Below are positions 1-64,000 of a DNA stretch of 64,000 nt, piece by piece (position 1 is the stretch's first letter; the number at the start of each line of letters is the position of its first letter). Origin of the DNA: Leucoraja erinacea (lineage: Eukaryota); assembly GCF_028641065.1 (NCBI RefSeq), contig NC_073416.1, positions 7,998,001-8,062,000 of the forward strand. The letters run 5' to 3'. Below the pieces are notes generated by a model that saw only the letters and a list, made by a program, of their open reading frames with translations, was not told the DNA's origin and did not search any database. A program made the position numbers and the translations under genes.

Positions 1-203
1 GCTGCCTCATGGTGCCAGAGACCCAGGTACAATCTTGACCTCGTGCGCTGTCGGTGTGGAGTTTGTGGGTTAATTCTGTCATTTGTCCCGAATGTGTAGG
101 GAGTGGATGAGAAACTGGGATAACAGCATAGAACTAGTGTGAACGGGTGACCATGGGCTCGGTGGGCCGAAGGGCCTCTTTCCATGCTGTATCTTAAACT
201 AAA
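1..203 (+). mobile_element. HE1-type tRNA-derived SINE fragment
   Basis: Shares the head (gctgcctca...gccagagaccc) and the tail (gtgggccgaagggcct...ctgtatct) with the full copy at 54706-55026. Confidence 0.75.
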
Positions 204-625
204 AACAAGGAATCGCCATCAGCAGTTCCTTATTTCTAATTCACCTTTGATGCTTCCAATTTTAATTACTTTTAAGAATCTTAACACCAAGATGCTGTTG
301 GGAGCCCCATTAACCATAATATTTCAACAAAAATGTGTTGATGTAACAAAATAAAACTAATTACATATAAGAACAGAGAAACACTTTCAAGAACTTTTAA
401 TTAAAATATAATTCATCTAAAGTGTCTGCATCTTTGAAAACATTCAATTTCATGCCGGCCTCAGCAGGAAAACTAAGCCACCGGTTTAAGGAAAGGGAGC
501 TAAACATATAGAATAAGATTACTATAGAATAAGAATGTATTTTAAATAATAATCATTATTTTCCTCAGACTATTTGTGTGTGTGGTAAATAAAACAAGAT
601 GTCATGTCGCGATTTATAAACTCAC

Positions 626-900
626 CTGGTCTGTTGGTCTCAAACACCTTTAAATGTTTAAGCGATAATTATCTTTTCCGTGAATCTTTGAGAAGGTTTT
701 AATTGAAACTTTATATTTGAGCAGCGAGTCGGGCGCCGGCGAGAGACGTCATTTTTCCCGCCATGAGCTGGGCCGCGGGACGCGCGCGCGGGGAGGGGAG
801 GGAAGGACCGGCTTAGACAATGAAAACACACACTCACAAATATCCCCCGAGCAAAGACAACCCGGTCATCCAACCCACCCAACAATATGTTCCTCCCACC
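626..900 (-). promoter_or_regulatory. CpG-rich promoter and putative non-coding first exon of a minus-strand neighbouring gene
   Basis: CpG-rich patch at 720-815 with CRE-like and YY1-like (ATGGCG) motifs; consensus donor CAG|GTGAGT on the minus strand at 626/625. Confidence 0.45.
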
Positions 901-1002
901 GGTTTACCGAATAACGTCCCATATTAGTTTAAAAAGGACATCAATTTATCGGGTCTCCCCCCCCCCCGGAGTATTAAAGCAGTCCAGCCGCGCGCTGACA
1001 AT

Positions 1003-1695
1003 ATAGATCACTCCTGCTAAATGCATTGGGCTGACGTGTAGTAAACAACGGAGCGGTACGTGGGCCTTTTTTTCGTCCATTTTAGTAACCCGACCCGACT
1101 CGCAGTGTAATCAACGTTACTGGGGGACAGTTTGTGTGTGTGTGTGATATAGGGTTAGATTCATAATTCTGTTAATTCTTGTTAAATAATAAAATGTTTA
1201 TAAATTTTGACTCTGGTAATTTTCTTTTTTAATGTTTTAGAAATCATTTCTTTTTAAATGGCTCATGTGCTGTGTTTGAGTTGATTTTGTATTACACTTG
1301 CACTCTGTAATTCATTCCTCTAATCACACTATTCACAACTGCAGTATTTGGGGAAATAATAGCAATATGAAGATTCCAGTTGCTCCAGCCCTGGCATGTT
1401 CCTTAATGTTTTTTGTGTCTATGGAGTCGATTACGGAAATGGGTCCTATAATTACCCATGACCGTACTACGTGTTTTTCGGTGGCGTTTGACATTGACAA
1501 GGTTTCCCATCCGAAGCAAACTCCTGCATTGTCGCTTGGTTTTTAATATTTTTAAACAAATTGCCACCATTAAAGCGTTTGCAGGACTGCTTCCGGGTTC
1601 TCCTCCCTGCTTTTGTGAATGGAGTTGACGGCACTGCCTCGCCGATTATCACAGTCCTTTGCACATCGCCGCACTGGTGCCGATGACAATAAACT
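1003..1695 (-). mobile_element. Longer, degraded copy of the P/hAT-like DNA element seen at 17780-18161
   Basis: 1003-1135 is close to the reverse complement of about 18005-18140, and 1430-1480 to about 17815-17877. Confidence 0.7.
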
Positions 1696-1703
1696 CCATT
1701 TAA

Positions 1704-1850
1704 AGTTTAAGAAGGAACTGCAGATGCTGGAAAATCGAAGGTAGACAAAAACCATCTATGGAGCGAAGGAAATAGGTGACGTTGAAACGTTGCATATTTC
1801 CTTCGCTCCATAGATGCTGCCGCACCCGCTGAGTTTCTCCAGCATTTTTG
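1704..1850. mobile_element. Penelope-like terminal-repeat fold-back insertion
   Basis: aagaaggaactgcagatgctgg... arm plus an inverted arm; flanked by a tccatttaa duplication (1695-1703 and 1851-1859). Confidence 0.7.
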
Positions 1851-1923
1851 TCCATTTAATGTTTATTTGCGCTTCCTGCTCGCTTTGTATTATTACTCTA
1901 TACCGGCAATTCGTTTAATACCA

Positions 1924-2005
1924 GTCACGGTGGCCGAGTGGTTAAGGCGTTGGACTCGAAATCCAATGGGGATTCCCCGCACAGGTTCGAATCCTGTTCG
2001 TGACG
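1924..2005 (+). tRNA. tRNA-Ser(CGA)
   Basis: 82 nt; acceptor stem GTCACGG/TCGTGAC, discriminator G, A box TGGCCGAGTGG, anticodon stem-loop TTGGA-CTCGAAA-TCCAA, long variable arm GGGG-ATT-CCCC, T-loop GTTCGAATC. Confidence 0.97.
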
Positions 2006-2010
2006 ACGCG

Positions 2011-2018
2011 TTTCTTTT
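2011..2018 (+). terminator. Pol III oligo-T terminator of the tRNA
   Basis: tttctttt 5 nt after the tRNA 3' end; a further T5 run lies at about 2030. Confidence 0.6.
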
Positions 2019-3568
2019 CGTTATTCGCAATTTTTCTTCAAACCTAACCAGTCAAAGATAACAAATACAACTTCTCGCACTCGTTCACATACGGTCCTAT
2101 ACCGGTTTGATGTTCACAGTGTAAAATGTGTACAGCATCATCAATAAAACAGATGAATATTAATTACAAATGTTTATTCATGATAGTTTACAATATACCA
2201 CAACTCTACTCATGTTTATTCCATGGACAAAAAAAACTTCAGTTATAAATACCTCAGTAATTCTTGAATGCTGGGTTTTCACATCTACCTGTTATCTCCT
2301 CTACTTTATCCACAAATGCTGTGAATCGAGCATTCTTCACTGGACGATACAATAGAACTTTATCCCAGGAGTTAAATTGATCTACCCACAGTCATAAAAC
2401 ACGAGAAACATGAAATTAAATTGAGGAGGGGAAAGTAGAAGGGAGTCAGTCTACCCTCACGACAGCAGGGGATATATTATTACATTAATGCTTTCTCTTT
2501 TTATAAAAATAAGAACAGAAAATGTTGACAACGTTGAAGTGTGGAGGGGAAAAACAGATTCAACATTTTCTCTAGACCTGGAAAGAATGACAAAATAACC
2601 TGTTTTAAGTGAGGGTGGAGAGGGGAATTGACTCAAGTGACACAATTGCTTCTGGTGGCTGGTGGAATGAACGCGACAAAGTTAAAGATAGTCACAAAAT
2701 ACTAGAGTAACACAGGACAGGCAGCATCACTGGAGAGAAGGATAATGCTTTGCGTCAAGATCCTTCTTCAGACTAATTTCAGGGGAGAGGGAGATACATA
2801 GATAAGGAAGTGTAAGGTGTGAAAATAGGACAAAGAGAATAGGGATCAAGGCACGTCTGGGTTAAAACGTGGTCGTAGAGTGAAGACCAGGAGGAATCAG
2901 AGGGGGAGCAGCAAGGGAGGCAGGTGCTGAACTCTCGGCGGAGAGGAGAACTTCTTCAAAGTAGACATACCTTGAGATTTCTCAGTGGAGCAGATGATTT
3001 TTGTGGAGTGTAAAGAAGAACATGAATAAAAGCAGAAAAGGAAAAACTAGCCACTGGAACAGTTGAGATGCAGAATTCAACAACTGCTATAAATTAGGAA
3101 TAAATGAGGATGTTGGAAATACTCAGTGAAATGGATGTCAACTGCGGCAAGAGAAAAATTGAGTTAAAGGAAGGACTTGCATGACAACTGGCCAGTCTAA
3201 CACAAATAGGAAAGGCTGACTATTTGAAATAGTTTAATTCAGTATCAAATCCAGAGGGCTACGATATGTCGAGATAGAAGAAGAGGTGCTGTTGGTTGAG
3301 CTTACTTTGGATCAGTGTGGGAGGTTGAAGATAGAAGTCAGAGTGGACAGTCAACTGGAAACTCACGGCCGCTCTTACAGTCTCAATGGGGATGATCCAC
3401 AAAATTATCAACCAAGTGGCATTTGATTTCTCCAACCTAAAAGGCAATCACATTATACACGGCAAACAATATACACCAAAATGGAAGAAGTGCAAGTGAA
3501 TCTCCACGTCATCTGGGAGAACTATTTTGGATCCTAGCTGTTGCAAAGGGGCAAGATAAAAGCCCCCA

Positions 3569-3860
3569 GAACCAGGGGCCACAGTTTAAGAATAAGGAAT
3601 AAGCCATTTAGAACGGAGCCGAGGAAACACATTTTCTCACAGAGTGGTGAGTCTGTGGAATTCTCTGCCACAGAGGGCAGTGGAGGCAGGTTCTCTGGAT
3701 GCTTTCAAGAAAGAGCTAGATAGGGCTCTTAAAAATAGTGGAGTCAGGGGATATGGGGAGAAGGCAGGAACGGGGTACTGATTGGGGATGATCAGCCATG
3801 GTCACATTGAATGGTGGTGCTGGCTCAAAGGGCCAAATGGCCTACTCTTGCACCTATTGT
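3569..3860 (+). mobile_element. CR1/HER1 LINE 3' end
   Basis: Encodes the RTRGHSLRI... ORF2 C-terminus followed by the 3' UTR shared with many copies in the window. Confidence 0.85.
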
Positions 3861-6253
3861 GTGCATGTTCCAGGAATTGTATAGGGAAAAAGCACAGTGA
3901 AATGGGGAATGGTTGTGGAGATGGAAAAAAATTGAACCAGGAAGTTACATCCTTCAAAGTCTTAAAGGCAAGGAAAGATGGTTCTGGTGGTGGAACCTTG
4001 TTAAATTACTGAGGGCAATTTATTAAACAGAGGCCGGTGAGATTGAAGGCAAAAGTAACCTCATCATTTCTCTGGTTGAGATGATGTTGTATAATAAGAA
4101 CCATATAACCATGCAGTTAAGAGTTCTCTCCAAGCCATGGTTAAGGGAAAGGAAATCTCAAGAGCACTGGTATGGAAAGTCTCGTCAAAGCAGATTCAGA
4201 GACACTAAGTAAATGGAATGAGATTCTTGTAGGGAGAAAGATGGAAGAAGGTGGTTAAGATAGCCGTCGGACTTTATGTTTAAGAAAGAACTGCAGATGC
4301 TGGAAAAAAAGGTAGACAAAAATGCTGGAGAAACTCTCCTGCAAGGGTCTCGACCCGAAACGTTGCCTAATCCTTCGCTCCATAGATGCAGCCTCACCCG
4401 CTGAGTTCCTCCTGTAGGACTTTATGGTGATTTACCTACTCCGAGATGAAGATGGGGAAGATTCAGATGTGGACCATGTTAATGTGAGAACATTAAACGT
4501 GATGAACTTTTCAATCTGCGTCGTTGTAATAAACGGTGCCAATACAGTTATAACTGTAGTGTCAAAAGGCTGAAGTAGAACGGAAGCAGGGACTGTGTAG
4601 GAAGGAGTTGCAGATGTTGGTTTAAACCAAATAGACACAAAAAGCAGGGACAGTTCCACATAACTTGCATAGATACAGCTGTAGCATGGGAGAGTTCCCA
4701 GATACACCTTGGATATGGACCAAACCAGTTAAAAACATTATTCAATGCCAGTACAAGCTTGGCATTTTCTGTTCTTATTTCAGACTTCATTTTTTTTTTT
4801 TCATTTCAGTTGTTGCATAAACTATTTTACAGCAGCTAAAAAACCCAATGATTCTTAAGTTTGGTAGCCCTTTATTTCAAGTACATTTCATAAATTATAT
4901 GGAGAGTTTGGACTACAACATTGACTTCCATCTTTTGAATAATATTTTTAAATTGCAAAATGTGATTTGAACTCAATTGCGTTCTTTTGGTTTAGTTCCA
5001 GCATAAAAGCAGATTCTTTGCTTGTTGCACGACAAGTTGTGTTTGCAACCACACACCAAAGCAAATTTCTCTGGGGCGAATAGTTCTTGCAGATAGAACA
5101 TGATATAATCTCCACAAAACACAAAAAGCATCCAAAGAACAAACCATCTCAACAGGAAGAGGAAAGAATTGCACCGGCATGTTTTTTTGGAAACATTCTT
5201 TTGGTGGGAAAAGAATTGTGTATTCCTACCTCCATTTGTGAATTGTTTTGTGCAGATTCACTTTACGGTAGACTTTACTGCCAGTCCCACCTTCAAATCA
5301 CTCACTGATCGCATTGTCAATAGGATTGGAGCACAACTTCAAATAAAAGCACATGGCACCTAAAGGTTCCAGCATCCTTCAATGTTGACCATTAAGTCAG
5401 CAGAAACCAGTGGTGGTGAAGCTACCCTGAAGGCACGATCCGTATGGAAGCAAGGCCTGTTTTCTCCTCCCCCCCCCCCCCCCCCCCCCCCCCCCCCACC
5501 CAAAACAGAGATTGCAAATACTAGTTGCAGCAAAAGCAGCTTTTGCACAGAGTTCTGTAGTTTTGCGCAGCATGCACCGATATTGGCTATATTGCATCAA
5601 AATTGCACAACAGCATTGAAGCAGATACATGGATAGGAAAGCAAGGTGCAGAAAGGTATGGACCAAATGGGACGAGCTTCGATGGGGCATCTTTGCCGGC
5701 ATGGACAAGTTGGGCCGAAGGGCCAGTTTCCGCGCTGTATGACTCAAAGACACCAAACCAAAGCTTGTAGTTGAGTAGAAGATCTGAAGTAGTGGTCGTG
5801 AAATTCAAGCCTTTTCATCTCCAACTTATTAATACAACCACCACTCGTCAACTGTTCTTCCCATTCGTATGCGCAGAAATTAAATGACCCCATCACATCC
5901 ATGGTGCAATTTAATTTGCAAATCCCAAATAAAGCTCAGCATCAAGTTATAATTAAATAAACATTTTGCATAAATTGGTATTTTGTACAAAAAGAATGAA
6001 AGCTGGCTTCTTTCTATGTGGTTAATGCCACTGTGGCAAGAAGAAATGTAGGAACCTATAACTACACGTTAATACTTGATGCCGTTTCTGCACAGGTCAG
6101 CTGAAGAGGCCACACTAACGCAAGTCACCCAAATCCAAGCTCAGAATGGGAGATGAATATAATTGCAGGTTGCTCAAAGAGGCACATGAAAGATGCAAGA
6201 TGGAAAGAAAAAGACAAGACACAAAATAAAAACCCAAATGCATACGATGGAGT

Positions 6254-6259
6254 TTTATT
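6254..6259 (-). promoter_or_regulatory. Candidate RNF41 polyadenylation signal
   Basis: AATAAA on the minus strand followed by a U/GU-rich tract (about 6200-6235), near the end of a repeat-free stretch downstream of the stop codon. Confidence 0.5.
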
Positions 6260-9207
6260 TCCAGATAATTTATATTTTTTTAGAAAGTGTTTCGTTCATT
6301 AATACCAAGTGCCACAGCTTTTCAAAATACAACACAATTAATCAGCTACAGGTGACAATTCTGGACTTCAAACACTTCTCCAAGTCACAAAATAACTGGT
6401 GTACCCAAGAGGTCCACTTTAAAAAGGTGCGCACACACACAGACAGACAATACATATATATTTTATAAAATTAAAACAAAGCATTGAATTGTTTTCCAGA
6501 GCAACAAAAAGAAAGTAACACTTCATACAAGATTGCTCATTTTATCTTTTTTTACTGCACGGAAACAGTTTCTAATACCATTCATCTTCCCATGTACAGT
6601 ATCCAATAGATAACCATTTATATCAACTACTGCATAACCAGCACCATAGTCTTTAAGACTAATGGAATGGCCAAAGTTTCAAGTGTGGTTTGAGAGATTT
6701 ACTCCCGTGTGACCAAATAATTAAATCTACTATTGTTTTGAAATGATGATTTGAACTAATGAATAAAAGACTATTAGATAGCTCCAAGAGAATGGCTAGA
6801 AGGAGGGCCCTCCCTACCCAGAACCTCACACTGTGAAGAAAAAGACATCAGGCCTTTTGCTCCCGACCACTTTCCAGCATTAAAGCACGCTGACAAGTCT
6901 AAACCCGCATGCCAACATTTACAGAAATGCCTTCAAATCTAAACAGCCCCACTGAAATCAAGCGCAGAAAAGCAGGTTTGCACTCCACCATCGAGAAGAC
7001 AGACAGAGATACTCTGGCATATTCCCCAAGTGATGAAGTTACAGGAATGCAAAGTGCCACACATTCATCACAACAGAATTCCCCGTGGTCAAAATGAATG
7101 CAAGCTTGTTATGAACAGCAATTCACACTGCCATAGTTTCCATAAGGACGGATTTAATTCAAAAGGCCATTGGCTGCAAAGCAAAAAACACTGGAGCAAG
7201 GACTGCAATTCTAGGCAAAGGATGTACAGTTGAGATTAAAGTAATACTTCTAGGGGCCAATTTTCTGCACAAGACCAACTAAGGCAGACTGAGCGTTTCT
7301 TTCCTCCACTACAAGTGCCCAGCCCTCCTCAACACCGTCCCCCCGCAAAAGAAAAATTAACTTTACAGGGTTTTCCCCTCAGTCACAGTAGGCCAGAGTA
7401 CTGGGCCAAAAGTGGTCATGTGCCATCTGACAGGATGCAAAGCTTCCAAATATAAAAGTCATCAACACTACTTTTGCATGGCTTAAATTACCACAAAGAG
7501 GGAAGAGAGAAAAAAGAAAAACTTGTAGAAATAGGATCAAAGGATGGGAAGACTGGTCAAGAATATGCAATGCTTAGAAGCTGAAACATTCTAGTTACTG
7601 CAAACTTGTGTACAAACCTACATTTAATTTAAACCATCCAATATTTCTTTCTTTTTTTGCCCCAAAAAAGTGTAGGATAAAATATTTCTCTGCCGACTGA
7701 AAGCCCAAAAATCAGACAAAAGCCAAGGTTCACCGTTTAAAAAAAAAAGTTGAAAGATTTCTGGAAAGGTTATTTCACATCTCAGTAGAGTCCATAACAG
7801 TGGTAGACCCTTCAATAGAAGTCACAAACTTCCTCAGGTGCAACCACTAAGAATAGAAAAAGGGGGTTTCCTTTCACCTTGTCTGAGCACTGAAATTATT
7901 TAAATCCCTCAAGAAACTTAAGCCACCTAATTTTCACCCTCTTGGAACAAATGTTACATCTTATATGCACGATGCTCAAAAACGATATACATTCAAGACT
8001 TGCACAATAGATTTGTCTGGAAGTGCCACCGCACGAGGGTCTTAGATGGAGAGTAGTTCAGATCCATCAAGTGTAAAATCTACCCAGGAGTGAATCAATA
8101 CCACACAGACTTATCGCCAAGTCCTAACAGAAGCTAAACAGTGTTCCACATTTGTATGGTTCAGCTGGAAAACTAGGAGAGAGTTCGTGCATCAACTCTC
8201 TCAATCCTAATCTGTGGACAAAACAAATGGCAAGATTTAACTAAAAAAAAAAAAAAAAAAAAAAACATACACATATTCTACCTAGAGTTTATTGGTTCAC
8301 AGCACTTTTACTTCTGCAATCAGGACTCCATTTTAGATATCATTTGACTTCAGTTTTACAATTGGTTCAGTTAAGGCAAACTCAAAGGCAGGAATTAGGT
8401 TGAAGTAAATAAATTTGGCAGAGGTTAACATAAAAAAAAGGGACTGCAATTGGCTTGCCCTGTTAAAAAGTGTCAATTTTTACTTCTCTGCCTTGAAAAT
8501 GAAAGATCACACTTCACGTTATCAAGTTGTTTTCACGGACTAAACATCACTCTACACGCTGTCACTTGGATTTTTGCATAAGTTTTTTTTATATCATGCC
8601 CGAGTATAGACACATTGCAGCAAATCAGCCTTTTAGATTGCTTTAGTGGATATTAAGCCATCATGTAGTGCATACAATATTAGCATCTATAGTTTGCCCA
8701 GCAGGTCTGCTCTTACAGAAACCTCAGGAATTCATCCCTCAAAACCTCTCGGAAAGTTTTGCATTGTTCACTGAAACAGTGTTAACAACATCTACTACAA
8801 TAAAAATATTGTCCATTAACATTTTCTACTTAAAACAAAAAAAGGGGGAAAAGACCAAAGATATTAAATAGAGCACAACGAGCCACTGCAGGCACCACAA
8901 GTGTTAGGTTTCTTGTATGGCATCTGGAATGGATTCAGAATTGTACTTTCTGCTTTTAAATCTTTGATGAATAAATACAAAAGGTTGGGACTAAGGTTCT
9001 GTGAGCTGTAAACTCTTTCTTTAAGCGAGTTCTGGAGCTTCAAAGGTGGTGGTCAAACAATCCATAATGCAATTTGGCATTAAGCCTTTGTTCATGTCGA
9101 AGTCTGCTCCCCAAAGATATTCTGGAGGGCAAGGGCAAGTCTTGCATTCTTCTCACGTTACAAACTTCAATTCAGAAGGAGAGAAAAAAAAAAAAAAAAA
9201 ATTTGCG

Positions 9208-9562
9208 TTAAAAGATTTCCTCCACTCCATGAGCGAAAATCATCACCAGACCAGGCTCCATGATCATGATATCTCCCATGTGCTGGTTCTCACAGGCCAT
9301 CACCACCACAGCTTGCTTCCCTGGGATCCGTTTAGCTACATAGTTCTCGTACAACCTGCGGTTCATTTGGCGAGTCTCTAGTGTTGCCAGGCCCTGAGGC
9401 CAGTTCCTCTCGTGTGCGTTCTCGATGAGGTCATTGACTATAGACATTGGGCATCCGCTGTCAATGAGAGACCGCTTAATGACTGCTTGCAGGACTGCAT
9501 CAGGGGTGGAGATCATGCCACCCCATCGGGTTACTCTAGCAGGTTGCAATGAATTGACCCAC
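9208..9562 (-). CDS. RNF41: RNF41 (Nrdp1) coding exon 5 (last), C-terminal substrate/USP8-binding domain
   Basis: TAG|G acceptor; WVNSLQPARVTRWGGMISTPDAVLQAVIKRSL...EPGLVMIFAHGVEEIF*; 355 nt; total CDS 957 nt. Confidence 0.97.
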
Positions 9563-10899
9563 CTACAACACAGAAGATACCATTCACGTTTTATTAACAA
9601 AACAAGCAAACAAAAAGGCATAAATCTACTAAAGCCCTGCGTCAGATAAATAGCAGACAGGTTTCCTTTCTTCCTTGCACCTTATCCTCACACACGAAGG
9701 TGGGTTGCATTATTTAAATATCGGGGATGTAAACAAGTAGGAATGAGCGACAAATCAAACTGGAAAGCCCACAGTCTTCAAATTACTGGCATTGAGCATT
9801 TATTAGGCATGCAAAGAAGGGTTTAAGTGTCACAGAACTGTCTGGGCAAAAAGGTACAGATTTTTCCTACAGTCACTAGATTTTATTACAAATATTTCTA
9901 GCAACCTTTTTCTAAAATAAAAAAACTGAGCATTTTATAAAAGAGGGAGAATGTGAAAGAAAGAGAACGAACAAATTAGCGTTTTTATAGCGCCATTCTC
10001 AACTTCTACAGCCAATGAAGCATATTTTCAAAGCACGGTCGCGCTTGCAGGGGAAGAAATGCAGCCGCCATTTTGCGCGCAGAGGTAAAGTTATTCAATG
10101 CCATTTCTTTTTGAAGATTGATAGAACTGTTACAACACTGGCTGCCATCATCTGGCCCATTCAGCAGGTGAACACCAGTGACCCCTCTCACCCAGAGCAC
10201 TGCAAATGTTCCCTTCCCATGTACTCACCCAATTCCCCTCTCAGACGAGTTGAATGTGCTTCCACCACACAACCAAGTAGCCAATTCTAGATCACCATTA
10301 CTCAGGTATGAAAGCATTCTTCCACATCGCCTTTGGCCCATCACCAAATCTGTACCCTGCCACACTCAATTCTTCCATTAACGGAAAGTCATTTGCAATG
10401 TCTTAGCCCTCGATTATTTGGAGCACCCATCAAATCCCTTTTCAATCAGTCGGAATGTCTTCAGTCTGAAGAAGGGTCCCAGCCCTAAACGTCACTTGTC
10501 CGTGTTCTCCAGAGATGCTGCCTGACCCGCTGAGTTACTCCAGCACTTGGTGTACTCAAGTGTTTTTTTTAACCTTTGCTGCTCTAAAGGGGAACAAGTT
10601 CAGTCTATCTAGGCCTTTGTTTACCTTCCCAATTGAAAGGGTGCATCAGAAATTTTTAATAATCTAAATTCTGTTATTCTCATTTGTTCCATTTTACTTT
10701 TCAATTGAACCTTTATGGATTCGCCCTCTTAGTTGAAATCACCACATAAAATATGCACTTAGGCTAAACTACTAATTGTCCCTCCATTTTGCCGAGGTAA
10801 AGTGAAATCAGGGGGCTACCAATTTGAGGCTTTACAAATATTCTGGATTCTGAAATGATTTTATTATTAAAATAAGAACTTTTGGACTTTATGTTAGAC

Positions 10900-11130
10900 T
10901 TGAGATAGTGTGGAAACAGGCCCTTCAGCCCACCCCGACCAGCAATCCTACACACTAGGGACAATTTACAATTTTTACCGAAGCCAATTAACCTACAAAC
11001 CGGTACGTCTTTGGAATGTGGGAGGAGACCAGAGGAAACCCACGTGGTCATAGAGAACGTACACATTTTGTACAGACAGCACCCGTAGTCAGGATCAAAC
11101 CCAGTGTCTGGCAACTCTACTGCTGCACAC
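10900..11130 (-). mobile_element. HE1-type SINE
   Basis: Reverse-complement similarity to 54706-55026 across the tail, V-domain and B box. Confidence 0.8.
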
Positions 11131-11379
11131 CCCCAACAACTTGCCACTCCATTTACTCAAACAACCTTCTGGAGTAATTAAGAAACTAGTTCAGTTTAGT
11201 TTATCGTCACGTGTACAGAGGTACTAGCCAGCTAACAGTGAGAATTGCGGTTGTGAAGCCCTTCACAAATACTAAAGGGGCGGTTTAACCTTTAAATACA
11301 AGAGCAAAAGCATCCAGGTCATTCATGCACATTCACCTTCAGACCCGCAGGCACAAGATACATTGAAAAAACCTTTATA

Positions 11380-12270
11380 CATTTATATAGCACCTTTATG
11401 ATCCCTGGTCATACTAAGGCACTGTACAGTCAATAGTAATTTAAGGAGTGCAGTCACTGATGTAATGGAGGGAACACAGATGCCAATTAGATACAGCAAA
11501 TTCCCACAAAGAGTGAACAGATAATGTTGGTCACAGGGTAAATATAGGCCCTGGAGCACCAGGATACACACACCCCGCCCCGCCACCACCAAATACAGCT
11601 ACGCTACCTTCCGTGCAGGAAGGTACGGCACATGCCGGTTTTACACCAGAGATAGACACAAAATGTTGGAGTAATTCAGCGGGACAGGCAGCATTTCTGG
11701 AGAGAAGGAATGGGTGACATTTCTGGTCGAGACCCTTCACCCATTCCTTCCATCCAGAGGTGCTGCCCGTCCTGCTGAATCTCTCCAGCATTCTGTGTCT
11801 ACCTCTGGCACCTTCTTCTTTTTATTGGGAGGGGCAGGTGGGTACCCTGCTAAATACCTCTTCCAAAAGATGATGGCTCCGACAGCCCTGCCCTCAGTAC
11901 AGTATTGATCGCTTGCCCAGACTTGATGATCCCGTCTTGGCAAATTGCATTTCTGTAGCACTTTCCAGAACCTGGGGATGGCCCAAAGTAGCTTACAGCC
12001 AATGAAGTAGTGTTGAATGCACTCACCGACATGGGGACGGGTTTGCGCGCAGCAAGATCTCACAAACGCAATGCAATGCTGGTCACAATCTGTTGCGCTG
12101 ATATTCAGAGGGATCAATATTGGCAAGTGGAGCAAGACCAGGTCCCATTCTTCTTCAAAACCGTTTCAAGGGATCTCTTGCATCCACCCATCGCCACCAG
12201 ACAGATTCTGTCTCACCTGAAAAATTGCAACTCCATTTGTGCAGCGCTGGAGTGTTAGTCTAGATTGAGC
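11380..12270 (-). mobile_element. Two ancient SacSINE1/Deu-type SINE relics, the first split by a Penelope terminal repeat (about 11615-11800)
   Basis: atttatatagcacctt / ttgcatttctgtagcactt ... cccaaag ... tacagccaatgaagta ... cagcaagatctcacaaac ... gggatct ... gtctagatt resembles my recollection of the SacSINE1/AmnSINE1 reverse strand. Confidence 0.55.
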
Positions 12271-12631
12271 AGGTTTCTGCACCTTCAACTCAAATTACAG
12301 ATAAGGATGAGCCACCCAGGTTATTAGGCCAACTAGTCATTGCTTTATACATTATTGTAGTTATATTAAACAGTCCATTATCATTGTACCAACATCTCCA
12401 TTTTAATTCTCATGCGAGTGTCTAATTGGAGCCCCTGTTTCAGTACCTTAAATCCAGATACAGTTTCAGAGTAAAATACCGACCTAGTGATGGAACAAAA
12501 CACTTTTGAAATGGATTCAAGGCTTATATTTCTCACACATCTCAGGAGCAGCTGTGCTGGTCTGGAAATACTCGGCTATAGAATGGTGCAAGGCACAAGG
12601 AAAAAGGACAAGAAACTGAACTGAAACGTAC

Positions 12632-12735
12632 TCTAGGATCTCATTGTACTCAATGGTTTCCTCCAAGTTCTGTAGGTTTGGGTTTGCACTGCGGATAGCC
12701 CTCATGTACGCTTTCAAAAGTTGAATGTCTCGTTT
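12632..12735 (-). CDS. RNF41: RNF41 coding exon 4
   Basis: CAG|AAA acceptor; KRDIQLLKAYMRAIRSANPNLQNLEETIEYNEILE; GA|GTACGT donor; 104 nt. Confidence 0.97.
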
Positions 12736-13130
12736 CTGTAAAGCAAGGAAACACATACAGACACAGTTCGTCAATGAATGTCAATAGCCTATTTGCAGAT
12801 GCGGACAGAGTCGCTGGGAACACTCCCAGCTTATTCTTTAATTTTCTTTATTGGATATGTTTTTCAAAAAGGACTGGCAGAAAGCCTTTTAAAAATTAGC
12901 GTTGACAAGCACGTGCATGGAATATTTAGCATGGAAATAGGTCTGATCTTTGCTGAATATTTACATTTCACACAAGCCTCCCACTCTTATCTTATTTCCA
13001 CCACCCCACCCCCCCCAACTTTCTCCCGCATTTATTTGATGTCCCGTTAAATGTGTATTTTCTCTCTCTGCCGCTGTGTTAGCGACGGCTATATCCTCAA
13101 TGCTTTCCACATCAACGCTCAAGACTGATT

Positions 13131-13166
<36 letters not shown>

Positions 13167-13211
13167 TTTTTTAAGGCTGCTTCAATGTGAACTGCTCCTA
13201 ATCTCAGCAGA

Positions 13212-13868
13212 CAGTAAACCCTTGTTATAACGGAACATAGAGGTGGGAATGGTGTCCATAATTGCCAATTGTCCAATATAACAGAGTATGATTTTATCAT
13301 TGTACGTAGCAGAAACAAACAACTGCAGTTGCTGGTTTACACAAAAGGATACAGAGTGCTGGAGTAACTCAGCGGGTCAGGCAGCATCTGTGGAGAATAT
13401 GGATAGGTGACGTTTCACAGAGTGCTGGAGTAACTCAGCGGGTCAGGCAGAATCTCTGGAGAACATGGATAGGTGACGTTTCACAGAGTGCTGGAGTAAC
13501 TCAGCGGGTCAGGCAGAATCTCTGGAGAACATGGATAGGTGATGTTTCAGGTCAAGACCCTTCATCAGACTCTCGGTCTGGAATCCAGGTGAGTTGGCGG
13601 CCGGGGAGAGGCGATGATTGGCGGAGTCAATGGTCGCGGGAGCGGAGGTAGGGGTCGGCAGTGGCAGGCACAGCTTGGAGGGGGTCGAGGAAGCTGTGCG
13701 GTCCAGGTGGCAGTAGTAGGTCCGACTTGGAAACGGCATGAGCCGGCAATGGCACGGGGCAGCCATGATGGCAGGGCAAGGGCCACCAGCTGGGAGCAGC
13801 TATCAGCAGCTCAGTCCATTATAACCAATATCCGTTATAAAGAGGTTGGTTAAAACCAGGGTTTATTG
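13212..13868. mobile_element. pogo/Tigger-like non-autonomous DNA element with a nested Penelope terminal repeat
   Basis: Imperfect TIRs CAGTAAACCCTTGTTATAAC / GTTAAAACCAGGGTTTATTG, followed by TA on the right. Confidence 0.55.
13351..13548. repeat. Three tandem 66-bp copies of a Penelope terminal-repeat segment
   Basis: acagagtgctggagtaactcagcgggtcaggcag... starts at 13351, 13417 and 13483. Confidence 0.9.
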
Positions 13869-14888
13869 TATGTATAATTTCAGCCAGAGTGGAGATTATA
13901 AATTCCTTTGTCAATCGAGCCTAATGATTGCACTGATGTCAGCGAAAATACCATTTGCATCCAACTGTGCCACTGAGCATTTTTTGAAGTAATGACCCTG
14001 CCTTTATTGGGATTAGTTACTGTCGTTTCTGACAGATGTTTCTTCCCCTCTTCAAGTGTTAGTTCAGTTTATTGTCACGTGTACAGAGGTACAGCGAAAA
14101 ACTGCGAGCTGTGATCCCACTCATCTGCTCCACCCGACCTCCACTCACACTCCCAACATCTCCCACCCCTTCAATAGACGGCAGCTTGTTCCAAAATCAA
14201 TCCGCACTAATATCAGGACTTTCTCCCAATTTCCATGCAATCGTTGTGTCAAGGTTGGGTGACAGCAATCGAGAATGGTTACCCTTCCCTCCAACACGAG
14301 TTCCAATGCTAAATACAGGTCCCTTAACACCAGCCCAACTGGAGTCTGAACAGGTGTTGTTCCGGGGCTGAATAATGGAGGCAATGCGATTCAACCCTGC
14401 AATCTCTTCGAGTGGAGTTGGACAAGGGACCTGCTCTTTCTACATGGGTCTTCAAGAGGCAGCTTGGAATGTACAGTCAAGGTCAGTTATAGCAGGTGCA
14501 TTGATGGAAATTAAACCTTGCCCTGTGTAAGTGATGGCTGGCATTCCTGTGGTGCTGCATGAAGTCTGGATTCAATGCAAACTTGGAGTAAAATCATTAT
14601 AAGAGCACAAGAAGGAATCCAGGGGTTCTAATTCTAATCGCAATTATTTCTAACTGCGATGGAGGACAGTCATTGGAACTTGACTTGAACTGGTTTATCG
14701 AGAGGTTTAGTGCGCTGTGCATGGTCTACAGCTCCCTCACTAATGAGAAGCCTCTTATGAAGGAGCTTTATGAGGCCGCCATGCTGCAAAGCATCGGTTG
14801 TTGATCATACTCCACCCTGCACGTCACAGGTCATTTATAACTCCCTCAGTAGGAGAGCAACCACAGAAAACACATTGGCCATAACATT

Positions 14889-15054
14889 TAAGAAGGAACT
14901 GCAGATGCTGGAAAAATCCAAAGGTAGACAAAAATGCTGGAGAAACTCAGCGGGTAAGGCAGCATCTATGGAGTAAAGGAATAGGTGACATTTCATCCTT
15001 CGCTCCATAGATGCTGCCTCACCCGCTGAGTTTCTCAAGCATTTTAGTCTACCT
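14889..15054. mobile_element. Penelope-like fold-back insertion
   Basis: Inverted arms; 14-bp flanking duplication ttggccataacatt (14875-14888 and 15055-15068). Confidence 0.8.
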
Positions 15055-15810
15055 TTGGCCATAACATTACTCATTTGATCAGGTTTTTTGCTGAATTCCC
15101 AGTGACACCTCCCGAGGGAACTGGGTCCGATTGGTCCAGTTAGACTGTGCACAGCCTGCGTTGGTCCTACACCACTGACGCAAAGTGCAATGGCGTCTGA
15201 CGGCAGCCAACACTGGACAGCAAACACAACCTTGAACTGGAGTCTGCTCAGCTCCAGAGTTCATCCGTCCACCCACACGCTACTGGGGATCACCACGAAC
15301 GGCACAGACCTGCAGCCCCACATGTGGGCAGCTTAACCCGTTGATGAACCTTAATCTCACCAAGTTGCCAAATCACAATTTAATCTTCAAACAAACAAAT
15401 TTTGGGCTATTGGGAAGAGAAAAATAAAAGCAGGCACAAGTTTGTTCCACGTGCGGGAACACAGATGATCAAGCATAGCCCAAAACAAAGCATTGAGACA
15501 CAAATGTGAAGCTGGAACTATTTGCCTTTAGTGTCTGTGCGTTTTGGTTGATAGAAGCAACTGCCCATTTTAAACATGGGTCGTTCACATAGTGTGACTG
15601 TAGTGCCTCAATAGAGGAGGGATGTGGTGCTATTTATATCGATCAAACTTCCTGGGAGCAGAAGAATAAAAAGGGAAAAGGAGGATGTAATTTACAGTCA
15701 TCGAGGTCAGTCCTTGAGGTGCAAGATAGACATCCACAATTTAGAAAATACAAGCCCTCGGGATAGTTCAGCCACCATCTCTCGTTGGCCATGAGGCATC
15801 AAGCACCCAC

Positions 15811-15946
15811 CTGCTCTGCCAGCTGATGTTTGTGCTCAGCTGAAGACTTCTCCAGCTCCGCTATTTTCCCCTGTTGCTGAAACACCACAGTGCGAAGATG
15901 TTTGATGCAGTTGTGGTTCGGCAGCTCATCTTTGGGCATTTCTAAG
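15811..15946 (-). CDS. RNF41: RNF41 coding exon 3
   Basis: CAG|C acceptor; LEMPKDELPNHNCIKHLRTVVFQQQGKIAELEKSSAEHKHQLAEQ; CAG|GTGGGT donor; 136 nt. Confidence 0.97.
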
Positions 15947-16929
15947 CTGAAAGGCGGTGAGAATAAAAACTGGTAAAACAGCAAAAACAAGCTTATTTCT
16001 AAAGTGAACTATCTAGGTTCAAACCTGTAAGTTACTGAAGTCACATTTCTAATTGTGCTCATTTGAAAGGGCAGAGGATAATAGTGGTCAATGTACACAA
16101 TCACAAGCAGCAACTAACACCATGACAACTAATCTGTTGAAAGAAGGAACTGTAAATGCTGGTTTACACCATAGACATAAAGTGCTGGAGTAATTCAACA
16201 TCTCTTGAGGGTGATGTTTCGGGGCGGGAACCTTCTTCAGACTGAACGTACGGGGTGTGAGGGTTAAGAACAGGTGGCGAGAAAAGACCAGGTCCCATCG
16301 AGGCTTGTCACAAATCACCTCGTAGGAAGTTACTTGGCTACAATAATGACCGGCACACAAAATTGAGACACGATTGCCCTGACATTTAAAGATCTTTCTC
16401 TACCTGTACACCCTCTTTTATTGAAGATAGCAGCACTTGAATAATTGTCTGATGCACAGTGCACTAACTGAATATTTTACTCCATAAATCGCATATTTTT
16501 AAACGGGAATTAGGTTTAACTGTGATGCCTGTGTTTGTTCCCCCGTGGACTGCTAGCACAGACTCATTGCAGAAGCACAGCATTGAGACAAGCCCCCGGC
16601 ACTTCAGAGCCTCAGCTTCACGCACAAGTGCAGCTTGGCATTTGCTTTAGTCCTTTCCAAATTGAAGTGCATCTTATTAAATATTTACATCCCATCCCTG
16701 TAGACGCAAATAACAGAATTTTGCAATGTTAGTTTTGAAAATTAAAGCACCTATAACAGCTTCAAGACGCAATGTGACCAAAAACATCTTTCTTCAGAAG
16801 AGTTCTGCTCTGGAATTTAACTCGATTTAAGATGCACTTATTCGGCAGCTCCCAAGTATGTCATCAAGAAGCCAATAGGTACTCCAGCCCATGGGTCCTT
16901 TTTGTTGTTAAAGCAGCATCTGCAGTTCC

Positions 16930-17390
16930 TACCTGATCTCCCGGTTGCTAAACACTTTAATTCTCCTTCCCATTCCCACACTGACCTTCCTGTCCCAGGT
17001 CTCCTCCGTTGTCAGAGTGAGGCTAAACGCTAATTGGAGGTACAGCATCTCATATGTCGTTTGGCAGCTTACAGCCCAGTGGTATGAATGTTGATTTCTC
17101 CGACTTCAAGTAGCCCTGGTATCTCCTCTCTTTATTCCTCCCCCACCCAAGTCGCACCAGCTTCTCATTGTCACCCAACAAACCGCTAATAATGGCCTGT
17201 TTCCTTTGTCATCGTTACTTTTTTTGCATATCTTTCATTCATTGTTCTTTATCTCTCTACATCATCGTCTATATCTCTCGTTTACCTTATCCCTAACCAG
17301 TCTGAAGGGCTTCGACCCGAAACGTCACCCATTCCCTCTCTCCAGAGATGCTGCCTGTCCCGTTGAGTTACTCCAGCTTTGCGTCTATCT
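16930..17390 (+). mobile_element. Penelope-like element 3' fragment
   Basis: Degraded end of the GIY-YIG domain (PDLPVAKHFNSPSHSH...) followed by the terminal repeat. Confidence 0.75.
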
Positions 17391-17439
17391 GCTGTTCCTT
17401 GCTCCTACACCATCACTGTCTGCACACCAAATAACTCAC

Positions 17440-17711
17440 CCACATCCTTGTTCGCACGTCACGGGTCGCTTGGGATTGTGTTCGCAGTCGTTGAGGTGGG
17501 AGGTGAGCTGGTCGAGCCGCACCACAGCCGTGCAGCCGAAGCTGGCGTTGTCGCATGTGATCTGCAGTTTGGACAGCATGTTCCGCATGATGCGGGGAAC
17601 GGGCCGCAGGTGGGCTAGAGTGACGACACTGCGGTCCACCGGGCACGTCTGCTGTTGGGAGAACCATTGGGTGATACAGGCATTGCAAAATGCATGCTCA
17701 CAGTGTGGAGC
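17440..17711 (-). CDS. RNF41: RNF41 coding exon 2 (second half of the RING finger and the zinc-binding region)
   Basis: CAG|GCT acceptor; APHCEHAFCNACITQWFSQQQTCPVDR...CEHNPKRPVTCEQGCG; GG|GTGAGT donor; 272 nt. Confidence 0.97.
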
Positions 17712-17779
17712 CTGGGAGGAAGCAGAGGAGACAGCAAGTGAACCAACACTGCCTTATCATGTATCTATACACTATAAAC

Positions 17780-18161
17780 CAAAGATCCTATAGCGAGCAA
17801 GATAGATCACTCGACGAAAAAGACGTAGTACGGTCATGGGCAGATTCATGGGTAATTTTAGGCCCCATTTCCGTAAACCAGCACCAAAGATCCCATAGCG
17901 GAGCTAGTGCGGAGACGGAAGCCGGTTATGGAGACATCCTTGTAAAAATAAAAGTTATTTGGTAAAATTCGTCTCCTCATTTTCAGAATTATAATTTATT
18001 AAAACAAACTGTCCCCCCCCGCAACATTGTTTACACTGCGAGTCAGGTCGGGTTACTGAAATGGATGAAAAAAAGGCCCACGTTCCGCTCCGTTGCGTAC
18101 TACACGTCAGCCCATTGATTTTAGCAGGAGTGGTCTATCTTGCTCCGCTATAGGATCTTTG
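17780..18161. mobile_element. MITE with about 33-bp TIRs and an 8-bp TSD (P- or hAT-like)
   Basis: CAAAGATCCTATAGCG-AGCAAGATAGATCACTC versus GAGTGGTCTATCTTGCTCCGCTATAGGATCTTTG; flanks ctataaac / ctatcaac; it interrupts a LINE tail that is continuous at 30895-31015. Confidence 0.85.
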
Positions 18162-19168
18162 CTATCAACAGCTCAATTGTAATCCTGTATTGTCTTTCCG
18201 CTGACTGGTTAGCACGCAACAAAAGCTTTTCACTGTACCTCGGTACACGTGACAATAAACTAAACCGAAACACATACGCAGCAGCACAAGTCACTTGGAA
18301 ATCTCATCCGCAGCGACCCAGTTTAAAAGCACTCTGGCTCTATTCAATAAAACTGACCCACTACCATAAATACATATGCCTGTAAATCTGTGATGTGATC
18401 ACATGTATACGTTGCCTGCACAGGAAGAAATGGAAGATATTTCACTTGTGCTGCCTCCCCAAACCAACTTTCTTCACAAGGTTCAAAAATAACATCAGCC
18501 GGATGCGAGAGCTGCTTTGATTCAAGGTTAAAGGGGAGAGAGCCTGCAGTGTTGTCAAGAAGCCAACTTTGAATGATGCAGTCAGCTTCAAAGTGCCACA
18601 GTTCCACAGATGCTATGAGAATCTTTTGAAAGGCAGGACATCGTTTTTGTTATTAGGATTAAATCAACACACCACAGGAAAGTACATACCAATTTATGAA
18701 ATAGGGGAGAAAGGGAGAGGGAAAATACTCCGCACTCCTCACCTTCATGAAACCAATTTCAGAATAGCTCACTTGGCATTGAGCCGGGAGAAATTCTCAC
18801 ATCATCATCCCCCCACTAGTAAAATCTGGAGCAGCAATTCAACAGCTGGGATAAAACTGGAGAGCTCAAGAGCAAGTATTGATTTTTCCATTCCTATTTC
18901 CTTCGCTCCATAGATGCTACCGCACCCACTGAGTTTCTCCAGCAATTTTGTCTACCTTCGATTTTCCAGCATCTGCAGTTCCATCTTGAACAGGGGGGAC
19001 CACACTGGAGGTATGGGCAGGTACAGAACAACGCAGGGCCTGGATCCATGACTCGGGACAGGTGGAGCCCACAATGGTGCATTGTTGGCTGGAGAGAAGG
19101 TGATAACGAAGGAATACCAACGGTGAAATGAGCATGATGATTTTATTATTGCTGCATCAGTTAGCCAT

Positions 19169-19205
<37 letters not shown>

Positions 19206-19769
19206 GAGAAAGAAAGAGAGAAAGAGACAGGGACATCAACTTCCTACCTGGAAAGATTCTAAAGCTTCCTCCCTCTGATGGCTGGTCGTTCTCACAGTTC
19301 TTCGGGCAGGAAATCACTATCTAGCTCTATTGCTTTTACAATAACCGCATTCTCATAAAGCTGTCCTTGTACCTAGTCATTTATTTTCATGGCAGATCAC
19401 TAGAACTACCTGCTATCAATCCAAATAACCCTGAATCAGAGCAACAGTGTTATTGTATTAAATTCCTGTTGTTAATAAAAAGCCAATTCACTGAAGAGCG
19501 GGGATGATTAGGTTGACATACGATGAGCGTTTTTTTTATGGCGCTGGACCTGTCCTCATTGGAGTTTAAGAAAGAACTGCAGATGCCGGTAAAATCAAAG
19601 GTAGACGCAAAATGCTGGAGAAACTCAGCAGGCGAGGCAGCATCTATGGAGAGAAGGAATTATCGATGTTTCGGGTAGAGAAATATTTGACAAATTGTAA
19701 GCTCAATTCAAAAGGACAAAGCCTTGCGACCACACAGCCAACACTGGCCTTTCTCAACGAGGAGCAGGT

Positions 19770-20015
19770 TAGTTTAGAGAGGCAGCGGGGAAACAGGCCC
19801 TTCGGCCCACACTGACCAATGATCCCCGTACTATCCTACACTAGGGACAATTTACAATTATACCAAGCCAATTAGCCTACAAACCAAAGCATCCATAGAA
19901 AACCCACACAGGGCCACAAGAAGAACATACAAACTCCATATACATAGCACCCGCAGTCAGGATGGAACCTGGGTCTCTGGAGCTGCGAGGCAGCAACTCA
20001 ACTGCTGCACCACCC
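19770..20015 (-). mobile_element. HE1-type SINE
   Basis: Similar to the other copies (ggaaacaggcccttcggcccac ... cagcaactc). Confidence 0.75.
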
Positions 20016-20324
20016 TTTTATTGGTAGATTTATTGACATCAGGAGAGCTAACAGCACAGGCTATCCGATGCAACAAATATGTTCTGCTTATAGATTTAAA
20101 GGGCCAGAGAGATTCCTAGTGTACTGGACTCACTGCTCCACCATAGCCCCTCCAGGGGGCCCCCCTCATTTCTAATGACATCGCGGATGCCACTATATTC
20201 AACTGCAACATTCAACAACGTTGCATTGTCGTGGTTGACATGGATAAACCATAAATAATGATACATTGGTCTAGTTTTAACAGAGGACGCGTGCTTTCAA
20301 AGTTAACTTTGAAAGTACAAACAT

Positions 20325-20710
20325 TTTTAAGGGGTTACAAAATTCTTAAGGGGTTGGACAGGCTAGATGCAGGAAGATTGTTCCCGATGTTGGGGAAGTC
20401 CAGGACAAAGGGTCACAGCTTAAGGATAAGGAGGAAATCCTTTAAAACTGAGATGAGAAGAACTTTTTTCACACAGACAGTGGTGAATCTCTGGAACTCT
20501 CTGCTACAGAGGGTAGTTGAGGCCAGTTCATTGGCTATATTTAAGAGGGAGTTAGATGTGGCCGTTGTGGCTAAGGGGATCAGGGGGTATGGAGAGAAGG
20601 CAGGTACGGGATATCGAGTTGGATGATCAGCCATGATCATATTGAATGGTGAATGGTGCAGGCTGGAAGGGCCAAATGGCCTACTCCTGCACCTAATTTC
20701 TATGTTTCTA
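20325..20710 (+). mobile_element. CR1/HER1 LINE 3' end
   Basis: YKILKGLDRLDAGRLFPMLGKSRTKGHSLRI...NLWNSL...FKRELD plus the 3' UTR. Confidence 0.9.
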
Positions 20711-20733
20711 TAACTTGCCTTCTCTGTTCCAAA

Positions 20734-20906
20734 GTGGACAAAAGTGCTGGAGAAACTCAGCAGGTGCAGCAGCATCTATGGAATGAAGGAAATGGGCAAC
20801 GTTGCCTATTTCCTTCACTCCATAGATGCTGCTGCACCCACTGAGTTTCCCCAGCACTTTTGTCTACCTTCGATTTTCCAGCATCTGCAGTTCCTTCTTA
20901 AACAAA
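20734..20906. mobile_element. Penelope-like fold-back insertion
   Basis: Inverted arms; 14-bp duplication ttctctgttccaaa (20720-20733 and 20907-20920). Confidence 0.8.
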
Positions 20907-21414
20907 TTCTCTGTTCCAAACCCAGGAGAGGGGTGGAAAAACCTATTGATTTTTTTGGCTGCTTTGTTGTAATGTTGCACAGAGCACTCGGTTTCTATTT
21001 AAAACTTCTGCTCAGCCAAGAGATCGTATGTGACTATGCAACATTGAGAGCATCCCCCACCTCCTGACGATGCAGATTTCTGACGCAGCATAGCTGCAGT
21101 CGTTCGGACTCTGCATCAATAGATAACACGGAGCCAGAAGGCTTGGACAGCCAGCCCCTCCCCGTTTACACTCACTCAAACAACCTCTCTCTTTCCCCCC
21201 CCCCCCCCCCCCCCACACACAGAAATTAAATCAGAAGCAAGCACAAGCAGCCCAATTAGTTGTGTCGGTGTGCTCCAAACTTTAACATGCAAGATTCACA
21301 GGAGCGTTAGTTAGTGCCTCAAGCATCGGACTCCGTTGCAAGGTGTTTCACAGCCGAACAGTTTGCCAGGGCTATACCAACTCCACCACCCCAACCAAAT
21401 AGGTGTTTACTCAC

Positions 21415-21504
21415 CTGCACAGGTTCTTCCAAAACTCCGCTACAAATTGGGCAAATCAAATCTTCATCTACCTCCCCCTGAAAGCGGTTGACATCGTACC
21501 CCAT
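21415..21504 (-). CDS. RNF41: RNF41 coding exon 1 (start codon, first half of the RING finger)
   Basis: gccATGG context; MGYDVNRFQGEVDEDLICPICSGVLEEPVQ; CAG|GTGAGT donor; likely acceptor at 21534/21533. Confidence 0.97.
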
Positions 21505-22850
21505 GGCTCATACTGCAACAGGCTCAGGACGTTCTGGTGGAAGAAAAACTGCAAGACGGTGCTTACTTACAATAAGTTTCACCACTTAGCATTAAAAAAA
21601 ATAATAATAACTTTCAAAAAGTGAGGTACATGAAACACATTAAAATCCTCACTCCTGGTATGTTAATGCATTGTCAGATTGAGAATTTTTTTTCTAAAAT
21701 AGGAAGACTTGGAGGAAATTTTTACTGCATTCAATAATAACGGAACTCAGTCTCATTTCACCCCAAATCTTAAGCCGTGAACCCCAAATCCAACTTTGCT
21801 TGTTCCCGTACCGTCCTGTTCCACATCACCCCAACTAAAGATTTGTGCTCCTGCTTCTCGTCAAGCTCAGCTCTGCTCCCAGTATCCAATAACCCGCACT
21901 TGCGCTGCATCTTACCATTTCCAAAGACTCTTTTAGTCAATGTTGTTTGCGTACAGGGCCCCTTTCAAAAGCAAAAACCTCTCAGTCACGTTGAAAGCTC
22001 AGCGACTCAGCGCTCATCAGCCCAAGCAAAACAGGGTGAAAGAGAGACAGCCAGCAGGACGCGGCTTTTATGCAGCACTCTGCACGACGGCAGCTACGTC
22101 GTCATTAAAAATAATGGATATGTCCTGGGCTGGAAGCTAGCCAAAGGCTGGAGAGGAATTCAAGCAAAGTAAACATCCCCTGCTCCTCACATCGCTGCAA
22201 GAGCCTCACTGCTCCTCAAATACCCTGCCTTCTGATGTGCTCATGTAGACTAAAGCAGGGGGAGCAACAAACGGGCAAATTCCACTGGCATCATCTCTCC
22301 ATAGGTCACAAAGATAACATAACCCCCATGCGTCATCGCCTCTATGGCTGAACTCGGGAAAGTCATTACAAGAGCATTAGTGGAACAGACAGATCACTTG
22401 CCTTATCCACACTCAGTACTCAAGTTGATTTGCACAACACAATGCTTTTTCTTTAAAAATTGTGTCATCAAGTCTTAAACAACAGCCACCGTACAATTTG
22501 AAACATCGGAACTATAGATAGACAGGGAGAGTTTCTCCTCCTTCAGAAACAAACTTTATAAGGGTATGGACGGGAGGATCAAACTTAACTGTGATGCGTA
22601 ACAAATGCCACGCAGTCTCCGTACCCTTTATATAGCAGCAAGAAGTTTTGTACTGTTGATGGGGTCAGTTTTCAAATGACACAAGACAGCCTGGTCACCA
22701 TCACCAATATATTGTTATCAGGCAGCTGAATCATCCTACCACAACCAGAGAGCAGTGCTGAACTACTATCTACCTCTTCGGTGGCCCTCGGATTATCCTT
22801 GATCGGACTTTGCTGGCTTTACCTTGCACTACACGTTATTCCCTTATCAT

Positions 22851-23090
22851 GGTAGACAAAAGTGCTGGAGAATCTCAGCGGGTGCAGCAGCATCTATGGA
22901 GCAAAGGAAATAGGCAACGTTTCAGGCCGAAACCCAGGGGTTTCGGCCCGAAACGTTGCCGATTTCCTTCAGGGTTTCAGCCCGAAACGTTGCCCATTTC
23001 CTTCACTTCATAGATGCTGCTGCATCCGCTGAGTTTCTCCAGCACTTTTGTCTACCTTCGATTTTCCAGCATCTGCAGTTCCTTCTTAAA
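22851..23090. mobile_element. Penelope-like fold-back insertion with an internal duplication
   Basis: Inverted arms of about 90 bp, with repeated gggtttc..cccgaaacgttgcc units. Confidence 0.8.
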
Positions 23091-23400
23091 TAAATATAAA
23101 AGGATTTATTCTACAAAATTTGGATTCATTCAAAAGGCCGCACATAATGGCCTAGAAGGTTCCCCACCCCTGGACTGGAGTGTCAATAGAGTGTTTTCAT
23201 GCTGAAGTGAGGAGAATGAGGCAAGCACAGAGCCGACAGAGGGCCAGATCAATAGATTTTGCCCGCCCACAACTCCAGATTTAATTAATTTGGGGTGATT
23301 CTCAGAATCCTGTAGCACAGATGGTTATCATTCCATGAATTGCATCAACGTTGCAGCTTAGAAGACCCTTCCAACTAGTTCATCCCCATAATCACATATA

Positions 23401-23530
23401 CAGTGCCCTCCATAATGTTTGGGACAAAGTCCCATCATTTATTTATTGCCTTTGTACTCCACAATTTTAGATTTGTAATAGGAATTTTTTTTTTTTTTTT
23501 TAATCACGTGGTTAAAGTGCATATTGTCAA
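23401..23530 (+). mobile_element. Tc1/mariner left-end fragment
   Basis: TA followed by CAGTGCCCTCCATAATGTTTGGGACAAA, typical of a Tc1 terminus; no partner TIR seen. Confidence 0.6.
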
Positions 23531-23971
23531 CTCCCACCCCGACCTTCTACATCCGACATAAAACCTTGCTGTTGGGTTGTGCCTTTTGTAACGTCCCAAA
23601 GCACTTTATTGCCGTGAGCAGCTTGCATTGGCTGCAATACAAGATAGCAGCCAGTCTGCATAAAAATAAAATGTGAGCAATTGGTGAATATTTTTGCCTG
23701 GTGTCTAGGCAACAGTCAGAGAGAGTCATCCTTGGTCTCCGTCCCATAAGGTAGGAATATTAAAGACGCAAACAGCTGACATGATCTGCGCGAATGAAAT
23801 ATCAATAACCATGTGAATTAGCGCTGCTGCAAGCATGCAGCATTCTCAGGAGATTTGCCCATTCCTAGATTCTCTACAACCAAAATATTTGTTTCCCGGC
23901 TCTAAAGCAAAAGGAGATGAACCCCCACTTTTCACAAGCAAGAACTGTGGATAACATACTCGGGGGTGGAA

Positions 23972-24101
23972 NNNNNNNNNNNNNNNNNNNNNNNNNNNNN
24001 NNNNNNNNNNNNNNNNNNNNNNNNNNNNNNNNNNNNNNNNNNNNNNNNNNNNNNNNNNNNNNNNNNNNNNNNNNNNNNNNNNNNNNNNNNNNNNNNNNNN
24101 N
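23972..24101. other. Assembly gap (130 N)
   Basis: Run of n characters. Confidence 1.
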
Positions 24102-24533
24102 GTTTGGAAGGTGGGGGATGATCCCCTTCATGTTTTGTAATCCGGATTTTAAAATCCGTATGAAAAGCGGTGAAATCTCCGCTATCCGCGAGACAGTGGA
24201 GGTGGGACTGATGATCGAGGGCGCCAATTGGACGAGAGAGACGTCGGTCAGCATGCAATGGGGGCGGGACCATGATAATGGAGGGTGGGACTGAGGAGAG
24301 AGCACGGTGATTGGTGGAGGGAGACGTCCGTGGGGCAAAGATCAGAGCAGAACTTGATTTGCGTGCTCAGGTCAAGCGAAAAATGCTTGGCAGCCCTGGA
24401 CACAGACCTGCGCCTCATCCACGGCCAGGATCGATCCAGGGTCTCCAAACGCTGCCGCACTGCCACTGGACCAACCCCGTCCCCACCCGAATGTGTGAGT
24501 GTGAGCATGCGCACGCGGCCACCAAGAAATTGT

Positions 24534-24566
<33 letters not shown>

Positions 24567-27500
24567 ATGTTTTGATAGAGATTTCCGTGCCTGGTGGAAA
24601 GTACCAACACAAATAGACGGAGAAAGAGTCCAAGAGTCAGATTATTTATAATCTGTTTAAACTTTTATATTTCTGCAATTTAGCATATTTTTCTCCCCAG
24701 TTTTTAAAGATATTGCACAACGTTTCCAGAACTCTCGGCTCCAAGTGACAAATTACCAACGTTCTTGTCAGAGACAAGACGCAAAGCTACAAGAATAGCC
24801 TGAGTGAATCATTCTGCTCATCCCACACACCACTCCCAATGTAAAAATGGGGTCAGGCCACAGGCAAATTGAACCTACAGACTATGACTCACCAGCCAAG
24901 GTGCAAACTGACGCAGAACAAGTGCGAGAGTGAAAGTGAACATTTGTACACTAGTCCAAACAGCAGTGTTGACTGCTCCACCATCGGTAAATAACCAGTG
25001 CCTTGTCTTTGCTTAGCGCACACTCCACTCACATCTGCCACATGGATTTATAAAAATATCTTTTACACTTGCATCTGCTTTCTCTACATTAACCTCAGGA
25101 AGTCCCGAATATTGATGCTCGTCAGTTACAGGCAGACGAGCTCTTTGCCTTCTCCTTATTTTGTGACATTTATTCTCTCCTTTTACCTGCCTCCTGCTTG
25201 TGTTTCCTGCAATGTGGCACTACCCCCAATTGACAGTCTGAAGAAGGGTCTCGACCAGAAGCATCATCCATGCCTTCTCCCCACAGATGCTGCTGCCTGT
25301 CCCTCCGAGTTACTCAAGGATTTTGTCTCTATCTTTGGTTTAAACCAGCACCTGCAATTCCTTTCTACACACCTCTCTCCAGCCTTCATCAGAGAGTCTT
25401 ACAGCACAGAAACAGGCCCTATGGCCCGACTTTCCCATGCCGATCAAGAAAGCCCATCTTAGCTAGTCCTATTTGCGCCTATCCCTTCAAACTTTTCCTA
25501 TCCATGTACCTTTCCAAAGAGTCTTTTCAATGCTGATATAGTACATGCCTCAACTATCACCTCTGGCAGCTCGTTCCATATGCCCACTGGTATATGATCA
25601 GTGAAAAGGTTGCCCCCTCAGGTACGTATTAAATCGTGCCTCTCCCACATAGACCATAGAACCATCATCATGCTTGTGAGATTTTGCCCAAATGTTTAAA
25701 AGTAATTTCACCCCATAAAAATGAAGAATCATTTTGGAAACACTCAGCTGGACAAACAGAACACTTTCCCTTTCCACAGTTGCAGCCTAATCTGCCAAGC
25801 ATTTGCTTTCCATTTTATGCCGTAAAAGGCAATTTTAAGTCCTTATGGAAAAAAAAGCAACCAAAAGGTGATACCTTCAAACCAGCACTGCAAACCTACA
25901 CATCCAAATCCCAATGTTTGTCCATTTTCAAAAGCTTGTTTTAAATCAGTAGGTACAGTTACACGTAGGCAATGCAAACAAGCTGGAACACGCACTTCCA
26001 TTATTCCGTTAACTTTCTAAAGAAATAATCTCCTTATCTACAAACCACCAACAAATTTGAACACTATTCCTTCAAGTGCTATCTCCAAATCTTTGATAAT
26101 GTCCCAGAAGTAAGCAAGGCTAGCAACACATTTCCAGTCTCTGAAAACTTGGGATGTTTATTCACTCCCCTTTCTCCCTCCCCCCAAACAAAATCAAGTT
26201 GAGTTTATTGTCACGTGTACCGAGGTACAGTGAAAAGCTTTTGCTGCGTGCTAACCATTTCCCAATTCTAACAGTTTCAACTCCAAGAATTTCCGAACTG
26301 TTATCGCCCTCACCCCACCGCCCCCACCCCAAACATCCCCTCAAAAAACAATTCAATGTTTCAAGCTTCAACAGCCCACTGTAATCCGCAAGAACCTTGA
26401 ACTGAACGCCCTGAATGCAGACTGAGAGATTCATCTTTAAAACAATCTGAAACCACACATACCTGATCACACTCAGGTTTCAAATTACCACCACCTCATG
26501 GCCCCTCCACCATTTACGAGGCACACATATCTGGAAGATCAGAGCCTTCATTTTCAATCCCCTGCACAAACTTTGTTACATATTCCGCAACTCCACTGTA
26601 GTCCAAATGTATCCATTGCCTTCTCTCACCTTGGCCATCTTCTCAGATTAAACTTAAAGCCTCGGGTCAATTGTATTCAGTCCAGTCATTCTGCCACCAT
26701 GTCCACCAACAAAAGTCTACCCAAAGGAATCTTACTTCCCAGTTCTTGAAGCTCAAGGCATGAGCAATGAGATGCAACACACTGACTACAGGTGCTGTCT
26801 ATACGGAGTTTCCCTGTGATCGTGTGGGTTTTCTCCAGGTGCTCCAGTTTCCCCCCACACCCCAAAGACGTGCATGTTTGGCTTCTGTAAAATTGCTCCT
26901 CGTGTGTAGGATAGAACTAGTGTACGGGTCTGCGCAGACTCGGTGGGCCGTAGGGCCTGCTTTCATGCTGCGTCTTTAAACTGCATTGGGATGGAATATT
27001 AAAATCTGGCAGCAACAAAAAGCACAGAGAATTCCAGCAGCAACTGAGCCATGGTAGGGCTGGAGTTAGTGATATAAAAATCAGGCAGCCCTGGGGATAG
27101 TGCAGTGAAGCTCATCGTAAATCAGATTAGAGGCTGCAGCACAGTTTAGTTTAGTCACTGGTAGATTATACCCATCAAGCTGGTTCTTTCTATTAACAAC
27201 AATCATCATTTTATGCATTATCCACTCCTTTTATTGTTCCAGTTCCACACAACAAGCTTTTTTCATTTAATATCTGTGCCAAATGATCAAAGCAGCTACA
27301 ATTGTGACTATTAAAACGTTTGGACAGATATATGGATAGGAAGGGTTTAAAGGGAAATGGGCCGAATCCAGGCAAATGGGACTGGGACGACCCCAGTATG
27401 CCAACTCGTCCAGCATGGACGAGGTGGGCCGAAGGGCTTGTTTCCATGCTGTAAGGCCCCCATGACTGTACAACCCATTGCCTAGATCCTTATGGACTTA

Positions 27501-27816
27501 CCACATGTATATTCCACTTTCCCCTCCTCTCCATCCACCGACTTAAATTCAGTGTCACAATTATAAAACGCGGGCTATCTAATGACTGGAAGCAACAGCA
27601 TCAATTTCACGAGTGGAAGGGGAGCCAATGCTAATCTGACGAGGAGGAAATAATGTCGTGGTGCACCTCAGACAAAATTGCAAAGTGGTGGTGCACTGGT
27701 CAAAGCGGTGGAGCTGTTCTTAAAAAAGGGTGTGAAGAAGTTAGTGTCAGAGGATTTTACAGAAGGGACAGAACGCAAGATTGAAGCAGCTGATGGCACA
27801 GTTGTTAATAACAGAG

Positions 27817-27849
<33 letters not shown>

Positions 27850-28964
27850 ACGAACAGAGGACTTTCCCAGTTTTGAAATGGATATTCTGGATCCCCTCGA
27901 TGACGAAAAGCACAAATACAAACCAAACCACAGAATTACTTTTTGCCAAAATGAGATGAGAATTCAGTCAAATTACTCAACCAAAAAAAAACAAATAGAA
28001 AGCCAACTTGTATTGACCCAATTACTAATGACAAAACAGTGTGAAATACACCAGTTCAGGCAAGTCAGTATAATACTAGGTACACAAAAATGCTGGAGAA
28101 ACTCAGCAGGTGCAGCAGCATCTATGGAGCGAAGGAGATAGGCAACGTTTCATCCAGAAACGTTGCCCATCTCCTTCGCTCCATAAATGCTGCTGCACCC
28201 GCTGAGTTTCTCCAGCATTTGTGTACCTTCGATTTTCCAGCATCCACAGTTCCTTCTTAAACACTCAATACAATATTACTTCTTCTCTTAATGGATACAG
28301 TCATTTATTTGCCTGGAGCTAGAATTAAAAAAATATGAAATGTCAAATTTCTAAACATATTCAATGAGATTTTTATATTTAAATTCTAATCTCAGGCTTC
28401 CTGATACCAATGGCTAACACACAGGAGTTTTAAGCCTTTAAAAATTACACAGAAACTGAGAAATTATAACACAAAAAAAAGATTGTACACCATGGCACTT
28501 GCTTTCCCAAAACACAAGACAGGATAGCTAACACTGCGCTTGAAGATTACGAAATAGCTTTATCAGGTGGAGACAGAAGATGGAAAAGCTGCACTGGGGG
28601 GCAGGAAAAATCAGATAAGGCATTCCTTGGAAACTCTCCCCCCTCTCGCAGGCCAGCAGGAATGTGGAACTTGCTCCAACGGGTACCGTCTGGGGAAAGC
28701 AGAGCCGCATTTAAGGGGAAGCTGGATAAAAATTTGGAAGAAATAAGGAGACGAGGATGGCGTGGAGCATGAAGACTAGAACAGACCAGCTGAGCCAAAC
28801 AGCCTGCTACATATTCTATATATAATAGCCCTACATGTGGCACTTCCTCCAGCCGGACATGCAGCTTGGAACAAACTGCTTTTAGCAACAGCTGACCCAA
28901 AATTAAACACCTTTAGGTTAGAGGGCAGAGCTTGCACAAGACGAATCCACCATTTACAGCGAGC

Positions 28965-29272
28965 TGAGAGATACAGCATGGAAACAGGCCCTTCGGCCCA
29001 TTGAGGCCACGCCGACCATCGATCAACCGTTCACACTAGTTCTACGGTTATCCCACTTTCTCATCCACTCCCTACAAATTAGGGCAAATTTTGTTTTACA
29101 AGGCACAAAACCCGCATGTCTTTTGAGACGTGGGAGGAAACCGGAGCACCCGGAGGAAACCCACACGGTCACAGGGAGAATGGGCAACCTCCACACAGGG
29201 ACAGCAGCCGAGGTCAGGATCGAAGTTGGGTCTCTGGCACTGAGGCAGCAGCTCGACCAGCGGCGCCACCCA
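28965..29272 (-). mobile_element. HE1-type SINE
   Basis: Tail, V-domain (tgggaggaaaccggagcacccggaggaaacccac) and head in reverse orientation. Confidence 0.8.
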
Positions 29273-29869
29273 GTAGCAGTGTGCAATAATAACATTGGAC
29301 TCCCAACTTCAAACCAACCCTGGATAAACTCAGCGGGTGCAGCAGCATCTATGGAGTGAAGGAGATAGTCCATGTTTCGGGCCGAAACGTTGCCCATTTC
29401 CTTCGCTCCATAGATGCTGCTGCACCCGCTGAGCTTCTCCAGCATTTTTGTCTACCTTTGATTTTCCAGCATCTGCAGTTCCTCCTTAAGCATTAAAACC
29501 AACCCTTGCAAGATTAACAGGGAGCTTCCACGCCTTTCTCTAACAAATCACAGAATCACACAAATCACAAAAATTGCCTCTAATGACCACTGCTTTATCT
29601 TCATATAATTTTCTGCTGTCTCTGGCAGAAAGGGGCAAGCACACACAAAGAGTTTTAGTTATACAATTGGAGTATCCTGCCACTTCAATCGTGGTCGAGT
29701 CTTGAACTTGCCCAAAGTCTAACCTTCCAGATTAGACAAGGAACCTTTAAAGTTCTTTCTTAAAGTCCAGAGTCCACATCTGGCCCTCGATCTCTTCAAG
29801 AAACTCAATCAAATTCATCACAATCTCAGCCCCTTTCCTGCATTCTCAGCCCCCTTTTTTCACTCCTTA

Positions 29870-31015
29870 TATACCCACCAATGTGCAGCCAAATACCCAT
29901 CCAACTCAAATGACAAATTTGCAGACGACACCACCATAGTGGGCCAAACATCAAATTCCTCACCTTCACCACCATGGTCTGGTTTGGCTGAGCCACCAAG
30001 CACGACATCCGGAGGCTGCAGTGAATCTTCCGATCAACTAAGAAGGTTGAAGGCTGCAACCTTCCACCCCCCCCCATTGGCGAACTATACACTGCAAGGG
30101 CCAGGAAGCGAGCGGGTAAGATCATCTCTGACCCCTCTCACCCTGGCCACAAACTCTTTGAATCACTTCCCTCTGGAAGGCGACTCCAGTCAAAGCCGCC
30201 ACAGCCAGACATAAAAACTGATTTTTTTCCACAAGCAGTAGCTCTACTCAATAACCAAAAGTCTGTAACCTCCTTGTGCTCTGGTATTTTAATTCATTCT
30301 TCACATGTGTAAATTATAATGTTTTAATTTTAATTGTCTACTGTATATCGTGTTGTTACTTGCGAGCAAAGCACCAAGGCAAATTCCTTGTATGCATTCA
30401 TATTTGGCTAATAAAATGTATTCAATTCGATGACAAGATGGAGTGTAGGAAGATTGAGAACCTCGTAACCCGATGTCAAGACAACAACCTTTCCCTCAAT
30501 GTCAAGACAAAGGAGATTGTGATAGTCTTCAGGAAGTGAAACAGTACATATACCCTGGTTTACAATGACGTAGAGATGGTTGAAATGTGTCCATCTCCCT
30601 TCCTTTGACTCCATCTTTACTTCACGCTGCCTCGACAAGGCCACCAGCATAATCAAGGATGAGTCTCACCCCAGCCACTTCCTCTTCTCCCCTCTAAAAT
30701 CAGGCAAGAGGTATAGGAGAGCAAAGACACACACCTCCAGATTCAGCAACCGTTTCTTCCCAGCTATTATCAGGAAACTGAACCATGCTATCACCAACTA
30801 GAGAGCAGCACTGACCTACCATCTACCTCATTGGAGGCCCTCGGACTATCTTTAATAGGACTTTATCTTGTACTAGACGCTATTCCCGTTCTCCTGTATC
30901 TGTACACGGTGGACAGCTCGATTGTAATTTTGTATAATCTTTCTGCTGACTGGACAGCACGCAATAAAAAAAGCTTTTCACTGTACCTCGGTACACGTGG
31001 CAATAAAACTAAACT
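29870..31015 (+). mobile_element. Two Rex1/Babar-like LINE 3' fragments
   Basis: RT-like remnants (KFADDTTIVG; CQDNNLSLNV.KTKEIVIVFRK; SRCLDKATSIIKDESHPSHFLFSPL.SGKRYR) followed by tails ending in caataaa. Confidence 0.7.
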
Positions 31016-32240
31016 CCCTACACAAGGGCAGATTAGATATGCTGACTATCCCTAATCTGCTCTTAACTATCCAAAAGCAGGTAGATCATGTCTCTCAGAA
31101 TCCCCTCTTGAAACATTCCCAACACTAATGTTAGGCTTACCAGCCTGCAGTTCCCAGATCCTTTGCAGCGCTTCTTGTTTTTTAATTTCTATGTTTCTAG
31201 GTTTCTTACATAAAAAGGTGGAAGCTTGCAACTTGCTCGAAGAGTTTAAACAGGAAAGCAGTATTAGGAGGTGGGGTGTGTAGGAAGGAACTGCAGATGC
31301 CAGTTTAAACTGAAGATAGACACAAAATGCTGGAGCAACTCAGCGGGACAGGCAGCATCTCTGGAGAAAAGGAATGGGTGACATTTCAGATCTGAAGAGT
31401 CTCGACCCTAAACCTCGTCTCCAGAGATGCTGCCTGTCCTGCCAAGTTACACCAGCCTTTTATGTCTATTTTAGGAGGTAGGGTGACATGTAGGGGGTTT
31501 ACACACATATTAGGGTTAAGGTTAGGGATAATTGGGGCCGTAGTTAAGCTGCATTTGAAGGGAAAGGATTCAAGTGAAGCAATCCACTGACAAAATCAGC
31601 CACCACACAGGAAGGATAATCGAGTGGGAAGTTGAATAAAAATAAATCAAGGATTATGAAAACTTCCTGCAGCTTTGCAGAGACATTAACAGACCAAATA
31701 TGGAACCAAACTCTTAAACACAAGCAAATTTAATAAATGTTTAAAGAACCACCATATTTATAGCAACCTTCGCCTCACAAACTTCAACGTAGGGATAAAC
31801 TGCACAACACACATCTTGATCACATCCGCACGTTCATCAACACATGGATAATTATTCAGTTGATAAGCAAACAGGCATCTGCTCACAATCACATTATGAC
31901 TCACGTTCCTGCATAATCAGGAACGCATCGACAAGGGCAAGTATAAGACGCTAGTGCAGTCAGATCGGCCAAATTACAAAAGCTCGAGGCAAAAATGACC
32001 AAATACAAGGGAAGTGACGAAGGAATTACGTGACTTAATATTGATTAAGCAGTCAAACAAATCACTTGAAATAGGCTATTTGATTCTGGCAGAAATCAAT
32101 AATCACTATTAAACCAATTTAAATTACTGAAAACAAAATTAGCTGCTGTTGGGATATAGCCCCTCTCCACATTTAGCAAACAAATAATGGTCTTATAGTT
32201 ACAGTTATAATTTAAAAACACATAGTTAACTACAATAGTG

Positions 32241-32471
32241 CTGGAGAAAGTCAGCGGGTGCAGCAGCATCTATGGAGCAAAGGAAATAGGCAACGTTTCG
32301 GGACGAAACCCTTTCGGGTTTCGGCCCGAAACGTTGCCTATTTCCTTTCGGGTTTCGGGCCGAAACGTTACCTATTTCCTTCGCTCCATAGATGCTGTTG
32401 CACCCGCTGAGTTTCTCCAGCACTTTTGTCTACCTTCGATTTTCCAGCATCTGCAGTTCCTTCTTAAACTC
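32241..32471. mobile_element. Penelope-like fold-back insertion
   Basis: Inverted arms; 15-bp duplication ttaactacaatagtg (32226-32240 and 32472-32486). Confidence 0.8.
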
Positions 32472-33094
32472 TTAACTACAATAGTGATTCCCTCTTGCTG
32501 GATTTTAATGAAGGATTAATCTCCAAGTGATCAAGAGACAACTATGATATCAATCAGCCCCCCACAGCATTGCACAAATGGGGAAAGTAATTTAAATGGC
32601 ATCAAAGGATGGAGACAATGATATTCATACATAATTATTAAGTTGGGCATCATCAAAATCTTGAGACATTACGGTCTGCTTGGAGGAGGGAAAAAGTCAG
32701 TCCATCCATTTAACAATCTAACCAACAGATTGTAGTTGTACAGAGAAGCCAGGTAGGAAAAAAACGAATAGCCTCCTAAAATGTGATGATGCGAAATAAG
32801 AGAGACACACAAGGAGGACTCAAGTCAGTCAACATGCCCTCCATTTGAATTAATACAATGAAATATCCAGTAAACAGCAACTTCATTCCAACCCAAAACG
32901 GAATGAGCTTTATGTTCGGACTTCTCACCGTCCTGTGGCATTGTATTATCGCGCCCCACTCCGTTTAGAAAGAAGGCCCGTGTCAGCCGCGGCTTTTCCT
33001 GCTGCCCGCCGCAGACGACCTGTGCCCTCACTGCCGTCGACCAGCGCATCGCCAGCGGGCAGGGGAAAATGACTTCCCCTTGGGGCAGACTTAC

Positions 33095-33250
33095 CAGAGA
33101 TCCATCGGCAGTCGGGCAGCCGCAAGTCCTGATGGAGGTGAGTGCTGATTATTTGATTGCAAGCTTTTCCGAAAGCGCGCACCACAGCCTCTCAACGTCA
33201 TCCGCGGCTCCCATCTTTAAACGCGCAGCCCTCGGAACCAGCGCCTCGGC
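33095..33250 (-). other. RNF41: Putative non-coding first exon of RNF41
   Basis: CTG|GTAAGT donor at 33095/33094 inside a CpG-rich region next to the CCAAT cluster; the TSS is approximate. Confidence 0.6.
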
Positions 33251-33259
33251 TGAGTGACA

Positions 33260-33670
33260 GCCCCCATCGACCACTCACTGACCTCAGCTCTGAGCGACGG
33301 ACCACTGGACCAATGAGTGCTTAAAATAACGTTTCTAATCCCGCCCACTGGCAGGTCAATTAAGCCAATCGACGTTTACAATGTCGTTCTTGATCCCGCT
33401 CACTGGCAGACCCGTTGGCAAATCACGGAACCGGCCTTATGGTTGGCAGCCGCGGCAGCCAATTGGCGCTGAATGGATGGGGCGGGTCTTGGCTAGACGG
33501 ATATCCAACTGCACCAACGGTAACAAAAATTGTAACGGGGCACCCAATCAGAGGCAAGGTAACATTGCGGAGGGAGGGGGGGTGGGGGGGGGTGAATGGG
33601 CTGGGTTTCCATGGCAACCATCCAGGCGGGATGTGGTGACGCAATGTGAATGACGTCTCCGCCTGTAAAT
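33260..33670. promoter_or_regulatory. Divergent promoter core between RNF41 and NABP2
   Basis: CCAAT at 33310, 33365, 33459 and 33544; GC boxes at about 33340 and 33480; RFX X-box GTTTCCATGGCAAC at 33605-33618; CRE-like TGACG at 33638 and 33651. Confidence 0.7.
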
Positions 33671-34177
33671 ACACAGAGCCGGTGGTGGGTATCGAACCCG
33701 AGTTACGAGGCGGCAGCAGCACTCTTCAAATGAATTAGCAACAAAATCGATTGCTTTACTGGGGTATATTATAAATCCCCTGAAAGTCAGGAGGAGACAG
33801 TAAGGAGGCATTTAGAGAAATCGGCCGGCGGTGGTTGTTTTTTCATTTTTCATTTTCCTTGAAGAAGTTCTCCTCTCTTAAACACTGTGTATACTCTACT
33901 GCGTTATCTCTTCAAGATATGCCCACCTTGAAGAAGTTCTCCTCTTCTCTTAAACACCGTTGTTTTTTCATCTTCAATTGAAGATTCATCTTTTTATTTT
34001 TACAAACCATGTTCTCGGGGTATCAATATCTAAATTTTATTAGTTATTTAAGTTATGACATCGGATGGAAGCTGCATACCAAATCTCATTGTGCTTATGT
34101 GCACTGACAATAAAAGATATTATTATTATTATTATAAAGATATTAATCCTCAAGTATCCGCACTTACATGCACTGTC

Positions 34178-34525
34178 TATTGGACACGCTAGAGGCAGGA
34201 ACCATGTTCCCGATGTTGGGGGAGTCTAGAACCAGGTGCATCAGTTTAAGAATAAGGAGTAAGCGAGTTAGAACGGAGACGAGGAAACACTTTTTCTCAC
34301 AGAGAGTGGCGAGTCTGTGGAATTCTCTGCCTCAGAGGGCGGTGGAGGCCGGTTCTCTGGATACTTTCAAGAGAGAGCTGGATAGAGCTCTTAAAGATAG
34401 CGGGGATATGGGGAGGAGGCAGGAACGGGGTACTGATTGGGGACGATCAGCCATGATCACAGTGAATGGCGGTGCTGGCTCGGAGGGCCGAATGGCCTCC
34501 TCCTGCACCTATTGTCTATTGTCTA
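34178..34525 (+). mobile_element. CR1/HER1 LINE 3' end
   Basis: LDTLEAGTMFPMLGESRTR...SLWNSLPQRAVEAGSLDTFKRELD plus the 3' UTR ending ctattgtctattgt. Confidence 0.9.
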
Positions 34526-34751
34526 TTACATGTCAGCGGAGGGCTTGCTGCGTAACCAGACCTAGCCAGGATTCTCGATTCTCCAGAACATGATGAAGTG
34601 CCGTTTCTTGGTTTTGGTTTGGGGGTAATGTGGGGAGCTGAAGAGTCAAGAGTGAGAGTGTGGCAGAGAATAATTGAAGTGCACATCCTTCCTCAGATAT
34701 GGGGCCCAATAATGTTCACAATATGGACTCACTAACCGCAGCTAAAGCCTA

Positions 34752-35165
34752 AAGGGCCTGTCCCACTTTCACAAGGTAATTCACAAATTCTCCCGCGTTT
34801 TCCCCTTAATTCAAACTCGCAAAATGTTCGTAACGAGTCCGTAGGAGGTCGTAGGAGTTTGTAGATATATCGTAGCGGCTCGCTATGCTAGCCGTAGGTA
34901 CTCGTGGCATCAGATAAGTCGGGACGTTTTTTTCCAGCCCGATAAAAAATGTCCATGAGTAAAAAAATGGTCGGAAATTGCAACTTTTTACTCGTAAGGA
35001 GGCATCGAAATAGTTGTGGGAATTCGTAGACATATTTGTAGGAGTTCGTGAACATAGTCGTGGAAGCTCATAGGAGTTCGTAAATTGCCACGATCTTGAT
35101 TTTCTTTAGGTCCTTTAAACTCGGCAGAGGTTTTGAATTAAGTCGTGAAAGTGGGACAGGCCCTT
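34752..35165. mobile_element. PIF/Harbinger-like MITE
   Basis: Perfect TIR AAGGGCCTGTCCCACTTTCAC / GTGAAAGTGGGACAGGCCCTT flanked by TA (TAA/TTA); internal short tcgta repeats. Confidence 0.75.
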
Positions 35166-35289
35166 TAGCATTACACACTTTCATGGACATTCCTTCTGTT
35201 TTACCGCGTGCATTGGTGACACCTTCCTCTAGTGGCTCTGCTGCTGCAGCCTTCATCAGAGCACATGGCCACTTCAACATGGACGTGGA

Positions 35290-35660
35290 CATGGACATGG
35301 TCCCGAGTCCCGGAGCTCGGCTCTGTCCGGAGCCGCCCGTCCACCGGATGTCCCGCCCACGCCGGTGAGGGCCCGACCAACCAGGCGGCGCCGAGGGAGG
35401 AGGGCGGCCTCCGACCGGTCGGTGGAGCTGCCTGTCAGCGGGCCCGAGGGGAGCCGGAGTTTGCCGAACGACGGCGGGCCGGTTGCCATTGTGGATGAGC
35501 GAGAGGCGGTGCGGGCGGGTGGCGGCCATCCTGCCCTCTCATGTGGTGTTTACGGGAGCGTTGGGGAAGGGGATTTGAAGATCCGTGTTGTGTGGGGGGG
35601 GAGAGAGAGAGAGAGGGGGGGGTCCCGCTCCCGGAGGGCCGCCCAGGGCCGCGCATGCGT
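35290..35660 (+). promoter_or_regulatory. NABP2: CpG island with a putative NABP2 5' non-coding exon
   Basis: Very GC/CpG-rich; CCG|GTGAGG donor at 35364/35365; downstream acceptor tttgcag| at 35700. Confidence 0.55.
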
Positions 35661-35667
35661 GTTATGA

Positions 35668-35820
<153 letters not shown>

Positions 35821-35969
35821 TAGAGGAAAAATCTTGCACTTCACCCCTTTGACAGAACACAATCCAACCCAGTCCTCCACACATGCTGCCCGACCTGCTG
35901 GGTTTCTCCAGCACTCTTTATCCTCCACAGATGCTGCCCGACCTGCTGGGTTTCTCCAGCACTCTTTAG

Positions 35970-36420
35970 TCAAGTCAAGTCACTTTTATTTCTATAGCAC
36001 ATTTAAAAAAACAATTCTCGTTGGCCAAAGTGCTTTAAATTGGTGGAGGTACTAATGTTATACAACATTGGTTCATAGATTAAGTACATACATAAATACA
36101 TACATATAGCCCTCCCTCAGAGGACATCAAGAAAGGCTTGAAAGTAAAGATTGAAAGTAAGTATCGACTTAAAGGAGTCGATGGAGAGGGCAGTTCTGAT
36201 GGGAAGGGGGATGCTGTTTTACAGTCTAGGAGCTGCAACCGCAAAGGTGCGGTCGCCCCTGAGCTTATGCCTAGACCGCGGGATGTTCCGTAACCCCAAG
36301 TTGACCGATCTGAGGGGCCTGGAGGTGGTGTGGTGGGTAAGCAAACTTTTGATATAGGTGGGGGCAAGCCCGTTAAGGGCTTTGTAAACATAAAGGAGGA
36401 TCTTGAAATTTATTCGGATA
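35970..36420 (-). mobile_element. L2-type LINE 3' fragment
   Basis: RINFKILLYVYKALNGLAPTYIKSLL...GDRTFAVAAPRL plus a gtgctatagaaataaa tail. Confidence 0.75.
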
Positions 36421-36574
36421 CCCTCCACAGATGCTGCCCGACTTGCTGGGTTTCTCCGGCACTCTTTATCCTCCACAGATGCTGCCCGACCTGTTGAGTT
36501 CCTTCAGAGGGCATGTCGGGCAGCATCTGTGGAGGACACAGAGTGCTGGAGGAACTCTGCAGGTCAGGCAGGAT

Positions 36575-37350
36575 ACAATACGATAGAACTTTATTTATCC
36601 CAGGAGGGAAATTGGTCTGCCAACAGTCATAAAACACAACAAGATACATGAAGCATGAAATTAAAGTGACGAGTGGAAAGTCCAGGATTGGGGATGTGCA
36701 AAGATTGGGGGAGTCAGTCTACCTTTCAACAGAAGGGGGAGGAGTTGTACAGTTTGACAGCCACAGGGAAGAAGGATTTCCTGTGGCGTTCTGTGCTGCA
36801 TCTTGGTGGAACCAGTCTGTTGCTGAAGGTGTTCCTCAGGTTGACCAGTGTGTCATGGAGGGGGTGAGCTGTGTTGTCCAGGATGCTTCGCAGTTTGAGG
36901 AGCATCCTCCCCTCCAAGACCAACCTCCAATGAATCCAACTCCACCCCCAAGACGGAGCCAGCCCTCCTGATGAGCTTCTTAATTCGGTTGCGGTCCGCG
37001 GCCTTCGCCCTGCTGCCCCAGCACACGACAGAGAAGAAGATGGCACTGGCCACCACTAATTGGTAGAACATCTGCAGCATTTTACTGCAGATGTTGAAGG
37101 AGTGGGGCCTCCTCAGAAAGTACAGCCGACTCTGTCCCTTCTGATACAGCACCTCAGTGTTCCTGGACCAGTCCAGTTCACTGTCCAGGTAAACTCCAAG
37201 GTACTTGTACTCTCTGGTAAATTGCACATCCACACCCTTAATGGAGGGACAGGGGTGTTCCTCCCCTCCTAAAGTCCACCACTAGTTCCTTAGTCTTGTC
37301 GATGTTGAGCGGCAGGTGATTCAGCCCACACCACTCATCAAAGTTGTTTT
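36575..37350 (-). mobile_element. Rex1/Babar-like LINE 3' fragment
   Basis: YKYLGVYLDSELDWSRNT...QSRLYFLRR...MLQMFYQ; RSILDNTAHPLH...FFPVAVKLYN. Confidence 0.8.
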
Positions 37351-37369
37351 TGTACGGAGTGTTTTGTGA

Positions 37370-37564
<195 letters not shown>

Positions 37565-37624
37565 TAACTCACTTAGTTTAACACATCTGTGAAAACTGGA
37601 GCAAATGTTGTGACACTTTTTTAA

Positions 37625-38048
37625 CTTTTAGCAATACAGCGTGGAAACAGGCCCTTCGGCCCACCGGGTCCGTGCCGACCAGCGATGACCCCGTACACCA
37701 GCACTATACTACACATGAGAGACAATTTTCAATTTTTACCAAAGCCAGTGTAGTTTAGTATCGAGATACAGCACGGAAACAGGCCCTTTGGCCCACCGGG
37801 TCTGCATCAACCCTGCACATTTTTACTATCCTGCACACTAGGGACAAGTTAAACACATACCAAGCCAATTAACATACAAACATTCACGCCTTTGAAGTGT
37901 GGGAGGAAACCGAAGATCTGGGAGAAAACCCAAGCAGGTCACGGGGAGAGTGTACAAACTCCATACAGACAGCAGCCGTAGTCGGGATTGATCCCGGTTC
38001 TCTGGCGCTGTGAGGCAGCAACTCTACCGCTGCGCCACTGTGCTGCCC
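37625..38048 (-). mobile_element. Tandem HE1-type SINEs (one partial, one near full length)
   Basis: Two tail segments, one V-domain and one head. Confidence 0.8.
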
Positions 38049-38137
38049 CAAACTCTACAAATGCACCAGCACAATTCAACAACAGATAATGGCACAATCT
38101 TATTTTTTACAAATGGCGTGTGCTTTAAGTTTTGTGA

Positions 38138-38248
<111 letters not shown>

Positions 38249-38358
38249 TAAGTTCTGTGCTTTCAGACTGGAAAGAGGGTGGGGGCTGCTTGAAGCTTGA
38301 GCTCAGGCCGGGCTCCGGCTGCTCGGAGAGTTTGGGTGCAGTTGGAAAGGTTCTAGTG

Positions 38359-38712
38359 CAGGGGTGGGGAACCGTTTCATGTTGGAAAGCCACATTAAGT
38401 TAGCTGTAATCTCATAAGGCCGCATCCAAGAAACTTCAATTAGACATACTTTAAAATGTACATTATTTTGTTAACATAGGCCTCATGACTTACTAATGTT
38501 TTAATTGTGGCCGTCAGTCGGGGAGGATTATTTTGTTGAATCTTCTTTTACTCTTTGGTATATTAAATACGTTCATTTTAAAATTAAAATAAAAATAATA
38601 AAAGACGAACAAAAACATATTAATAAAAATAAAAGAACTTGTTCTACAAAATTTGGATTCATTCAAAAGGCCGCACTTAATGGCCTAGAAGGCCACAGGT
38701 TCCCCACCCCAG
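38359..38712. mobile_element. hAT/Charlie-like MITE
   Basis: TIR CAGGGGTGGGGAACC / GGTTCCCCACCCCAG; imperfect 8-bp flanks ttctagtg / gtctagtt; a partial second copy lies at 23090-23173. Confidence 0.75.
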
Positions 38713-39074
38713 GTCTAGTTGGTTTGCCCCATTGGAGCTCCGGGGTGGAGTTCATCGAGGGGACAGGAGATGCTTTGCTGTATCTGCTCTCGAAAGTGAG
38801 GGGCTGCTGTCCCCCCACGGGAAAGGGAGGAATATTAATGGAGGGTCTCGTGAGAAGGAGAGACAGATTCAGCAGAAAAAAATTTCAAAGGGGAATTAAT
38901 GGGGCCAAGAGATAAATAGTTTAATGCTGTTCTACGTTGGGTAAATAATGGCCTGGAGTAGTGGAGAGGCTCCCTATTGCATCTCCAAAGGTCCCGTGCA
39001 CTGTTCTGCACCCAGAGAGAGATCCTCGTTTCTTTTATGTTTACCTGAAACTTGTCGGGTCGGACTATTTACTG

Positions 39075-39940
39075 TTCAGTTCAGTTTTGTTTATTGTTAC
39101 GTGTACCGAGGTACAGTGAAAAGCTTTTGTTGTGTGCTATCTGGTCAGCAGAAAGACAATACATGATTACAATCGAGCTGTCCACAGTGTATAGATACAT
39201 AATAAGGGAATAACGTGTTGTGCAAGGTAAAGTCTGCAAAGTCCAAGGGTCACCAGAGAGGTAGATAGTAGTTCAGGACTGCTCTCTGGCTGTGGTAGGA
39301 CGGTTCAGTTGCCTGATAACAGCCGGGAAGAAACTCCCTGAATCTGGAGGTGTGCGTTCGTTTTCACACCTGTAACTCTTGCCCGATGAGAGAGGGGAGA
39401 AGAGGGAGTGGCCAGGGTGCGACTCATCGTTGATGATGCTGCTGGCCTTGCTGGGGCAGCGTGAGGTGTAGATGGAGTCCATGGATGAGAGGTTTGTTTC
39501 TGTGATGGTCTGGGCTGCGTCAGCAATTCACTGCAATTTCATATACAATAGAACTTTATTTATCCCAGGGGGGAAATTGGTCTGCCAACAGTCATAAAAC
39601 ACAACAAGATACATGTAGCGTGAAATTAAAGTGACGAGAAGAAAGTTCAGGATTGGTGATGTGTAAAGATTGGGGTGGGGTAGTCAGTCTACCCCACGAC
39701 AGAAGGGGGAGGAGTTGTATACCGTTTGATAGCCACAGAGAAAAAATATCTCCTGTGGCGATCTGTGCTGCATCTTGGTGGAACCATTCTGTTGCTGAAG
39801 GAGCTCCTCAGGTTGACCAGTGCGTCACGGAGGGGGTGAGCTATATTGTCCAGGATGCTCCACTGTTTGAGGGAGCATCCTCCCCTCCAAGACCACCTCC
39901 CGTGAATCCAACTCCGCCCCCAGGACGGAGTCAGCCTTCC
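39075..39940 (-). mobile_element. Two Rex1/Babar-like LINE 3' fragments
   Basis: DSIYTSRC..KASSIINDESHPGHSLFSPL and SILDNIAHPL... remnants with tails. Confidence 0.7.
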
Positions 39941-40144
39941 CAATGAACTTGTTGAGGCCTTGGATAGAGCTGTTTCCAAACCAAGCTGTGACGTGTCCCG
40001 ATAAAATGCTTTCTCTGGTGTTTCTATGTTAAGCTTTCTATTCTTTCCCCGGTAATGCGGTGAACTGCGATTAGCCTCTCGGGGTGTTGGTGGTTGTGAA
40101 CTGTAGACGTGCAAGATTACAACTGCTTGTGTTCCCTCTGTTAG

Positions 40145-40229
40145 GTTTTGCATGCAGTATTCCGAAGTGCCAAATTTCAGTGACCCTAATCCTGACTACA
40201 TGTCCCAGCTGCTGCCCCAGAACAAGCCA
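40145..40229 (+). CDS. NABP2: NABP2 coding exon 4
   Basis: ttag| acceptor; FCMQYSEVPNFSDPNPDYMSQLLPQNKP; CCA|GTAAGT donor; 85 nt. Confidence 0.95.
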
Positions 40230-40898
40230 GTAAGTCTGCTGCCGAACCACTCAGGATACGATAGAACTTTATTTGTCCCAGGAGGGGAATTGGTCTGCTG
40301 ACAGTCAACTCACGGGATACATGAAACGTGAGATGAAAGTGATGAGTGGAAAGTCCAGGACAGATTGGGGGGCGGGGTCAAGGTTACTTGAAGCTAGAGA
40401 AGTCAATGTTCATACCGCTGGGGTGTAAGCTGCCCAAGCGAAATATGAGGTGCTGTTCCTCCAATTAGTGCTGGGCCTCACTCTGACAAACTCCGTACAG
40501 ACAGCGCCCATAGTCGGGATCGAACCCGGGACTCCAGCGCTGTAAGGCAGCAACTCTACAGCTGCGCCATCGTGCCGCCCGTAAACCAATTAACCTACAA
40601 ACCTATAGGCGTTTGGAGTAGAAAACCCACGCAGGTCACGGGGAGAACGTGCAAACTCCGTACAGACAGCACCCATTGTCAGTATGGAACGTTAGGGGTG
40701 CCTGGCGCTGTAAGGCGGCAACTCTAACATTGCGCCACCGTGCCGCTCAGAGACCCGGGACCTTTCTTTTGAGAGTTGGGATGTGGTGCAAGTCAGTAGA
40801 GGCGGACAAGAGCCCTGTGTCTCGGAAGTGGGATGGATTGAATGTCTGTAAGTTAAGCCGGCTAGATCTAAAGAATTTTTCTTTCTTTCCTCATCAAG

Positions 40899-40962
40899 AC
40901 CCCGACTGAACAAAGTCCTTCCGCCACTGGTCCGGCGGCTTCATCCCCCTCTGTAAGCACTG
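40899..40962 (+). CDS. NABP2: NABP2 coding exon 5
   Basis: Pyrimidine tract plus aag| acceptor; TPTEQSPSATGPAASSPSVST; G|GTGAGT donor; 64 nt, giving exactly the phase needed between exons 4 and 6. Confidence 0.85.
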
Positions 40963-41045
40963 GTGAGTACCATGCGACTGTCGCCGTTAACTCTGGACCT
41001 TCAGGCTGCAGGAGGGCATTTTGTACTTTACCCATACCCTATATC

Positions 41046-41643
41046 TGACTGCACTCAGTTAGGCCCAGGCACAAAATAAAACAGCTCGTAGATCAGCGGT
41101 GAGTCCATCAAACAAGTCGGTTTATTAAAGGCCTTATCAATCTACATCGGGAAACCATCTGAGCAAACCCAAACTGCTTCCACAAGCCAAAGTAACTATT
41201 CCATTTTTATACCCTCATGACACAATGGTTACTTGTGGAGTTGAAATAAACCAACATTAACCAATGTCTCTGTAACCTTTCATCTTTGTCTTTCCCCAGA
41301 GTTAAATATAATCTTGCGTTTCTGAAGTTTTAGAAATCTCTCCCTATGTCTCTATCACATAGATACCATAAATGTCAATGCCCTGTGGGGAGACTGATTC
41401 AACTCCCTCAATGGGGTCCTCTCATTAAAGTGGTTGTTCGTGAACCTTTGGCAGACTTGCCTGCTAAACACAGTGACAAAGAGCAGCTGTAATCTCAAGA
41501 TTGCAACAGATAAGAACCTAGACAGAACTGTGAAGGACCATCCTCCCCCCTATAGATAAGGAAGCCTGCTTCTCAGCAGAATGTTTCAGCTTTAGCTATT
41601 TTGACTGCATTCTATCTTGGCCATTTTCCATCATTCTTCTCCA
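41046..41643 (-). mobile_element. Possible solo LTR
   Basis: TG...CA termini; TATAAA (41211-41206) about 80 nt upstream of AATAAA (41126-41121) on the minus strand; TSD unconvincing. Confidence 0.4.
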
Positions 41644-42221
41644 GTATGTGAGCTCTAGGGTAAACCAAACTATAACCTACTCATCCTCCTTATAATACTC
41701 AAAATTCCCAACAACAGCGTGATGAACAAACGGAGCACCAGTAGAAATCTGAGGGGTGACTTTTTCACACAAAGAGTGGTGGGTGTATGGAACAAGTTGC
41801 CCAAGGAGATGGTTGAGGCTGGGGCTATCCCAATGTTTAAGAAACAGTTAGACAGGTACATGGATAGGACATGTTTGGAGGGAAATGGACCAAACGTCGG
41901 CAGGTGGGACTAGTGTAGCTGGGACATGTTGGGCAGTGTGGGCAAGTTGGGCCAAAGGGCCTGTTTCCACACTGTACCACTCTATGCCTAATATCCATCC
42001 TGGATAGACCCTCGTTAAGCAAGTAACGTCGCTGTTATCGTGCTCCCGCTGAGAGATTGCGAAGCCCAACTTGTCTCTTGTTTCCCAGAATTACAATAAG
42101 TGACTGCATTTCAAACGTCATTCATCGTGGAACCTTTTAGGATATCGTGAGCTTGTAAAAGTCGATCTGGAAATGCAAATTCTTTCTTTCCAGCTAATGC
42201 CATGTTCGTTGTCGCAGGTTC

Positions 42222-42515
42222 TTTAGATACAATGCAGAAACAATCCCTTCGGCCCACCGAATCCGCGCCGACCAGCGATCCCCGCACACTAACACTATCC
42301 CACACACTGGGGACAATTTACACATACACCAAGCCAATTAATTTACAAACCTGTGCGTCTTTGGAGTATGGGAGGAAACTGGAGATCCTGGAGAAAACCC
42401 ACCCAGTTCTCGGGGAGAACGTACAAACTCAGTGCAGACAGCACCCGTAGTCAGAATGAACCCGGGTCTCTGGCGCTGAGAGGCAGCGACTCTACCCACG
42501 CGCTATTGTGCCGCC
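42222..42515 (-). mobile_element. HE1-type SINE
   Basis: Near full-length reverse copy. Confidence 0.8.
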
Positions 42516-43034
42516 CCGTCCAATGATAACTCTGAGATGTATTTGCACATTGCCCTATGATGTTGGATGCTGCTTCATCTGCTAAAAATCAATGTCAACG
42601 CTGGCCGTTTACTCGCAAAAACCGCAAGTCACAGGCAATGTGGCGTGGCCTTTATTACATTGGTGACTGCGGGTGTGGCTCTGCGCTAATCTGGCTGCTG
42701 CTTCTTAATTCCAAGTGACTGCAAAAGTATGCTATTGGTTGCAAAACCTTCTGGGTTGCAAGGACATGGCGAAAGGCAATGGATGAGTGTGTCCTGGGTT
42801 GGATTCCAGCCCTCGCTAATGGGGGCTAGCTGCAGGTCTGTCTTTCAGTGTGAAGTGGTTTGGACAGTCGGCTTGGTTCCTAGCTGGCGCTGGCGCTGGC
42901 TGTCTCGCCGGGCTCGGCCACAGTGGCTGCTCCGTACACACAGCACCCGTAGTCAGGATCAAACCCGGGCCTGTCAGGCAGCCACTTGTTGCTGTCGAGT
43001 GGAGCAGATGGAATTGGACGAAGACTGGCTTCTT

Positions 43035-43342
43035 TTAGTTTAGTTTAGAGACACAGAGTGGAAACAGGCCCTTCGGCCCACCGAGTCCGTGCCGACCAGC
43101 GATCCCCACACATTAACGCCATCATGCACACGCCAGGGACAATTTACGTTTAAACCAAAGCCAATCAACCTACCAACCTGCCCGTCTTTGGAATGTGGGA
43201 GGAAACCGGAGCACCCGGAGAAAACCCACGTGGTCACAGGGAGAACGTGCAAACTCCCGCATCCGATGACAGCACCCGTGGTCAGGATGGAACCCGGGTC
43301 TCTGGTGCTGTGAGGCAGCAACTCTACCGCTGCGCCACCGTG
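43035..43342 (-). mobile_element. HE1-type SINE
   Basis: (tttag)n tail, V-domain and head in reverse orientation. Confidence 0.85.
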
Positions 43343-43679
43343 ACGTATTTGTTCTTCGGGAGGAGAATGCGATGGATCTCCCGCTCAACACTTTGCTGCC
43401 AATGATTCAGCCTTGTCGTTAGCAGTCCTGGGCTGCACGGGACTGTGGTTGAAGATGAGCATGTGCTTGCAACCACCTCCTCCTGTTCCCTAGTTCATTG
43501 CCCACTGCTGCTCAGTAGCATCTGATCCATTGGCGGGCTAGATGTATGTTGGGCAGCAGCTTGCCAGCAGTGGGAATGGTCTCTGGGCTCTGCTCTATTT
43601 GAATTCACCCTTCACCAGGGGAGAAGAATCTTGCTGCTCAAACAGAGTCATTTGCCAAGAGTGGTGACTCAAGCTGGAA

Positions 43680-45096
43680 CAGGTACAGAGAGGATTTACA
43701 AGGATGTTGCCAGGGCTCGAGGGTGTGAGCTACAGGGAGAGGTTGAGCAGGCTGGGTCTCTATTCCTTGGAACGCAGGAGGATGAGGGGTGATCTTATAG
43801 AGATGTCCAAAATCTTGAGAGGAATAGATCGGATGGAGTCTTTATGAAGGAACTGCAGATGCTGGAAAATCGAAGGTAGACAAAAGTGCTGGAGAAACTC
43901 AGCGGGTGCAGCAGCATCTATGGAGCGAAGGAAATAGGCAACGTTGCGGGCCGCAAACCCTTCTTTGGACCGATGTAGGGTGGGGGGGGCAGAAAAAAGG
44001 AGAAAGGAAGAGGAGGAGCCCAAGGGCTAGGGAGAGCTGAGAAGGGGAGGAGACAGCAAGGGCTACCGGAAATTGGAGAAGTCAATGTTTATGCCGCTAG
44101 GGTGCAAACTGCCCAAGATACACAGAGTCTCTTGCCCAGAGTAGGGGAATTGAGGACCAGAGGACATGGGTTTAAGGTGAAGGGGAAATTATTTAATAGG
44201 AATCTGAGGGGTAACATTTTCACACAGAGGGTGGTGAGTGTATGAACGAGCTGCCAGAGGAGGTAGTTGAGGCTGGGACTATCCCAACATTTAAGAAACA
44301 GTTAGACAGGTACATGGATAGAACAGGTTTGGAGGGATATGGACTAAACGTGGGAGGTGAGACTAGTGTAGCTGGGACATGTCGGCCGGTGTGGGCAAGT
44401 TGGGCCGAAGGGCCTGTTTCCATGCTGTATCACTCTGTGACTCTACCCAGGGGGGTAGCCGTGAGATCAGAGCGGGTGTCTGGTGGGTAGTTTAGGAAGA
44501 ATGTGGTGGTGGTGATGATGATGTGATGAGAAAATTTCCCATAAGACAAAACCTTATTGTGAGCAATTTTGAGCACCATATCTGAGGATGGATGTGCTGG
44601 CCCTGGAGAAGGTCCAGAGGAGATTTACGAGAATGATCCCAAGAATGAGTGGGTTAACATACGATGAGCGTTTGACTGCACTGGGCCTGTACTCACTGGA
44701 GTTTAGAAGACTGAGGAGGGACCTCATTGACACTTACAGAATAGTGAAAGGCCTGGATAGAGTGGACGTGGAGAGGATGTTTCCACTAGTGGGAGAGTCT
44801 AGGACTAGAAGTCACAGTCTCAGAATTAAAGGACGTTCCTTTGGGAAGGAGATGAGGAGAAATTTTAGTCATGGGGTGATGAATATGTGGAATTCTCTGC
44901 CACAGACAGATGTGGAGGCCAAGTCAGTGGATATATTTAGGGCAGAGATAGATAGATTCTTGTTTAAGAAGGAACTATAGATGCTGGAAAATTGAAGGTA
45001 GACAAAAATGCTGGAGAAACTCAGCGGGTGCAGCAGCATTTATGGAGCAAAGGAAATAGGCAACGTTTCAGGCCGAAACCCTTCTTCAGACTGATG

Positions 45097-45138
<42 letters not shown>

Positions 45139-45790
45139 GGAGGAGAAAGGAAGAGGAGGAGCCCGAGGGCTGAGGAAGAGCTGAGAAGGGGAGGAGACAG
45201 CAAGGGCTACCAGAAATTGGAGATGATTGTTGATTAGTACGCGTGTCAGAGGTTATGGGGAGAAGGCAGGAGAATGGGGTTAGGAGGGAGAGATAGATCA
45301 GCCATGATCTATCTCTCTATCTAGAAGATTGAGGGGGGATCTTATAGAAACTTACAACATTCTTAAGGGGTTGGACAGGCTAGATGCAGGAAGATTGTTC
45401 CCGATGTTGGGGAAGTCCAGAACAAGGGGTCACAGTTTAAGGATAAGGGGGAAGTCTTTTAGGACCGAGATGAGAAAAAAAAAATTCACACAGAGAGTGG
45501 TGAATTTGTGGAATTCTCTGCCACAGAAGGTAGTTGAGGCCGCAGTTCATTGGCTATATTTAAGAGGGAGTTAGATGCGGCCCTTGTGGCTAAAGGGATC
45601 AGGGGGTATGGAGAGAAGGCAGGTACAGGATACTGAGTTGGATGATCAGCCATGATCATATTGAATGGCGAATGGTGCAGGCTCGAAGGGCCGAATGGCC
45701 TACTGCACCTATTTTCTATGTTTCCATGATTGAATGGCGGAGTAGACTTGATGGGCCGAATGGCCTAATTCTGCTCCTATCACTTCTGCC
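43680..45790. mobile_element. Nested cluster of CR1/HER1 3' fragments (+) with Penelope 3' ends (-) inserted
   Basis: ORF2 C-terminal peptides (LEKVQRRFTRMIP...LGLYSLEFRRLR.DLI) interrupted at about 43845-44120 and 44965-45225 by Penelope terminal repeats. Confidence 0.85.
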
Positions 45791-45861
45791 CTTCGGAAGC
45801 TCTCTGTGGCGTGAGATGGTGTTGTCACCCGGTTATTTGTTCCTTGTTCCCGCCGCTCCAG

Positions 45862-46067
45862 GTAACGAGACTCCGAACGCTGTCGGCACAGGTGGAGCGG
45901 CGCTGGGCAACTCGAATCACCAGCCGGCAACTGCAAGTGGAAGAGGCAATGGACGAAGCCCAGGCAACAACCAAACTGCTGCCACATCTACCTCCACCTC
46001 CACCTCCACTCCGCCAACTACCACACTTAGCAACGGGCGCGATCCACGACGGGTTCCGAAGCGCTGA
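45862..46067 (+). CDS. NABP2: NABP2 coding exon 6 (last)
   Basis: ccag| acceptor; low-complexity tail ending TTTLSNGRDPRRVPKR*; 206 nt; total CDS 645 nt. Confidence 0.9.
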
Positions 46068-46339
46068 TTGTTCCTTTGCTCGCAACTTTGAACATTTTCC
46101 TGGTCTGTGAACCGTATCAACGTGGTATTCTTTCAGCAAACTTCATCCAACCCTTCTCCTTAAATCCAACGCCGCAAAGCATTGGCAGACACAAAGTGCC
46201 GCAGTAATTCAGCGGGACAGGCAGCATCTACAGAGAGAAGGAATGGGTGACGTTTCAGGTCGAGACCCTTCTGCGTTGGACAGCCACAGTTTGTCACACC
46301 TCTCCCTTTCCAAATCACCTTCTATAGAGTTGTAGAGGT

Positions 46340-48770
46340 CAAGTGATAGGAGCAGCATTATGCCATTCGGCCCATCAAGTCTACTCCACCATTCAATCAA
46401 TGCTGATCTATCTCTCCCTCCTAACCCCATTCTCCCGCCTTCTCCCCATAACCTTTGACACCCGTATTAATCAACAATTTATCTATCTCTGCCTTAAATA
46501 TACCATTGACTTGGCCTCCACAGCATTCTGTGGCAAAGAATCCCACAGATTCACCATCCTCTGGCTAAAGAAATTCCTCCTCATCTCCTTCCTAAAAGAA
46601 CGTCCTTTAATTCTGAGGCTGTGACCTCTAGTCCTAGACTCTCCCACTAGTGGAAACATCCTCTCCACATCCACTCTATCCAGGCCTTTTACTATACAGT
46701 ATGTTTTAATGAGGTCCCCCCTCATTCTTCTAAACTCCAGTGAGTACATGCCCAGTGCCGTCAAACGCTCATCGTACGTTAACCCACTCATTCCTGGGAT
46801 CATTCTTGTAAACCTCCCCTGGACTCTCTCCAGAGCCAGCACATCCTTCCTCAGATACGGGGCGCAAAATTGCTCACAATATTCCAAATGTGGCCTGACC
46901 AGCGCCTTATTGAGCCTCAGCATTACATCTCTGTTTTTGTGTACAAGCCCTCTCCAAATAAATACTCTCAAAATAGTCAGATACAGCATGGAAGCAGGCC
47001 CATCGGCCCATCGCATACATCCCAACTATCGGCCCCCTTGTGCGGGTCAGACAGCACCCTTGGAGGATATGGATAGGCAACGTTTCAGGTCGGGTCTGAA
47101 GAAGGGCAGTAGCGGTAGAGTTGCTGCCTCACAGCACCAGAGACCCGGGTTCGGTCCTGACTACGGGTGCTGTATGTGCGGAGTTTGTACGTTTTCCCCG
47201 TGACCTGCGTGGGTTTTCTCCAAGATCTTCGGTTTCCTCCCACACTCCAAAGACCTACAGGTGTGTCTGAAGAAGGGTCTCGACCCGAAGGTCAGCCTCT
47301 CCGGAGATGCTGCATGTCTGTCCCGCTGAGTTACTCCAGCACTTTGTACCTGTCCACGTTCTCCACAGAGATGCTGCATGTCTGACCCGCTGAGTTACTC
47401 CAGCACTTTGTATCTTTAGTTGTCTTTTTTCCTCTGTAGCTCTCTCCTGATTACTTGTCTTTGCCAAATGATTTCAACCAACAACCAACTGAGACCCAAA
47501 CAGTGCGCAAAGCTCCAGGTGTGGTCTCACCTGGGCCCTGTGTTATTGCAGCAGGGTTTGTGTTTATGTCGCAGATATAAAGCCCAGAAAAAAAAACTTG
47601 GCCCTCCTGAATTGCTTATTACACCTCCATGTTAGTTTTCATAAGATCATAAGTGTGAGGAGTAGAATTAGGCCATTCGGCCCATCAAGTCTTCTCCGCC
47701 ATTCAATCATGTCTGATCTATCTCTCCCTCCTAACCCCATTCTCCTGCCTTCTCCCCATAACCTCTGACACCCGCACTAATCAACAATCTATCTATCTCT
47801 GCCTTAAAAATATCCACTGACTTGTGGCCTCCACCACCGTCTGTGGCAAGGAATTCCACAGATTCACCACCCTCTGACTAAATAAGTTCCTCCTCATCTT
47901 CGCCCTTTAATTCTGAGGCTATGACCACTGGTCCTAGACTCTCCCACCAGTGGAAACATCCTCTCCACATTCACTCGATGCCTTTCATTATTCTGTATGT
48001 TTCAACAAAGTCCCCCCCCTCAACCTTCTAAACTCCAGCGAGTACAGGCCCAGTGCCGTCAAACACTCATATGCTAACCCACTTATTCCTGGAATAATTC
48101 TTGTAAACCTCCTCTGGACCCTCTCCAGAGCCAGCACATCCTTCCTCAGATATGGGGCCCACATTTGCTCACAATACTCCAAATGCGGCCTGACCAGCGC
48201 CTAATAGAGCCTCAGCATTACATGTTCCTGCCTTCTCTCCATATCCCTTGACTCCGCTATCTTTAAGAGCTCTATCCAACTCTCTCTTGAAAGCATCCAG
48301 AGAATTGGCCTCCACTGCACTCTGTGACAGAGAATTCCACAGACTCACAACTCTCTGGGTGAAAAAGGTTTTCCTCATCTCCGTTCTAAATGGTGACCCC
48401 TTATTCTTACACTGTGACCCCTGATTCTGAAGGGGAACATTTCTCCTGCATTAAGCCTGTCCAATCCCTTATGAATTTTATATGTTTCTATAAGATCCCC
48501 TCATCCTTCTAAACTCCAGAGTGTACAAGCCCAGCCGTTCCATTCCCTCAGCATATGACAGTCCCGCCATCCCGGGAATTAACCTGGAGAACCTACGCTG
48601 GGCTCCCTCAATAGCAAGAATGTCCTTCCTCAAATAAGGAGACCAAAACTGCACACAATACTCCAGGTATGGTCTCACCAGGGCCCTGTACAACTGCAGA
48701 GTCTTTGCTCCTAGACTCAAATCCTCTCGCTATGAAGGCCAACATGCCATTAGCTTTCTTCACTGCCGGC
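46340..48770 (-). mobile_element. Cluster of CR1/HER1 LINE fragments with SINE and Penelope pieces
   Basis: [37 protein letters not shown]... peptides and shared 3' UTRs. Confidence 0.85.
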
Positions 48771-49134
48771 TGTACCAGCACCAAGCCACTGAGTTCAACA
48801 GCAAATATGCCAAGCAATGAATACTGGGCTTCGTAGAGAAGCCCTTAAGACAAAGGTTTATTGTACTTTATTTGGGAAATTTTAGAGACATATCCTGCAT
48901 AAGGCAGTCAGACAAGTGTTATCATCGCCACCCAGTGGTGATAGTCTGCTGCTGCGGGATTGTAAAACCTCACTAAATCTGCCAGTTTTGGGGAATCAAA
49001 ATCACAATAATACTTTATTAGCCAAGTATGTTTTGCAACATACGAGGAATTCTATGTGTCATACAGTCATACCAATAAAAAGCAACAGGACACACAAAAT
49101 ACATTTTAACATAAATATATTAAAATATACATGT

Positions 49135-49162
49135 CTGAAGAAGGGTCTCGACCCGAAACGTC
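49135..49162 (+). ncRNA. Minimal hammerhead-ribozyme-like core in a Penelope terminal repeat
   Basis: CTGAAGA-A-GGGTC-TC-GACCC-GAAA-CGTC; stem I weak. Confidence 0.55.
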
Positions 49163-49389
49163 ACCTATTTCCTTCATACCACAGATGCTGCCTCACCCGC
49201 TGAGTTTCTCCAGTATTTTTGTCTCCCTTCGATTTATCCAGCATCTGCAGTTCTTTCTTAAACTAAACATCCACCACAGTGACTCCACCACTTTCCTCAC
49301 TGTGATGGAAGGCGAACATAAAGTTCAATGTCTCCTTTCTTTGTCCTCCAGCAATCGGGGGCCTCTAACCTTCCGTTGACTGGACGATC

Positions 49390-50375
49390 TTACAAGATAC
49401 AAGATACATTTATTTGTCACATGTACTAATTGGTACAAGGTTAATTCCCGGGATGGCGGGACTGTCATATGCTGAGAGAATGGAGCGGCTGGGCTTGTAC
49501 ACTCTGGAGTTTAGAAGGATGAGAGGGGTTCTTATTGAAACATATAAGATTATCAAGGGCTTCGACACGCTAGAGGCAGGAAACATGTTCCCGATGTTGG
49601 GGGAGTCCAGAACCAGGGGCCACACACAGTTTAAGTATAAGGAGCCATTTAGAACGGAGATGAGGAGAATCTTTTTCTCACAGAGAGTTGTGAGTCTGTG
49701 GAATTCTCTGCCTCAGAGGGCGGTGGAGGCCGGTTCTCTGGATACTTTCAAGAGAGAGCTCGATAGGGTTCTTAAAGATAGCGGAGTCAGGGGATATGGG
49801 GAGAAGGCAGGACCGGGTACTGATTGGGGATGATCAGCCATGATCACATTGAATGGCGGTGCTGGCTTGAAGGGCCGAATGGCCTCCTCCTGCACCTATT
49901 GTCTATTGTACAGTGAAATGTGTGGTCACCATGTGTGATCTTGATTCCGTATGGGGGGGGGGGGGGGGATCTCAGCTCCCCTGCGCCAGGCGATCAGACC
50001 CCGGGTCAGGGGCTGATCGAATGTTGTGCGGTTTTTTAAGCTTCCCGAAGTCGGTCTCCACCCGAGACTGCGAGCTCCTTGATGGTAAAGTCCGCAGGCC
50101 GCGGTTGGAGCGTCGATTCCAGGCAAGGGATCGCAGGCTCCGATGGTAAGTCCACGGCCCCGCGGTGGGGCTGAAAGTCAGTCCCGAGCGAGGCCTCCGG
50201 CTCCACGATTATTAGGCCGCAGAGCGACCGGAGATACGACCTGGAAAACAATCGCATCTCCGGCAAGGTTAGAGATTGAAAAAAAAGTTTCCCCTCCCAC
50301 ATAAAACAAACCGGAGAACATTCACACAAACTTTTTAAACACACTAAAAATAACAAAAGGGACAGACAGACTGCA
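49390..50375 (-). mobile_element. GC-rich non-autonomous element with a LINE-like tail, interrupted by a CR1 fragment (about 49436-49907, +)
   Basis: The tail catttcactgtac...catgtgacaaataaa is split by the CR1 insertion; the head resembles 57515-57640. Confidence 0.5.
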
Positions 50376-50957
50376 GGCGAGGCAGCAACTCTACCGCTGC
50401 GCCACCATGACTCTTGATTAGTGTGGGTGTCGGAGGAGACGGGGGAGAAGGCGGGAGAATGGGGTTCGGAGGGAGAGATAGATCGGTAGAGGAGACTTGA
50501 TGGGCCGAATGGCCTAGTGATCTTATGATTTCATCGCGTTTGTCTAGTCCACTGAGCAACAGATTGTGAAACTTTATGGACCTGATTAAAACTGATTTGA
50601 AACAGAGGCAGTCTGTGTGTGTTCATAGCTTCCTTTTGTATTCAGAACCTCCGAGCCACAATTAGCACGGCTAATCTTTCCGGTCGGTATATGAGGTTAA
50701 AAAGTAACTTCAACTTTTTTTTTCTCTTCCCCCGTTATGTATTATGTTTACATATTCACACATTGTGTCGTGCTGCAACAAGTAAGAATTTCATTGTCCC
50801 GTCCGGGATATATGACAATCATCAGCGGTCACTCGAAACGAGTATGACTGTCCTCTCTATGGAGGTCGCCTGCCTGTGCGAGACTTTGTTTAACGTGGGG
50901 AGACTGGTGCACAGACAGCCACCCACACGGTCCTTGACAGATCTGGGTCAGGATCCA

Positions 50958-51720
50958 TAGAAACATAGAAAATAGGTGCAGGAGTAGGCCATTCAGCCCT
51001 TTGAGCCTGCACCGCCATTTAATATGGTCATGGCTGATCATCCAACTCAGTATCCTGTACCTGCCTTCTCTCCTTACCCCCTGATCCCTTTAGCCACAAG
51101 GACCACATCTTAAATATAGCCAATGAACTGGCCTCAACTACTTTCTGTGGCAGAGAATTCCAGAGATTCATCACTCTCTGTGTGAAAAAAAAAAATCTCA
51201 TCTCGGTCCTAAAAGATTTCCCCCTTATCCTTAAACTGTGACCCCTTGTTCTGGACTTCCCCAACATCGGGAATAATCTTCCTGCATCTAGCCTGTCCAA
51301 CCCCTTAAGAATTTTGTACGTTTCTATAAGATCCCCCCTCAATCTTCTAAATTCTAGCGTGTACAAGCCGAGTCTATCCAATCTTTCTTCATATGAAAGT
51401 CCTGCCACCCCAGGAATCAGTCAGGTGAACCTTCTCTGCACTCTCTATGGCAAGAATGTCTTTCCTCAGATTAGGAGACCAAAACTGTATGCAATATTCC
51501 AGGTGGGGTCTCTTCAAGGCCCAGTACAACTGCAGTAGAACCTCCCAGCTCCTATACTCAAATCCTTTTGCTATGAAAGCTAACATACCATTCGCTTTCT
51601 TCACTGCCTGCTGAACCTTCATGCCTACTTTTAATGACTGGTGTACCATGACACCCAGGTCTCGTTGCATCTCACCTTTTCCAAATCAGCCACCATTCAG
51701 ATAATAGTCTACTTTCCTGT
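50958..51720 (-). mobile_element. CR1/HER1 LINE 3' fragment
   Basis: QRDLGVMVHQSLKV...KANGMLAFI...RPHLEYCIQFWSP through to the 3' UTR. Confidence 0.9.
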
Positions 51721-51981
51721 GGCATGGAGTCCAAGACGACCGGAGACCCTTTTCTGCTGCAGCCTTCATCCGCCTTCCCAGCCGTTGTGACGCTCCACTA
51801 AGGTCAGCCATAGTCCTCCGCCTGTTCCACCGTTGAGGTCTTGGATGGATTGCTCTTTGTCAGAGACCTCCCCCTCGACCTTGCCGCTATGGGTGGCCCT
51901 ACCAGGAGCATAGCTCCAGACAGCATCGCTCTCAGGATCCCAGGTCCACACGAGTTTCTCCACCACGACAAGGTGACAATC
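51721..51981 (-). mobile_element. RTE-clade (Rex3/Expander/BovB-like) 5' leader fragment
   Basis: caccttgtcgtggtggag...ctggtagggccaccca...ggtc...ctgacaaagagc resembles my recollection of RTE 5' ends. Confidence 0.55.
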
Positions 51982-52140
51982 AAAAACTCTTGACTCTAAC
52001 CGGGCAATAAACTAGTTGGCAAAGGTGCTTTTGTGAACCCCATGAGAAGAAATGAATGAACTGCACTTCGTTAGTTAGTCTAGTTTAGTTTAGAGATACA
52101 GCACGGAAACAGGCCCTTCGTTCGGCCCAACTTGCCCATT

Positions 52141-53670
52141 CGACCAACACGCCCCATTTACACTAGTCCCACCCGACCAACATGCCCCATTTACACTAGT
52201 CCCACCCCGACCAACATGCCCCATCTACACTAGTACCAACATGCCCCATCTACACTAGTCCCACCCTGACCAACATGCCCCATCTACACTAGTCCCACCC
52301 CGACCAACATGCCCCATCTACACTAGTCCCACCCCGACCAACATGCCCCATCTACACTAGTCCCACCCCGACCAACATGCCCCATCTACACTAGTCCCAC
52401 CCCGACCAACATGCCCCATCTACACTAGTCCCACCCCGACCAACATGCCCCATCTACACTAGTCCCACCCCGACCAACATGCCCCATTTACACTAGTCCC
52501 ACCCCGACCAACATGCCCCATTTACACTAGTCCCACCCCGACCAACATGCCCCATCTACACTAGTCCCACCCCGACCAACATGCCCCATCTACACTAGTC
52601 CCACCCCGACCAACATGCCCCATCTACACTAGTCCCACCCCGACCAACATGCCCCATCTACACTAGTCCCACCCGACCAACATGCCCCATCTACACTAGT
52701 CCCACCCCGACCAACATGCCCCATCTACACTAGTCCCACCCCGACCAACACGCCCCATCTACACTAGTCCCACCCCCGACCAACCGCCCCATCTACACTA
52801 GTCCCACCCCGACCAACATGCCCCATCTACACTAGTCCCACCCCGACCAACATGCCCCATCTACACTAGTCCCACCCCGACCAACATGCCCCATCTACAC
52901 TAGTCCCACCCCGACCAACATGCCCCATCTACACTAGTCCCACCCCGACCAACGTGCCCCATCTACACTAGTCCCACCCCGACCAACTTGCCCCATCTAC
53001 ACTAGTCCCACCCCGACCAACATGCCCCATCTACACTAGTCCCACCCCGACCAACATGCCCCATCTACACTAGTCCCACCCCGACCAACATGCCCCATCT
53101 ACACTAGTCCCACCCCGACCAACATGCCCCATCTACACTAGTCCCACCCCGACCAACATGCCCCATCTACACTAGTCCCACCCGACCAACATGCCCCATC
53201 TACACTAGTCCCACCCCGACCAACGTGCCCCATCTACACTAGTCCCACCCCGACCAACATGCCCCATCTACACTAGTCCCACCCCGACCAACGTGCCCCA
53301 TCTACACTAGTCCCACCCCGACCAACGTGCCCCATCTACACTAGTCCCACCCCGACCAACGTGCCCCATCTACACTAGTCCCACCCCGACCAACATGCCC
53401 CATCTACACTAGTCCCACCCCGACCAACATGCCCCATCTACACTAGTCCCACCCCGACCAACATGCCCCGTCTACACTAGTCCCACCCCGACCAACATGC
53501 CCCATCTACACTAGTCGCACCCCGACCAACATGCCCCATCTACACTAGTCCCACCCCGACCAACATGACCAACATGCATGCCCCATCTACACTAGCCCCA
53601 CCCCGACCAACATGCCCCATCTACACTAGTCCCACCCCGACCAACATGCCCCATCTACACTAGTCCCACC
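52141..53670. repeat. Minisatellite, 34-bp unit, about 45 copies
   Basis: (CCCCGACCAACATGCCCCATCTACACTAGTCCCA)n, head to tail with no spacers, embedded in a minus-strand LINE 3' UTR. Confidence 0.97.
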
Positions 53671-54705
53671 TGCCTGCGCTTGGTCCATATCCCTCCGAAC
53701 CTGTCCTATCCATGTACTTGTCTAACTGCTTCTTAAACATTGGGATAGTCCCAGCCTCAACTCTCTGCCTCAGAGGGCGGTGGAGGCCGGTTCTCTGGAT
53801 GCTTTCAAGAGAGAGCTAGATAGGGCTCTTAAAGATAGCGGAGTCAAGGGATATGGGGAGAAGGCAGGAATGGGGTGCTGATTGGCGATGATCAGCCATG
53901 ATCACATTGAATGGCGGTGCTGGCTCGCAGGGCTGAATGGCCTCCTCCTACACCTATTATCTGTTGTCTATTGTCTATAGTACCTCCTCCGGCAGCTCGT
54001 TCCATACACCCACCAACCTTTGTGTGGAAAAGTTACCCCTCAGATTCCTATTAAATCTTTTCCCCTTCACCTGAAACCTATGTCCTCTAGTCCTCGATTC
54101 CCCTACTCTGGGCAAGAGACTCTCTACTGTGCGTCTACCCGATCTATTCCTCTCATGATTTTATACACCTCTATAAGATCGCCCCTCATCCTCCTGCGCT
54201 CTAGAGAATACTTCAAAGATTGGTGACTGGGAGGGAAATGAGAGTAATAGATCGTGGACAGGTACAAAGTGCTGGAGTAACTCAGTGGGTCAGACATGCA
54301 GCATCTGACCTTAGACAATCTGATAGGGATCCCATGTTATGTTTAGGCTGCACTAGAGTGTAAGAGAAGGATCTTTGCTGCAATACAGTGGTGAGTTGGT
54401 TAATGGCCTTCCCATCCCATCAGCTGACAACAAGCCTCCTGTTTTAATATGAAGCACATGTGTGGAATCATTGCTGGATCCACATTTGCTGCACAGATAT
54501 TTCTCCTCGATATTTTTCAACAGTGCGTGCGTGCACAGTAAGTGGTTTATTTTACTTTACTTTAGAGATACAGCGCGGCAACAGGCCCTTCGGCCCACCG
54601 AGTCCATGCCGACCAGCGATCGCCCCGTACACTAGCACTATCCTACACACACAAGGGATAATTTGCCATTTTTACCAGTTAATTAACCTACGAACCTAAG
54701 AAGGT

Positions 54706-55026
54706 GGGCAGTCACGGTGGCACAGCGGTAGAGTTGCTGCCTTGCAGCGAATGCAGCGCCAGAGACCCGGGTTCGATCCCGACTACGAGTGCTGTCTGTA
54801 CGGAGTTTGTACGTTCTCCCCGTGACCTGCGTGGGTTTTCTCAGAGATCTTCGGTTTCCTCCCACACTCCAAAGGTGTACAGGTTTGTAGGTTAATTGGC
54901 TTGGTGTAAATGTAAAAATTGCCCCTAGTGGGTGTAGGGTAGTGTTAGTGTGCGGGGATCGCTAGTCGATGCGGACTCGGTGGGCCGAAGGGCCTGTTTC
55001 TGCGCTGTATCTCTAAACTAAACTAA
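54706..55026 (+). mobile_element. Full-length HE1-type V-SINE
   Basis: A box TGGCACAGCGG (54718-54728), B box GGTTCGATCC (54770-54779), V-domain ggagtttgtacgttctccccgtg...ggtttcctcccaca, LINE-derived tail and (aaact)n end. Confidence 0.9.
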
Positions 55027-55439
55027 CCTTAGGATGAGAGGGGATCTTATTGAAACATAAAAGATTATTAAGGGATTGGACACGCTGGAGGCAGGAAACA
55101 TGTTCCCGATGTTGGGGGAGTCCAGAAACAGGGGCCACAGTTTAAGAATAAGGGGTCGGCCATTTAGAATGGAGACGAGGAAACACTTTTTCTCACAGAG
55201 AGTTGTGAGTCTGTGGAATTCTCTGCCTCAGAGGGCAGTGGAAGCCGGTTCTCTGGGTGCTTTCAAGAGGGAGCCAGATAGGGCTCTTAAAGATAGCGAA
55301 GTCAGGGGATATGGGGAGAAGGCAGGAACGGGGTACTGATTGGCGATGATCAGCCATGATCACATTGAGTGGTGGTGCTGGCTCAAAGGGCCGAATGGCC
55401 TACTCCTGCACTTGTTGTCTATTGTAAATTGCCCCTAGT

Positions 55440-55575
55440 GAGAGGGAGAGAGAGAGAGGGGGAGAGAGGGAGAGAGAGAGAGGGGGAGAGAGAGAGGGGG
55501 GGGAGGGAGAGAGAGAGAGAGGGGAGAGAGATGGGGCAGAGAGAGAGGGGGGGAGAGATAGAGGTGAGAGAGAGA
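55440..55575. repeat. GA-rich polypurine microsatellite
   Basis: Imperfect (GA)n/(GGGA)n tract. Confidence 0.9.
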
Positions 55576-55936
55576 CAGCATCTCTGGAGAGAAGGAATGG
55601 GTGTCGTTTCGGGTCGAGACCCTTCTTCAGACTGATGTCAGGGGAGGGGGGGGCAGAGATAGAATGTAGTCGGAGACAGTAAGACTGGTGGGAGAACTGG
55701 GAATGGGGAGGGGATGGAGAGAGAGAGAGAGGGAAAGCAAGGGCTGTCTGAAATTGGAGAAGTCAATGTTCATACCGCTGGGGTGTAAACTACCCAAGCA
55801 AAATATGAGGTGCTGCTCTACCAATTTGCGCTGGGCCTCACTCTGGCCATGGAGGAGGCCCAGGACAGAAAGGTCGGATTGGGAATGGGAATGGGAATGG
55901 GAGGGGGAGTTGAAGTGCCGAGCCACCGGGAGATCA
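55576..55936 (-). mobile_element. Penelope-like element 3' fragment
   Basis: HFNSPSHS...DLSVLGLLHGQSEAQRKLVEQHLIFCLGSLHPSGMNIDFSNFR plus the terminal repeat. Confidence 0.85.
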
Positions 55937-56039
55937 GGGTGGCTCGGATGGAGCCCGGGTCTCTGGCGCCGTGAGGCAGCAACTCTACCACTGCGCCACT
56001 GTGTTTATAACCTGGCGTGAGTGTGTAAGATCCTTGTCG

Positions 56040-56285
56040 ATGTTGCAGGGTGCAAAGTGCAAGATCCTCGCTGCCCTGCCTTTGCAGATGTAACATAGGT
56101 CTGTGCCACTGATCAGATCTCTCGATCTCTCCTGTAGAATTACTCACCCATTAACACCTTTTTAAACCCAGATATCTCCTTGGAGAGAGAGGGGAGGGAG
56201 CAGTGTGTGTTTTGATGGCCTCTCTCTAAAGACTTTAACAACTGCCACCTTGCAAGCAGTCACAGCCAGCCAGCAGCAGTCAAAG
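56040..56285 (+). promoter_or_regulatory. SLC39A5: Putative SLC39A5 promoter and non-coding first exon
   Basis: Island of unique sequence among repeats; DR1/HNF4-like GGTGCAAAGTGCA at 56049-56061; AAG|GTAAGA donor at 56285/56286. Confidence 0.5.
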
Positions 56286-56354
56286 GTAAGACCACTTTTA
56301 CAAATCATTTCTACACCCTCGTTGCAACTGGTCACAGTGGCACAGCGATCGAGT

Positions 56355-57505
56355 TACAATAGACAATAGGTGCAGGAGGAGGCCCTTCGGCCCTTCGAGC
56401 CATTCAATCTGATCACGGCTGATCATCCACAATCAGTACCCCGTTCCTGCCTTCTCCCCATATACCCTGACTCCGCTATCTTTAAGAGCCCTATCTAGCT
56501 CTCTCTTGAAAGCATCCAGAGAACCGGCCTCCACCGCCCTCTTAGGCAGAGAATTCCACAGACTCGCAACTCTCTGGGTGGAAAAGTGTCTCCTCGTCTC
56601 CGTTCTAAATGGCCGACCCCTTATTCTTAAATTATGTGTGTGGCCCCTGGTTCTGGACTCCCCCAACATCGGGAACATGTTTCCTGCCTCTTATATGTTT
56701 TGCTAAGATATCCTCTCATCCTTCTAAACTCCAGAGTGTACAAGCCCAGCCGCTCCATTCTCTCAGCATATGACAGTCCCGCCATCCCGGGAATTAACCT
56801 GGTGAACCTACGCTGGGCTCATTGTGATCTGGCTGATTGTCCCCTATCAATAACCCGTGCCTGCCTTCTCCCCATATCCCTTGACTCCACTAGCCCCTAG
56901 AGCTCTATCTAACTCTCTCTTAAATCCATCCAGTGACTTGGCCTCCACTGCCCTCTGTGGCAGGGAATTCCACAAATTCACAACTCTCTGGGTGAAAACG
57001 TTTTTTCTCACAGTCTTAAATGACCTCCCCTTTATTCGAAGACTGTGGCCCCTAGTTCTGGACTCGCCCAACATTGGGAACATTTTTCCTGCATCTAGCT
57101 TGTCCAGTCCTTTTATAATTTTATATGTTTCTATAAGATATCCCCTCATCCTTCTAAACTCCAGCGAATACAAGCCTAGTCTTTTCAATCTTTCCTCATA
57201 TGACAGTCCCGCCATCCCAGGGATCAATCTCATGAACCTACGCTGCACTGCCTCAATCACAAGGATGTCCTTCCTCAAATCAAAACTGTACACAATACTC
57301 CAGACGTGGTCTCACCAGAGCCCTATACAACTGCAGAATAACCTCTCTACTCCTATACTGAAATCCTCTTGTTATGTAGGCCAACATTCCATTAGCTTTC
57401 TTCACTGCCTGCTGTACCTGCACACCAACTTTCAGTGACCGGTGTACAAGAACACCCAGGTTTCGCTGCACCTCCCCCTTACCTAACCTAATCCCATTGA
57501 GATAA
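56355..57505 (-). mobile_element. Two CR1/HER1 LINE 3' fragments
   Basis: ORF2 C-terminal peptides in ORFs 56433-56678, 56847-57293 and 57280-57471. Confidence 0.9.
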
Positions 57506-57509
57506 ATGT

Positions 57510-58225
57510 TTTTTCTATGTGGGGGAGGGGAGTAGGGTAAGGGGGGAACCGTTTCATAGTCACTTCCTGGCGAGGATGGGACTATTTCTCCAACGCGTGT
57601 CCTCGCCCCCCCCTCTTTGCGGCCTACCAGCTGGATCAGAGCGGCCTTTCCTACCTGAGACCGGGGACCGAACCAGAGCTTCGGTAGCGGCTATCGGCGC
57701 GGCGCTGGATTCACCGCGGAGTGGGCGATACCTACCTGGATCGCCGTTTGGAGCTCCGGAGCATTGGGCCTGCTCACGGAGCTGTGGTTCACGGAGCTCC
57801 CAGCGCTGACCGACATCGCGGAGTCCCTGGGGCCCTTTGCTGAGGGCCGCCAGCATGAATCTCCGCCTGGGGACTTCGGGTGCCGCGGACTGCTGTAGGA
57901 AGCGGCCGATTTGGAGGTCCGAGTCTCTGAGGTTGGCCGACGTTGGAGTTCCAACATCCCGGCGAGCGGGCCTGAGCGGCGAGCTGCCCGTAGCGGCGAC
58001 TGCGCAGAGCTCCGGAGGCCCCGACCACGGGTGGACATCAGGAATATCGGAGGAAGATGACTGAACTTTGCTGCCTTCCCTCACAGTGGGAAACGTTTGA
58101 TTCTGCTGTGTGGGGATGTTTATGTTGGACTCTATCGTGTGTTGTGTTCTTTATTTTATTGTATGGCTGTATGGTGATCACATTTCACTGTGCCACATGT
58201 GACAAATAAATATATCTGGTATCTT
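57510..58225 (+). mobile_element. GC-rich non-autonomous element with a LINE-like tail
   Basis: CpG-rich body ending catttcactgtgccacatgtgacaaataaa; related to 49390-50375. Confidence 0.5.
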
Positions 58226-58239
58226 GTAACCTGTTCCGT

Positions 58240-58760
58240 TGTTTGTCAAAGAGGACCCTCTCTAACTTCTACAGGTGCACAGTAGAGGGCATGCTGACCG
58301 GTTGCATCGTGGCTTGGTTCGGCAATTTGAGCGCCCTGGAGAGTAAAAGACTACAAAAAGTAGTAAACACTGCCCAGTCCATCATCGGCTCTGACCTTCC
58401 CTTCCATCGAGGGGATTTATCGCAGTCGCTGCCTCAAAAAGGCTGGCAGCATCATCAAAGACCCACACCATCCTGGCCACACACTCATCTCCCTGCTACC
58501 TTCAGGTAGAAGGTACAGGAGCCTGAAGACTGCAACAACCAGGTTCAGGAATAGCTACTTCCCCACAGCCATCAGGCTATTAAACCTGGCTCGGACAAAA
58601 CTCTGATTATTAATAACCCATTATCTGTCATTTGCACTTTATCAGTTTATTTATTCATGTGTGTATATATTTATATTATGGTATATGGACACACTGATCT
58701 GTTCTGCAGTCATGCCGACTATGTACTGGTGTGCTGAATTTCATTGTCCAAAGCAAGAAT
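58240..58760 (+). mobile_element. Rex1/Babar-like LINE 3' fragment
   Basis: TLSNFYRCTVEGMLTGCIVAWFGN...LQKVVNTAQSIIG; SIIKDPHHPGH remnants. Confidence 0.8.
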
Positions 58761-59520
58761 TTCATTGTCCGAAGGTACACAAAAATGCTGGAGAAACTCA
58801 GCGGGTGAGGCAGCATCTATGGAGCGAAGGAAATAGGCAACGTTTCGGGCCTGAAACCCTTCTTCAGACTGGATCAGGGACACATGACAATAAACTCTCT
58901 TGTAGTTTTTGCACAATCTGCAGGCATTGCCACTTTCATTTCACTCGCTTCTTGTATGTGTATGTGACAAATAAAGTTGATGTCTCGATTCAGACGGGGG
59001 GAAGGGGGGGGTGGGGGGGCTGTGGCAATATGCTCTTTGCTTTTTTCACCAGGGTTTATAACACTGTTAATAACAAAATGCTTTGTTCGACTTTAACTGG
59101 GGAACCACTGGCAAACAATAGTCTTTGTACAACACTAAATCCCTGTTATAATCACTGATTGCAAACTTCAAAGGTCACTGATTGCAAGCAATCAGCTCAG
59201 CACTTAATACAGGGATGGTTTTGGCAGCTTGGTACTTCCTGGTCTCTTTGAGAGGAGTTGAGTATAAGAGCAAAGAGGTCCTTCTGCAGTTGTACAGGGC
59301 CCTAGTGAGACCACACCTGGAGTATTGTGTGCAGTTTTGTCCTGTTGGCCTTTATAACAAGAGGAGTTGAGTATGGGAGCAAAGGAGGTCCTTCTGCAGT
59401 TGTACAGGGCCCCGGTGAGACCACACCTGGAGTATTGTGTGCAGTTTTGGCCTCCATAACAAGAGGTGCAGCATTTTGTGTCTTTTTATTTTGTCTTTGA
59501 AGGGGTGACGGTGTGGAAGT

Positions 59521-59930
59521 ATGTGGAGTGGAATCTTGCCTCTATTCCTGGCCGGGCTGCAGCTCCTCTGTACAGAGCGTGTCCGCTACTGCCAAGCCCA
59601 GAGGCTGCCTGTGGATAAGAACGAGACTCTGGTCCAGAGCGCGATGAGGGAACAGCGGTACTACCTGCTCCGTCTGTTCGGGCACTACGGGGACAACGGC
59701 AAGCTGACCTTCGAGGGCCTACGCAGGCTGCTGGTCAACCTGGGACTGGGCGCAGTGCAGGTGGTGGAAATCGAACACGAAGATCTCGGGCACGCACACG
59801 TCTCGCACTTGGACGTTCTCGACCTGCAGGAGAAAGGACATGTACACAGCCACGTTCTAGACGATCACCATATCGACCAACCCACCAGCAAGGTGGAGGC
59901 TAACTCTGCAACCAACCCCTCCACACTGAG
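59521..59930 (+). CDS. SLC39A5: SLC39A5 (ZIP5) coding exon 1: signal peptide and N-terminal ectodomain
   Basis: Acceptor at 59502/59503; hydrophobic N-terminus; EQRYYLLRLFGHYGDNGKLTFEGLRRLLVNLGLG LIV-1 motif; AG|GTGAGG donor; synteny with NABP2. Confidence 0.9.
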
Positions 59931-59994
59931 GTGAGGACAAATACACCAAGCACAGCTTCTCAGGGCAGGTGTTGCCGGGACTAGAGGGCAAAAA

Positions 59995-60450
59995 CAGGAA
60001 GGCAGATTATTATCTAAATGGTGTCAAGTTGGGAAAGGGGAAGTACAACGGGATCTGGGGGTCCTTGTTCATCAGTCTATGAAAGTAAGCATGCAGGTAC
60101 AGCAGGCAGTGAAGAAAGCCAATGCCATGTTGGCCTTTATAACAAGAGGAGTTGAGTATAGAAGCAAAGAGGTCCTTCTGCAGTTGTACAGAGCCCTAGT
60201 GAGACCACACCTGGAGTATTGTGTGCAGTTTTGGTCCCCTAATTTGAGGAAGGACATTCTTGCTATTGAGGGAGCCCAGCACAGGTTCACCAGGTTAATT
60301 CCCAGAGAGAGTTAGATAGAGCTCTTAAAGATAGCGGAGTCAGGGGATGTGGGGAGAAGGCTGGAACGGGGTACTGATTGGGGATGATCAGCTGTGATTA
60401 CATTGAATGGCGGTGCTGGCTCGAATGGCCTCCTCCTGCACCTGTTGACT
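59995..60450 (+). mobile_element. CR1/HER1 LINE fragment
   Basis: [49 protein letters not shown]. Confidence 0.9.
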
Positions 60451-60854
60451 ATTGTTTATTGTTAGGCCCATATCCCTCCAAACCTGTCCTATCCATGTAC
60501 CAGTCTAACTGCTTCTTAAACGATGGGATAGTCCCAGCCTCAACTACCTCCTCCGGCAGCTCATTCCATACACCCACCACCCTGTACATTTACACCAAGC
60601 CCCTCAGATTGACATCCATCCTGAATGCGGGTGCTGTCTGTACGGAGTTTGCATGTTCTCCCCGTGACCTGCGTGGTTTTTCTCCGAGATCTTTGGTTTC
60701 CTCCCGCACTCCAAAGACGCGCGGGTCTGCAGGCCGAATGGCTTTGGTATAATTGCAAATTGTCCCTAGTGTGTGTAGGATAGTGTTAGTGTGCGGGGAT
60801 CGCTGGAGAATCCATGTAGAAGTTGGCTGTTAAATAATCTCCAATTTCTCATCG

Positions 60855-61510
60855 TTTAAGCTCCCTCCGTGACTCCCTAGTCAATTTGTCCCTTCCAACT
60901 CCAACTACCCTTTCCCTTGCAACCACAAGAAATGCTACACTTGTCGCTTTACCTCCATCCAAGGACCCAAGCCGTCTTTCCAGGTGCGACAGAGGTTCAC
61001 CTGCACCTCCTCCAACCTCATCTATTGCATCCGCTGCCCTAGATGTCAGCTGCTCTACATCGGTGAGACCAAGCGTAGGCTTGGCGATCGTTTTTCCCAA
61101 CACCTCCGCTCCGATCGCAATAACCAACCTGATCTCCCGGTGGCTCAGCACTTCAACTCCCCCTCCCATTCCCAATCCGACCTTTCTGTCCTGGGCCTCC
61201 TCCATGGCCAGAGTGAGGACCACCGCTAATTGGAGGAGCAGCACCTCATATTTCGCTTGGGCAGTTTGTACCCCAGCGGTATGAACATTGACTTCTCTAA
61301 TTTCAGGTAGTCCCTGCTTTCCCCTCCCCTTCCCAGCTCTCCCTCAGCCCACTGTCTCCGCCTCTTCCTTTCTTCTTCCCGCCCCCCCCCCCACCCCCCA
61401 CATCAGTCTGAAGAAGGGTCTTGACCCGAAACGTCATCTATTTCCTTCACTCCGTAGATGCTGCCTGTCCCGCTGAGTTTCTCCAGCATTTTTGTCCACC
61501 TTCGATTTCT
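60855..61510 (+). mobile_element. Penelope-like (Neptune-type) element 3' end: GIY-YIG endonuclease remnant plus terminal repeat
   Basis: RFTCTSSNLIYCIRCPRCQLLYIGETKRRLGDRF.QHLRS...VAQHFN...E...I..LGS..PSGMN, with an in-frame stop. Confidence 0.9.
61408..61435 (+). ncRNA. Minimal hammerhead-ribozyme-like core in a Penelope terminal repeat
   Basis: CTGAAGA-A-GGGTC-TT-GACCC-GAAA-CGTC, about 100 nt downstream of the GIY-YIG stop codon. Confidence 0.6.
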
Positions 61511-61524
61511 CTTCCATTGTTCAG

Positions 61525-61723
61525 CCACAGATTGGAGCAGAGAGCCAAGACCAAGAGAGGACTTCCTGCTTTGGGAAGAGACGATGACTTGTGGAACCGT
61601 AGGCCCAGCGGCTCCAGAGTCGGGAGGTTGGCACGTCAGAGTGTCGATGAAACAAAGTCCACCCTCACATTGGCCAAGGACATCACCTTCAACCACTCCA
61701 AATTCAACCACTGGCACGGAAAT
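61525..61723 (+). CDS. SLC39A5: SLC39A5 coding exon 2
   Basis: ttcag| acceptor (in-frame alternative at 61530); HRLEQRAKTKR...ITFNHSKFNHWHGN; AAT|GTGAGC donor; phases match both neighbouring exons. Confidence 0.8.
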
Positions 61724-61854
61724 GTGAGCCTCAACATGCAGAATTGGATTAGAAGGTTTCTAATTAACGACTAGACTAGGCGGGACTGACTGGAGCGCTA
61801 GTATGGGTGTTGTGGGCCGAAGGGACTTGTTTCCAGACCACATAAAACCACCAG

Positions 61855-62635
61855 TTGCAGCAGGCAGTGAAGAAAGCCAATGGCATGTTGGCCTTTATAA
61901 CAAGAGGAGTTGAGTATAGGAGCAAAGAGGTCCTTCTGTAGTTGTACAGGGCCCTAGTGAGACCACACCTGGAGTATTGTGTGCAGTGTTGGCCTGTTGG
62001 CCTTCATAACAAGAGGAGTCGAGTATAGGAGCAAAGAGATCCTTCCGCAGGTGTATAGGGGCCCTAGTGAGACCACACCTTGAGTATTGTGTGCAGATTT
62101 GGTCCCCTAATTTGAGGAAGGACATTCTTGCTATTGAGGGAGCTCAGCGTAGGTTCACCAGGTTAAATCCCGGGATGGCGGGACTGTCATATGCTGAGAG
62201 AATGGAGCGGCTGGGCTTGTGTACTCTGGAGTTTAGAAGGATGAGAGGGAATCCCATTGAAACGTATATGATTGTTAAGGGCTAGGACACGCTAGAGGCA
62301 GGAAACATGTTCCCGATGTTGGGGGAGTCCAGAACCAGGGGCCACACACAGTTTAAGAATTAGGAGTAAGTCATTTAGAACGGAGATGAGGAAACACTTT
62401 TTCTCACAGAGAGTGGTGAGTCTGTGGAATTCTCTACCTCGGAGGGCGGTGGAGGCCGGTTCTCTCGATGCTTTCAAGAGAGAGCTAGATAGGGCTCTTA
62501 ATAATAGTGGAGTCGGGGGATATGGGGAGAAGGCAGGAACGGGGTACTGATTGGGGATGATCAGCCATGATCACATTGAATGGCGTTGCTGGCTCAAAGA
62601 GCCAAATGGCCGACTCCTGCACCTGTTGTCTATTG
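61855..62635 (+). mobile_element. CR1/HER1 LINE 3' fragment with an internal duplication
   Basis: [32 protein letters not shown]...; the segment around 61890-62100 is duplicated. Confidence 0.85.
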
Positions 62636-62871
62636 CGAACCGAGCGGAGGTGTTGGGCGAAGTGATCGCCAAGCCTGCGCTTGGTCTCACCGATGTAGAG
62701 CAGCTGACATCTAGAGCAGCGGATGCAACAGACGAGGTTGGAGGAGGTGCTGGTGAACCTCTGCCGCACCTGGAAAGACTGCTTGGGTCCTTGGATGGAG
62801 TCGAGGGGGGGAGGAAGTGTAATGTTATTATGAGTTTAATTCTGAGGAGATATTTTTTGTTTGTGCAACAG

Positions 62872-63046
62872 TGTTTGAATGTAAGCCAGCTTCTGGTGAA
62901 CTTTGGATTGAGTTCTGTGAACGAGATTACTCTGCAACAGTTCACCTACATCTGTCCAGCATTGTTGTATCAGATTGACAGCCGTGTCTGTATCTACCAT
63001 CACGACTGGCTCCAGAAACAGCAGACGAATGATCACTCCACATCAG
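62872..63046 (+). CDS. SLC39A5: SLC39A5 coding exon 3 (cysteine-flanked core with the CPALLYQ motif); the gene continues beyond the window
   Basis: acag| acceptor; CLNVSQLLVNFGLSSVNEITLQQFTYICPALLYQIDSRVC; CAG|GTACGA donor; 175 nt. Confidence 0.93.
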
Positions 63047-63339
63047 GTACGATCTCCCGGTGGCTCAGCACTTCAACTCCCCCGCCCATTCCCAATCCCA
63101 ATCCCAACGGAGATGAGCAAAAACTCTTCCACCCAGAGAGTTGTGAGTCTGTGGAATTCTCTGCCGCAGAGGGCGGTGGAGGCTAATTCACTGGATGCTT
63201 TCAAGAGAGAGCTAGATCGGGCTCTTAAAAATAGCGGAGTATGGGGAGAAGGGAGGAATTGGGGATGATCAGCCATGATCACATTGAATGGCGGTGCTGG
63301 CTAGAAGGGCCGAATGGCCTACTCCTGTACCTATTGTCG

Positions 63340-63750
63340 ATTTACCTCCCCCCTTGACTCCATTCAAGGACCCAAGCAGTCGTTCCAGGTGCGACAGAGG
63401 TTCACCTGCACCTCCTCCAACCTCATTTATTGCATCCGCTGCTCTAGATGTCAGCTGATCTACATCAGTGAGACCAAGCGTAGGCTTGGCGATCGCTTCA
63501 CTGAACACCTCCGCTCGGTTTGCAAATAACCAACCTGATCTCCTGGTGGCTCAACACTTCAACTGCCCCTCCCATTCCCAATCCAACCTTTCTGTCCTGG
63601 GCCTCCTCCATGGCCAGAGTGAACACCACCGTAAATTGGAGGAGCAGCACCTAATATTTCGCTTGGGCAGTTTGCACCCCAGCGGCATGAACATGGACTT
63701 CTCTAATTTCAGGTAGTCCTTACTATCCCCCTCGTTCCCCCTCCCCCTCC
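63340..63750 (+). mobile_element. Penelope-like GIY-YIG 3' fragment
   Basis: IQGPKQSFQVRQRFTCTSSNLIYCIRCSRCQLIYISETKRRLGDRFTEHLRS...GMNMDFSNFR, frameshifted. Confidence 0.88.
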
Positions 63751-64000
63751 CATGGTCTTGGGCAGAGCTGTTACAATAGACAACAGGTACAGGAGTAGGC
63801 CATTCGGCCCTTCGAGCCAGCACCGCCATTCAATGTGATCATGGCTGATCATCCACAATCAGTACCCCGTTCCTGCCTTCTCCCCATATCCCCTGACTCC
63901 GCTATCTTTAAGAGCCACATCTTGCTCTCTTGAAAGCATCCAGAGAACCGGAGAATTCCACAGACTCACAACTGTATGTGAGACAAAGTGTTTCCTCGTC

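Follow-up and report, generated by a model that had tools for sequence, protein, structure and literature searches.

A truncated Penelope-like element with a predicted minimal type I hammerhead in an intron of a skate zinc transporter gene

The window, a 64,000-nucleotide stretch of the Leucoraja erinacea genome (NC_073416.1) to which all coordinates refer, contains forward-strand exons of a ZIP5/ZIP10-like zinc transporter gene at 59521–59930 (97% identity to protein P0024), 61525–61723 and 62872–63046 (both by protein alignment). The host protein shares 97% identity with a protein of Amblyraja radiata named ZIP10-like and 74% with one of Rhinoraja named ZIP5. Upstream of this gene are exons for a USP8-interacting domain and a RING domain at 9211–9681 (-) and 17436–17753 (-), which likely belong to RNF41, which we take to be the human neighbour of SLC39A5, in agreement with the arrangement here. 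LINE-like coding fragments and SINE-like repeats, presumably CR1 and V-SINE, are interleaved with pieces of a Penelope-like element at 59250–59450, 59980–60330 and 61860–62560. Further endonuclease fragments are present at 62625–62800 (-), 63358–63749 (+) and 63051–63098, the last starting 4 nt past the donor of the host exon that ends at 63046. An assembly gap of 130 N occupies 23972–24101.

From the three exon positions it follows that the focal copy of the element lies in sense within the intron 59931–61524. It consists of the 3' end of a 5'-truncated open reading frame specifying a linker and a GIY-YIG domain (60855–61310, +; Pfam, alignment and tblastn), a pyrimidine-rich 3' untranslated stretch (61311–61405, +), a minimal type I hammerhead (61406–61437, +; pattern, covariation and covariance model) and the remainder of the pseudo-LTR (61438–61507, +; profile and copy alignment), which ends before most of the roughly 30-nt tail. 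Tracts similar to the pyrimidine-rich one are seen in the copies at 44117, 45223 and 55942. The reading frame is truncated at about 60855 and broken by an in-frame stop at 61227–61229; a second in-frame stop, TAG at 61308–61310, marks the point where homology to intact relatives ends, and the motif starts 98 nt behind it. Within the hammerhead, CUGAAGA occupies 61408–61414 and is followed by an extra A (61415), a stem II of GGGU/ACCC with loop CUUG, GAAA (61428–61431) and the palindrome ACGU (61431–61434), with cleavage predicted after C 61435. Stem I is formed by U-A and G-U, most matching contigs of read run X1 having C at 61437. The predicted cut site is 90 nt from the exon at 61525, so that the sense orientation and distance given in the preliminary description, where the exon was assigned to SLC39A5, both hold. 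The copy ends about 17 nt before the host acceptor (61523–61524), and loose contig ends at 61508 run on into the tail in other genomes. A weak candidate for a target-site duplication of this insertion (60840–60849 and 61504–61513; score 7.5 against a control maximum of 8.5) sits in the pyrimidine tract of the host acceptor.

The open reading frame piece at 60873–61226 matches the GIY-YIG family (PF01541; E-value 2.4e-5, 25 bits against a cut-off of 22.6), in keeping with the GIY-YIG end noticed earlier in front of the motif, and a tblastn search with P0003 covers 60888–61307 at 61%. The domain is preceded by a cysteine linker, C-X4-C-X2-C, of which C16, C21 and C24 are kept in at least 90% of 20 aligned sequences; residues Y62, G64, E65 and T66 of GIY-YIG are invariant in this alignment. 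All 23 longer homologues detected are 43–84% identical, the named ones coming from skates, sharks and a sea urchin. Five homologues were scanned, and a GIY-YIG match was obtained in all five and a reverse transcriptase (RVT_1) in four, one of these above cut-off. Reverse transcriptase matches were also present in 28 of 79 related loci; within the 64-kb window none belonging to the focal endonuclease family was detected. A CX2-5CxxC linker is named as a mark of Neptune and Nematis (Craig et al., PMC8557442), and by its predicted architecture the element is an EN+ Penelope-like element of the Neptune/Nematis type. Neptune appears the likely choice of the two, on the basis of the linker and one published ribozyme match (locus L022) rather than a reverse transcriptase tree. 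The C-terminal GIY-YIG domain and the linker are shared with Neptune EN+ elements such as that of Acropora digitifera (BACK01051917, PMC4209133; traits in PMC8557442), as are inverted 5'-truncated copies and one-sided tails (PMC8557442). In contrast to those elements, no reverse transcriptase of this family lies in the window, and the inserts are extremely short (about 90–240 nt).

Copies of the terminal-repeat family are numerous and shared among organisms: 14 read runs carrying eight organism labels each contain at least 61% of the words sampled from 60855–61520, and 152,592 contigs of run X1 match 61000–61540. Runs X19–X21 held a small share of the words of 60855–61520 or none, and run X22 (20 partial reads) was left out. 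Viral contigs gave no match to the DNA pattern, and none of their 113 candidate stretches encodes a relative.

The hammerhead motif was sought in three ways. The pattern CTGAWGAA-N8-20-GAAAC matches seven times in the 64-kb window (13544–13568 -, 16216–16240 -, 45065–45089 -, 49135–49159 +, 55606–55630 -, 58842–58867 - and 61408–61432 +) against 0.07 ± 0.26 expected (100 shuffles, maximum 1), and all motif coordinates of the preliminary description hold. A chance origin is ruled out by these shuffles together with the shuffles and opposite strands of related loci described below. A covariance model built from 24 motifs, six of them window copies, gave 22 matches in the window up to E 1 and recovered every copy named before, including the decayed ones near 10466, 16215, 17302, 25238 and 47267. 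A profile of the terminal repeat revealed 50 fragments in 64 kb, far above the earlier count of copies, very short fragments escaping detection; most of them are without part or all of the core, and the CUGA box is kept in only 14. An Rfam scan of the window returned no hammerhead among 39 matches up to E 10. The miRNA-like matches of that scan fell under their own gathering scores, mostly coincided with head-to-head pairs or other repeats, and were rejected.

Four of the 14 core-bearing copies (61408, 49135, 58867 and 45089) combine a 2-bp stem I with an intact core, an intact stem II and the ACGU palindrome. Thus, among the six main copies first described, four are intact and two are defective, 55630 having GAC in place of GUC at the cut triplet and 13568 having ACAU in place of ACGU. 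ACAU is found also in 16240, and the remaining non-intact copies have damage in the core. Pairing in stem II is kept, with covariation, as had been claimed, but as 4 bp with a 4-nt loop (CUUG, CUCG or UUCG) rather than 5 bp with a 2-nt loop, copy 58867 having 5 bp and a 3-nt loop. Likewise N7 can be U as well as A, but U occurs in a single one of the 14 core-bearing copies (13568). Stem I of the skate copies comprises 2 bp, the third pair being an A-C mismatch. Intact copies from each of the two skate subfamilies retain the core, the NUH triplet (C or U at position 17) and pair 1.1–2.1 (U-A or U-G).

Besides the focal copy, an intact core at 49135–49162, with the cut triplet GUC and a tail, lies in a copy spanning 49133–49262 (+; profile, covariance model) that starts 2 nt before C3, and another, with the cut triplet GUU, at 58839–58867 in a copy spanning 58767–58871 (-; profile, covariance model) that starts about 4 nt before C3. 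The copy at 44963–45223 (-; profile) comprises an ORF end, the pyrimidine tract, an intact core (45062–45089) with the cut triplet GUU, and a tail. Copy alignment defines an endonuclease end with a core (55603–55630) broken at U16.1 at 55568–55942 (-), and, together with the profile, an endonuclease end, decayed core and tail at 43841–44117 (-). A copy of another subfamily (16928–17397, +) comprises an endonuclease end and a longer untranslated stretch, and its core has lost 3 nt (17302). Short decayed copies include 10463–10553 (+), which starts just before the core, and the similar 16141–16245 (-), 25236–25369 (+) and 47265–47419 (+), all found with the profile and the covariance model. At 13317–13571 (-; profile, copy alignment) there is a partial tandem of three units, the first with a core (N7 = U, stem III broken) and the second and third starting at about G12, lacking the CUGA box. 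Tandem units at 13.4, 22.9, 32.3, 35.9, 36.5 and 47.3 kb are in fact all missing this box, either after the first unit or altogether, and no two intact cores stand in tandem anywhere in the window. Those at 35872–35966 and 36421–36574 are 47-nt units of the downstream repeat with no hammerhead, from a more distant subfamily. Copies 47265–47419 (+) and 54241–54306 (-), which belong to one subfamily, have a common junction, the inner 3' end followed by a start at the predicted cut site (1-nt ambiguity). Target-site duplications were sought around 14 single (non-inverted) copies and none scored past the control maximum (best 8.0 against 8.5); weak, properly placed candidates exist at 49.2 (8.0), 61.2 (7.5) and 45.1 kb (7.0). 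The window copies are truncated relics, and the word system, used of them in the preliminary description, overstates what is present.

Ten loci in the window are head-to-head pairs, and in all ten the tail is on exactly one arm. Target-site duplications of 13–15 bp scored above all 90 mismatched controls in five pairs, and a sixth pair equals the control maximum. The pair at 20730–20902 is joined at the AACGTT palindrome of stem III and has a one-arm tail and a 14-bp duplication; that at 14887–15058 also has a one-arm tail and a 14-bp duplication. At 32232–32468 the arms begin at stem II, an internal partial repeat of 33–35 nt is present and the duplication is 13 bp long. The pair at 22850–23090 has this same layout (inverted arm from stem II, partial unit of 33–35 nt from stem II, full arm) and no clear duplication; the two may go back to a template jump that recurred or to one source copy in common. 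Further pairs are located at 4279–4423, 11616–11808, 28072–28261, 29319–29489 and 31279–31474. The inverted junctions at 20.8 kb and 29.4 kb coincide with the motif's own palindromes. In the eight pairs with usable overlap, compared to see if both arms derive from one RNA, the arms are 82–96% alike, and an arm's own partner is often not its best match. The remaining pair, 1706–1864, has a 15-bp duplication (1 mismatch) and arms that differ at the subfamily-marking cut site, GUU-G versus GUC-A, a single case which hints that two different RNAs may have been copied in one insertion. A tRNA (1924–2005; RF00005, 62.5 bits) is found about 60 nt from this pair.

Relatives of the element were taken from 79 metagenome-contig loci with endonucleases 42–60% identical to the skate protein, the best 80 of 451 matches being kept. 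With a strict descriptor the motif was found behind the endonuclease at 13 of 67 loci with enough sequence, against one on the opposite strand and none in 20 shuffles. When up to one mismatch was allowed, it was found at 34 of the 70 related loci with at least 250 nt downstream, against two on the opposite strand and none in each of 10 shuffles; the other 36 had no motif at this setting. Among the strict matches the helix III palindrome is ACGU in 12 of 13 and AUGU in the other.

In 24 aligned motifs, 92.9% of the cells pair, against at most 44.6% in slid-partner controls. Two-sided changes occur in six of seven pairs, namely all three of stem I and three of the four of stem II, 95.8% of the cells of stem II being paired. 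The covariation score was reached by none of 500 shuffles, related rows inflating such counts, and the covariation check proposed earlier therefore came out in favour of stems I and II. Stem I is spelled many different ways among the aligned rows, and its pairing lay outside the search criteria. G10.1–C11.1 is G-C in 21 of 24 rows. Sixteen representatives (14 loci chosen by eye as distinct, plus the two skate subfamilies) gave a mean identity of 0.97 over eleven core positions, against 0.43 and 0.46 in the 40-nt flanks, a difference that agrees with the prediction made for the core but is partly circular since the representatives were picked by the motif. The same comparison is uninformative on the window copies because these decay and the downstream repeat is kept equally well, the core being no better preserved than that repeat. 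In helix I, pair 1 is formed in 15 and pair 2 in 14 of the 16 representatives, and stem I is 3–6 bp long in 11 of the 14 invertebrate-type representatives versus 2 bp in the skate copies. Locus L022, 50% identical in its endonuclease, has the core, both stems and the near flanks printed for the Neptune element of Acropora digitifera in Fig. S3 of PMC4209133, and so carries a published Neptune ribozyme.

Minimal type I hammerheads of Penelope-like elements were described in 2014 by Cervera and De la Pena (PMC4209133), whose consensus CUGANGAH includes the residue that stands after position 9 and before 10.1 as a conserved trait, and in whose Fig. S3 the motifs of Culex, four Drosophila species and Oikopleura have helices I of 2 bp. 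The skate motif shares with these CUGANGAH, G10.1–C11.1, GAAA, a palindromic 15.2–16.2 with no loop III and NUH, as well as the location in terminal repeats, the many solitary copies and the opposite-strand pairs (PMC4209133). The preliminary description had taken two features as atypical. The extra A after A9 is not, as it is present in 16 of 16 representatives and listed as a conserved trait; the 2-bp stem I was seen correctly, but helices of this length, like the extra A, are published for these ribozymes (PMC4209133). Some differences from the same source are nevertheless evident. The 56 motifs of Fig. S3 include none from a cartilaginous fish. The skate stem I is among the shortest in the published range and, being built of U-A or U-G plus G-C, weaker than the 2-bp examples made of G-C only, and its 5' flank is rich in pyrimidines and in C where the published one is rich in U (PMC4209133). 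A literature search confined to sources other than subscription papers and Repbase found no paper describing the skate Penelope hammerhead family.

As predicted from sequence, the motif is a minimal type I hammerhead, situated in the pseudo-LTR of a Penelope-like element that bears an endonuclease. Its location, its retention in distant relatives and the covariation show this, and this part of the preliminary description stands. The kind being already known (PMC4209133), the finding adds only a host group and a weak-stem example. Our main reading, to which we would give a probability of about 85%, is that the focal copy is the truncated 3' end of a likely Neptune-type element whose terminal repeat carries this known ribozyme motif, predicted to cut slowly after GUC or GUU and only with help, likely from a second copy paired through ACGU or from an element protein. 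Dimer dependence of the skate motif is proposed by analogy with the literature, where the monomer is described as giving no cleavage and dimers and trimers low cleavage (PMC4209133); dimer cleavage is also treated by Lunse et al., as summarised in a review (PMC6765202). Folding gave no support for an unaided dimer. Six folds had z-scores of -1.08 to +0.94, so that the fold is not favoured on its own, a longer stem I was sought by folding and not found, and in unconstrained two-strand cofolding two copies paired through stem II instead of ACGU; these results are weak evidence, since energy models do not score a hammerhead core.

The one Penelope-like element reconstituted in vitro is Poseidon PAc of Anolis carolinensis (Frangieh et al. 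2024, PMC11167929). There the ribozyme depends on the protein for cutting in vitro, insertion does not require cleavage, each of the two target strands is cut and extended, and an optional tail is explained by two reverse transcription start sites. Like PAc, the skate element has a hammerhead in the pseudo-LTR and two 3' ends about 30 nt apart, and extension of both strands fits the head-to-head pairs of the window (PMC11167929). The ORF of PAc starts at stem II (PMC11167929), and unlike the skate element PAc belongs to another clade, the Zn linker being named for Neptune and Nematis (PMC8557442). Inverted pairs with 8–10 bp duplications have been described for Adineta (PMC3846280) and the layout in general in PMC8557442, where the role of hammerheads in Penelope-like elements is called unclear.

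According to the main reading, an intact element elsewhere would have made the window copies by target-primed reverse transcription, starting at two sites about 30 nt apart, the end of the tail and the inner end. The template would have been mostly uncut RNA, with copying mostly halting in or just before the ribozyme, and the genomic copies, the intronic 61408 included, would probably be passive relics with no partner ribozyme in cis.

The fragment ends bear on this scheme. About 34 of the 50 fragments begin in the interval from 5 nt before C3 to 2 nt beyond the cut site, with six starting further upstream and 10 further downstream; three starts were corrected by hand and two apparent starts dropped as the copy continues upstream, and the ends are not independent because arms and tandem units share events. 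An excess of starts at the predicted cut site itself was sought, and three of 50 (11737, 18893 and 47348) were found there, which is about the average density of one per base; no clear trace of cut RNA is therefore seen. In eight of the 14 core-bearing copies the start lies 1–5 nt before C3, a rate 35 times the per-base rate further upstream (one upstream copy omitted) and, by our arithmetic, only three to four times that inside the motif. Another genome shows loose ends of low agreement at 61403, in 1014 contigs, and joints, tandem or inverted, at 61402–61406; to some extent this may reflect how subfamilies differ in the pyrimidine tract. This upstream boundary before C3 could mark where the RNA starts, or where copying stalls at the C-rich tract. 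The TCAGT found at it resembles what we take to be the initiator consensus. The boundary coincides also with a possible splice acceptor, and GT at 61307 and AG at 61405–61406 could be the bounds of an intron; among the 15 joints listed (226 more exist), from runs whose RNA labels are guesses, no exact splice joint for 61307–61406 was found. An intron of Drosophila virilis ends at helix I (PMC4209133).

In a further, tentative reading, rather doubtful as a whole, the hammerhead region and not the cut site shapes insertion of the skate element. The copied RNA would start 2–5 nt before C3 and therefore have room for only a 2–3 bp stem I; both strands of a staggered cut of about 14 nt would prime cDNAs at the two reverse transcription start sites, and the cDNAs would come to a halt within the ribozyme, whose palindromes (AACGTT of stem III and the arms of stem II) would join them. 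Were this so, the abundant head-to-head stubs would document in vivo that a Penelope protein dimer carries out twin priming, and the ribozyme motif would act as the joining signal.

The rival that survives best, possible but in our view somewhat unlikely, is that the skate hammerhead is catalytically dead, active elements included, and persists as a structural signal, that is, a protein-binding site, a reverse transcriptase stop or a set of cDNA-joining palindromes. It would account for a 2-bp stem I of weak pairs, the lack of a favoured fold, fragment starts that fall within the motif span with no excess at the cut site, the inverted junctions at 20.8 and 29.4 kb on motif palindromes and the dispensability of cleavage for insertion in vitro (PMC11167929). 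However, core, NUH triplet and pair 1.1–2.1 are all maintained in the intact copies of both skate subfamilies, published motifs of the same kind include 2-bp helices I (PMC4209133) and the anole ribozyme does cleave with its protein (PMC11167929).

Less probable still, and unlikely in our estimation, is that the short copies are a non-autonomous family, retrozyme- or SINE-like, copied as a unit by Penelope enzymes. Retrozymes derive from Penelope-like element repeats (preprint 10.64898/2026.07.22.740005), and like the non-LTR retrozymes of that preprint the window copies include ORF-less terminal-repeat pieces with a type I hammerhead; the eight starts just before C3, the single compound layout of the 22.9 and 32.3 kb loci and a summed contig depth in run X1 that is higher over the motif than upstream all point the same way. 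The preprint found retrozymes in the one chondrichthyan that it sampled, which may include the skate family. Against this, the window has no head-to-tail array with a complete hammerhead in each unit, which is the criterion used in the preprint (10.64898/2026.07.22.740005), junctions differ from pair to pair, and the sequence is continuous with that of endonuclease-bearing copies. Adoption of the 61408 copy by the host, regulating the zinc transporter transcript through intron cutting or splice signals, is suggested by its sense orientation, intact core and end close to the acceptor and is nonetheless very improbable, as the copy is one of 50 fragments in 64 kb, departs from the family majority at 61437 so as to leave G-U in stem I, has no partner core in the intron, and a 97% identical skate protein joins the two exons directly.

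Dozens of copies per 64 kb amount to a large sample of insertion ends genome-wide. Mapping these ends across a genome could show if cut RNA ever serves as a template and if priming takes place on both target strands, for which this window alone is too small.

Several minor features of the relatives deserve mention. CCGA replaces CUGA (U4C), with the stems intact, at L001:2394, L010:774, L019:790, L023:2437, L053:921, L058:1468, L067:1337, L070:1530, L075:1881 and L076:1725, and this looks like a family trait in the group of L001, L023, L053 and L058. An inverted hammerhead is also present upstream of the endonuclease at L043:2297 (-) and L047:633 (-), which may be compared with canonical inverted 5' repeats. 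Lastly, judged from translation, the C-terminus of P0005, a predicted zebra shark protein (...SLMKGLRPKRQ...), resembles a hammerhead read in frame, the corresponding reading in the window being LKKGLDPKRH.
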